DNA of 64,000 nt from Antedon mediterranea. Its lineage: Eukaryota > Animalia > Echinodermata. Under the pieces are notes generated by a model that worked only from the letters and a program-made list of their open reading frames with translations, had not been told where the DNA came from and did no database searches. This document shows, one piece after another, positions 1-64,000 of the stretch; position 1 is the stretch's first letter, and each line of letters starts with the position of its first letter. The stretch is taken from NCBI RefSeq assembly GCF_964355755.1, contig NC_092670.1, forward strand, positions 37,560,388 to 37,624,387, read 5' to 3'. A program made the translations under genes and the position numbers.

Positions 1-242
1 CTAAAAGTTTGTCAAAATGTACAATTTCAGCAATTGTGTACATTTATGGTGTTATCGTCCGAGTACCGCACCCCCTACTTTATGTAATATGTAAATCCAA
101 TATTCATTGAGCTTACTGTACGAATGTTTTGGTCTTATCCTTTTCAACTAGGCCTAGGTACTCATTTACAACTGAGTAGACATACATTATTTTTGTATGT
201 ATTTGTATTTCTTATATATTTTATGTTTACATTTTATTTTAG

Positions 243-343
243 AAATTTTCCACAAGATATCTCAGAATGAACTAATCCAGGCACGACCAGCTTCCATTCA
301 TTTTGCTGGCTTTGCACCTGGGAAGCTGCACAAACTGACGCTG
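243..343 (+). CDS. CFAP221: CFAP221 exon
   Basis: ttttag|AAATTTTC...ACGCTG|gtaagt; [23 protein letters not shown]. Confidence 0.88.
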
Positions 344-3300
344 GTAAGTATACTTTTAAAACAATGTAGGCCTACAGAAAAATATCTGGCCCAGAAACAA
401 TGTGATCTCCTGAAGACTGTAATAAAGAATTGGGCATGAAAGCCAATTTAGAATTAAACCTAAACTTTTTAAATGAAATAAAACTTGATCTTAATTTTGA
501 TAGGATTTCTTGATAATATTTCTTTTATGAATATTTAATTAGTTTATTTTCAACACTTATTTGCTATGATAAGTATTTTTGTATGTATAGACATGTTGAT
601 ATATTGTTTGAAGGTTTGCATGACGAAATCAAATGTTAGTACCACGTATATTAGTTCTGAAAAGAACTGTTGAATTTCTCGACGTTTCGATCAATATGCT
701 TCGATTGTCCTTAGGAGTGAGAAACCATGTTGAGGATTAAAACTCACACCATATGTTGATCCTTTTTTTGTAATTGCAGTAGAGTCACAAAGAGTTTTAA
801 ACAAATTTATCAATATAATAACCTACTCTTGTTGCTATTCAGACATTAGGAAATGTATCCACTGAAGTTGTCAAGATGCATATAATCCCACCAACCACAA
901 AATATTTCAAAATTTGGTACACGAAAGGTGACAGACTTGTGCCTGGACTTACAATGGATTGCACGATTGAGTTCAGACCGGACGAATGGCGCTATTTCTA
1001 TGACTGCATAAGAATACATTGTAAAGGGGATAGTAACTTAATTGTGCCCATTCATGCATATCCGGTTATGAACACATCAGACTTTCCTCAGATTGTACGG
1101 TTTCCACCAACTCCGATATCGCAGAGGTATATATATAGCAATTATTTTTATTTAATTTATTAAAGATGTATTGTCCCCCAAAAACATGAAAAATGAAGAT
1201 TAATAAAATCAGACTTTGAATAGTTTATTTCGTAGTTTTAATGAAGTTACTTCCGTAGGAAAAAAAAAAAAATTTTTTTTTTTTTTCACTTATAAAATAA
1301 AAAAAATAAATGAATAAATTCAATTAAAAATCTATTGGCTGGCAGCCAATTTTATTATTTCTTGCTTTAAGTTACAGTTTTTTCAATTAAACACATTGTT
1401 TTTTTATCCAATTTTTGGTCAAAGTGGATAACTATTGTGATATTAAAATGGCATATTAAACAAAAAAAAATTTTTCGGGGGGATAATCTTTAAATTAATT
1501 AAAATATTGTAGATTTCGGACATTGTTCAATTAGGAAACCTTGTGAATAAATAATTGTTTTTTTTTCTTTTAGTAAAACTCAATCGTTTCCGCTAAGGTG
1601 TCATGTACCAATCGACTTTGAATTCTTGATCACATATATCCAGCCTCACCCGTCCTTTTACGTGGAACCGATTAAAGGTGTTGTACCAGCCAATGGAGAG
1701 TGCAGAATATCTATAACGTTTACACCGACGGATTACACCACAGCACATTTAAAATTCCAGGTGTTCATATCGCAATTCGAATCCAAGCCATTGGTTTGTG
1801 CTGTTTCTGGTAATTCTGCCCCAGGATTAGCTCAGTAAGTGTTTTTATCTGAGAAATTGTGATATTCTATATAAATTAAAGATTATATTGTCTAAAAAAA
1901 TTTTTTTTATTTCATTGTGTGTTGAATATGCCATTTTAATGTCACAAACAGTTATTCACTTTCACCAAACACTGGATCGAAAAAAAAATTATTTACCTGA
2001 AAAAAATGTAATTTAAAGCAAAAAGTAATTGTTTTTGATTAAAATTAAACTGTTTTAATTTTTTATAAGTGAAATAATTAATTTTTAATAATTTAATTTT
2101 TTTTATATAAAAGTGAATAAAAAATTGGGCTAATAAAAGTCTAATTTTATAAATCTTTATTTTTCATGATTTTTTGGGACAATACATCTTTAAGGTAATA
2201 ATAATATTTATCATTATTGTATGTGATAACATTTGTCTTATAGAGAGTAATAATTGTCTTTTTTTCATCAGGACTGAGTTGAATCTTAAAACCAATGACC
2301 TATCTGATGCGACCTCTAATCTTGACCCACGTTCAATAACTCCTATCGGATTAGCAAGGAAAAAGAAGCTAGCAAAAATTAAAAAGCGTCCCCAAGTTTC
2401 AACAGCCAAAATCAAAGCAACCAAAAAGGAAGTTGAAATAGATGGGATACGATTTCCGCCAAACTTGAACTCACAGCATGCTGTAAATAGTGTACTGCTT
2501 CAACAAGCCGGCAAATTAAGAGTTAAAGATCTTCGAGAAGGTTTGAATTAAATTATTTAGTTCTTGAAATTATTTTCAAGGATTTGGTTCTTTTTGGCCA
2601 AATTAATTAATTAATTAATGACTTTTATGTATTAATATCTTTTAAGCAGTTTGTTAATTTCTGTTTCAGCTGTTTTATCCAAAAAACATGGTCAAAGTTC
2701 AACCAGACAAATGAAGGTAATCTATAATTCATTTCTTTGTAACAAAACTATTCTGCACTATCATGTGTAGTGTTATAATGCAGGTGCAATGCCTCCTGGT
2801 TTAGCACTCCTAAAGGGTAGTTGAATTAGGGCTTCTCATGCCTTTTGCCCCTTAAGTTTTAGGGCCCAACCTGGTGGCGCTCATAGCCAATAAGCGCTCA
2901 TAGACATTACGCCACTAAACATGAGATTAAAGTTGTTCTAAAGTTATACACAAAAATGTTTTGGCATATCTTTATAATTATTACTTCTCTACTAGGAGGC
3001 GCTATTTGAGAAAGAGCTTAAAGAGGACATTGATGCTGAAAGACGAAATCAGCTTAGATGGTAAGTAATCACATGTTCTCAAATACAAAAAATGTGGTTC
3101 ATTATGTTCATATTAGCACAGACGGTTTTCATTTAACAACTAGATTTGAACTTTTGGATTTTTTACATTTTTGAACAGCATTAAGGGTCTTTCACACCTG
3201 TTCCTGCACCGTTCTGGTCCAGCGGCGGCAAATCAAAACGAACGTCAATGTTTTGTTTTCATGCGGCTGCGCGCATATCGATTGGCGCATAAACCAATCA

Positions 3301-6300
3301 TTGATGTTCGATTCGCCGGAACCGTGCTGGTACAGGTTTGGAAGACCCTTTACTCCTGTACTGTTTTTTCTTGGGTCTCTGTTCTTTCTGACACCTGGAA
3401 ACATTTTCCCAAATTCCAGTTGTGAATGGTATTTTATTTTACCTGATTGTTTATTGTAGTAGTATATTTGTATACTTTCGTCCGCTCCTTTCCTCTCTCT
3501 CTTTTCTATAACTTACCAATACCAGTGTTGTATTTCTTTACAGGCAAGTTTGTCTCGGTAGGAAAAACATCTCGATAGAAGAACGGCAAGAAATTCTTGA
3601 TAGTAGAGCAGAGGCTTTACAAGATTATCATGTAGGTTCAGTCAACCAATCAGATGCAACAATCCTTCAATTATGGTGGAAAATATATATAGTATATATA
3701 TATATAGTATATATGTATATAAATCCAAAGGCAAAATACTGAAAAAATGACAATGCTGTGGGTATACTATCAGTTGGCTGGATCTCAATGGACATACAAA
3801 AAAAGAGCGAAAAGTTAAATCAAAACGATAAAGTAAAACAGCCAGAAAAGTTAGCAAAGCTTTCAAGCAACACTAGCCCTTCATCTGTGCAAGTGAAAGT
3901 ATATATAGATATATAAAATTTATAATTACATTAGCATTTTTATTAACTATTGTAATTAACAATATTTTGTGTATAGCATTCTTCATCACTATAATCATGG
4001 AGAAATAACTCCATTCTATAATAAACAATAGTCATTAAGATTACTTGTTATTTTTCTTTTTTTTAGTTTAAAAGGGGAGACCCTATACCACATGTGGAAT
4101 TCGGTAGAGAAGAAACTGGCTATTCTACAAGACGAACATACAGATTAGCTACCTCGATACCATCCCATGAACCAACATTCGATACATATAAAAATAACAT
4201 GTGGTGGTTACGACATGAAACAATTAACAGGTTTCAGCAAGCAGCTAGAAAAGTTATTATCAGAAATCGAGTAAACAAAAGGTTACCAATCATTAGAAAA
4301 CTGATTGATGAATTTAAATCTGGCAGAGCCGGCAGGCCCCTTTCAGGTAACCATAGTGTCAACATTTTCTAAGTTTATCGTAGATACAGTTTTACATGAG
4401 ATATTGACTTCCCTAAAATAAATGGAAGAGTCAATACTTATATTCATTCTTCAATCAATTAGTCATTCAAAATCAATTTATTCCATAAAACTAATAGTAC
4501 AGGAAAGATATGCTCAGAATCAGTAAAAGGTTGAAAAAATTGCAACAGAATTTTTTTCACCACAATGCATTTCTATAAGGTCCCTATATGAACATTCTAA
4601 AAGTCTAGAAAAATCCAGGTAGGGGAAATAGGTTTTTTTAAACAAAATGGCCGCCAATGGCGAAAAATGTCTAAAAATGAACAAAAAACATATATTTTAT
4701 ATCTAATTACCACTTGATAGCAGTTTTTATAATGCTTTTTATATTTCTTTAGTGTCAAAGATTTAAACTGCAATATACATATTAATTTAAATGCTATTTA
4801 GCAGCAAAAACACACATTTAAGTATCAAGATATCACCACGGTTATAATAATAGACAACGTAGTCCTATGCATTATAATGCAGGACTACGGTGTCTAATAA
4901 AACAGTTCATTTACATTTGTACTGTCACAACAATAGAATTATACAATCTTAGAATCTATTAATCCATTCATTTTCATTGTCCAGTTATCATCCTCTGTCT
5001 ATAGGTAGGAATTAAGCATGTGCTGATGCCGTGGTATTCGTCACAAACAGTGGTACTGGTGGTAAATTTGTCATCAATGGACACATCACACCATTTGTAA
5101 CTTTCCATCCCCCAGTCTGTGGGTTGAAGAGTACTTTCTATCCACTGCTGTACCATGGTAATATACACACAGGGAATGACATTTTGCAGCATTTGTTGTA
5201 GGGGGTATAGACTTTATTTCAAGTGCTGTTTTGCTTTTTGCTACTTTCTCCCAGAACGTATTCCTCCTCCATACAGTATAGCTACCAATGCCAATTCCTC
5301 TGATGCGATGGTTTCTTTTTTTTCGGAGACGTTTGGTTTTACAGAGTTTGTAAGCATACTACTGCCCAGGTGTTAAGACTTTTTAAGACCTTTTCCTATA
5401 CCAAATAGATAGGATGTAGTATCATATCCCTGGATTCCATGTATAAAAAGCAAACTAATTTTTACAGAGCTTCACACCAAGGACAGACTTTACATGCATT
5501 CACAGTGCTCCCCCATCGAGAACATACAGTATTAAATCAATGAATGAAGCAACCGTGACAGAATATAAATTTAAGAGGAAAGAACACATGGGTCAAACCA
5601 ACCATATTCATCAATAAAGAAGCAGTGCACATTCCCTCACATATACTATTTCATCATCTATGTGAGACAGTCATACACAATGCATCATTTGGTCAAAAAA
5701 AAAATCTTATACTTTTCCTGCAGCCCTCTTTTACTCCATTGACTCCATACACACTGCTAGACTACTCACAAACCTTCATCTCACTGCCCACTGTTTGCTA
5801 CATCAAACCTCTTGGCCCGAAACAGCAACATTTCAAGACACTTATTATGTACCATGTATGTTTGTTACGTTATGTGAAGGCAAAGTAAACTATTGTGTTT
5901 AATGGCTATAATTATGGGCCGTAAGTAAATTTGGTTTAGGAAAAGGTGTTGGTCTTAAAAATCATCACATCACAGTAGGAGTTGTATGTCAAATTCTGTA
6001 AACCAAACAGTTTCCAAAAAAAAAAGAAAACATTGCATCAGGAATTTGGCATTGGTACCTATATATTATGAAGGGAAGTCAATGGAGACTTTAGACAGCC
6101 TCTTTTCTTTGAGAAAGTTGCAAAAAGCAAATCTATTCCCTTGCTGCAAAATTTCATTTCGTGAGTCTTTATTACCAGGTATAGCAGTGGATAGGAAATA
6201 CTCTTCAACCCACAGACTAGGGATGGAAAGTATTGATGACAAATTGACTACCAGCACCAGAGAAACTATTAAAGTTGATTAGATGTACCTATAAATAAGG

Positions 6301-9300
6301 TTGTAGTAAAAGGAATTGCCGTTGCAGAAAATATGGTTTGGACTGCTGCTCCACTATTTTTTAAGAATGCCACGGCATCAGCACATGCTCAATTCCCCAC
6401 CAATAGATGGAGGATGAGATATGACAAGATGAAAGTGAAATTACCGCATTTATTTGAATAAATGCCCTTGGTGGTTGATTTTTAAGGAGGGTAGTGGGGG
6501 CGTGTAATCGTCGTGAGGAGTTTATTCGGAGAGGCGTATATTTTTGTGGGTGTAATGTGGGAAACGTGTATAATCAAATAAATACACCCTTTAGATATGA
6601 ACAAATACAACACCATTCAGTGAATTCTATTACAAATAGAGATGTGTTAAAATACAATATTGTGTATAATATGCATGTGGCGGGGCGTACATTCGAGGAA
6701 ATAAATTCAAAATGATGTCCGATGGGGGAGGGGGTGCGGTGGCGTAGGTTATTCAAAATGATGTCCTATGGAGGGGGAGGGGGGCATTTATTCGATTTTT
6801 CTAAATGTAGCGTTTATCCGAATAAATACGGTAATAGATTGTGGCGCAAGGATTTTCCCGATGAGGGGGAGGGGAGGGGTGGAGAGCGCAGCCAGCATCA
6901 ATTGGCTGGGCCATCAATGGGAGCGCACCCACAGGTTCCGATAATATTATACCGGTAAAGGGTAGTTTTACTCACTTTTAAAAATGAAAATCCTTGAAAC
7001 AGCACTCAATGGGGTATTGTTTTATATTAGGAAATATCATCATATTGTCTACATAAAAAATAGCCAATTGTGGAGAGGGGATGGGGGAACGGACAGACTC
7101 CCTCACCCTTCCCATTTGATCTCCCATCCCTATACCCCTCCCCACTGGCACCACCAATGTTGTAATATATTGTTATAACAGTACAAATGTGAATGAACTG
7201 ATTTATTAATAGACACCGTAATCCTATGTATTAAGCATAGGAAGAACTGCGTTTTATATATTATTATAACAATAGGGATATATCTAGATACTTAAACATT
7301 TGTTTTTCGGCCATTTTCTAATTAACAGCACTTAAAATAATGTGTTTATTGTAGGTCAGATCTTCGAAATTGTAGAGAAATATATAAACCATTGTAAAAA
7401 CTGTTATAAAGTGGTAATTAGATCTATCATTTATGTTTTTTTGTCCTTTTTTAGGAATTTTTGCCATTGGCGGCCATTTTGTTTAAAAAAACCTATTTCC
7501 CCTACCTGGATTTTTCTAGACTTTTAGTATATTCATATAGGGACCTTATAGAAATGCATTGTGGTGAAATAAATTCTGTTGCAATTTTTTCAACCATATT
7601 TCATAGTTTTCCTGTACTATAAGGATATGTACAAAAATGTCTTCTCCTAAATTACTTTATATATTCAATGAATATGATTAACATCATCAAGCTATGAGGC
7701 TAAAGTGGAATGCTGTCCAATCCAAGGGTCATAGTTCAAATCTGTCTCGGACCAGCCTAACAAAGCACCACTATCTATAAGGCAAGGGTACATTTTTCAA
7801 TTTTGGAAGTGCTAAATTTGTTGTGTTATTCAGGGCCGTAGCCACCAGTGTGGTTGGTAAGGTTTCAACCTTTTTGACAGAGGCCTTTGACAATCCCGTG
7901 GGCCTCACAAGGGATTGTTCCTCTTGGTGCGACAACTGCATCACTTTTATTCTCATTTCTACAGCACTGGTGTTTAATATTAGACCTTTAATTTCAATAC
8001 TTTTTACAAATTGATTTTCTTGCAGTTACATATGGAGAAAGATTAGATGAGGAAATCCTAAAGGATGTTCCTCCTTTGGATATAAGTACGGATAGAGTTA
8101 AATCGTGGGCGTTTCCATCGTATACCTCTCCTGATTATAAGGATGACATGGCACCAGACGCATTAGGTCTGGTGCCAACTAGGAGGTCAGACGTGGTGGT
8201 CAAAAAGGAAATATCTTTCTCAGACTTATCTGTAAGTTTTAATTTAGTATCGTTCGTTTTCACCAATGATCATCATTTTTTGTTATCAATTATACCTAAT
8301 TAACCAATCTAATGAGACTTAAGCTCTGTCTACACTGTCAAACTTTATGTGACAAAAAAATGTGATGTGTCCATATATGAACAAGATAATGTTATATATA
8401 TGAAAATGATAATGTTATATCACTACCATATTTGGCCATATCACTATCATATTTGGCCATATCACTATCATATTTGGCCATATCACTACCATATTTGGGC
8501 ACAAACTAGTTTGATAGTGTAGTAGTTTATCCATCCTGTTATTAAGAAATTGCGTGCTATTGTATGGGTATGTAAAAAAAAGTATATTTTCTTTCAGGTA
8601 CCAAGGCATTATAAATCAATGGGCTACCAACCACATAGTGTTCACCAGGCATCTCTGGGTTATGTTCCACCAAAGTTAGCAAGACCACTGAGAAATGGAG
8701 CTGATGTAATTATAATTATTATGTATATAATTATATTAAACTCATCAATTTATCATGATTATTTACTCATACCACCTAGACCTAATCTTAAGCTCTGTCT
8801 ACATTATCAAACTTTATGCGACAAAAACAAATGTGATGTACCAAATATGGACATAATGATGTCCAGCTCTGTCTACACTATCAAACAAGTTTGACCAAAA
8901 AAGTATGATGTGTCCAAATATGGTAGTGATATAACATCATCATGTCCATGTATCCTGTATGGGCACATCACATTTTTTTGTGACAGAAAGTCTGATAGTG
9001 TAGATAGATAAGGCTTTATACTTTCTTTCATATACCAATGTATTATGCTTCATCAGCATCTTGTTTCAATTCCATTAGGATGAAGTAATAAATATGCCAT
9101 TACCTCAGACAGCCTGGACAGATGAACAAATGGAGAATAGCCAAGAAGACCATCTGGTTACTACACCAGGACCGGGAAAAAACACTCTACAGTTAGTACC
9201 ACCAGGTGCACTATTTAAACCCACAGAGTACCCACCATTGCATATATTTGTAAGTTTCTAGTGTTCTTTAGTAGACCTCCTAGGCTACTAAAAATTTATT

Positions 9301-10166
9301 TAGTTAATAGACCTCTTAGGCTACTAAAATAAATTTTCTGAAGTTTTTTTATAAAAAGCTATTGGTAGCCTTTTCTCTTCACACTGCATGCATACAATTA
9401 TTGACTTTTTGTATATTTCTTTTTTATCTTTAGAACCCTTGTCCCGGACTACAGACATTCCTGCCACCGTTACCTTATTCGGAAGTTGACCCAGACTTTA
9501 ACCTTTGCCCTTTACCACAATATAACCATAGCAACAAGAATAGTAAACATGGAAACACAACAAAAATATTCCTTGATAGAGAGGTAAGGAGTTTATTTTA
9601 AACAAGACTATGAAAGTACATTTAATTTTAAAGCTTTTTATTATCGTGGTACATTAATTTTGTGCAATGTTGTAAGCTATTGGTAAAGGTAACATTCAAA
9701 GGACCTAAATACCCCCTTTTGTCATCTGAAAAAATGTCGCGTTCATGTCACATACTGTACATTCAGCGTACAGTGGGAAGTATTAATTAAGCAGATTACG
9801 ATCTTTTATTAGATTAAGTTCATTAACAGAATCATGTCAATTATTTCCTTTGTAGGATGTCATTAAGAATGTGATGCAGTGGAAAAAGTTCCCATCCCAA
9901 GGTCTTGTGTCACTAGCCAACACTCCAACACTAACCAATGTCTGGGTGCCTAGGTGGTGAGTTTGTCAAATCAAATATTTTTGAAATGTATTTTATTACT
10001 GAAGCAATTGGTATTTCTTTCTTTCTTTATCTTTCTTTACATTGGCAGTGTATAAATGATGTTTGTTTCTGTCCTCAAACTTTATGTGAAAAAAAACATT
10101 TTGATGTGCCCATATATATGGACAAAATAATGTCATATCACTGCCATATTTAAGCATATCCCCACC

Positions 10167-10197
<31 letters not shown>

Positions 10198-12464
10198 TAG
10201 ATAGATAGATAGATAGATACAATTTTATTCGTCATAAAATAAGTAAAATTATTTGAAAATTGTCTTCCTTGGCAAGAATATAAATATAAAAAGACCATAT
10301 ATAACATATTTAAAATACTAATAAAACAAATTATACCAAAATATTTATAATATACTGTACAGGTATGAATAGTGAATATTGGGGTACATCACACTTTTTT
10401 GTCTAGATTGCTAGTGTAGACAGAGCTTTACATTTATAAAAATCCTTACTATTGGAAGAGCTGTGACTCTTTGAAGAGGGCATATTTCAATATTAATTGG
10501 AAAGGCAAGCTATAGATTATAGCCTTAGTTAGTAGAAACCCTCAATTGGGACACTGCTATTCATTGGACACCCCTAATAAGGGGACACTTTATTGTGAAA
10601 CAAGTGAGATGAAATATATGTTTTAACACTAATACTGCCAACCCACATTCAGGGGGCACCTCTATTAAGAGGACACTAAAGCTCTGTCTACACTATCAAA
10701 ACTAGTTTGACAAAAAAAGTGTGATGTGGCCAAATATGGTAGTGACATGCTTGAATATGGTAGTGATATGACATCATCATGTCCATATGGCCACATCACA
10801 TTTTTTTGCTACATAAAGTTTGATAGTGTAGACAGAGCTTAATGTTTTAAGACTTTATTGGGTACCAATGGTGGCCCCCTAATAGGGTTCCGCACTATAT
10901 CACTATAATATCTCTTGTTTATATTCAATACTTTGATTATCATCTCCATGGTGATTTTAGGACGGATCCATTCAGTTCAGAATTACTTCCAGTATCAGTT
11001 CCCCCATTGCTGGATGGCTTACCAGAAGAAGACAAGGAAAATATTCTCACAGAAAATTGGTAATTTAAATTTATTTTTGACATGTTGTCATTTATTCAAA
11101 GTATAGATTTCTTTCAATTTTCAGGTAAAATTTGTATGTTCAATAAGTTTTATTTTGTTTTTGTTTTAAAGTGATGAGGATGAAGAACGTGACAATGAAG
11201 GAGAAAATCTTCTAATGCTTACACCCAATATGGTGAGAGCAGAATTTACACTCATAGACCGCCCTCTAACACCCGATGATAAAGAAACTGATGAGTTTCC
11301 TTACGGAACTAAGTTGCCATCACACAATAACCCAGTGTCCAGTACAGGCCCTGTACCTAGGTAAGGAATTGTGGGAAACAAGTTAATTTGTGGGAATTTA
11401 ATTGAATTGAACTTTGGGAAATAAGATGAATTATAGGAAATTAGGTGAATTGTGAGAATTGAGTTGAATTGTGTGAAATGAATTTAATTTTGTGGGAAAT
11501 GAGTTGAATTGTGAGAAACAAGTTGAATTGTAGGAAATTAGTTGAATTGTGTGAATTGAGTTTAATTTCATTCATTCATTCATTCTGCTTTTATTCAATA
11601 TTTCTCTTTGCAGTATATAATTTATTTCATTTGTTTAAAAAAACTACATATACATATGGGAATTGAATTATGGTGTTGGGAATTTATATTCTTATTTTTC
11701 TTATATTTATACACCAATAAATTACTACAAAAGATTGAATGACTTGAGTATTTTAATCTTTGTATAGTAAACAATTCCTTTATGGGGTCAAATGATAACA
11801 TTGTTATCATTTTAGCCTGAACACTGATTCATAGATACCGTACCACTACTACTATAGTTTAAACATTCCTTTGTTGTGTTGAGTATTCCTGTTATTCTAG
11901 TTTTATTAGTAACTTATTGTACTGTAACTCTGTAAATTGTATATAGATACAATACATTCTGATCATACAAAAGATGTTTAACCCATTTTTAAAGCAATGA
12001 ATTGAAATTTAGTGACGGTTACTAACTACTTCTGTTATTTGAACTTTAAAAAAATATATCCAAATAAACCTATTAACAAGGTACAGTCCCCGTCCCTCTG
12101 TCTCCCTCTCTTTCTGAAAATCCTTGGGGTAAATGACAAACTGCAATCAATTCAATTTCCATCTCAATATCCATCCATCCATCCAAGAATTCAGACAATA
12201 TTTTGTCGTGACATATCAGTGTTTTCAGTGTTTGTAGAGAAAATGATTATTATCATTATATTTATCTTCTATCTTTAACTTTGTTCAAACAATGTTTTTA
12301 TTTCCATTTATATGCAGTACTGTAATTATATTTTCAGAGAAAAACGAGAACAAGAACTTGAGGGCTTTCTACTGAAACGATACAACCAATTGGGTCAGAA
12401 GATACAATCTACGATAAACAGTATGCATAGCTTACTAACGGATCCAAAGTTAGCACTCAAATAA
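243..12464 (+). CDS. CFAP221: CFAP221 (PCDP1) cilia/flagella-associated protein, spliced, 5' end upstream of the window
   Basis: 16 GT-AG exons with consistent phases: 243-343, 843-1126, 1574-1834, 2272-2540, 2670-2716, 2996-3060, 3544-3631, 4067-4346, 8026-8231, 8598-8705, 9079-9249, 9434-9583, 9856-9956, 10961-11059, 11172-11360, 12338-12464 (TAA). Peptides [18 protein letters not shown]...[17 protein letters not shown]...[12 protein letters not shown] and [14 protein letters not shown] are recognisable CFAP221 motifs. Confidence 0.93.
843..1126 (+). CDS. CFAP221: CFAP221 exon
   Basis: ttcag|ACATTA...CAGAG|gtatat; [17 protein letters not shown]. Confidence 0.92.
1164..1489. mobile_element. 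Kolobok-like MITE (~320 bp), copy 1
   Basis: TTAA on both sides; termini AGATGTATTGTCCCC...GGGGATAATCT; homologous to 1880-2189 and 29156-29474. Confidence 0.7.
1574..1834 (+). CDS. CFAP221: CFAP221 exon (261 nt, phase 2-2)
   Basis: tttag|TAAAACT...GCTCA|gtaagt; PIDFEF...[17 protein letters not shown] (Ig-like/ASH-type domain). Confidence 0.9.
1880..2189. mobile_element. Kolobok-like MITE, copy 2 (inverted relative to copy 1)
   Basis: TTAA flanks; reverse complement of copy 1 (ends GGGACAATACATCT). Confidence 0.7.
2272..2540 (+). CDS. CFAP221: CFAP221 exon
   Basis: catcag|GACTGAG...GAGAAG|gtttga; [32 protein letters not shown]. Confidence 0.9.
2670..2716 (+). CDS. CFAP221: CFAP221 exon
   Basis: ttcag|CTGTT...ATGAAG|gtaatc; TRQMK, phase fits neighbours. 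Confidence 0.85.
2996..3060 (+). CDS. CFAP221: CFAP221 exon
   Basis: ctag|GAGGCG...AGATG|gtaagt; [22 protein letters not shown]. Confidence 0.88.
3544..3631 (+). CDS. CFAP221: CFAP221 exon
   Basis: tacag|GCAAGT...TATCAT|gtaggt; [18 protein letters not shown]. Confidence 0.85.
3715..3895 (-). repeat. Dispersed repeat (possibly Penelope-like terminal relic); other copies at ~30310-31270 and ~48450-48680
   Basis: Shared blocks AAATGACAATGCTGTGGGTA...GATCTCAATGGACATACAAAA...AGTAAAACAGCCAGAAA...CACTAGCCCTTCATCT. Confidence 0.6.
4067..4346 (+). CDS. CFAP221: CFAP221 exon
   Basis: ttttag|TTTAAA...TTCAG|gtaacc; [11 protein letters not shown]...[14 protein letters not shown]. Confidence 0.9.
4495..7619. 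mobile_element. Decayed Academ DNA transposon with very long inverted arms
   Basis: TAG...CTA termini (TAGTACAGGAAA / TTTCCTGTACTA) and 3-bp TSD TAA. Inverted similarity runs for hundreds of bp. Minus-strand relic peptides [21 protein letters not shown] (XPG-like motif) and [15 protein letters not shown] are typical of Academ transposases. Confidence 0.78.
6444..6831. mobile_element. Tc1/mariner(pogo)-type MITE nested in Academ
   Basis: TA|CCGCATTTATTTGAATAAATG ... CGTTTATCCGAATAAATACGG|TA. Confidence 0.6.
8026..8231 (+). CDS. CFAP221: CFAP221 exon
   Basis: tgcag|TTACA...TTATCT|gtaagt; FPSY...DDMAPDALG. Confidence 0.87.
8322..9010. mobile_element. Copies of the abundant Harbinger-type MITE flanking the exon at 8598-8705 (8322-8522 and 8791-9010)
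   Basis: TIR AGCTCTGTCTACACTATCAAAC; internal 21-bp repeats ATATCACTACCATATTTGGCC. Confidence 0.75.
8598..8705 (+). CDS. CFAP221: CFAP221 exon
   Basis: tttcag|GTACCA...GCTGAT|gtaatt; [12 protein letters not shown]...ARPLRNGAD. Confidence 0.87.
9079..9249 (+). CDS. CFAP221: CFAP221 exon
   Basis: ttag|GATGAA...ATATTT|gtaagt; EYPPLHIF. Confidence 0.87.
9434..9583 (+). CDS. CFAP221: CFAP221 exon
   Basis: tttag|AACCCT...AGAGAG|gtaagg; NPCPGLQ...[14 protein letters not shown]...FLDRE. Confidence 0.88.
9856..9956 (+). CDS. CFAP221: CFAP221 exon
   Basis: tgtag|GATGTC...AGGTG|gtgagt; [17 protein letters not shown]. Confidence 0.88.
10170..10218 (+). repeat. (GATA)n microsatellite inside a MITE copy (10068-10428)
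   Basis: atagatagatag... run. Confidence 0.85.
10680..10839. mobile_element. Intact 160-bp PIF/Harbinger (Tourist-like) MITE, reference copy of a family with at least 16 copies in the window
   Basis: TAA|AGCTCTGTCTACACTATCAAA...TTTGATAGTGTAGACAGAGCT|TAA. It sits inside an older degenerate MITE (~10530-10897). Other copies near 15212, 18218, 20846, 25630, 27460, 34000, 36646, 43057, 44960, 50194, 54229, 54740 and 62040. Confidence 0.85.
10961..11059 (+). CDS. CFAP221: CFAP221 exon
   Basis: tttag|GACGG...AATTG|gtaatt; [24 protein letters not shown]. Confidence 0.86.
11172..11360 (+). CDS. CFAP221: CFAP221 exon
   Basis: taaag|TGATGAG...CCTAG|gtaagg; [10 protein letters not shown]...[11 protein letters not shown]. 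Confidence 0.84.
11363..11570 (+). repeat. Degenerate ~20-bp tandem repeat (GAGTTGAATTGTGGGAAAT)
   Basis: About 10 imperfect units directly after the exon donor at 11360. Confidence 0.7.
12338..12464 (+). CDS. CFAP221: CFAP221 last coding exon
   Basis: tttcag|AGAAAA...CTCAAATAA; REKREQELE...YNQLG...LALK*. Confidence 0.85.
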
Positions 12465-12545
12465 ACAAATAGATACAATCTACGATAAACAGTATGCATA
12501 GCTTACTAACGGATCCAAAGTTAGCACTCAAATAAACAAATAGAT
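12400..12545 (+). repeat. Perfect 71-bp tandem duplication spanning the CFAP221 stop codon
   Basis: 12400-12470 is identical to 12471-12541. Confidence 0.95.
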
Positions 12546-12603
12546 TATGAAATAAACGATGACATGACAGATATAGTGAATTTTCTGTTTGTAAGATCTA
12601 TAA

Positions 12604-12863
12604 TACCATGTATCTTTGGGTATAATCCCACTTCAGGTCTAGACCCACCCCCTACATTATGTCCGGCATATTCCCTGTATTATCCCAGCATTCACTTTTG
12701 GTCTGGATGTATGCCTCTCTCACTAGCCAGTTCAGAGGAATTTTTACAAGAAATGCTTACCAATCATTTTATTCTAGAACCATGGTTTCCCAAAGTATAG
12801 TCCCACCCCTAAAATAGGCCCAATTTTGTGTTCCAGGGGGATTATACTAGAGGATATACGGTA
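12604..12863. mobile_element. Degenerate TA-flanked MITE (related fragment at ~21190-21264)
   Basis: TACCATGTATCTTTGGGTATAATCCC ... GGGATTATACTAGAGGATATACGGTA imperfect TIR. Confidence 0.45.
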
Positions 12864-13715
12864 ATAGTCTATTAAATTGTCTATTGTAATTCTGTTGAGT
12901 TGTTGCATCTTTACACTACAGTAAGATATCTATGATGTTCACTGGTTTGGTTTACTTGCCCTCCTACAAGGTGGTTTTATAATTATATATTGGCAGTCCA
13001 TCCTTATCTTTTTAAATATCAAATCTTCCTGGCAATACATCTTAAAATAAATACCAATCAATATATGTAATTCCTAAGGCACCATTATATTTATTTCTTT
13101 TTTTATTTAAAACAAAATTAAAATTAATTTACTATAATTAACATATTTTGAATAACTGGATATATGTATATTGGACGGTGAATCCAGTGCTTAAAAATAT
13201 ATTTTAAATTTAATTGTAAATTATATAACATGTTTTGATTCTTCGAATACTATTTTAGTACTGTATGTACTTTGTATTATATTAACCAGTATTTGGTTCT
13301 GTATATATTAGCTATTAAAATCATTTAAAATACCATACCATTATTCAAAGTGTTTTCCTCATAAATGTTTATGTTTTATACAGTAGTTTTCTAAAAAGTA
13401 AATTTCTAAAAATATTCTAAATTCTACATTTTTGCAGTAGCTAAAACAAAAAATGTTCGATCAGCAAATATAACAATTCTAGCTTATAATATTAGCTAGA
13501 AGAGTGTATGTTTCTTTATAGCAGGCTTGCAGTAGCTTATTGCAGCAAATACAGTTAATATTTCATTATTTAATTATCATGCATACAGTATCTCTCCAAC
13601 CTGTTCCTCGCTGCTATACCAATCTTGTAGCAGATCTATCTACAATATTAAACTTCCTGCTGCAGTGTAATAATGTTGACATCTCCCAGAAACGCCGTTA
13701 GTCCTCTCTTACATC

Positions 13716-14819
13716 TTAATGCAGATGTTCCCAATACTGTTTGGGAACGGAATCTAAAAGCCCTTTACTTTCTAACCATTCTTTGCTAAACAAACGAGCA
13801 TAATAGCGCTGACCAGTGTCACAAAGACAAGTGACCACGGTATGATTTGGACCAAGATTTTTAGCAACTTGAACTGCTGCTGCTACATTCAACCCCGAAG
13901 ATGCTCCGACAAAGAAACCATGTTCGTGCAAGAGGCGAAATGTCATTTCAACAGCTTCCTTATCCGTGACATGCACAGCGTCGTCGATTGGAGCATTTTT
14001 TAAATTATCCGTAACTCTGCCTTGACCAATTCCCTCAGTAATGGAACCGTTCCCTTTCCGTTCAAACTTCCCATGTTTGATGTAGTTGTACAAAACACTG
14101 CCCTCAGGATCTGCTAGTACAACTTTTATATCCGATCGTTTTTCTTTCATGAACGTGCCAACACCAGCTAGCGTTCCCCCGGTTCCGGTAGCAAAGACAA
14201 CTGCGTCAAGTTTACCTCCGGTTTGATCCCAAATCTCGGGACCTGTCATTTCAATGTGTGCCTGTCTGTTGGCAGTGTTGTCGAACTGATTTGTCCAGTA
14301 TGCATTTTCTTGGGTTTCAGCAAATCGCTTTGCTTGATGATTGTAATTGTTCGGATCCGTGAATGGTACAGCGGGCACCGGATATACTGTCGCACCGAGA
14401 GTCCGCAACAAATCTATTTTTTCTTGAGATTGAGTATTTGGCATAAAAATGACACACTTCATTCCAATAGCATTGCAGACGTGTGCTAAACCTATTCCTG
14501 TGTTTCCAGCGGTGCCTTCAACAACGGTTCCCCCTTCTTTTAAGCGTCCTTCCTCCATTGCCATCTTCACAAGGTAAAGAGCTGCTCTGTCTTTTACTGA
14601 ACCACCACCATTCGCAAATTCAGCTTTCACCAAGATATCACAGCCAGTTTCTTGACTTATTTTTGGGAGTCGAATAAGGGGTGTTTTCCCAACCATGTCT
14701 TTAAACCCATTTCGTATGCCATCAGAAAAATTACATTTTATAATTTGCTGAGTCATGCTGGGGCTCCTCCTCAAAGCTGAGCTCATCGCCCACCATAGAG
14801 ATCTTGTTTGCAAATACAT
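13716..14819 (-). CDS. Cysteine synthase (PLP-dependent CysK/Cys1 family, fungal-mitochondrial type), intronless, 367 aa
   Basis: Single open frame with VGKTPLIRL, the PLP-lysine motif KAEFANGGGSVKDRAA, EGTAGNTGIG, NQFDN, TGTGGT, ITEGIGQGRVT, GASSG and CDTGQRY. There is no heme or CBS domain. The N-terminus is Arg/Ser-rich and acid-free. Confidence 0.93.
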   Translation of the reverse strand: MYLQTRSLWWAMSSALRRSPSMTQQIIKCNFSDGIRNGFKDMVGKTPLIRLPKISQETGCDILVKAEFANGGGSVKDRAALYLVKMAMEEGRLKEGGTVVEGTAGNTGIGLAHVCNAIGMKCVIFMPNTQSQEKIDLLRTLGATVYPVPAVPFTDPNNYNHQAKRFAETQENAYWTNQFDNTANRQAHIEMTGPEIWDQTGGKLDAVVFATGTGGTLAGVGTFMKEKRSDIKVVLADPEGSVLYNYIKHGKFERKGNGSITEGIGQGRVTDNLKNAPIDDAVHVTDKEAVEMTFRLLHEHGFFVGASSGLNVAAAVQVAKNLGPNHTVVTCLCDTGQRYYARLFSKEWLESKGLLDSVPKQYWEHLH

Positions 14820-15359
14820 GATGATGACACGGTAGTATTTTCACTCGCCGTGATAACTCCACGTTTGTGCAGGAATCAGCTAGTAACAGCCAAAACCAGT
14901 ACTACAATATTTTAATTACCTAATTCCTGATGAAAGTGTGTACAACTACAATATGGCTTTTAAACAGGCAAGAAGCGTTTCAGTTGTCACACTGTAACCA
15001 CGAACGAGATGGGTGTGATCACTACTTCGTTACTTCCCCCTTTATCTTGCATGCATGACTGAGCAAAATGTAAACAAACATAATCCATCTACACATGCGC
15101 ACACGATCATTAATAAGATCAGTCAACTGTATCGATATAAATATGAGACGCCACAATTGTCTTTGAGAAATGATATTAAGTAGGCCTAGTAAACATTGTG
15201 TAACGTACTAAACCTCTGTTTACATTATCAAACTATTTTGACAAAAAAATGTGATGTGCCTGAATATGGTAATGATGATATGCCCAAATATGGTATTGAT
15301 ATGACGTCATCGTGTCCACATCACAACATTTTTTGTAACATAAAGTTTGATAGTGTTAC

Positions 15360-16319
15360 CAAAGAATATATATCACAAGAATGAGTATTCCGCGATTTTT
15401 GCATGAGAAATTTGTAACAGAGAGCTCCAGAGAGTGATGCCCGCCCTCATAAGGGCGAATGTATACATACTAAATAAGACTTGATTTAATAGATATTATA
15501 CATGTCACATTAAATAGAATTCGCGATTTTCCCTGTAACAGTAATATTGTCCATGTGGTAGGGCGCCGCCATAAGTGTGGATGTATCTGGGATGTATACA
15601 ACTTTTTGTGACGGTTTCACTAATCAAAGGCTGGACCACCGGTAGTATTTTCATGATAAAAAATGTTATCAACTACATGCCAACATCATGTTAAATACTA
15701 TTTGGATATTTAATTGTTCGTTTTATGCAATTTATTTAGTAAAAACTGCCGTATAAACAGTTTGCTTTATCAACCGGGCGCTACAATAGCGTGACCGGGC
15801 GTGTTGGTGTTTACGCGTTTTCACGTAGGATAGTTTAATAATATTCCTATATTTAACTTGTTTCTGGTAAAACAAATAAATGTTAATGACATTTAACAAT
15901 TTTTCCTATTAATAACATGTATTTTATACTAATTTATATCATAAAAACAATACTTAATTTACCGGGCGTAGAGTAGTACACGGGCAATGGTAAAGAATAG
16001 GCCGTGCTCAGCTGAGTAACAATTCGTTGACTTTTGGTGTTGCTGTGTTAGGCCTTTTTTGTGAACTAACTTAGCATGTTAGTAAATAATTGTCTGTAAA
16101 AGTGAATGTACACTAGTTTGTTAATAAATATGTATTATAAAACAGTTTACAATTGCAAAACTATTATCATAATTCTATTTAATGTGACATATTAAATCAA
16201 GTCTTATTTAGTATGTATACATCCGCCCTTATGAGGGCGGGCATCACTCTCTGGAGCTCTCTGTTACAAATTTCTCATGCAAAAATCGCGGAATACTCAT
16301 TCTTGTGATATATTCTTTG
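15360..16319. mobile_element. Non-autonomous fold-back element with ~150-160-bp TIRs and P-element-like CAAAG termini
   Basis: 15360-15521 is a near-perfect reverse complement of 16171-16319; no TSD is visible. Confidence 0.7.
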
Positions 16320-16359
16320 CTGCTATGGTCAAAGATAGTTTGCTATGGTGAAATTCATA

Positions 16360-16526
16360 AAGCGCCCTCTCCCCAGAGGTGGGGAGAGAGTTTAAAGATG
16401 GTGTAGTACACCAATCAGAACGACCGTTTGTAAACCATTCGGTTAAAGAGAAATTCTATTTTCTACACACTTCTTCACACAGGCAATCAACTAAATAATG
16501 GCGTTTTATCGTAAAAACCGGTAAGT
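16360..16526 (+). promoter_or_regulatory. Candidate promoter and first exon on the + strand
   Basis: CCAAT at 16411, YY1-like AATGGCG at 16497, strong donor CCG|gtaagt at 16520; inference only. Confidence 0.35.
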
Positions 16527-17453
16527 CTGAACTTTAAATGTTTGTTTATGTTTAATTCATCTAATAAATGTGATTAAAAATGTCAGATATGATTGATTTA
16601 ACAATTTTGATGTAATATTTTTATACCGATCGTCGAGTCGAAGTATATTAAACGTTGATTTTAAGCTATTTTGTGTGCTGGTTGAATTTATCGTCATCAA
16701 AAAAAGGTCGAAGCGGAGAGTATTGGTGGGCACAAAGGCCAGCCTCTGGCAGGCCGCCACTGGCACTGGCACTGCCAAGAAGCAGAGGGTAGCCTCTAGC
16801 TTAAGAAAAGGAATACAAAGACATTGAACTAACATTAAATTCGTATTTCTATTGTATTTTGATGATTAATCTTATGGAACAAAAACTGGGCTAAGTTTTA
16901 GTCCAGGTTTTTACAGCCAATAAAACTTTAAAAAACTTGTTTTAAAAAAGGCTTCAATTTTAATTTTATTGTCAACACTAAACAGTATATAATTAAAAGT
17001 GAACATTAATCATTTCAACTTAAATATAAAGTTTATTTATTTTTCAAATTGTACGTTCAGGTATACATATAAAGAGTGTGACTCACTATTCAAGTGCCCA
17101 CTCAAATCGATAATCAGGTGCATCATGATATTTTTTTATATGGTTTGACCTTGTTACTTATTTCTTTGTAATTGCAATACATTTCATTTTTGTGTATTTT
17201 AAAGAAACCAATAATATAAACTTGTTTGTAGTGCAACTTCATATCAATAAATAAATGTTTTTGATAAAAATAAACCAATTGTTTGTTGTTATTTATTTAC
17301 ACTGACTGGACGACCTCTTCATTTAGAGACTGAGGTCACCCAGAGGGCCCAGTTGTGATAGTGGATATAATGTACTATAGTAACTGTAGTTTTCAGAAGA
17401 AATAATCAATGATTTTTGTCCATGCCTACAGTAATTTGAGTAATTGATAAACT

Positions 17454-17775
17454 AACAAGCACGAATGTGCGATACTCGGGGTACAGCAAAAGAAGCTGTA
17501 ATGACGTCATAAGACGGGATGTGAAGTGACCTTGCTACCAAATAGTTTATATGGGGGGCTATATGGTACCATCTTCGAGACGTCATATGGCTGCATCCGG
17601 TTTGAAATTTAAAAATCCGGCTCTATAGCTTTGAGGACATGTCCCTGTAGTATATTCATGCCACATCCCAACTCAATACTGCAACGAATAAGGGAGGAGT
17701 AGTACTTTATAAATCGCACTTTGTACTCAATAGTGTCGGATGGAGAAGATGAGAGAGTCCTAACCCGAGTAAAAA
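17454..17775 (-). mobile_element. Helentron-associated (HINE/DINE-like) non-autonomous element
   Basis: On the minus strand: 5' TTTT-TACTCGGG ... CCCGAGTA subterminal inverted repeat, then hairpin GCAC-ATTC-GTGC and a TTGTT end. Confidence 0.5.
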
Positions 17776-18266
17776 CACATTAAAAACACAACAAGACCTG
17801 TATAGAGAATAGTACTGTATAAGGTACTTGTTTAAAGCTTGCATACAGTTCATGACACAATTCATTATACATTTCCATTCAGTCAACATTCACTATTACA
17901 GCATACTTTAAGTGATACACTATCTATTTGGTTGAGTTGCACTATTAAAACATTGTTTTTTAATTTGAATTTTTTTATTCTGGTAATTAAGGTTAAAAAA
18001 CACATTACAACATAGAAATAATGACACAGATAAACAGGCCTTGATTACACGAAGGAATGGCAAGAAAAGTTAAAAACTTATTTCCACTTCGAGCCGATAA
18101 CAAAGAACTAATAAAAAGTACTGTACATATCTACTTTTCTACAAAATTTTTCTGATGCACTAATTAATTGATACAAATATCCTAATATTTGAGGCATCAT
18201 TTAGGCTTCACTATTACGCTCTGTCTACACTCCTACACTATCTAACTAGTTTGACAAAAGAAGTGC

Positions 18267-18469
18267 CAGCCCTTTTCTTTTGAGGTGAGCGATTGCGATC
18301 ACTAACCTAACACACTCCTAAACTGCCCTTGAGGAGTGTGATTTACAACACACAATAAATTTGGTAAACTTCTACACACCAAAATACAAACAGCACGCCT
18401 ACAGCACCCCTGAATGTATTGAGGAGTGCAATTTGTAGCACACCTATAATTTTCAAAAGACAAGGCCTG
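18267..18469. mobile_element. 203-bp hAT-like MITE with 6-bp TSD, nested in a Harbinger MITE (18218-18611)
   Basis: AAGTGC|CAGCCCTTTTCTTTTGA ... TCAAAAGACAAGGCCTG|AAGTGC. Confidence 0.7.
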
Positions 18470-19698
18470 AAGTGCGATGTACTGTACCCAAATATGGTGG
18501 TGATATGGCCAAATATGATAGTGTAAGTGATGAGTCATATGACATCTTCATGTCCATATGGGTTAATCACATTTTTTGTTTCACATAATATTTGATAGTG
18601 TAGACAGAGCTTAAGAACATTGTTTGAGATGCAGTACAGTACAGTATGTCCTATTTGAGATACCACACTACACTACTGTATATGAGCTGCACTATTTGAA
18701 ATACACAAAATTATACTATTTGAACATTATTCATTTAAATCAATTATTAGCAGATGCTCAAATTCAAAATACACTATTTGAGTTGGACCATTAAAAAATA
18801 GTTGAGAAACTGTACAGTAAACATCAGTAGTGTGCTATCCAATACTGCACTATAAATACATAGGTTATACTGTACCTATTTTAGGCACACTAATTTTTTT
18901 CTTCTAAGCAATAAATTTGTTTCTAATATTTAGGTCACTATTTTTAATTTAAAATTGTGTGATAATATTAAACATGTCTCCAAAGCATTTTTACTTAAAA
19001 TGATTAAAACCGCACACTTCCTAATTTGATTAGTTTGTCATTAGCTGTCATGAAGGTTAATTATAAATTGAACTTCTGTTTGAAAGCCTCATTTTCTAGA
19101 GAAAGAGCGAGTGACTAGCCAGACAGTTAAAACAGTGGAACCATAATACCTTGCCATACATCGGCAAGGGTTCGAGCATCACTAGCTTCATGATTCTGGT
19201 GGTAGAACAAGTCTTCTCGGATTTTATCCAGTGTACACATCTGGCTCATGTGCACTTTAAAGAACAACCTAGTACATCTTTCGAGACGAGTAGGGGGTTA
19301 CCCCGGTGTACTAATATACACACAGCCACTGTCACACACAGAAACTTATCATACTGTAACTCATCGTAAGGGCCCCTTGATTGTCAGAATACTGTACACT
19401 CTTTCACTTTCAGGCCGGCCACCTTAATTTGTGTTCAAAACTGTTCTAGTGTATATTTGTATAACTATAATAAGTTCGTAGAAGAAAAAATAAATGAATT
19501 TTAATAATCCATCTTATCTTTGATAAATTCTTATTTATTATCAGGTTAAATATGAACTATTAAAGCGGAAATAAGGTGAGAAGAAAAGAGGAAAGGGATT
19601 TGGGGAGATTATTAAAGGATTATCCTATCATGTTGAGGATTTATAGAAGTGTGAATTGAACTTGAAGTAAAGCATTATTTGAAGACATTATCGTGAAT

Positions 19699-19728
19699 AT
19701 GGCATCTAATTCCAATGATCAAGGCAAG
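19699..19728 (+). CDS. ARHGAP21: Probable first coding exon of ARHGAP21/23 (MASNSNDQGK)
   Basis: ATG...GGCAAG|gtaagc. Phase 0 matches the phase-0 exon at 50427. Possible acceptor ttatcag at 19544. No homology support, so this is an inference. Confidence 0.55.
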
Positions 19729-20950
19729 GTAAGCACAGTATAGAATGGAAAAGAGTTGAAAGATAAAAAATGTTTATTATCAGAAAGTCAAGAGAGTTTA
19801 AAATAGCAGAGTTGACACAAAATAGATGAGGATGATAAACTCCTATTATTATTAATATCAGAGAGTTCAGTTCAAAGCAGAGTTATTTATCAGGAAGTCC
19901 AGTTTATACAGTTGTCTCTGATGATGAATACAGATTATATATACTGTATGTATAGCTTAGTTGCTATTCATCAGACAGAGAGCCCAGTTATATACTGTAG
20001 TACAGTTGACTATTATGATAACAGGTTCTGTATAACTTTGTTGGTACTGTATTTATCAGTTTATATAGTTACAATTGACTATATGAGGTTATATAGCTTA
20101 ATTGCTATTTTTCAGAGAGTCTAGTTAATAGCACAGTTGACTAACTGTTATATTGTTAAACCATAGACCTTTACATTTATTTGGTTCAATGATTATACAA
20201 TAAGTCAACATTGAAAAGAATGGCAATTTATACAGTATTGACTTCCCTAGAGCAGTTTTCTTATGAATGGTAACCACATGAGAATGTACGTGTTCAATTT
20301 CAGTTGCTTTGCTGCAAAAAGTAACCAGAGATTCAACATCAGACTTTGCTTCTCATTCTCGTATTTTTCTTTTTTTTGAAATTGCGAGAAAAAAAAAATA
20401 TACAGTATATTGAGGTATCACCATAATGCTATCATTAATCAATTAATAGATTTTTAAATAAGTTGCTTTGTTTTGTTTTGTTTTTCAATTTGAAGCCATA
20501 ATTAATATTAGCAAATAAAGTATTACTATTGACATTTTAAACATGACCAAAATATCATAATTACAGTTAACATGTCTATCATTGCATTTACCATTTATCA
20601 AAGGAGAACATTTTACGCACTGGCGCCATTTTGCCCAACAAATTTAACGATGCTGCGAGAGTTGCGTGCAGCCGTTTCTGTAATTGGGTGATGATTCGTA
20701 ATATTGGCTGCATTTGATTAAACTAACTAACATTCTCTGAAATATTATCAATATCGAGATTGTACAGTACCAGTAACCACGGTAATCATATTGTGAGCAT
20801 CGAAATGCAAACATTTTTATTCTATTAAAGCTCTGTCTTAAATTAAGCCCTGTCTACACTATCAAACTTTATGTGACAAAGAAATATGATGTGCCCATAT
20901 ATGGACATGATGATGTCATATCACCACCATATTTCGGCCGCATCACACTT

Positions 20951-21120
20951 CATTTTTTTTTTAAACTGGTGGTCACGACTTAAAGTTGTCCGCAACTTAT
21001 TTTGACCTCCATCCGCACATTTTTGATGTTTTTCTTGTTTATTGTAATTTTCTTTTTGCAATGTAATTTTTATCTTTTATTTTAAAATGTGTGGAGAAAC
21101 TAATAAAACAAACAAAACAA
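20951..21120 (+). mobile_element. Non-LTR retroelement 3' tail inserted in a MITE copy (20846-21161)
   Basis: T-rich tail ending AATAAA-ACAAACAAAACAA, with ACACTT on both sides. Confidence 0.5.
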
Positions 21121-24100
21121 ACACTTTTTTGTCAAACTAGTTTGACAGTGTAGACAAAGCTTAACATTTTTTAGTATCCTTGAATCAAGGTTTCCCCGGG
21201 TATACATTAGTCCCAATTTCGTGTTCTATAGTAGCGGTGTGGGACTATGCCAGAGGATACGGTATGGTAATTCAGGAAGAATATCCAGTGAGATCTATGT
21301 AAACCATCTGTACTGTTTTCTGTATGGTACTTCCTTGTAATATTAAATGTACACATCAACTTTTTTATTTAAAAAAATCAACATTTTTTTTTTATTTATC
21401 ATTCATCTTTTATTTAGACAACATGTTAAAAATTCTAAGCATACAAATCTAGTCATTTTCAGTACTTTACGGATATTATTTTAGTTCATAAAAAGTGACT
21501 TTAATTTTTTTAATTCTTTGAGTAGGTAGGAACCAAACACTCAGTATACTGTGTTTAATAACCCAGAATTTATTTTCAACAAAAAAAAAACCCTCTTAAA
21601 AAAAGATGAATGCAATGTAGGTTTAAGTTCATGGCCCTGGATTTTTAGGAGGAAGTCATTTGAATATCTATATCAAAAAAAGCCTTCAAACAGGTACTTC
21701 CTATCAACACTAGCTCCTCCCATTCTTATGTGTTCATTACCCAATGTAAAATGCTTGTTTATAGTCATATTTTACTGTTTGAAACATAGAATTTGTCTTG
21801 TACTCTTTGGCCTATTCCTTTGTTCTGATTATCTCATATCTCAAGTGGACATCTTTTGTCCGATTAATTGAACCAGCTGAAGTTGAAGATTGCTGTTGTA
21901 ACAAACAAGAAACTAATTGTAAGCTAGTTCGCTTGGAAGCCAGGAAGTATTCAAATTTGATTGAATCTACCACCAAAATGCATTTTATCGCTGGTGGTAA
22001 GATGAAGATACCTATCCAGGCACTATCCTTTGTTATTTTCAACTGAGGCGTATCTTTTTTTAACCATGTGTACAGTACAATGAGGACATTTCTACTTTTA
22101 CAGTTTGAAAATTATGAAGATATACAGTAATTTGTTTGAAGCAACAGAATAGTTATTGGAATATATGTTGGTACTGTGGGAAGTTGTTAATGTGGACATC
22201 GTTCTACTTTGTTAAGGTCAACAGCATGCATGGTGTTTTTTATAACCGTTGGAGGAAATTTAGTTTTACAATTTGTTAGTTGTTGAAGATTGAGAAAAAT
22301 CTGTAAGAACAACACTTTTGAAGAAGGATAGGAAGTCTTTTTAAAACTTTGTGTGTGAAGATTGGTGTGTCTTTTGTTAAACCAGGAGAAGTTTATTCAT
22401 CATTTTGTGTTTATTCTTCAATGTTTCATGCATCTTCTCTTGTTATTTAAATCATTTTAGTCCATGATATCTTTGGATAAAGTACAGTTAGCTCAACGAA
22501 TAATAAGGAGTGGTCTGTGGTGGATTATTATATAACAAAACAGACATAAGGAGTATAAAGGGTAAGCAGTTTTATTGTGTAGTTTCCTTTGTTTGGTTCT
22601 CATTATCATCAGCATTCAATAATGATATAGGGTTGGTTGTCATTCTGAATGAAAAAATGAGTGATGAGTGAAAGATGCTTTTAACTTTTAAGGACAATAT
22701 GTTTTTGTTTTAAATTATAAAAAAGTTTTTACTTCTGTGAAATTAATTGACTTGGGAAAATACAGTAAAAATCTGATTTGTCTGTCAAATTCCATTTAAA
22801 GATTACCAGGTTTTTAATTTCTATATTGTTTACAGTATAAAGTGATTTCAATAAAATCCAACCATTTTATAACTCTAAAGCCACATTTCTGACACTGACA
22901 GCTCAGTGAAAAAAAAAATACAGTAAAAAGTACAGTAAACTTGTTTCAGCCTTTTTTAGGAGATTTGGAGAGTAGGCCTACAGTACCAGCCTAGAAGTAA
23001 CAGTTTTTTTTTCTAGTTATTTTTTTTGGTTGCGTGTATATATACAGTATACCCTCTTGATAATATTAGGAATCTTGCTCTGATTTTAGTAAACACTCAA
23101 GGTCATAGGTCATTACTAACCATCTACAATGTATTGTAATTGGTGATTGATGTTATAACCTTTTTAATTACTGTAATCAACTTTTAATTGAAATTCTTTA
23201 GTTCATTAATTAGTTGTGATGCTAACATTCCAGCATACTTCCAAATCATCTTAGAGAATTCAAGCCACAGCGGTCGTTGTATAGCCGAGTGATGTCTGCT
23301 TTGAATACTTAATAATTGAGCCAATTTCCACATTTTTAAGAAACAGGATTTTAAACATTCATGAGGAAACTGGCTTCTATTTTGAGCTGAGCAATCGTAC
23401 TCAAGGCCCATCGACTCACTTTGCAGTAGGATAGTGACACTCTGGTAGCTAAGATAGTGTTTTCTCTGACAAGGCTGTGTGGAATTTAATTTTTCTTCTG
23501 GACTACAGAACTGTATCACAGGAATTAAATAACGTTTATCGCCATTGTACAGGTTGGTACTGTAGAGAGCATTGGTAGAATTTGTGTGTGCGACAATATT
23601 TTATTCTATCCACATACTGAACACTATTGAGTATACATGATAATTTTGTTAATGGCATCATACTTTATAGTGTAATTAACCAACTTGCTATAGTTAGATT
23701 GAGCTCAAACTACTGTAGTTATTGTTGACGAGCCTATACATTCAAACAATGTTGTACAGTACATGAACGTAATTAAATAGTGGGTTATGTACAAGATGTA
23801 TGATTGCTATGATTATTATTATTACTAATATTTGCTTTATATCATAATGTACAGTGGTACAGTACAGTAATATGCAAAGATAAGTTATTAATAGAATAAA
23901 TACGCAATTCAGTTTTGATTTCCTCTGTACTTCTTTAATATAAAAACAGTATGCATGAATTGTAGGAATAAGACTAAATTACTTTTATAGTAATACATTT
24001 TCATTGTCATTTCTCTGTAGTGTACTGTATACTGTACTCTATACAAAGAGTCCATTACATTTATTGATTTTTAAACAACAATTACCTCTATTATGTAAGA

Positions 24101-27100
24101 ACGTTTGTTACTAATGTTATACTTTAAAGAACAATGTTACTTTACTGTATAGTGTACTTTATAAATCAATATTTTTTATCGCTTATATTGTATTTGTAAG
24201 CATGGTTAATGAATAACAAATTTACCTCCCCCGCACCTCCTTTCAAAATCAAGGATATTACAGTATGTACTGTTTTACAGTTAGTGAGAATATAGACAAC
24301 TAATGCACATAATGATCTTTTACCCGACAGAACTGCATGTCAATGTTTTCTTGTAACCTTTGACCTGAATGTTGTCTTGCTACTTTGGGGGAAAAAACAG
24401 CATTAGACATGACCTTATGTGTAAATACATCATTTAGTATCTTGACTCAAAGTATGTATGCTATCAATCTGTTAGTATTATCCATTCGTTTTAGATCGCC
24501 AACAAAAATTGGCCTACGATTTTTGTTGAGTTAAAGCGATTATTTACACTAGAGTGTACAGAAGGGGTGTACAGTAGAGTAGGCCTATTGGTTCAGTTTG
24601 TTCAGTACTGTAGGTTATTGTTTATCTACAAATTTTTTAGGGGTAGGTTAATTAGGGCATAGTTGTATTATAAAATTATAGGTACGGTATATATAATTGT
24701 CTAAGAAAAAGTAGATATATTTTTTGCGTAAACGATGTACTGTACAGTACTGTGCTTTTACAATTCATTATACCTTTCAGTTTTGTAACATTAATTATAC
24801 CATTCTTCATGGTAAGAAATCTGATTCTGAACTTGTAATTTAAGAATACAAGCGTTTTGAATAATTAGTGTTCAGAATGTACATTACAATACATAGTACT
24901 TCAATGTGATAGGAAAGGAAGTTCAATCTATGTTTACTAGCAGTTAGCACTGTGTGTAAATGTTTGTCTTTCACAAATTAGCTCATGTTTGATTATAAAA
25001 AAAAAATATTTCTACCAACCATACGGTAGTTTAAGGTGAAATTAAAGTCTCTGAAATCACCTTAAATTTAACCTTTAATCTAGTGACATACAAAAAAGTT
25101 GCCAGAATATTCAAAACATTTGTAGAATTTGTTCTTACTCATTGTATTATACCAGTTGTAAAGTGTTAACAGAGAACATTGAGACAAACATTTTGCGTCA
25201 CATAATATAATCACTTTTATATTTGCTGTACAGTACATCGCATTTTTACTGAAAATTGCTCTCTCTTTGAATTAGCAGGAAAATACAAGCCATATTGGAT
25301 GTTATTTTATCCTCCATAATAAAGTTACAAATTTATTTTAGTAACTTTTTTATGGGACGTGATTTGCAATGTTTCAAGTTACACCACTTATCAGTAAAAA
25401 AATTAAATTTCCTACTTGTAAAATTTTCAAGTGAAATTCATAGGATGTGCAGGTTAAACATTAGGCTTCTGTGGTTTAGAAGAGCTTTCTGTGGTTTGTG
25501 TAAAAAGCAAAACCTGAATTATGTCCAAACCAACAAGTAATCTGTAATATACCACCATGTCTTGTCATACAGTAGGACAAATTTGTCACAATACTACAAT
25601 ATTACTGTTATATTGGTAGACTTTCCTAAAGCTCTGTCTACAGTATAAAAGTTTAAGTGACAACAAAATGTGATGTGCCCATGGATAGGATGATGTCATA
25701 TCATAATCACTACCATATTTGGGCATATTACTACCATATTTGGACATATCACACTTTGTAATTTGAAAATTAAAGGATGAGCCTACAGTAGCATAGAATC
25801 AGGAAAGAATACAAACTTAAAATCGAAATTTATACACATTTGCTTACTAAAACTTGTAAGCTTTTTAAATTAGTAGTAGAGGGATTTTGACAGCGTAAAT
25901 TAATTCAAATTTATTTTTAGGAAACTGCATTTATTCTGTTTATTTTTGTTTATAGTGTCTGACATTATTTTGTAAGTGACCAATCAAAATCCAGAAAGCA
26001 ATTCCGTCTGTAAGAATCTTGTGAATTTGTCAATATTTAAATAATAATGTTATATTACATTACTACATATAAATTTATTGTGGTTTAAACATTTACTGTA
26101 GTATTGCTTCACATTAACTAGTTCTCCGTATATTTTGCAGACAAGCTTTTTGCGAAATATTGAAAAAATGTAAACTTTATGTCAACATGAAAAAATGTAC
26201 TTATAATGTTATATAGAAAAAATAGAAAAATCACTAATTACAAAATTTAGATTTTGAAATAAAAAACAAACAATTTTGGACAGTAAATGAAGAATCCAAT
26301 GTGATTTAATACCTAGTATAACATTTACTAATTAAATATCAGTTAAAATATTAAGTCAAATATATTTATCAATCCGAATCCAAATTGACAAAATAGATTC
26401 CGAATGCTCATAGTGTATAGTGATATCCAGGTTAAAGCGGCACTTATACAGTACTGTATACTACTGTGTATGTTAATGTCTGAGCGTACCTGTACCACTA
26501 CTAGGCAAATGTTTATTATGTCCTGTGTACAATTTTCTTCTAACGATTATTTTAAATTCTTGTCCGGCGCCAATTTATTTTGTAAATTGTGCTGGCAAAC
26601 CTGCTTTGGGAGAACACTACAAAAACCATGGAAAAATGTGTATCATTATTATTAACAGTAAGTGTGCTATTGTTCTTTGGATTTAAATACAGAATAATAG
26701 ATTAGTATTAAAATTGTAATCAAAACAAGGACGCACTATGTATTAAAACCTTCCAAGCATACGGTTAAAACGCTTTCATTAAAATTAAATTGAAAGCAGT
26801 TTTATTTTATTGTGCAATTGATATTTTTTTGTATAGAAAAAGCCGTTAGCCGAAAGATAGCTATTAAAACACTGGTCAATAATCTGTAACTATGCAAAGA
26901 TCCTCAATAATAGTTATTTGTAAAGTACAATATTGCATTGCTGCCCTGGGTCTATATTATATTTCCAGCATACTCTAAACCTCTACAGTACATCATAAGT
27001 ATGGTAAATAAACCGTTCACTGGAAAATATTGGAGATTTTGATATGCGAAGTCCTTAAAACTAGTTATGTTATGATAATTAATTGTGTGCATTTGAGGAC

Positions 27101-29155
27101 ATTAGGATGTGCTTCACAATTTGATTTATTGACATCTCTTTGGTCAGTTTCTAGGTCCATGTGAGGACCAACGATCCTTCAATGCATATAAAAGTTCATA
27201 ATTCCTACATTAAGTCATTGCAAATCAAAATCTACCAAATACTCCATTTACGGTAGTGGTTGGTTATTAGAATAAATACCAAGATTAAACCTGTAGTTGG
27301 AAAAAAAATAATGAACATCAAGGACAAGAGAGTGAATCATCCGCCTAAGTGTTGAATATGAAAACAACACGCAGTAGATTAATTGTTGTCTACAGGTATA
27401 CTAAATGATTCTCTAATTATTCATTTACTGGCATGATTAATTTCAAGTGTAATGTGTGCAAATATGCTGTTGATATGCCCAAATATGGTAGTGATATGAC
27501 ATCATCATGTTCTCTTATATGCACACATCACATTTTTTTGTCACATTAAGTTTAATAGTGTAGACAGAGCCTAAGTATTGAATACAACATGCAGTAGATT
27601 AATCGTTGTCTACTGTACTGAATTAATTATTCATTTACTGGCATACGGTACTTAATTTTGAAGCTAGTGTCATTTAACCCGCTGCAAAATAAACTATTTG
27701 AGTTGAGTTGAGTAAAAATACAAGTTATGTGAAACAATGATAACAGGTATCATAGTAATAAACAATAAGGTAATCAAACTAATTTAAATAAAAAAAATAT
27801 ATAGAGACACTTGTACTTTAAAAAAAAGCAAGGAAGTTTGTACTTCAAATTAGTGTGTTGTTGTGGTAATTTTTTTGACATGCCTTTGGGGTTACGAGAG
27901 GTGCAGGTTGGTTCATTCTCTCACACCTGTTACTATGGCATTATCCCTGGCTATTTAGTAAAAGTGGTTGAACTACAGTATATACAATACAGCACGCAGT
28001 ACATAGACATGCTTGATGGTGTACAGTAACTCTACATATACATTTCCAAGTGCATACTTACACTACTACTGTAGTACAGTACTGTACTGTAGTACAGGAT
28101 TTAGGGAGGTGTACATTTTAAGAAGCTTAAGAAACTGTCTGATTACATTATCATGGAATAAGGTGAGGTTTTTAATGTGATTTAGTTTATTTGTTTATCT
28201 TTGTATGATACTATAGGCCTAACACTCTACGGTCAAGGGTACATTAAACCACCCGGCCCAGGACAAAAACCAACCAAAGAGAAACTACCTACTGTACTGC
28301 TGTATGGACTACTGTACTAATAATTTATTAGAGTATTAATTGTGGGGTGGACTAGTATCAGGACACTAGAATTAGAACTACTTTATTCTAACAATAGTAG
28401 AATCCATTATCAGTAGATTATCTAGGGTAGTAGTACAATAGCAGTGCTAGTTCTAGCAACTGAAGTTTTCATGGAAGATTTGGCGCTGTGCCTTTCGAGA
28501 AAAAATACACGTTTTTCTGAATTTCTCTATACTTCTCTTACCATATTTCTCCAAATTTGATTCAATCCTGTATTCACTCAAACTACTGTATTAAATACAA
28601 TTCTTTAGAATTTAATGTACATTGTTTAGATAGAATTATTACGGTGTTTTGTCTCGACTTCCCATTTTAAAGTTACCGATTTAATCAAGAATGATGGTGG
28701 TTAATAAATGCGGATTTGTACTGAATTCTCTAAGGCTATACTTTACTGCAAACTGTACAGTTGGTACTACTGTATATGTACTATTACTACTATCAAGTAT
28801 AAATGCTGAATTACAATAAGGCTAAGTTTTTGTAGGTTAATTACATGTGGTAGCTAAATGATAGTGTCTGGATACAGATTCTTTCATGTCTATAATAAAT
28901 TGTTTTAGTAATTGGATTGGCCGTTAAAGTATCACTGGAATAATGTTTTGATTGATGCATCTTCTATGTGGATTAGTCATCAGTAAATTAAAATAACACT
29001 TTTAATTCTAGAATTCTATGTATGGATGCTTGTAGAATATTTTAATGAAGTCAGTTCTAGTCTGCGGTATAAAATATCTCCGTGACGGATTCCAAGATTT
29101 AGAAATAGGGGGAAGAAGCAGGGCTTAAAATGAAGTGCTAAATTTTACAGTTTAA

Positions 29156-29474
29156 AGATGTATTGTCCCCAAAAAACATGAAAAATTAAGATTAATTAAA
29201 TGAAACTTTGAATAGGTTATTTTGTAGTTTTAATATAAGTTAATCAATTCTGTAGAAATAAAATGAAATAAAATGAAAAAAAATAATGTTTTCACAAGTT
29301 ATAAAATGACAAAATAAATGGTTAAATTCAACCAAAAATCCATTGGCTGGCAGCCAATTTGACAATTTTTTTCTTTTTTAAATTACAGTTTTTCAGGTAA
29401 CTAATTTTTTTTTTTTCGATCTGATTTTTGGTCAAAGTGGACAACAAATTTTTTTTTCAGGGGACAATACATCT
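29156..29474. mobile_element. Kolobok-like MITE, copy 3
   Basis: TTAA|AGATGTATTGTCCCC...GGGGACAATACATCT|TTAA, perfect 15-bp TIR. Confidence 0.75.
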
Positions 29475-30405
29475 TTAAACCTAATGTTGTCTTTTGCATT
29501 GTAGTTTTCAAAATGTATAGATCTACTTCTTAACTCCGCCTTCGTTTTTTCTATTCCGATTCAAGATGACTGTTTTGATATTTATATAATATTTATATTC
29601 TTAACATTGAAACAAGGTCAAACAATCTATTCAGTTTTCTGTTCTTAAATTAATCAAAGGATGAACATTCAAATGTACAGTACATTTATTGACCAAATGA
29701 ATTTCTTCTTCTGAAAATACAATTACTGCACAATACTACTGTACGTGAAGGAAAGAAAATTGTCAGAATATGTTTGTGGAATTATCTAAAAAGCAACTGT
29801 TCTTAAATACCAAAAAGTGTTTAATATTTTAAGTGTCTGGTCTCAGTGAAAAGTTGAGAATTTAGGGATTATTGTCATGTTAGGGACCATCTTTAACATC
29901 TTCAATGCTGATGACACTCTGGTATTTTGTTTTCTATACTACTGTACCCCCATAAATTTACAAATTTCACACATGAGTTTGATTGAAACAACCAAACTGA
30001 AGTATTGGGGCTTATGGAAGGTGATTTTTGGCTGTTTAATCTTTTTAATAAAAAATGGGTGGAAATAATGGTGTTTCAAACAGCAAGTTATAGTAGATAG
30101 GTGGAGAAGGGAAGTTACACATTTTCTATATTTTCTTAGGTTTAAAAAGACTATAGGAGGATACAGTATGATATTTGTAATAAGGTAGAATATTCATCTC
30201 GTATAGTAACTTGTCAACTGCGCTCTGTGCCTTGTCTAGATGATACAGATACCCTCCCAAACCGACCGTGTCCCGCTTTTTCAATTTAAGATATTTGCGT
30301 ACAGTATAATTAGATGAAGGGCTAGTGTTGCCCGAAAGCGCAGCTACTTTTTCTGGCTGTTTTACTTTGTAGTTTTTATTTAGCTTTTTGCTTATTTTAT
30401 TTTGT

Positions 30406-31248
30406 ATTGAGATCTAGCCACTGATACCCACAGCATTGTCATTTTGTATGTCCATTGAGATCTAGCCACTGATACCCACAGCATTGTCATTTTGTATGTC
30501 CATTGAGATCTAGCCACTGATACCCACAGCATTGTCATTTTGTATCTCCATTGAGATCCAGTCACTGATACCCACAGCATTGTCATTTTGTATCTCCATT
30601 GAGATCCAGCCACTGATACCCACAGCATTGTCATTTTGTATGTCCATTGAGATCTAGCCACTGATACCCACAGCATTGTCATTTTGTATGTCCATTGAGA
30701 TCTAGCCACTGATACCCACAGCATTGTCATTTTGTATGTCCATTGAGATCTAGCCACTGATACCCACAGCATTGTCATTTTGTATGTCCATTGAGATCTA
30801 GCCACTGTTACCCACAGCATTGTCATTTTGTATGTACATTGAGATCTAGCCACTGATACCCACAGCATTGTCATTTTTTCAGTGCTTATTTCATTTTGTA
30901 TGTCCATTGAGATCTAGCCACTGATACCCACAGCATTGTCATTTTTTCAGTGCTTATTTCATTTTGTATGTCCATTGAGATCTAGCCACTGATACCCACA
31001 GCATTGTCATTTTTTCAGTGCTTATTTTTTTGTATCTCCATTGAGATCTAGCCACTGATACCCACAGCATTGTCATTTTGTATGTCCATTGAGATCTAGC
31101 CACTGATACCCACAGCATTGTCATTTTGTATGTCCATTGAGATCTAGCCACTGATACCCACAGCATTGTCATTTTTTCAGTGCTTATTTCATTTTGTATG
31201 TCCATTGAGATCTAGCCACTGATACCCACAGCATTGTCATTTTTTCAG
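30406..31248. repeat. 48-bp minisatellite, 16 units (some 66-68 bp)
   Basis: Unit GAGATCTAGCCACTGATACCCACAGCATTGTCATTTTGTATGTCCATT. Confidence 0.95.
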
Positions 31249-33108
31249 TTATTTGCCTTTAGATTCAGTATATAATTACAATAGATATAAATAAATTATG
31301 TTATGCAATTTTTGTAAAACTGCCTCCCTCTTATCTCAATTTACTGAATTTTCTAATTGCTGCCACAATACACCATATACTGTAGCATTACTAGATTAAA
31401 CTACCAATACAATCCAGATTTAAGTTATTATTACAGCGTAGAATTCCCTTTTATTTGTCTCGTTTTGATTGGGTTTTAACGTTCTTACTCATTTCCTTAG
31501 TGGATGTGTTCTTCTGTTGGTTAGTCTACTCCGATATTGGTGGTTTTATTTTCATAGAATATTGATGACAGGAAATTATAAAAATAAATATCAAAACTTT
31601 GATTGTACGACTTTCGATTGAATACTGAGGTAAATTTATAAAATGTTTATGAGGTCACGTGATCAGTTTTGTATTGTTTTAAACGAAATTGATTTACATT
31701 AAAATAATTGAAAACGTAGTTTCGGAATCATCATAGTTTCAGAATCGTAGTTTTATGTCTTTGCATTTCTGAGGAGGTCATTGATTTTGCTTCTTGGTGG
31801 ATAGCCTACAGTATGCATGCAATACAGTAACTAACACTGCTAAGCTGCTCCTAGGGTGAGTATCACTACCATGGTCTTTATTACTGTAGGTGATCGCTGA
31901 TAGCAGAGTTAGACATTTACACTTTTTACCAGTACTTACTGTACTGTTAATGTAATGCAGAGGCCTGAGGCCTTGTGCTCTCCAACATTGGAGGCCCGGG
32001 GAGCGTGTTTAGTTGTTTTTTTTTTACATATTTTAATGCCTGTTTTTTCACTTACTGGTTTCTGCATAAATACAGTAGGGACCTCACAAACTGTTTTGGT
32101 ATTACCACAGAGGTGCCATTTTAATGATCATGTGATAGGATAATTGTGAACGTGTTCCTACAAAACATCAATAAAAAGTTACAAATTAGTACAGTTACTG
32201 AAAGAGCTCAACAACTATATCTCCTGTAAGAATGCAATTGAAATGTCACAAGAAGGGTCAATTTAGGGGTCAATGAAGGCTGGGAAGGTGAAATCTGATA
32301 GGAAGAGCAGAAACCTATGAGGGCTTGGTGTTCTAGGAACTACTTCTCTTTTTTTTTCTTGTCAAAGTTTAGTACTGTAGGGAATAAGTAGCAGTAAGTT
32401 ACTCAATGTAGTTACTTAGGTAAGTATTCTATTTTTGCCGTTAAATTTTAGTATTTTAGCATAAGCAAGTCTTTCTTACAAAGTTACAGTATAATTACTG
32501 TACAGTAATCTGTACTATTTCTATAACTTTGGTATACAGTACAGTACGTATTACTATTTACTTACACTGTACAGTACTTTACTTGTACACAGTCCAAAAA
32601 GGAAATCACCATAGTGTTGTACACTACAGAAGTAAAGTTGCTAAATGAGGCTACTGAAAAGAAATAGTAGAGCATATAGTGGGAAAAAAATTCCAAAGTA
32701 TGGTACGGTAATGGTATGAAATCAGTGTGCATTAAGAAGTTGACCTGAGGTCAAGAAGCACTGCAATATTGCTATTTGTTAAGCAGGTGCTGATGGATCT
32801 GGAAGTTTAAGGTGGGTGAGATAGGCAAAGTAGTCTGGCATGATCTATTAACATATTAAGTTACTTCAGATTTTTTGTGAAAGTTTAGGCATCACCACAC
32901 AGATGATAGTTACAAGTAGATTATTTCTAAAGGTGCGTGCCTGGCGTTTTTAAAGTTCATAGGATGGCGCTTTCAATGTACTGTATAAATCTGTTGTGAA
33001 ATATCAAAGACAGAATATAATCCAGGGCCCAAGAATTGCATAAAGGAAACTATGTTAACCACTAACCTTCACCAGCTTCTAAAAATCATTTCTATACAAC
33101 TTTATGTC

Positions 33109-33292
33109 TGGTGTATGTTATTAAGCTGGGTTCACACACACTGGAGTTAACTTTGTTGCTGGTGTATGTTATTAAGCTGGGTTCACACACACTAGAGTTA
33201 ACTTTGTTGCTGTGTATGTTATTAAGCTGGGTGTACACAAACTAGAGTTAACTTTGTTGCTGGTGTATGTTATTAAGCTGGGTTCACACACA
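33109..33292. repeat. 51-bp tandem repeat, about 3.5 units
   Basis: TGGTGTATGTTATTAAGCTGGGTTCACACACACTAGAGTTAACTTTGTTGC. Confidence 0.9.
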
Positions 33293-33999
33293 AACTCGTT
33301 CTATGAAAGCTTAAGCTGGATCCGAATCATATCCTATATTACATCCTATATTTAGTCCTCTTATGATCATTTAACTCTTATTATACCTCTCTGTAATTAA
33401 CCACATTATCGAATAATTTTCTGATATAATATGTAAACTCCGTTAGGTTTCAGACTGTGACATTCGATGAGTACTTTCATGGTTATATCGGATGTTTGAG
33501 TATTTTTGTGTTTGAACGCAGAACAAACTATGTAACTCTGTTGATAAGCTGCAATTTAGCTGCGATAGAGAAAAGAATGCGTAAACATAGCTCAAGTAAA
33601 GTAGTTGTTGAGAAAGCCAGTTTATCATTCAATGCAGAAATGTCAATTTTGTTTTTTTTTTCAAAACTTTACTGTATGTACAGTAAGTGATGGATTTACT
33701 ATATACCGTATGCTTGTAACGTTCAAAGAAATTCCATGCCTGTCTTGTTGTTTGTTTCCAAATGCTAGTGACATAAATTAGTAGTTTGAAATGTGTTGAC
33801 GTAATATCACTTGATTTAATACGCAGGTTGAAGACGGAGACTGTCAAATTAATTAATTGCACAGTTTCACAATTTATTTTCATTTAAAACAAAATACTTC
33901 AAACTTTTAATCCCAATTAAAGATGCACTCACTGTGTCTCTACTTTCTTAACTGTAGAGTAAGTATAGTTTTCTCTTTTTAATTTAGTATTCAGATTTA

Positions 34000-34473
34000 A
34001 GCTTTGTCTACTCTATCAAACTTTGTGACAAAAAAGTGTGATGTGCGACTGACTGACAGATACACCAGAGGCGGTCCGGGTCATCACTGCTTGTCCAGCT
34101 GATGTTATCATCTTCATCCTCTATTAGATCGTCCGATTGGTCACTAAATTCTAAAATTTGCGATTAAATGAAGATTTGTTATTTTGTAAAAGAAAAACCA
34201 TGATCATCTTAAGCGTAAATGTTAATCAAAGTGTTATTGAAACAAACAAACCTTCGCTATTAGTGGAAAATTTTCTCTCTTTACGAACTCTTTTTTCTCT
34301 TTGTTCCCCAATTTCCATCTTTTCAGACAGCTCTTTCAATTCTCCTTCAGATTGCTGTTTGATATGGTAGTGGTACCCAAGTATGGTAGTAGTACTGTAT
34401 GACATCATCATGTCCATATATGGGCGCATCACATTTTTTTTGCCACATAAAGTTTGATAGTGTAGACAGAGCT
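34000..34473. mobile_element. Harbinger-type MITE carrying ~313 bp of captured gene sequence (Pack-MITE)
   Basis: TTA|AGCTTTGTCTACTCTATCAAAC ... GTTTGATAGTGTAGACAGAGCT|TTA; non-MITE insert at 34047-34359. Confidence 0.85.
34047..34359 (-). pseudogene. Captured DIDO1/PHF3 (PPS)-like gene fragment: exon, 101-bp intron, exon
   Basis: QQSEGELKELSEKMEIGEQREKRVRKERKFSTNSE | intron 34251-34151 (gtttgt...ttttag) | EFSDQSDDLIEDEDDNISWTSSDDPDRLWCICQ, in frame; the end matches the start of the DIDO1/PHF3 PHD finger. Confidence 0.75.
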
Positions 34474-37261
34474 TTAGAAGAGCTGCTGTGCCTTTAAAGG
34501 TACATTATTAAAGGTACCATTGATTTGTCGATGCATCTGATTCATTTGATACCTTAAATGTACAGAATTCCATTATGCATGATAGAAATTATTTACGCAA
34601 TCCCTTCGATTCCTGAAGTGTCGATGAAGATTTTTGCATAATCATGTACTGGATTAATTTGTCACAAATATTGGATCATTTATATTCTGAAGTTTTCCCT
34701 ACAGATCAATCGAATCTCGTTTTTTAAACTGAAATTTCCTTTTTATATTTTAAAATACACTATTGATACAGTATACCTTCAGTAATCTATTACAAACACA
34801 ACTTGTCTTTTGCTATTTCTTCTACTGCTTTCCATGTCTTTGTCACATTCCTCTTTCGAGTATTGTATATGTTTGTTTATGTGAACAGGAAAACTTTCAC
34901 CAGCATAGAACTACTTAAAACAACTACCTTATTCACTATCATAAAAATGCAGCACAAAACTATTTTCCTACTCAGACTTCATATAGAAATATTGTAATAT
35001 ATAAATATAATATATAATAATTTATATAGTGCACATTTCCACTGAAAAAGTGCTCAATGCGCTAAATAATAACTTTTTAACTGAAAATGTTCACTGGTGG
35101 ATTGTGGAAATGTTAAAAAAGTACTTTAATGTCCCTCTTATGTTAGTATGCATAATGCCAATTCTCACCATTACTATAATTGCTTCCAATTATTGCATTA
35201 TAAACCAATGTCACTTAAAAAAGTGTTATCATATTTTAGCATACAGAAGTAGAAACAGGACAGATTTAAACCTGCTCAAAATCTTCAGAAAAAGCACTTC
35301 TTTGTTAATGCGCCGCTCATGTAGGCAGTTATATTCAAGAGAACAGAAGCATTATGAAACAGTTACTATGCGGTAGCTTATATTTTACTACAGCTGAAAA
35401 AATGGGTATTTGGAAACTCGCACGTCTGGGAAAAGAGAGTATGAAAACATTTGCTGATAAATGAAATTGCCCCACATGGGATGAATAAAGAATTTGAATT
35501 AAATTAAATATTGAGATGCAAGTAGACGGTAGTTATCGTCAGATGAGCAGCGTTTTTTGTAAGAAATATTTTTTGTTTATTCTCGTTGCCTTCAGCTAAA
35601 ACACACCTTGTAAAGTTTAATGCATTCCTAAAACCACCCACTTGTTATTGTGTATGATTCCTATTATACATTAAATAGTAAATGTTGTTAACAGGGTCTT
35701 CAAGTTTATCTGAAATTCATCCTTGGCCGGTGGTACACTAATGTAGCACCTGTCATGTTTGAAGAGCTTCCAAATTATATTTTCAATTTTGAAGTAAGAA
35801 ATATAAAAATGATAACTCTATAGTCTTAATGTGGATATAGTTCATACTTTGTTTTTTAATAGAATAAATAGTATTACTTTAAAAAAACGCCGCTCGACTA
35901 ATTGAGTTTTAATTGTTGTTCTTCCTTCATTAAATAATGTTTTTATTAATATTCTGTTGAACATTAAGAAAAAGTGAATTATTATCATTTTTGTTGAGTA
36001 CAATCAGTTTCATTTTGTGTACTCGATGTAAAATATAGTCTGAAATGTTCTATTTGGTTATGTCACCATTATTTTGTGTAATGTAAATGGGCCGTTCAAT
36101 GCAATATCTCATGATTAGCAGATGTTTTTATAGACTCTCATCTTCCAGACGTGTTTTGTGGTGTGCGCATGCCCAGTCCGAGTCTACAAATTTCCATTTT
36201 TCTGCCGTAGTACACTATAAGCTATTGCATGGTAACCGTTTCCTACAGTAATGCTTCCGTCCTCTTGAATATAACTGTCTAATGAGCGGCGCAAAAATGA
36301 TAACTTTTAACATGGATACACTACAGTACTTTGAAAAAAAAATAGGAAAACTGATAATAAAAAATATAAACAGATGGTGACGAAGACTATACTGATGTTT
36401 TTTAAACAGACTTTTTATATATCTTTTGGTTTTGATTAGGGAAGCTGAATGAGTCAGAGCTATCTATATACCACTTGATATTTTAAGTTCATGGTCAGTA
36501 TGTGTTATTAAGGAAAACATGATTCTGGTCAATTGGTAAAGGAAACACATAAATGATGTAACTTGATGTTAATCACATGAAAGGCTGTTGTCTGATCAAT
36601 GTTTTTGAGGTGCGTTTAAATGGTAAAGAAAATGGCCTATACTAAAGCTCAGTCTACACTATCTAACTTGTTAAACAAAAAAAAGTGTGATATGCCCAAA
36701 TATGGTACTGATATGACATCATCATGTCCATATAAGTGCACAGCACATATAAGTGCATTTTATCGTTGCATAAAGTTTGATAGTGTAGACAGAGCTTATA
36801 GTAACAGTAACAATCAACATTGTGCTGCAGTTACTGCAGTATAACTACTCAACCAAGAAAGAATGATTTCCTTTGATGTTGTTGATTAGACTTTAATCAC
36901 AAAATGTTACTGCAGTAAATGAAAAATGATTTTGTTAAATTGCTGAAAAAGAGAGGCCTGATGGTTGAAATGTGATAGAAGTGTTGTACAGTATATACAT
37001 AGAATTATTTTCCCCCCAAAAAGTTGGCCCATTTCAAATTTCATGTCATACTCTTTCAAGGTACCTAATATTATTGCATTCCAGTTGCTTCAGTCAAAAT
37101 GCTTCATGCCACATTAAGTTGATATCCTGCAACATGTGATCATTTTAATGTTATTTTTGCTGAGTATTGCAAGAACTCATGATTGTCAAAGTTGTGGTTA
37201 AATAAATCAAGTGTATTTGATATTGTGGCAATGTAGCTTGGTGGTTAACATGTATGCATAA

Positions 37262-38554
37262 CAGGGGCGGATCTAGGATTTTGAAATAGGGGGGCGTAGG
37301 TTTGCGAGCGAAGCGAGCAAACACTGGCTGGGGGCCAGGGGGCCGCCAAGGGCCCCTGGAAATTTTGGCGTTCTAGCGCATTGTAAGTCGTTTAAAACGA
37401 TTTACAAACAATTCATAATGTCATTTACCAAACACTCTAAAGCTCGCAAATTACGACATGTGGAACATGCAGCTGATACTTACCTAGGGTACCAAAGCAA
37501 GCTAACAACTTGCCTGTACTTTACATCTAAATTTTTACAACGCGACGATGTTTTTCAGCTTTTATATAAGCATAAACTTGTCCTAGCCTAGGCCGGTATT
37601 ATTTTCTTACACGCGCGCCGGGTCGATCGCGGTGACGTCTACTTCTTCGCATCCATCATCCATGCAGCTAAAGTAAAATGACGTCACGTTAAAGCGGGTC
37701 ATCACAGAGTCTCATGCATATTAATGAAGCAAAGTTGCTGAGAGTGTTTTCCACCACCACGCAACACATGCGACGCGAGATTTATCGAAACTCCGAGCCA
37801 TCGACTGACGATCATGTTTTTGACAATTAAAATCACGGCATATTCAACGACCTGGTTTAAACGATCGTTTAAAAATTAGCGGTCCGGCTCGATCATCATT
37901 ACATTATATTTTTAGTGATTTGAAAAAAACAAAACACCCCTTTTGTCATCGCGATTTGTTTATGAGACTCATCGACGGAAAAGCAAATAAAACACTACAA
38001 GGCCCGGTCATGAAATGCTGTATGCAGCATTGTTAATATTTTAATAGTAATATGTTTTAATAAAATATAGGCCTAACGGGATAATTTTCATAGGCACTAC
38101 AGTCCTAGCCTTTGTTTTTATTGTATTTAATAAATGGGCGCGTAGTGTAGCACTGACCATGTGACTTCATAAACTCTATTGATCGTCGGAGGTACGTACC
38201 GCTACTCTACAACGGGAGTGACGATCACAAAGGATGCCGACCTGCTTAGTAAAACGCGACCAAGCTCACCACGTGGCTTTTATCAACTTGCTCCTTTTAG
38301 TTTTACACTTAACTGTGAATGATCGTTGGTAACGCTAGAGATTGATAGTACACAAAGGATGTCGACGTACATGCTTGGTGAAATGCGATCAAGCTGACGA
38401 TGTGCTCCGACGTACTATTTTCACTATGAAAATGACCGTCGAAACGATACGTGTTTTTAAAATCTATTTAATTTAAAAAAAAAAAAAAAAAATCTTTAAA
38501 AAATAGGGGGGGGGGGGCGTACGCCCCACACGCCCCCCGCTAGATCCGCCACTG
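37262..38554. mobile_element. 1.3-kb non-autonomous hAT-like element with 5-bp TSD, copy 1
   Basis: CATAA|CAGGGGCGGATCTAG ... CTAGATCCGCCACTG|CATAA; near-identical to 46371-47627. Confidence 0.88.
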
Positions 38555-39734
38555 CATAAGAATCCCTGGTTCAAATCCTGAACAAAATACAAAAATTTAA
38601 ATTCTATTCAACTTAAAGTCCGGAGTATACCATAGTCATTTGTCTAGTTACAATAAGATTGAGCTTTTCTTTATAAGTACTTCTATGAATAGATGTTCTG
38701 TTGAGTGCAGGAACGCTAGTTGATCATACCCAGTACCATTTTGATCGTGCGATTATTCCTCACATAAAAAATAGATTGGTAATATCATAAAGTTAGTATA
38801 ACCTCCGCTCCAGATAATGTTTAGTAGATTTAGTAAATAATGATTTATGTAAAAGTGAGAATTGTTCCATCATACCTACTGTACTATGCAGTACGTTTAG
38901 TAGGAAAGAAAAGTCTGCTAATAGGAACAGGTCTCTAAAATGGATATCAAACGGAATAGTAAGGGAGTTTGACTTTATAAAGTTGGGTCAACATTTTGTA
39001 ACCGTTTAAAACATCACTATACAGTATTAATTATTGCTGAAAAGAAAAAATACTGGGCAGAATGGTCTCTTTTTGTTTGGGCAACTATATATTTACTGAT
39101 ATAGTATTTTTCTTCGGACGTTCTATACCAGCTAAAATAATCTTCTTTTGTGACCTGGAGACTATTAAAAATTAGAGAAAAAAGAAGAAAGGTCAAACCT
39201 GACTGCTTTAACATTCATAAAGTCACTGAAGCGTTCATGCCTAAATCCGTCATTAGGGAAAATAGAACAAAAGTTACTGTTATATAATGTTTTTATACAT
39301 TCAAAAAGTTTATAGCTGAATGCATCGGTGGACGGATAAAAGTATGATTATATTTTACAAGGTTACATCAATAAATATGAAAGTTTGCAAGATATTTCTA
39401 ATTTTAATAGGTTTAAGGATTGGAAATGTACAGTATAACTATATACCGTAGCCAAGAATGCCAAACAGGCTTAAGACAGTTAACCTTTGACATTAGTCTT
39501 GTCAATGATTTACCTGTTGTACAGTACAGTTGTATACTAACTTTTACTGGGGGTGTTATTGCATTAACACACACCCACATAGCAATGGATACTTTATACT
39601 CTACTCTAGCTAATTAAATAATGGCACAACAATTTCACAGAAAATACTGTATGATATACAATAGTAAAAAACTAAATATCTTGAATAATTCAGTTATAGT
39701 GTTAGTATAGTATTTTAATTTAGTATTTCTAATC

Positions 39735-40790
39735 CTACCCCGTCTCCTACCCAGTCACCTCCTACCCCGTCACCTCCTCCTTCCTCTCTTCCTTTAGCTC
39801 ATCCTTCTCCCTTCAACTTATCCCTCTCCCTTCAGCTTATCCCTCTCCCTTCAGCTTATCAGCTTATCCCTCTTTCCTCAGCTTATCCCTCTTTCTTCAG
39901 CTTATCCCTCTCCCTTCAGCTTATCCCTCTCCCTTCAGCTTATCCCTCTCCCTTCAACTTATCCCTCTCCTTTCAGCTTATACCTCTCCCTTCAGCTTAT
40001 CCCTCTCCCTTCAGCTTATCCCTCTTCCTTTAGCTTATCCCTCTCCCTTCAGTTTATCCCTCTCACTTCAACTTATCCCTCTTCCTTCAGCTTATACCTC
40101 TCCCTTCATCGTATCCTTCTTCCTCCAGCTGATCCCTCTTCCTTCAACTTATCCCTCTCCCTTCAGCTTATCCCTCTACTTTCAGCTTATCATTCTTCCT
40201 CCAGCTGATCCTTCTTCCTTTAGCTTATTCCTCTTCCTTCAGCTTATCCCTCTCCCTTCAGCTTATCCCTCTCCCTTCAGCTTATCCCTCTCCCTTCAGC
40301 TTATCCCTCTCTATTCAGCTTATCCCTCTCTCTTCAGCTTATCCCTCTCTCTTCAGCTTATCCCTCTCCCCAGCTTATCCCTCTCCCTTCAGCTTATCCC
40401 TCTCCCTTCAGCTTATCCCTCTCCCTTAATTTTATCCCTCTCCCTTAATTTTATCCCTCTTCCTTCAGCTTATCCATCTCCCTTCGGCGTATTCCTCTTC
40501 CTTCATCTTATCCCTCTCCCTTTAGCTTATCCCTCTTCCTTCATTTTATCCCTTTTCCTTCACCTTATCCCTCTTCCTTCAGCTTATCCCTCTCTCTTCA
40601 GCTTATCCCTCTCCCTTCAGCTTATACCTCTCCCTTCATTTTATCCCTCTTCCTTCAGCTTATACCTCTCCCTTCATTTTATCCCTCTTCCTTCAGCTTA
40701 TCCCTCTACCTTCAGCTTATCCATCTTCCTTTAACTCATCCCTCTCCCTTCAACTTATCTCTCTACATTCAGCTTATCCTTCTCCCTATT
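39735..40790. repeat. ~1-kb pyrimidine-rich 19-bp satellite
   Basis: Unit TTCAGCTTATCCCTCTCCC, roughly 50 units. Confidence 0.95.
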
Positions 40791-41892
40791 TTAAAGTGTG
40801 GATCAATCACAACTTTCCAAAATACAAAGCTAGGTCTATGTAAACTAGGTTCAATTTTAACCTTTCAAATTATCAACCAAGCAACCATTACTAAACATAT
40901 GCCACTGTTACAAGGTTGCCTAATGAAATGGAACATACCAAGACAGACCCAGGAGATGATAATGTTTAAGGAAGTGAACCGTATGTAAAGTAATGAGGGT
41001 CGCAGATGGACATGGATACATTGCTTTAAAATTGATCCTAAATAAAATGGAATAAAAGATAAAGAGGAATTAAAAGATATAAATTCAGTTGTTAAGTAGC
41101 GGTATAGCTAAGCTTTGTTTTATATTTAAACAATAGACGTACACTTAAAGTATAGAGAGTTCAGTAACTGATGAAGGATTGGAACCAACCTAATTTGAAG
41201 ACATACAGTACAGTATGCAAATCAGTGTGATCACCTGTATTCTAGCACCTGATACTGTATTTAGATGCCTCCAGTATCATAGTTTTACCATACTACAGTA
41301 GTATTTAATAGACCTTCCATGATACAGGCACCATATGTGATGCTGTATTATGGAATTTTCTTATGATACTTGGCAAACATTGTCATATGTGGAGATACAA
41401 CACAACACTGGGAATTGGGTCATTCTAGTTGGGTAAAGATATTCCTGTACTGCAAATGAAAGTTTTCAATTTCAATCAGATATTTTTTCTGAAAGCAATC
41501 AAAAGTCATAATAAACCAGTATTGGGCCATCTCTGTACGAGGCACCAGTTCCTGTTCTCTGGAACAATGTACATTTTTGTAAACCTGGATTTCTCGTTTT
41601 CTTTTAAATCTACAGTGCCTACCATAGGTAATATAAAGTAGAATGATTAAACTATGCAACTAAAATTTGACCTACTATGGAATGTGTATTTAATATGATT
41701 TTGAGGCATATTAAAGGAGATTTGTAATTATGTTACCAGAGATTAAAATGAGGTGGGCATGGGTAGGTTCAACACCCAACTACAATTTTGCACTCATTAT
41801 TACTAGGCACTTGTATCATGTATGTGCAATACTGGAGCAGCCCAGGACCCAATCGTGAACAAAGTATCATTCCCAAGGAGTTGTCAAATATT

Positions 41893-42391
41893 AGAGAGGT
41901 TTCGCAATCTTACGAATACGATAACGAAAACGGATACGTCACGCACACGTATTCGTTTTCGTAAGCCATAAAAAAATCTGTTTCGCATGGCAACGAAATA
42001 TTGAGGCGCGTCCAAAATATGACTGCGGTAAATTTGAGCGAAGCGCAGGTACGTGTTGCTTGGTGCTTGGCTGCCTAGGCCTAGCGTAACATCAAAGCGA
42101 GTGAGGACTTTAAAAACTGCTATTTATCAAAATTGACTTGGCATTTTAGTAAATTACTTTAGTAAATTACTTTCAATAAATCTATAATTATATTATAATC
42201 ATGAATCATTCCTGCAAAATGTGCAAAATAGATCAAAACCTATAGTCGTTTTGTAGTTACGAATATGACTGGTGATATTCGTCAACACGAATACGGTTTA
42301 CGAATATGAAATGGGGATCAGCTCAAAAGTTTCTCAAATGTGTGACGTATTTGTTTTCGTTATCGTATTCGTAAGGTTGCGAAACCTCTCT
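41893..42391. mobile_element. ~500-bp MITE with ~55-bp TIRs, PHIS (Harbinger/ISL2EU/Pangu)-like
   Basis: ATT|AGAGAGGTTTCGCAATCTTACGAATACGATAACGAAAAC ... GTTTTCGTTATCGTATTCGTAAGGTTGCGAAACCTCTCT|ATT. Confidence 0.78.
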
Positions 42392-45300
42392 ATTATATTT
42401 AACCTCTAAGCAGGCAATATCTAAGTGTAAATAGGGTCAAAGTGTTCACTCATATTACGGGATGAGATTGAACTTAAGCATGGGATTATACTGTACTCGT
42501 CCATGGCATTATACTGTACAAATACGGTAATCTTAGTAACCATTAATTAAAATAATGAGGAAGGTACTTGAAGAACATAAAAAACCCTGTTTTACAAATA
42601 TTCTGTAACATATACAACATGTATGTATTGTAATGTTATCTCAAACTAAGTGTAGTCTGATAATGAGATTTAAAATTTTAAGTATATTTTTGTAATGGAC
42701 GTGTCTACAGTTGTGTAATAATAGATAATGATCATGTCTACACTTTGGTATAATTCTATGTAAGACAGCATATTAATGATAAAGTCTATCGTTAAAGCGT
42801 ACTGTAGTAATGTATATTTCTGGTAAATCAGACATCTGTATCCATAACCATTAGTAACCATTAAATCATGTTTTGACTTGACGCAAAGTAGCGCTTTATA
42901 ATTATGACTTTAATATTTACATGTCCTAATAAAGGCATTTCTCAATGAATACGGTAAGTATTATCATTTACTGTGTTTTAACATACATTCCAGCATTTTT
43001 TCAAATATTTGATTTTTATGTTAAATGAACATGTCCTTGAAAACTTTACTTAATATTTGTCTACACTATCAAACTTTATGTGACACAAACATTTAATGTG
43101 CCTTTATATGGACATGATAATGTCATATCACTACCACATTTGGGAATATCACTGCCATATTTGGGCACTAAATAAAAACCGGTAGACATATGGTTGGTAC
43201 CCAAAATTACCATCGTTTTCAATACTGTACCGTAGCAGCAGACAACTCATTTGATAACTTTAATTAAATTGGGTCAGTTTAATTAAAAGAATACCGTCTT
43301 TTATTGAAATGAGTACTTTTTCACTAATTATTTCATTGTTTTCATAAATTTATTTCCGGTCCACAAGCTCCGCAATTTGAAAGACAAACGAGACTGATTT
43401 AATTTCTGCAAATCCTCTTCTATATTTTCATTGTTATTTTGTAAAAACCTATTGTAATGCACTCCAGGTTTTGTACTTTTAAAATACTGTATCTGAAACC
43501 ACAATACAAACGCTGGAACTGTACAGTAGTATCATTTATACACTTGGATGATTTCTGAAGGCCAATTTATTGCTCACAAAAGATAGTAGCTTTTTCAGAT
43601 CATTTGACTCGTTCAGTTTGTCATGACAAGTCTTTACTAAACTTCCTGACGATCAGGGAGTAGATTTTTAAAAAGCTTCATTTGTTGTAAATAATCAAAC
43701 ATCATTTTGGATATTTCTGCTATTTCTTTATTGGATTTTATACTACTAAATGGATTTTATGTGTAATATAAATTAGGTGGATTAACTTCAGCTCATTGTA
43801 AGTAACCATGTCTATTATTTGTCAAAATTGTGAAGAATTTCTCGACTTTCAAATTTTACAATATGGTGCTTCAACGCTGTTCAAATCTAAACTACCACTT
43901 AGCTTATTGACTAGCTTGGTAATTAGTAAGAATACCGTATATTTATCTGTACTAAACATTATCAATATGGATTTCTTTTTATTTTTTACAAATGAAAATA
44001 TAATGTAGCAGTATCTCTCCATTAATTTTTTTAAATGTTTTGCTGTTGTTTTGTGTATTAGTACTGTAGTCTATCAAATACACAGGGAATATAGGGATAC
44101 AGTAGATGAGTAGGGGAAAAAGTAGCTAGTACAGTTTTTAGCTAGTTGGAAGCTGCAATAGTATTTGTAGCTAGGTACACAAACTTAAGAATTAAATCCT
44201 TTATATAATACTATCAGAGACCATTAGATTCAGTAGACTGTATACTTCATTCATATTTTATGCAGTACAGTAGATAGGCCTGTAGCTCTCTATGCTGCAC
44301 AAATTATCACCTCTCTTTGTTTGTTAAGATAAAAATGTTCTAATTATTATAGATGTGTTACCATGTTTAAAAATTTATGTTAATGATCACAAACAACTAA
44401 ATATTATTATGGGAATATAAACTTAAAAATTCAGCTGTATGTTATGTCACACTTAGCCCGTGGGCCTGTTTATTTTGACAGATTAAACACTTTGATTGAG
44501 TGATTCGTTAATAGAAATTGAAAACTGGCGTTTAATCCTGTTTCAAGCCTGTAGGCAAAGTTCTATCAAAGGGCAAGAATCATAATTTGCATTATCAACG
44601 TAGTTTAATAATATACTAGTATATATTGTCGTTATACTTGTCTGGGTTAAGCTCAATTGTACTTAACTTGAATAGGTAGTTCAACTTACAGCATTAAATA
44701 ATGGAACAGATTTTTACCAAATTGATTTGGTTATAATTCAATAAGAGTTATTTTCAAGAAAAGTGTATTTTATTTTTGCAAAAGGCTGTTGTTCCCACCA
44801 AAACAATCACACTGTGTGAATCTCAGGGGTGATTACTGTTCTTTTGACCCACATTAATCTGATTTTTTGCAAAAATTAAAATCTATAATGTATTTTTATA
44901 AAGGATAAATATAGCATTATGTGCTTGAATACTACATTATTACTTTCAAGTTTCAGTCAAAGCTCCACACTATCAGACTAGTTTGCCAAAAAAGTATCCA
45001 AATATGGTAGTGATATGCCCAAATATGGTAGTGATGTGACATCATCATGTCCATATAGGGGCACATCACAAGTATGATTTAAAATCCACCATAAAAGAAG
45101 TGAATAAATGGTGACAACTTGTAAAATAGTATTTTTTAACTGACATATTGATTCATTCAGAAATTAATACTTTTCCTGTAATTTTTTCTGTGTTTGTAAG
45201 TGAAACATGTCTGCATAGAAAGTGCACTTTAATAACATGAGACTTTGTGCATAAATTGATTGTCAAATCAATAATAAGTATCATCTCAATTAAATGCAGT

Positions 45301-46370
45301 AGGAAATATTTAAGTCTAGAAATGTTTGAGCTGTGTTTAAATTTCGAAAGGTTAAAGACTACAATTAAAGAGACCGGCCTTCTTTTAAAAATCAGTTATC
45401 AAGCGTAATGTGGGAATTATTAACCTGTTTCTGCTGAAAAGAAATTGAGTGTGTAAATAATTATCTCCATTTTTTTGTTAGTAGCAGAAACAGGACCAAT
45501 TGCAAATGACAAGAAATAAAAATCTGAAATGTTTTTGAATGTATTTAAAATCGGCATTTATTACATAATACTATTATGTTTTAAATGCCGATTTTTTAGC
45601 TAAGAAATGAAAATTACTATTAAATAAAATTTTGTTACCAAGAAAATTTATTTTTATTGAAATTCTTTCTGTTGATTATTTGAAAATATCTGTTTAATAA
45701 TAATTATTTTCCTAACTAACTAAAATTAGAATAAAAACATTTGTTGGCTGTGTTTAATTCGGCAAAATCACATTGAGTTTAATAGCTTAATAAACATTGG
45801 CGTTTAATAGTGTGATTAGGATAATAAACCTGTACAGTATCCAAACATGCCGGTTTTAGTACATTACTCGGTAAAATAATCTCTGTATTATATGTATTGC
45901 CTTGCAGTTGTATACGTTTTATTTAGCATTGATCTATACTAACACACTGTGGCATATTCAGCATTTAAACAATTGTATTATTATTTTTATTGATTTCACT
46001 AATTCATAAAGCTACTGTAGTACTGTACTGTGTTATGATACATGATATTTGGCTACGCTTTGAAGATTTTGTGTACAATAGGTCTTTACATTTCTATTGT
46101 TAGAATAAAAATGTTAAACCCAGAGTCGAAATGTTAAACCCTGTATTTCTCTTTGCACTAATACACAATGTAAGGAATATTTTAGTTGTTCTGTATACAA
46201 ATTACAAATCCTCTAATAATACATTGTATGACAGTCAAGGATATTCACTGAATGTCTGCCCTGAACGTTTCACTGATACCATACAGTAATTGAAAGACTA
46301 TTGGAAAACATTACCTATAAAACGTGACTATACAGAAGAATATTTACATTCAGAAATTAGGTTGAATAGT

Positions 46371-47627
46371 CAGGGGCGGATCCAGGATTTAGAAATAGGG
46401 GGGGGGGCGTAGCTTTGCGAGCGAAGCGAGCAAACATTGGCTGGGGGCCAGGGGGCCGCCAAGGGCGTTCTAGCGCATTGTAAGTCGTTTAAAACGATTT
46501 ACAAACAATTCATAATGTCATTTACCAAACACTCTAAAGCTCGCAAATTACGACATGTGGAACATGCAGCTGATACTTCCATAGGGTACCAAAGCAAGAT
46601 AACAACTTGCCTGTACTTTACATCTAAATTTTTACAACGCGACGATGTTTTTCAGCTTTTATATAAGCATAAACTTGTCCTAACCTAGGCCGGTATTATT
46701 TTCTTACACGCGCGCCGGGTCGATCGCGGTGACTACTTCTTCGCATCCATCATCCATGCAGCTAAAGTAAAATGACGTCACGTTAAAGCGGGTCGTCACA
46801 GAGTCTCATGCATATTAATGAAGCAAACTTGCTGAGAGTGTTTTCCACCACCACGCAACAAATGCGACGCGAGATTTATCGAAACTCCGAGCCATCGACT
46901 GACGATCATGTTTTTGACAATTAAAATCACGGCATATTCAACGACCTGGTTTAAACGATGGTTTAAAAATTAGCGGTCCGGCTCGATCATCATTACATTA
47001 TATTTAGTGATTTGAAAAAAACAAAACACCCTTTTTGTCATCGCGATTTGTTTATGAGAATCATCGACGGAAAAGCAAATAAAACACTACAAGGGTCATG
47101 AAATTCTGCATGCAGCATTGTTAATATTTTAATAGTAATATGTTTTAATAAAATATAGGCCTAACGGGATAATTTTCATAGGCACTACAGTCCTAGCCTT
47201 TGTTTTTATTGTATTCAATAAATGGGCGCGTAGTGTAGCACTGACCATGTGACTTCATAAACTCTATTGATCGTCGGAGGTACGTACCGCTACTCTACAA
47301 TACGGGAGTGACGATCACAAAGGATGCCGACCTGCTTAGTAAAACGCGACCAAGCTCACCACGTGGCTTTTATCAACTTGCTCCTTTTAGTTTTACACTT
47401 AACTGTGAATGATCGTTGGTAACGCTAGAGATTGATAGTACACAAAGGATGTCGACGTACATGCTTGGTGAAATGCGATCAAGCTGACGATGTGCTCCGA
47501 CGTACTATTTTCACTATGAAAATGATACGTGTTTTTAAAATCTATTTAATTTAAAAAAAAAAAAAAAATCTTTAAAAAATAGGGGGGGCGTACGCCCCAC
47601 ACGCCCCCCCCGCTAGATCCGCCACTG
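46371..47627. mobile_element. 1.26-kb non-autonomous hAT-like element with 5-bp TSD, copy 2
   Basis: ATAGT|CAGGGGCGGATCCAG ... CTAGATCCGCCACTG|ATAGT. Confidence 0.88.
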
Positions 47628-49049
47628 ATAGTTTATTCAGATCATAATAAACGATAAATAATATTAAGTCTTTCCTCTTTTTCTCACAATAGTAAACTTT
47701 GAATGTAGGACATTTGTTTACAAGCAATGTTTTTATTCATTTCAATTCAATTTCAAACAGAGAGAAAATTGTTTTTTTTATTATCATTAGTAATTCTGTC
47801 CTTCAAAGTCTTGATTACATCCGTACAAAGGATGCATCACCAACTCATTCAATTGTTTTAGATTTGAAAATAATATTTTCATATTTACTCATTTGTTATT
47901 TTACTGTACAATTCTAATACATGTGTGTTTTTATATAACAGTTATTGAGATCAGAGAGATAATAGGGTGTTACTATTATGATTTCATTTCTTCTAATTTT
48001 CATTTTATTGGAATATATCCATATACAGTAGTACTGTAAACTAACTACATGGTATATAGGATAATTTGTGATACAGAATGGTTGTGAATACTTTGCAACA
48101 TCCTTCAAACAAATGAAAAAGGTAAAACTTCCTTAATTTTTGGAAGTAAATAATAAAACTACCATTATCCAATTTCAACGAAAAAGCTTTGCAGTCGATC
48201 ATGATAGATACCATTAGGAAATAAGCCAAGTGCAAATGCAAGGCAGCAAACAAATTAGCTATTTGAGCTATTACGAAAGAACTCGTTAATACCCCTGTAT
48301 TAGTGAGATGTCCTGTGTCTGTCCTCATTACAATCATCCTTACAGATTTAGCTATTGCTTAGTCACAATTGTCGTTTGTGATTGTGTCAACTTTTACATA
48401 AGACTTGTTGGTATATCATAACTTTTTATGGTTTCCGAGGCAAATTACTGAAAAAATAACAATGTTGTGGATATCATCAGTGACTGGATCTCAATTGATG
48501 TATTTTTCTTTGTTATTTTATTGTCTTAATTATGGCAAGCCAAACAAATTTCCATTTTAGTGGACCAATAAAATGTTTGAATAACTAAATTGAGCAAAAA
48601 GCTGAATAAAAAAGTAAAACAGCCAGAAAGAAAATGCCAACATTTTGGAAAACAATATTTTTTTCATCAAGGCTGTGGTTTTAATATTGTACCGTAGGTG
48701 AGAAATATAATATTGATTTCACCATCATATGCAGAAAACTGGCGTAGTTGAGTTTTATAATGTTCAAATCTGAGGAAACTATTTGTCCTCACATTATGAT
48801 CATTTTTAACCTAAAAAAACTCATCTCACCAGTTGCAGACAAATCGATGTGTTAACTGTTATGGTAGCTTAACTGCAACTACATGGTCAATATGTGTTTA
48901 TATCAAAGCTATCATGCCTCCATGGTGTGTAAGTTGACCTCCAGTGACAAAATATGGGTCAATCATGGATTTCAGAAGCTGACTTCGGACTCATCATGAA
49001 TGTATTTCATTACACAATTCACTGGACATTCTCGGACTTTAACTAATTA

Positions 49050-49440
49050 AAATCCATTCCAGAAATCCTAGTATTCTGAAATTTTTTTTCAAGATAAATC
49101 TGGTTTCGGGGAAGTTTTCCGTTTTAAAAGAATTGGAAGATTCAACTATACTTCTTTCTATATTCCAGTTTATTATTTTAATTAAATTATTTGAACTGTA
49201 GACTATTATACTGTAGTGTGTTCATATTTTAAGCAGAGTGTATTTCCACTTTATTGAATACATGCTCCCATTGCTGGAGGACATCCCTGAAATTCTAGTA
49301 TTCCGAATGTGTCAAGAAAAAGTTTCAGGAAAGTTTTCAGGTTTCAAAGAATTGTGAGATTCAACTGTATTCAAATTTATTATTTAAATTTAAACTGATA
49401 GACTATAGTGTTCATCTTTTTAAAACAGTGTATTGCAATT
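49050..49440. repeat. Old diverged tandem duplication (~190-bp unit)
   Basis: GAAATCCTAGTATTCTGAA...AAAGAATTGGAAGATTCAACT...TAGACTAT...GTGTTCAT...GTGTATT recurs at 49270-49435. Confidence 0.6.
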
Positions 49441-50426
49441 TTTAATTGATTAGCCTGTAAATTCCAGTCTTGGACATAGACTTTTATTAATAATGGATAT
49501 TGATATTTCTTCTTGTGTTTTTATTGGAATCTGCATTCAATGAATAGTTACCAAACAAATGGACAATATAATCATAAAAACTTGCTTCCTAAATAGACAC
49601 AGGTGAGCACTGATAATCTAGGATTATTTACTTTTACCTGGAAAAGGGTCAAGGGTGAATCTATCAACTCTATCAAAACCTCATCATCTATATGATTTTC
49701 GATCTTTTGAATGTGGCGTCTGTACACTCTTAACTAAAGACCTTAATTCTATTATAAGATACAGCCTTTATTGCATTTTACTCTGTCCTGTTTGATTTTA
49801 ATTAGATTACAATAACAACAACAAAAGAAGTTCTTTAGGGACAATTTGACTTGAATACCGTGATTCGTTTATGTGATCTTTATAATATAATTTCCATAGA
49901 TGCATTGGTTAATGTTATATAGTAGACTGGTTTGAATTAAAGTTGTTGTATACTGTTAATAGCAGCAGATAGTTTCTAATTTTAGATACCATACTAGTTA
50001 TATTGAATTCTGCATGCAATGTCAATAAGATCGATACATCTAACCTACATTACTACTACGATGTTCTTCGTTAGTGTCCCTAATGAATTGAATCCTATCT
50101 AAGCAGAGACATGTAAAGATCAACTTGGATTGTTTTAAACATTACTTCACCGGAATAAGCTGATGGAAAATTCTCAGTATTATAAGGCTATAAAGCTCTG
50201 TCTACACTATTAAACAAAAAGTGAGATGTGCTCAATTATGGTAGTGATATGCCCAAATATGGTAGTGACATGACATCATCTTGTCGATATATGGTCACAT
50301 CACATTAAAGTTTGACAGTGTAGACATAGCTGCTTTCAATGGAAAGATTCAGATTAAGTTTGAACTAAAATGGAATAAATTTAGATCCAAATAATCTTCA
50401 AACAGAATTATATATTTTTCTTTCAG

Positions 50427-50598
50427 GAACCGGGACATCGGAAAGTATACCCAAATTGGAAAGGTCCACGTAAGGTCACAGTTCATAGGAATTCCAGCGG
50501 TTTTGGATTTACTCTTCGACATTTCATTGTATACCCACCAGAATCGGCAGTAGATGAGCTTCGAAATCAAGAGTTATCACTTTTGGGACATGGGGAAG
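50427..50598 (+). CDS. ARHGAP21: ARHGAP21/23 exon, PDZ N-terminal half
   Basis: tttcag|GAACCG...GGGAAG|gtaagc; [31 protein letters not shown] is the ARHGAP21/23 PDZ signature. Confidence 0.92.
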
Positions 50599-50670
50599 GT
50601 AAGCAGAGATTATATTTCTTTAAATTAAGATTTGGTATTAAAGGAATAATGTCAAAATGGGTCTATTGTA

Positions 50671-50982
50671 TAGTTTACTGCAGTAACTACATGTTTTTTT
50701 ACTACATTAATGTATGATTTAGTTTTACTGCAGTAACTACATGTTTTTTTACTACATTAATGTATGATTTAGTTTTTTTACTGCAGTAACTACATGTTTT
50801 TTTACTACATTAATGTATGATTTAGTTTTACTGCAGTAACTACATGTTTTTTTACTACATTAATGTATGATTTAGTTTTACTGCAGTAACTACATGTTTT
50901 TTTACTACATTAATGTATGATTTAGTTTTACTGCAGTAACTACATGTTTTTTTACTACATTAATGTATGATTTAGTTTTTTT
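50671..50982. repeat. 50-bp tandem repeat, 6 units
   Basis: TTTTACTGCAGTAACTACATGTTTTTTTACTACATTAATGTATGATTTAG. Confidence 0.95.
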
Positions 50983-53900
50983 CAATGTAGACATTTTATT
51001 CACTGTAATAAAGAATGTACGATTTACACAAAAAATTCTTGCTAAATAATTGAATGTACAGGATGTAGCGTAAACACAATAATGAATTTACTGCAGTACT
51101 TGACATGGCCAGGAAAAGTAGATTCAGATTTCTTTACTTACTACTGTATCCCTAAGCCAATTCTCCAACTAATTAATAATATAATAATATATACATTTAA
51201 AGTATATCTTTAAAGTATTTTATAAAGTTATCAACCTTTTATTTTACCACAACTACTTACTGTACATGCAGTTAATTCTATCTTTCTCTCCTGAATCATA
51301 TCGCCAGGAGAGATAACCTACAATTTTGTATTAACTGTCCCCAATGCTACAAAATATTTATGTTTCATTTTTGTATACAGTGTTCATTGTATTTATTTGG
51401 TTTGGTTGTCCTCTGTCCTCTGCTTAGATTTTCTCTCTTAAAACTTTATGATTAAGATTTGATAGTGTTTATAAACTGTTAGCAGGAATTAAGGATGTAT
51501 ATGTACAGTACATTATCAAATGGCTGTGGAATGATAAGTGTATCCATCTATCTCATCTTAAACTTGGTTCAGTCAGTGCCAAGGTAATAACAGATTGCAC
51601 AGTGATAATACAGTTAGGAGATTGAACTTTATTTATTTTGAATAACTTTTATTGTACTATACTATTACTACTGTACTTTGATAATATTTTGAAACATAAT
51701 TTTCCCTTTTTCCCCCAAAACCAAGTAACAAGTCATATATGTAATCAAGTATAACAGCATGCATTTCTGCTGTACAGTGAGTGAACAAAACGTCTTCAAT
51801 CTTCTAATACCCGATATTTTGCAGTTAAACGGTACATTGCATGGATAGCTGGTTTAACGATGCATAACTGGTTATTGTTATATTGACAATACCAATTATT
51901 GTACTGTACATGTCAAGTATTAGGTTGCTGCTGACTTTTCAATTATTAACATAAAAAGCCATAATAAACAACAGAAAATTTTTCTTTTTAAAAATACTTT
52001 GACAAAAAAGTTTTAGTTATAAAAATGAAAGAAAGACAATTTATATAAAAAATTAAGAGATTTTTGGTGTGTGGCATGAGAGGTTGAGGTTCGTCAAAGA
52101 ACCTCACAGAAGGTGTGAAACTTGACGCAAACACTTAACCCATTATTTTTTAAATTTTGTCCATTTTTGCCAAGAAACATTAGGTACTCACACACATTCA
52201 CTTAAGGCATTAGCATCACTTGCTGATTTTTTAACCAATGAAGTTGCTAGCAACAAATAGAAGCCTCTTGTTGCCTATTGAAAATTCAATAAATAGTGGT
52301 AATTAATTAAATGACAAAGCAAGCTGACTATATCTTAGTTCTTAAATTACTGCACCTAGAAAAACAAATTGTAATCTACTAAATTCCCTATATTATTTTG
52401 TGTATACCCTCAGCACATAAAATGATTACTGTAATTACCATGACGATAATTACCATGGTGATTCATACCGCAGCCTGGCAGGTAACTAGGTCATAAAGAT
52501 TTAAACAGTTTTTAAACGTTTTTTTTTTCCTTTTGTTTTTAGGTTTTTGTTTTGTTATTTTTCTGGTTTAATAGCTTTTTAAATCTTTTTTTTTTGGTGT
52601 ATTATCTCCCTGTTCAGTAATTAACCTTGTGGGTCAAGTGGGTGGGTCTACATTGGAATCAGTAAATAACTTTACTACTCTATATAGAGGATGCCAACTA
52701 TAAACACAGCTGACCTTTCAGATATTAGTCTTTAATTGTCAATATTAAAGGTATGATCATTAAAGTGATGTCATAATTCATTACCAGCATTTTGTGAATT
52801 GATGGCAAATTCACAGAAAACGTCTTGTTATTCACCTGGAGATGATGTAGTTTAAGAAATACCAGTGTAACTGTAACACTATGAAATATCACAATCAAAA
52901 CACAATACTTTGTAGCCACGCAGTAGCTGGTTACGTTGCAGTAGTTTTTAGCTGTACTGTACAGGTATGGGTACAGTATTTTACTTTCAGAAATGTTGCT
53001 AAAAGACTGGGCGGATTCATAGACTTTGACAATCAAAAACAGGATGTCACTTGTGGTTAGGTGTGGGTAGTAGTAAACACTGCCATAATTCACCTATTGC
53101 AGCATAACCTTCAATTACCTTGTTTGATGTTTTACCAGGGGACAACTCCCTGGTTTTACTTTACATTTCTCAAGCAGTTCATTTCAGGTTTGATATTATT
53201 TATATAAATGTATTGTTATGTTTCCACACTACAGTATTTCCTCTATTGGAGAATTCAAGGGATCTAACCCTGATACTGTATTGAAACCAGTTGGATTTAC
53301 ATCAGAGTTCTATTGGAGTTATATAACTGATAACACAAGCATTTACGTCTGCTGTTGTAACTCTGATGATTCTGATGATCTAATAACCAATCTAAACCTG
53401 TTCTATTCAGACAGTGTGTGCAGTATGTGAACAATGTTACAACAAGTCATATTGACTTGATTTGCTGCTAAATCAGTTCTTCGACCTCATGCCTCAATGA
53501 TTTGTTACATCATTCCCTAGATTCCAGTTGTTCCTGCATTGTTAGCCTTCTGTCTGCCTTGTTTTCCTTCCAGGTTCTATTGCTGATTTCTCATGGCATT
53601 TATCCATACGATTTAGCTAGTCAGGTTTATATAGTGATTAGTACGCTGAGTATAGTTGAGTGCCCCTGCGACATTTTGTTTTGATTTAATATTATATAAA
53701 TAACCGTACACTGTTACTATAGTACTTCAAAGTAGTTAGTTGTTTAAATTAAGTTGTAAATGAAAGTGTGATTTCTCTACTACAGTTTAGAATAATTTTG
53801 TATTTACTTTAATAATTTTATATCATGAGTATACTTTTTTGCCCCATGCTGACTTTTGAAACACCGGTCCCTAAAAAACGCAATATAGCTTTAAAAGTAA

Positions 53901-54501
53901 TTGTTTGTGTTGACCATTGTTGGAAAACACAAACATGACAAATATTGTGAAACACTGAACAGTGAAAAAAGGCATCCATAATACAAGTCAGCATAGTTAA
54001 CAAAAGGTAGAGGGCAGTAGACATGTCTTTTGTATAAATGATGTTTATGTAAATAACACATTTCGGAGTGTGTCAGCTTGTCGAGGAATGATGTTGGAAT
54101 ACTAGTGTGTTGGGTTCTTTCCATTTGATGGCAGGGTTTAATGCATTGTACTGTAGGTTCTAGCCCTCTCTTTGTAGAGAAAGAAGCTATTATTATATTA
54201 TGTACAGGTAAAGTAAGTATCATCCCAAAGCTCTGTCTACACTTTCAAACTTTATGTGAAAAAAAATGTGATGTGCCCATATATGGACATGATGATGTCA
54301 TATCACTACCATATTTGGGCATTTCACTGCCATATTTGGACACATCATACTTTTTTGTCAAACTAGTTTGATACTGTATACAGAGATTTACTCTATAATA
54401 CTTTGTACCTAAAGTTATCAGCTCAATCTTGAAAGTTTGAAATAACTTTACGTACTGTATATGAATACTATGGTTAAATAATTCTGAATTTTTTTTTTCA
54501 G

Positions 54502-54688
54502 ATCCAAGTAGACAGAGTAGCAAAATATCGGCCCTTGAGCCTATGGACACTATCTTTGTGAAGCAGGTAAAAGTACCAGGGCCAGCACACGAAGCAGGCC
54601 TAGCTACCGGAGATCGCATCATATCAGTTAACGGGGAAAGTGTTACTGGAAAATCATATAATACTGTTCTAGCTCTTATACAAGAAAG
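54502..54688 (+). CDS. ARHGAP21: ARHGAP21/23 exon, PDZ C-terminal half
   Basis: ttcag|ATCCAA...GAAAG|gtatgt; [42 protein letters not shown]. Confidence 0.93.
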
Positions 54689-55713
54689 GTATGTATTTAG
54701 AGTGCATAATAAACAGCTAGTGAGCTGGATTGCTTCTCAAGCTCTGTCTACACTCTATCAAACTTTATGTGATATGCCCATATATGGACATGATGATGTT
54801 ATCACTACTATATTTGGGCATATCACCACCATATTTAGTTTGATAGTGTAGACAGAGCTGTAGAGTGTAGTAAACGGCTAGTGAACTGGATTGCTTCTAA
54901 TGCTATAAAGTTTCCTGGCTCCATTGGTGAAGAATCATACTAAGGCCCTGTTCAGACCCATGGCGTTAGACCGTTTTAGCGTACGACGCTAAAAGAATGT
55001 GTGTCTGAACAGTTGGGGATTAGCGTACAACGCGTCGTACAACGGTTGTAGCGTTGTAGTGGAAAACGGTTGATAGTACCGTTTTAGCGTATGACGCTAC
55101 TGGGTCATTCCATCTCAGATCACCCAATGAGTTAAACCCTACCTCTTCCAATTTTGATGAAATTTGGTATATGGGTGATTTATAGCAATTAAAGCCAAAA
55201 TTTCAAATTTTAACTTTATCGGACCAACGGTTTTCGAGATATCGCAATTTCAATTTTCGGTTTTTACGCAAAAAAGGGCGCGGCCGCCACGTTTTAAAGA
55301 GCTGTATCTCGGGAACTATAGGTTCGATTTTAAAAACAAAGGTATTTTTGTAAAGGGGAGACCATAAGGAATCTCAATATACTAATTGTGTGTGTTTTAT
55401 ATTAATTTTAAGTTGAATAAAACTTTGACATATATTTTGACCTTGAAATTGACCCCGTGGAACACGCCCGATTTGTTGGTGACTATCACGAAAAATGTAA
55501 ACCTACGTGTCGACTACAACATATAAAAAAATTGGAGGGGTTTTTTTGTTTGTTTCCATGAAATTACAATTTGAAGTTGACATACCTCTTCCTTTTAGTG
55601 TATTTTTGGTGTCTGTCCATGCATTACTTCAATGTCAATTTGATGTATTCCAAAAATAATTTTATTTACAAACTAAATATTATTATAATGTTACAATTGT
55701 CTATGTCTGGCCT

Positions 55714-58700
55714 TTACTCCTTGTCATCTGGCCAATTCAAACAGTATTTAGAAATGTTGTGGCGATCATTTTGGGAAATACTGTAATTCCTAGTCGAAGA
55801 GGATTTTATAAACGGAGAGGCTATAATACAATGTACATTTGATTCAGGAATCCAACAACAGTCTTCTTTGGACGGCCAATAAAAGGTTTTCGCTGGCCCA
55901 TGAGGATGCATAAATTTAATTTGATAATCCCCAAACTCTTCTGAGACATCCACCACCAAACCAATCCATGGGACACCATCATAACTACAGCACACAAAAT
56001 TCTGAAGTCTAATAATGGTGGGTTGTGTATCAGCAACAATTTCATTTTCATCACTGAAAGATTCTTGAATCACAACCACATCCGGAGGGTTTATCTGGGT
56101 ACTAAGTTTGTAGACCTGCATCTGTGCCAGAGAAACTGGAACAAAGCGATGATATTGTAATGTACCCTTGATGGTCTGGGCGAGGTTGAATCTCGGCTTT
56201 ATTTCTTTTTCCACAGTAGATACCTCATCTATTCCCACATGAAAAAAGTTGATGCCTGGAATGTTCTTTACACAGTAGTCGAACATACTGAGAGATGTGA
56301 GAATATGACATTCAGTCAAACGCTGTAAGCTTCTCTTAGGCCCTGTTCAGACCCATGGCGTTAGACCGTTTTAGCGTACAACGTTACTATCAAGGTCACG
56401 TTACAAACTGCAGAGAAAAAAACGAGGTGTTCAGACCCATAGCGTACGATTATCGTTACAACGGAAGTACGTCATCCAAGTTGTTTCTAGTTGCATATTC
56501 ATGTGCTCTTACCCACGTGTTTTCATCATTATTTCCACTGTATACAGGCCTAGATCTCAGCCCTACAATTATGACAAAATTTGCCGTAAATAAAACATAC
56601 CTCAGCATTTATTTAAGAAAAATATAGTAAAGCCAAATTTCTGTTTCTATTGTTTTTATTTTGTAGTAAAATCATTTTCCCCAGGCTCTTGTGTTACCAT
56701 GGAGTAAAGAATAAAATAAAGCAGGCCTCGTAATGATGAAGAAAAAAATGATTGTGATTAGTCTATCCAGTCCAGTCAAAGATTATATATTCTTTGGTCC
56801 AGTCGGTTGAAAATAACCCTTAACTTGCTAATAAAAGGGAAACAGCTCCCCTTGTTTGTTTACTGATTTTTTTAGGAGTTAGGGGGTTTTCAGCATTAAA
56901 CTTGTCCAGTCTAGTCTGCCTTGTATGAATGAGTGACTTGATGTCCCAGGCTAGTTTTTAGCTTGAATGAAATGCGTGAATGGCTCTAGGCCTGCTAGGC
57001 CTAAAAGCGGATGGGATCGTAGTCCCTATGTTTAAATACAAGGTGCATGTATTTATGTCATTTGTTAGAAAATATAATGGTAATCAGTTGATAATAGTTT
57101 GTAGCCTTTGTAACAGTTGTATTTGTAGTGTAGTTAGGCCTTATTTATTCTGGCCTTTTTGTTATTGAAATCCATCTCACACATTGACGATACAAGATGT
57201 CAGCCTAGGTCAAACCTTGTTTCGCGTCATAACAGGAAACGTTCTGATTGGATACAACGTTGACTTACAGTTGCGTCGTACGCTAAAACGGTACTATCAA
57301 CCGTTTTCCACTACAACGCTACAACCGTTGTACAACGCGTTGTACGCTAATCCCCAACTGTTCAGACACACATTCTTTTAGCGTCGTACGCTAAAACGGT
57401 CTAACGCCATGGGTCTGAACAGGGCCTTAGTGACAAGCCTCTTAACTGTTCCACCTATGCCATCACATGCACTCTTGCCATGTGATGTAGCGAAAAAATT
57501 CCACTCGGCGTCTAAACCAAAATCTTCCTGGTGGTGGCAAAGGTTAATAAAGTTATATTTGTTTTTGTATTGGCCGCCACATCCATCTGTGAAATAATGA
57601 ACTTTTTTCATGGTTGGTAGTTTTGTTTTTAAATAGGGGATGACAACCTTTAAAAAGGCATATACAGTAACTGTTGTATGTTCTCTGCAATCACTTATTA
57701 TGCATATGTTAATGTGTTCCAGGGTGCCATCTTGCAAACAATAGTAGGCTACGAATGGGTGCAACGTTGCCTGGCTATTCTCCCAATGGAAACTCTGTAT
57801 CTCGTCTTGAACGACATATGCATAGTTTTCGGCAAAGTCTCCCTGTAAAATTATTTCTTCCATCGGTTGTAATGTTCCTTTAAGGTTTCTCATATAGCCA
57901 CTTTGAGATTTTGACGTGAAACTATGTCGTGTTAGTTTAACAATTTTGTCAGCCAGGTTTTCGATGAATTCTTCTTTTGGTTCAACAAGAGTAACAAGTT
58001 TTGTCCTGTCAACACTGACCCACTGCGTGTATGTTAATTCCTCTACATCAGCAATTTCTTCACAGTTAGTTAAAAAATTAATAACACCTACACGACCGGG
58101 ACATTGTTTGCATTGACCCATCATGCACACTTCCTCCTCAGGGGAACAAACAGCTTTAGACATAAGATCATGGACGGAGTATGGCAAGCAAGATGTCATT
58201 AGCTTTGGATTCTGGTGATATTTGCAGACGCATACAGAATGCGTCCCTGATGCACCAGCGAGCACACACCACTTGGGGCGAAGGGCAGCAAAAGATGAAA
58301 AGCCTATTTTTTTCTGTGGATAAACAGTTTTCCATGCAGCATGTAGCTCCTTCAGATTTAAAAGCACCAACCGTTTTTGATGTTCAATCTTTTCACCATC
58401 TTTTCCACGAACGCTAACTTTGTCTTTCTTTCCTGGACAGATTCTGCTATTATCATCATTTTCGTAGAATCTTACAACGCTTTCTTTCAATTCTTCTGAT
58501 AAAGACTTTCCCTGGCTCTTGTCACATACTCCCAATATACCCTTTTTCTTTTTTACTTCTCTGCTCTTTTTTACCATGTAATTTGTCGCTCCGAATTCGT
58601 GCATTGTACGTTCCATTGTAAAAGGTGACAGCGTTAGTATCTGAACACGTTCAGAATGTGAGTTGGAGTTCTTGAATTTTTCTTTTAATTCATTATATAC

Positions 58701-59450
58701 TTTATGATGTAATTTAAGGTCAAGGCAGTCTTGTTCATCACCAGAGTCGGACATTTCCAATGGTACATTGTACTGCTCTTCCAACTTACATTTCAGCTTT
58801 TTTGTGCTCTTCTCAAATTTGTCCTTTGCTTTTTTCTTTCTGCTTGAGGGTGCCAGATGTCCAGGTTTTACAGGCGTTTCACCAAGACGTATCAATGATG
58901 CATTTAGATCTATGAGGGATGTGTCCTTTTGAGGGGAACATGATTCAGTATCTGACACAGTTGGAGTAGAAGTATGTGTAGGTTCTTCTGAGAATATAGA
59001 AGTTGATGCACTAGACTCATCCAAAGGTTTACCACATGTTTTTTTAACAGTGATGAAGCATGTTGGGCATAGTTTCTCACCAGGTACAATAGTTGGTGGA
59101 GGGTTTGCCAAACATTTATAGTAATCCACGGACACCACTTTCAACGATTTATTCCTTTTTTTGTTTGGATGAAGGTCACACGGATCGCAACACTTTCGTT
59201 TGAGAGTAGAATACTTTAAAAGAAACACTTGCTCATGATGTAGGCATATTGTGCGTATATTCCTATACTCTATCCCACTACGTAACACTAATAACTTAAG
59301 CTCTTCATCATGTTTCTTTACTTTCCGAATAGCTGGAGCGGTGCTTCTTACATGGATTTTTTGATGACAGGGGTCATCATTAGAATGAAAGCTACAATTC
59401 TCCCTGCAATACAATGCAATAGGCAAACTTCAATTTTGAAACTTGGCCAT
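55714..59450 (-). pseudogene. Sola2 transposase, interrupted by a MITE and an early TGA
   Basis: Motifs CVCKYH, GDFAENY, FTDGCGGQYKNK and FFATSHGKSACDGIGG. Removing 56339-57429 joins ...KRLVTK to RSLQRLTECH... in frame. The ATG at 59450 is followed by TGA at codon 7. Confidence 0.88.
56339..57426. mobile_element. Inner intact 1088-bp copy of the same Harbinger element, opposite orientation
   Basis: TTA TSD on both sides, same 41-bp TIR; reverse complement of the rejoined outer copy apart from scattered substitutions and indels. Confidence 0.92.
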
Positions 59451-62197
59451 AAAGCAACTATTACTGTATCTGGTAAAATTCATCATGCATACTGTATGTG
59501 CCTAATCTACATTCTAGTCTACAGTATAATAAGTACTTACATTTCTCTGAGGCATAAACTTTAAAAAAATAAACTTTTTTCTTGTCTTTAGTGTTGAATA
59601 GTAAGAAAATATAAAATGCTGCAGCTTGTCCAGTTTCTGTGGTCAAACTGTCTAAAAAATGCAATTACAGCATTGTACTCACCCTAATTCCTTAGATTAG
59701 GAATGTTGATTGATGTTTTGTAATTGCTATCCATCACAACATAGTAAGGACACTAAACTATGTGTCAAAATTGATTTGAAAAGTATGTGAGTTACCCAGT
59801 ATTTCTCATATCAAAATATATCTACTGTTTAAGTGGGCCTGATGAGAAAGCGTAACAATAAGACACCTTAACAGTTAGTGTTCACACTGTGTATAAGTAT
59901 AACAACACCAAAAATACACTAAAAGGAAGAGGTATGTCAACTTCAAATTGTAATTTCATGGAAACAAACAAAAAAACCCCTCCAATTTTGTTATATGTTG
60001 TAGTTGACACGTATGTCTACATTTTTCGTGATAGTCACCAACAAATCGGGCGTGTTCCACGGGGTCAATTTCAAGGTCAAAATATATGTCAAAGTTTTAT
60101 TCAACTTAAAATTAACATAAAACACACACAATTAGTATATTTAGATTCCTTATGGTCTCCCCTTTACAAAAATACCTTTGTTTTTAAAATCGAACCTATA
60201 GTTCCCGATATACAGCTCTTTAAAACGTGGCGGCCGCGCCCTTTTTTGCGTAAAAACCGAAAATTGAAATTGCGATATCTCGAAAACCGTTGGTCCGATA
60301 AAGTTAAAATTTGAAATTTTGGCTTTAATTGCTATGAATCACCCATATACCAAATTTCATCAAAATTGGAAGAGGTAGGGTTTAAAATTCCATTTTTTTT
60401 GGGTGAACTGAGATGGAATGACCCTACTGTAAGTCAATGTTGTATCCAATCAGAACGTTTCCTGTTATGACGCGAAACAAGGTTTGACCTAGGCTGACAT
60501 CTTGTATCGTCAATGTGTGAGATGGATTTCAATAACAAAAAGGCCAGAATAAATAAGGCCTAACTACACTACAAATACAACTGTTACAAAGGCTACAAAC
60601 TATTATCAACTGATTACCATTATATTTTCTAACAAATGACATAAATACATGCACCTTGTATTTAAACATAGGGACTACGATCCCATCCGCTTTTAGGCCT
60701 AGCTAGGCCTAGAGCCATTCACGCATTTCATTCAAGCTAAAAACTAGCGTGGGACATCAAGTCACTCATTCATACAAGAAAGGCAGACTAGACTGGACAT
60801 TGGACAAGTTTAATGCTGAAAACCCCCTAACTCCTAAAAAATCAGTAAACAAACAAGGGGAGCTGTGTCCCTTTTATTAGCAAAAGTTAAGGGTTATTTT
60901 CAACTGACTGGACCAAAGAATATATACAGTATCTTTGACTGGACTGGATAGACTAATCACAATCATTTTTTTCTTCATCATTACGAGGCCTGCTTTATTT
61001 TCGTAACACAAGAGCCTGGGGAAAATGTTTTTTACTACAAAATAAAAACAATAGAAACAGAAATTTGGCTTTACTATATTTTTCTTAAATAAATGCTGAG
61101 GTATGTTTTATTTACGGCAAATTTTGTCATAATGGTAGGGCTGAGATCTAGGCCTATATACAGTGGAAATAATGATGAAAACACGTGGGTAAGAGCACAT
61201 GAATATGCAACTAGAAACAACCTGGATGACGTACTTCCGTTGTAACGATAATCGTACGCTATGGGTCTGAACACCTCGTTTTTTTCTCTGCGGTTTGTAA
61301 CGTGACCTTGATAGTAACGTTGTACGCTAAAACGGTCTAACGCCATGGGTCTGAACAGGGCCTAAATGTTGACAAAAACTGTTGTAAAATGGCTAAAATT
61401 ATCCATCGATAGAATACAGAATTATAACACTACAGTACTGTAGTAGCTTGGTGGTTAATATGCTTTGCTTCCAGTTCAAATCCTGATTCAGAACTAAGTT
61501 GATGATATTTTATCTGAATTAGAAATAATCCCTATTTAATACCGTAAGTGACATACAACAAATTTGTAAGAATTTACACATTGCTGGCTAAACCTCTTGT
61601 AGGAATTCCTTATATAGGGATTGAAATAATTGCTTAAATATGTTTGTTCACTGAGCCGCATAAATTGTTATTGACATCTTTGCTAATAATGTCTAAAAAA
61701 ATTCCTAGTTTCATGCTCTATCAGGTGGAATCATAATGAATGTTTGTAAATATTATCAAGCGACTTAAGACAACAATATTTGGTTGAGTGCAGATTTATG
61801 AAAGGTTGAAATGCGCTTAGAGGTAACTGGCCACAAGTTTTGTGATCTAATTATCAGAGAGCTGATCAATTTGTTGATGTTTGTTGTCAACTGTTTGTTT
61901 ACCTTTGTACCTATTTTCTGAAGCAATGGACAATTTCATATGAGTGTGATACCAAAAGTAATTGAGAATATATATAATGCTGTAGTTATACATCCATTGA
62001 TACAGTATATTACTTTTTTTTCAATATAGTTTTAAGATATGACTAAATATGGTGGTGATATGCCCAAATATGGTGGTGATATGCCCAAATATGGTGGTGA
62101 TATGCCCAAATATGGTGGTGATATGACATCATCATGTCCATATAAGCACATCACATTTTTTTTTCACATAAAGTTTGATAGTGTAGAAAGAGCTTAA

Positions 62198-62808
62198 AGC
62201 CCCCTTCCCTACGTTTTTTAGATCTAATTTAAGATCACAAACTATATTTAATGTAAAAATAATACTATATGATCCTATTGCGATAACTTTTTTCGTCTTT
62301 AAACGGTTAAAAATGTGAAAAATAAGTCGATTTTAATAATTATAGCGGTCCGCTATAAATCCCAAAATGCATTGCGTGCGGATTGATATTTTTGTTTTTC
62401 ACCTGTAATTCGCCCACTTTTCGATCGATCGTGAGGCCAAAACAAATGGAAGACTCCTAACTTTTCAGCGAAAATACCGGGTTTTCCCCAATTTGTATCA
62501 ACGGAGTCTGGCAAAAATAGAAAGACAATTAATGCAGCAACTATACAACGTCAGGCTAGGTATATAGCTAGCGTACGATGTTCGTACGTTACCGATGTTT
62601 ACCAGCTAGGCCTACAAAACTAAGCCTAAGACCGTCCACGAGAGGTCTATCGCCGCGAGCTACTTACGTAGTGCATTGTTTCTCACTTTTTATCATAATT
62701 TACCATAAAACGTACATTTAAGACGAGGAATGACGTGGTTTAATGTTTTTAAAGTGATATATATGTATTATTTTCCAAAAAACGTCCAAAATTGCAGGGA
62801 AGGGGTCT
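62198..62808. mobile_element. Kolobok-like non-autonomous element (611 bp)
   Basis: TTAA|AGCCCCCTTCCCT ... AGGGAAGGGGTCT|TTAA. Confidence 0.72.
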
Positions 62809-63579
62809 TTAAGAATAGTGTGCTAGAAATTGTGAAACACAATTTAGAAGGTTAGTTTAATGTAAAATGGTGGTGAGTGAGAACGAAGCTGAACAGATTG
62901 AAAGAAACTTAATTTATTGTACCCAAACTGTTCCATACACCTGATATCACACATAAAAAATAATAATAATATTATAAAATATTGTAACAATTGTTACCTT
63001 AGTAGGAACTTGTGAAAAAAGGTTTCCATTTTACATTCATTCATTCAAAATAAATGTTGCAGACCGTGGCAAGAGTTGAGTATCTTCACATATCTTCCTA
63101 ACTAGTTAATAAAACTTCCAAATGTCAAAATATAGTTTTTATTAGATCATGTCTCAATAAAAACTATATTTTTAATTGATTTAGTGTTGATTCTCGTTTG
63201 TATTTTTGTACAAATACCCAACATTTATTGATTAACCTATAATCATTGTTTATCTTCAGTTCAATATAAACTTTATACAAACTAATGGATAGAAACCACA
63301 AAATGATCATTATGCAAACACAACAATGTGTTAGGTTAAAGTCAGACATGATACTATGATCAGAGGTTGTATTTATATCCTTGTCGTGTCTGTATACCTA
63401 CATACACCCCTTACTGTACACTTTACACTTACTGTACACTCACTGGGTTAAAAGGTATACATGGTATGTATTCAGTTCAATTGTTTAGCCTATCTACAGT
63501 ATTATGTTTAAGCCAATGTTAGTGTGATTAATTGTAATAAATTCAGTAAGTAATTTGTTGAATTTATTTTATTTTCTAG

Positions 63580-64000
63580 CTCTGATACAATAAAACTTTC
63601 AGTAGTTCCCAAGAATGAGGATATTCTACAAGTTGCTTATCCATCATCTGCCTATACATCAATTCCAGTTAGTACTGAACCCCAGAAAACTACCAATACG
63701 CATGTGTTTAGTAATGATTCCAATGGAGAAAGCGTTGATCGTTTGAACTCTCGTTTGCCACCTTATATTTCTTCTATACAATCTGATACCAAAGGCGGAA
63801 TTATTCAGTTGGAGCGAACACAGATAAAAACTTTTCAAACTTCTACACCTATCTCACGGACAAATGTATACGGTAAAAATTCTAATACTGGTTCGAATAA
63901 TAATAACAGTGAAATGTTGAGGGCGGCTACCGATAGACGGAGCGTCCAATCGACACAATCTTGCGATTCTCAGGCGCAGAGGAATTCGTTGGAGCTTATG
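63580..64000 (+). CDS. ARHGAP21: ARHGAP21/23 exon, runs off the window end
   Basis: ttctag|CTCTGAT; SSDTIKLSVVPKNEDILQVAYP followed by low-complexity S/T/N-rich sequence; phase fits the previous exon. Confidence 0.9.

What the first reader, a model, noticed from the sequence alone, without database searches (positions are those of the whole stretch)
34000..34473. Pack-type gene capture by a tiny animal MITE: intron-containing DIDO1/PHF3 PHD-finger fragment as cargo
Seen: this copy of the ~160-bp Harbinger-type MITE has both TIRs and a TTA/TTA TSD, but 34047-34359 is foreign sequence with no TIR, TSD or tail of its own. On the minus strand the insert reads as an exon end (…KERKFSTNSE G|gtttgt), a 101-bp GT-AG intron (34251-34151), and a phase-matched exon (EFSDQSDDLIEDEDDNISWTSSDDPDRLWCICQ) with no stops. 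Knowledge: an acidic tract followed by DDPxxLWCIC is how the PHD finger of DIDO1/PHF3/Drosophila PPS begins. Pack-type capture is best known from plant Pack-MULEs and is much less characterised in animals. Inference: the retained intron means DNA-level capture (template switching during gap repair), not retroposition. The clean frame suggests it is recent. The cargo lies antisense inside the ARHGAP21 pre-mRNA and could give antisense or small RNA against the parent gene.
Basis: partly seen in the sequence, partly recalled or inferred. Interest (0 to 1): 0.85.

Follow-up and report, generated by a model that had tools for sequence, protein, structure and literature searches.

The report
Single gene fragment trapped in mini-transposon
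One copy of a very common 160-base jumping element in a feather-star intron holds a fresh 309-base DNA copy of part of the chromatin gene PHF3/DIDO1, likely patched in during repair of a break after the element had already landed; it is a clean but ordinary example of a capture type already catalogued in animals.

Summary
A 160-bp MITE copy (34000-34473, TTA/TTA flanks) in the first coding intron of ARHGAP21 is split by a 6-bp filler plus 309 bp (34053-34361) of the PHF3/DIDO1 gene. The parent locus appears in public run contigs at 2-3 differences in 309 bp. It carries the same 101-bp GT-AG intron, continues into the PHD finger, and a likely RNA run splices that intron out. The Pack-type reading holds only in its weakest form. 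Contig depth fits about one haploid copy. Two samples of a sister species appear to carry the MITE at this site but gave no cargo contig. The MITE arms have drifted more than the cargo. About 4 bp of the MITE were lost. This matches the single-copy Pack-TIR made in place by gap filling described by Tan et al. 2021 (370 animal cases, including PIF-Harbinger and sea-urchin ones). Spread, expression and small-RNA effects are untested. The scan has noted multicopy Pack-TIRs in other genomes, but nothing like this sequence. New member of a known kind; interest 0.2.

The parts
33997..33999 (+). Left target-site duplication TTA
34000..34046 (+). Left arm of the MITE (positions 1-48 of the 161-nt window majority; 2 substitutions, 2 gap events)
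34047..34052 (.). 6-nt filler found in neither the MITE majority nor the parent flank; its last four bases repeat the first four of the cargo
   Evidence: parent contigs stop matching at 34053; sequence
34053..34150 (-). Captured part of a PHF3/DIDO1 exon: acidic tract and start of the PHD finger up to C-I-C-Q; the parent goes on K-P-H-G-N-R
34151..34251 (-). Captured 101-nt GT-AG intron of PHF3/DIDO1; holds the 2 substitutions against the parent contig (34165, 34213)
34252..34361 (-). Captured 3' end of the upstream PHF3/DIDO1 exon (basic stretch)
34362..34473 (+). Right arm of the MITE (positions 53-160 of the majority; 4 substitutions, 5 gap events); holds ATGs in frame with the cargo on the minus strand
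34474..34476 (+). Right target-site duplication TTA
19729..50426 (+). Host context: first coding intron of ARHGAP21 (about 30.7 kb; ends to within a few bases)

Best explanation
This is a 309-bp DNA copy of part of the PHF3/DIDO1 gene inside one resident MITE copy, likely written in by templated repair of a break in the element after it had inserted, likely present at this one site, and likely without function. Shown: MITE ends and TTA duplication; a parent locus with the same intron at 2-3 differences in 309 bp; loss of about 4 MITE bases; a 6-nt filler at the left joint and a blunt right joint with no shared microhomology. Inferred: (1) the MITE landed first and aged in place; (2) a break arose in the inner part of its fold-back stem; (3) repair synthesis switched to the PHF3 locus, copied 309 bp of genomic sequence and rejoined by end joining, leaving the filler; (4) the chimera has not been re-mobilised, although both ends are still there. 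This is the single-copy Pack-TIR by transposition-independent gap filling of Tan et al. 2021.
For: Parent contigs in 3 of 3 DNA-like runs laid match the insert over 34053-34353/34361 and run on into unrelated sequence at both ends (loose ends at 34053 and 34361). X3 shows 2 differences plus 1 in the adjoining contig; X6 and X8 (organism B) show 6-7 differences and a 9-nt deletion. MITE arms differ from the window majority by 6 substitutions and 7 gap events in 152 columns, against 2-3 in 309 for cargo versus parent (Fisher P about 1e-4). Organism B contigs run from the orthologous flanks into both MITE ends (33800-34024 and 34450-34700), while X6 and X8 each gave only 1 contig on the cargo, the parent orthologue. 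The right cargo-MITE joint is bridged (38 and 46 letters a side) in X1 and X3 at depth 23 and 134; 134 is 0.43 of the parent-only contig (312). The shared contig's depth of 320 fits 0-1 haploid copies (312-334 expected) and not 4 (399) or 10 (528). Tan et al. (sections 5 parts 1-2, 10, 12, 14 read): median cargo 224 bp, median TE loss 4.6% (about 2.5% here), empty orthologous TE in 91 of 97 primate cases, blunt or filler joints common.
Against: No genome was held, so copy number rests on contig depth, which the tool warns is not a copy number. X1 and X3 are one sample that may be the assembly's source. The B contigs reach only 25 and 24 letters into the MITE, under the tool's 31-letter bridging rule, and no B contig spans the empty element. 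The left joint is bridged by no listed contig. Sharing organism A's state dates the capture only weakly: at two of the four A/B differences (the 9-nt deletion and G-to-V at 34308) Anneissia sides with A, so B changed. Gap filling usually takes a template within 15 kb (57% in Tan et al.) and shows microhomology (68%); here no parent copy lies within 30 kb and no microhomology is seen.
Confidence: 0.75

Rival explanations
1. The fragment was copied from unspliced PHF3 pre-mRNA by a reverse transcriptase (LINE or polymerase-theta type) and patched into a break in the MITE; the product is again single-copy and inert.
For: A retained intron rules out mature mRNA but not pre-mRNA. The parent gene appears transcribed and spliced in X5. 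The parent is not within 30 kb, and an RNA template would not need proximity.
Against: No poly(A) tail or duplication flanks the insert. The two placed differences are G-to-A and T-to-C on the PHF3 sense strand, not A-to-G editing marks (read).
Confidence: 0.1
2. The chimera formed elsewhere, or is moving: a cargo-bearing Pack-MITE transposed here and has, or is starting to have, further copies (FoSTeST-like route).
For: Both termini and a perfect TTA duplication are intact. The family is very abundant (29,094 contigs laid in X3). Multicopy animal Pack-TIRs exist (4 cases plus Ssk-FB4 in Tan et al.).
Against: Junction depth is about half the parent's and there is one junction contig. The MITE appears to sit at the same site in organism B without cargo. 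The arms have aged more than the cargo.
Confidence: 0.08
3. The insertion has nothing to do with transposon biology: a random templated insertion landed in this MITE only because the family covers about 4% of the DNA.
For: The family covers 4.1% of the window. Tan et al. found Pack-TIR numbers scale linearly with TE numbers, about 2 per 10,000. This rival differs from the best explanation only in denying that the element is break-prone.
Against: All 4 interrupted copies in the window are broken at positions of about 40-55, and 4 more lack the left end up to positions of about 33-50 (read from the alignment). A family copy folds into one long hairpin (z = -11.6). This hints at a fragile or targeted zone, but the pattern was noticed after the fact and has no control.
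Confidence: 0.05
4. The chimera is an assembly artefact.
For: The left joint is bridged by no listed contig.
Against: The right joint is assembled independently from short reads in two runs with 0 differences, and the cargo differs from the parent contig at 2-3 places.
Confidence: 0.02

Closest known systems
Single-copy animal Pack-TIRs made by transposition-independent gap filling (Tan et al. 2021, PMC8277862; abstract, section 5 parts 1-2, sections 10, 12, 14 and supplement searches seen)
   Same: Host DNA of 100-5000 bp between the two halves of one TIR element; an unambiguous parent above 90% identity; intron kept; small loss of TE sequence; an empty TE likely at the orthologous site; exonic cargo (13.4% of their cases); 'Harbinger' occurs 37 times in their case table and 5 cases are from the sea-urchin assembly strPur2.
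   Different: Crinoid host (not among the rows I saw; I did not read their whole species list). The carrier is a 160-bp MITE, shorter than its cargo. The parent is not nearby and there is no microhomology, both minority but common states in their set.
Multicopy Pack-TIRs (Pack-hAT-N8_XT, Ssk-FB4) and plant Pack-MULEs (as described in PMC8277862)
   Same: Gene fragment with intron carried between TIRs, with a TSD.
   Different: Those are amplified by transposition with distinct TSDs and can be expressed; here the evidence points to about one haploid copy made in place, and expression is not shown.
PIF/Harbinger (Tourist-like) MITEs (TWA duplication as stated in bioRxiv 10.64898/2026.05.26.728016, passages seen; the name Tourist is recalled)
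   Same: Short non-coding element, long terminal inverted repeats, 3-bp TTA or TAA duplication.
   Different: No autonomous partner or transposase was found to confirm the superfamily; only 2 of 9 two-ended copies keep an exact duplication.

Membership tests
Pack-TIR (Tan et al. 2021 criteria) | Internal sequence of 100-5000 bp flanked by two parts of the same TIR element, both termini present | tested here: met
   315-bp interior between majority positions 1-48 and 53-160
Pack-TIR (Tan et al. 2021 criteria) | Unambiguous parental copy at 90% identity or more, of similar length | tested here: met
   Parent contig with 2-3 differences over 309 bp; one parent path only
Pack-TIR (Tan et al. 2021 criteria) | Not an intronless retrocopy | tested here: met
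   The 101-nt intron is kept and is the one skipped in X5
Pack-TIR (Tan et al. 2021 criteria) | No TE within 100 bp of the parental copy (excludes segmental duplication) | tested here: inconclusive
   Only 30 letters of each parent flank were shown; both read as PHF3 exon or intron, not MITE
Single-copy gap-filling class | Empty TE at the orthologous site of an outgroup | tested here: inconclusive
   B contigs enter both MITE ends by 25 and 24 letters; no cargo contig in 2 of 2 B samples; the interior is not spanned
Single-copy gap-filling class | One copy in the genome | tested here: inconclusive
   Depth fits at most about one haploid copy; no genome to search
Multicopy Pack-TIR / Pack-MULE-like | Same chimera at several loci with different TSDs | tested here: not met
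   One junction contig at 0.43 of parent depth; shared-contig depth 320 against 399 expected for 4 copies; depth evidence only
PIF/Harbinger MITE | 3-bp TWA target-site duplication | tested here: met
   TTA/TTA here and TAA/TAA at 10680; exact in 2 of 9 two-ended copies, at least one TWA flank in 8 of 9
PIF/Harbinger MITE | [quoted passage not shown] | not testable with these tools
   No genome held; the TIR pattern had 0 matches in metagenome contigs

The most novel reading that the evidence does not exclude
The inner left stem of this extremely abundant fold-back MITE is a recurrent capture slot, so the genome holds many MITE-bracketed gene fragments. This copy is a capture caught before fixation, with intact ends, and its MITE-derived ATGs (first at 34429) are in frame with the PHF3 piece, giving a predicted 106-residue chimeric ORF if the 101-nt intron is spliced, while read-through of ARHGAP21 would make RNA antisense to PHF3.
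Probability: 0.1. Interest if true: 0.55.

Novelty: new member of a known kind. Interest (0 to 1): 0.2.

Why it matters
As it stands it is a tidy single example: parent, intron, filler and a probable empty outgroup site are all visible, so it could serve as one data point on how TIR elements acquire gene fragments in echinoderms. It likely has no effect on either gene. It would matter more if a genome-wide count showed that this very abundant MITE takes up gene pieces at one position far above the roughly 2 per 10,000 rate reported for animals, or if the insert were still polymorphic and expressed, because the first step of Pack-element birth could then be studied in a living population.

Tried and rejected
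No whole genome is held for this window, so the genome-wide BLASTN and the catalogue of family copies could not be run. No run was on record as RNA (X5 is a guess). X5 gave no contig over the intron or the cargo-MITE joints (3 of 3 contigs were parent-type); this blank says nothing about expression or about whether that animal carries the cargo. The spliced joint in X5 has 30 and 28 letters a side, just under the tool's 31-letter rule; I accept it because it falls on the GT-AG ends and the neighbouring contigs stop at 34152 and 34252. A word-based protein search with the 44-residue exon frame found 0 of 4 candidates. A search with P0005 residues 465-600, meant to find this organism's own PHF3 and its chromosome, returned 6 of 211 candidates, none from this genome, so cis or trans origin is unknown. 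The PDB search gave one weak hit, the Drosophila PPS PHD finger 5wle, E 0.15. Pfam found nothing in the cargo frame P0003. The other phmmer hit, P0004, is a tandem-repeat protein and was dropped. The TIR pattern had 0 matches in metagenome contigs. The three other inserts in MITE copies were only translated and compared with the window, not searched against protein or repeat libraries; calling them nested insertions rests on flanking repeats and tails. Dating the capture after the A/B split from shared letters was weakened once Anneissia was used as outgroup. Six paper searches were run; 'Pack-TIR' occurs in 3 papers of the library, and none of the listings names a crinoid case; two searches were seen as listings only. 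The bioRxiv paper's supplements were not requested and do not bear on the claims.

Full report
Observation. The element runs from 34000 to 34473 with TTA on both sides, and its left 47 bases pair with the right end at 44 of 50 columns. It belongs to a family that gives 22 merged hit segments covering 4.1% of the window, about 18 copies by my count. One intact copy folds into a single long hairpin (z = -11.6). In run X3, 29,094 contigs were laid on the 901-base stretch, nearly all on the MITE arms, so the family is very abundant. Exact 3-bp duplications survive in 2 of 9 two-ended copies, and 8 of 9 have at least one TTA or TAA flank. That fits PIF/Harbinger, whose TWA duplication is stated in bioRxiv 10.64898/2026.05.26.728016 (passages), but no autonomous partner could be sought.

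Identity of the insert. On the minus strand the two exon pieces translate without stops around a 101-nt GT-AG intron with matching phase. A phmmer search of 1.84 billion representatives with the second piece gave 2 hits; the real one is P0005 (E 1e-6, 76% identity), named PHD finger protein 3-like of the crinoid Anneissia japonica, with PHD, BRK, TFIIS_M and SPOC domains. Both pieces align to it in order. The host gene is ARHGAP21: the genome's own protein P0008 matches the window's PDZ exon at 100% and Anneissia's at 87%. In 4 of 5 isoforms coding exon 1 lies at 19699-19728 and exon 2 starts at 50427, with no residue from the insert. The element therefore lies in the first coding intron, with PHF3 antisense to the host. 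The organism is inferred to be a feather star.

Parent locus. No genome is held, so I used public runs (9 runs, 2 organisms, 3 studies). In one search four runs were laid on 34030-34380. X3 (organism A) gave 3 contigs: one of 1,545 nt matching 34053-34353 with 2 differences, both in the intron; one of 2,150 nt matching 34324-34361 with 1 difference; and an 84-nt cargo-MITE junction contig. The long contigs leave the window sequence at 34053 and 34361. Read on the minus strand, the loose end at 34053 codes K-P-H-G-N-R followed by GT, as in P0005. X6 and X8 (organism B) each gave 1 contig, the orthologue, with 6-7 differences and a 9-nt deletion. So the insert is a 309-bp, 99% or more identical, intron-containing copy of the live PHF3/DIDO1 gene. 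It holds only the first two cysteines of the PHD finger.

Joints. Against the majority of 20 other copies and fragments, the left arm covers positions 1-48 and the right arm 53-160, so about 4 bases were lost. Six filler bases (34047-34052) stand at the left joint, the last four repeating the first four of the cargo. The right joint is blunt. Comparing the loose ends with the MITE sequence by eye shows no microhomology at either side. The insert has no tail, TIR or duplication of its own. The right joint is bridged in X1 and X3 with 0 differences; these are one sample and may be the assembly's source. The left joint is bridged by no listed contig.

Order of events and copy number. The arms differ from the majority by 6 substitutions and 7 gap events in 152 columns, against 2-3 differences in 309 for cargo versus parent (P about 1e-4). 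Organism B has contigs that run from the orthologous flanks 25 and 24 letters into the two MITE ends, short of the tool's 31-letter rule but on both sides, and no second contig on the cargo in 2 of 2 samples. In X3 the junction contig has depth 134 against 312 for the parent-only contig, and the shared contig has 320, where 312, 334, 355, 399 and 528 are expected for 0, 1, 2, 4 and 10 haploid copies. Depth is a rough guide only, but it argues against amplification and hints that the insert is on one haplotype. Against over-reading: two of the four A/B differences inside the fragment are B-lineage changes by the Anneissia outgroup (my reading), so shared letters do not by themselves place the capture after the species split.

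Other family members. Three more copies in the window are interrupted (10075-10427, 18217-18611, 20846-21161). One insert is flanked by a 7-bp direct repeat and has short inverted ends; one ends in an A run with a 6-bp repeat; one ends in a (TATC)n tail (read by eye). They look like nested mobile insertions, have no copy in the window, and were not searched further. All four interruptions fall at majority positions of about 40-55, and four more copies lack the left end up to about 33-50. This pattern was noticed after the fact and has no control; it is the basis of the novel case, not of the verdict.

Mechanism. The most likely history is insertion of the MITE, ageing in place, a break in its inner stem, template switching to the PHF3 locus for 309 bases, and end joining with a short filler. 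The anatomy and parent are shown; the order is inferred; the enzymes are not addressed. Copying from unspliced pre-mRNA is the main rival and cannot be excluded, since a kept intron rules out only mature mRNA. No editing marks or tail support it. The right arm supplies ATGs in frame with the cargo on the minus strand; by hand, splicing would give 106 residues ending at a stop in the left arm. This is a prediction with no RNA support either way.

Comparison with what is known. Tan et al. 2021 (PMC8277862; abstract, section 5 parts 1-2, sections 10, 12, 14) report 370 Pack-TIRs in 100 animal genomes, about 2 per 10,000 TIR elements, almost all single-copy, median cargo 224 bp, median TE loss 4.6%, an empty orthologous TE in 91 of 97 primate cases, 13.4% exonic, and antisense transcription to the parent in two human cases. 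Their case table has 37 occurrences of Harbinger and 5 cases from the sea-urchin assembly. The present element meets their structural criteria and fits their main class. It lacks the common nearby parent and microhomology. The scan's earlier notes list multicopy Pack-TIRs in other genomes (not checked here) and nothing resembling this sequence or this topic in this genome.

Verdict. Real, well resolved, and ordinary: a new member of a known kind, interest 0.2. The novel reading, a recurrent capture slot with an expressed or still-polymorphic chimera, has probability about 0.1 and would deserve about 0.55.

Noticed in passing
window 25630-27571: Two MITE copies that both lack their left ends face each other across 1.7 kb, right ends outward, with TAA on both outer sides; this could be a composite element or chance. 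The 27445-27571 copy is also flanked by a roughly 80-90-bp direct repeat at 77% identity (27343-27434 and 27569-27644).
   Followed up: partly
window 18266-18486: Insert of about 200 bp in a MITE copy, flanked by a 7-bp direct repeat, with short inverted ends and an internal hairpin; likely a small nested transposon.
   Followed up: partly
window 20965-21120 and 10171-10375: Two more inserts in MITE copies at nearly the same position, one ending in an A run, one in a (TATC)n tail; likely retroposed fragments.
   Followed up: partly
window 54939-61365: Nested long inverted repeats (97-99%) around a 683-codon minus-strand frame (57378-59429) and a 210-codon frame (55714-56346); these look like a young DNA transposon in an ARHGAP21 intron, but Pfam found no family for either frame.
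   Followed up: partly
window 13716-14840 (-): Single open frame of 374 codons with a PALP domain (E 1e-77) that reads like a cysteine synthase (name recalled); apparently intronless, between the first gene of the window and ARHGAP21.
   Followed up: partly
window 37367-38435 and 46464-47525: Two copies, 97-100% identical and about 9.1 kb apart, of a roughly 1.1-kb sequence inside the ARHGAP21 intron; likely a young non-autonomous element.
   Followed up: no
window 4529-7595 and 15368-16313: Two further elements bounded by inverted repeats of 223 nt (90%) and 124 nt (99%).
   Followed up: no
window 8322-8522 and 62040-62194: MITE copies in which the internal 21-bp unit has expanded to 4-5 tandem copies, so the family can seed minisatellites.
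   Followed up: no
window 34252-34246 and protein P0005 residues 495-500: Anneissia's PHF3 reads G-L after the residue where this species splices, the same two residues that the unspliced donor region gives here, which suggests a donor a few bases further on in Anneissia.
   Followed up: no
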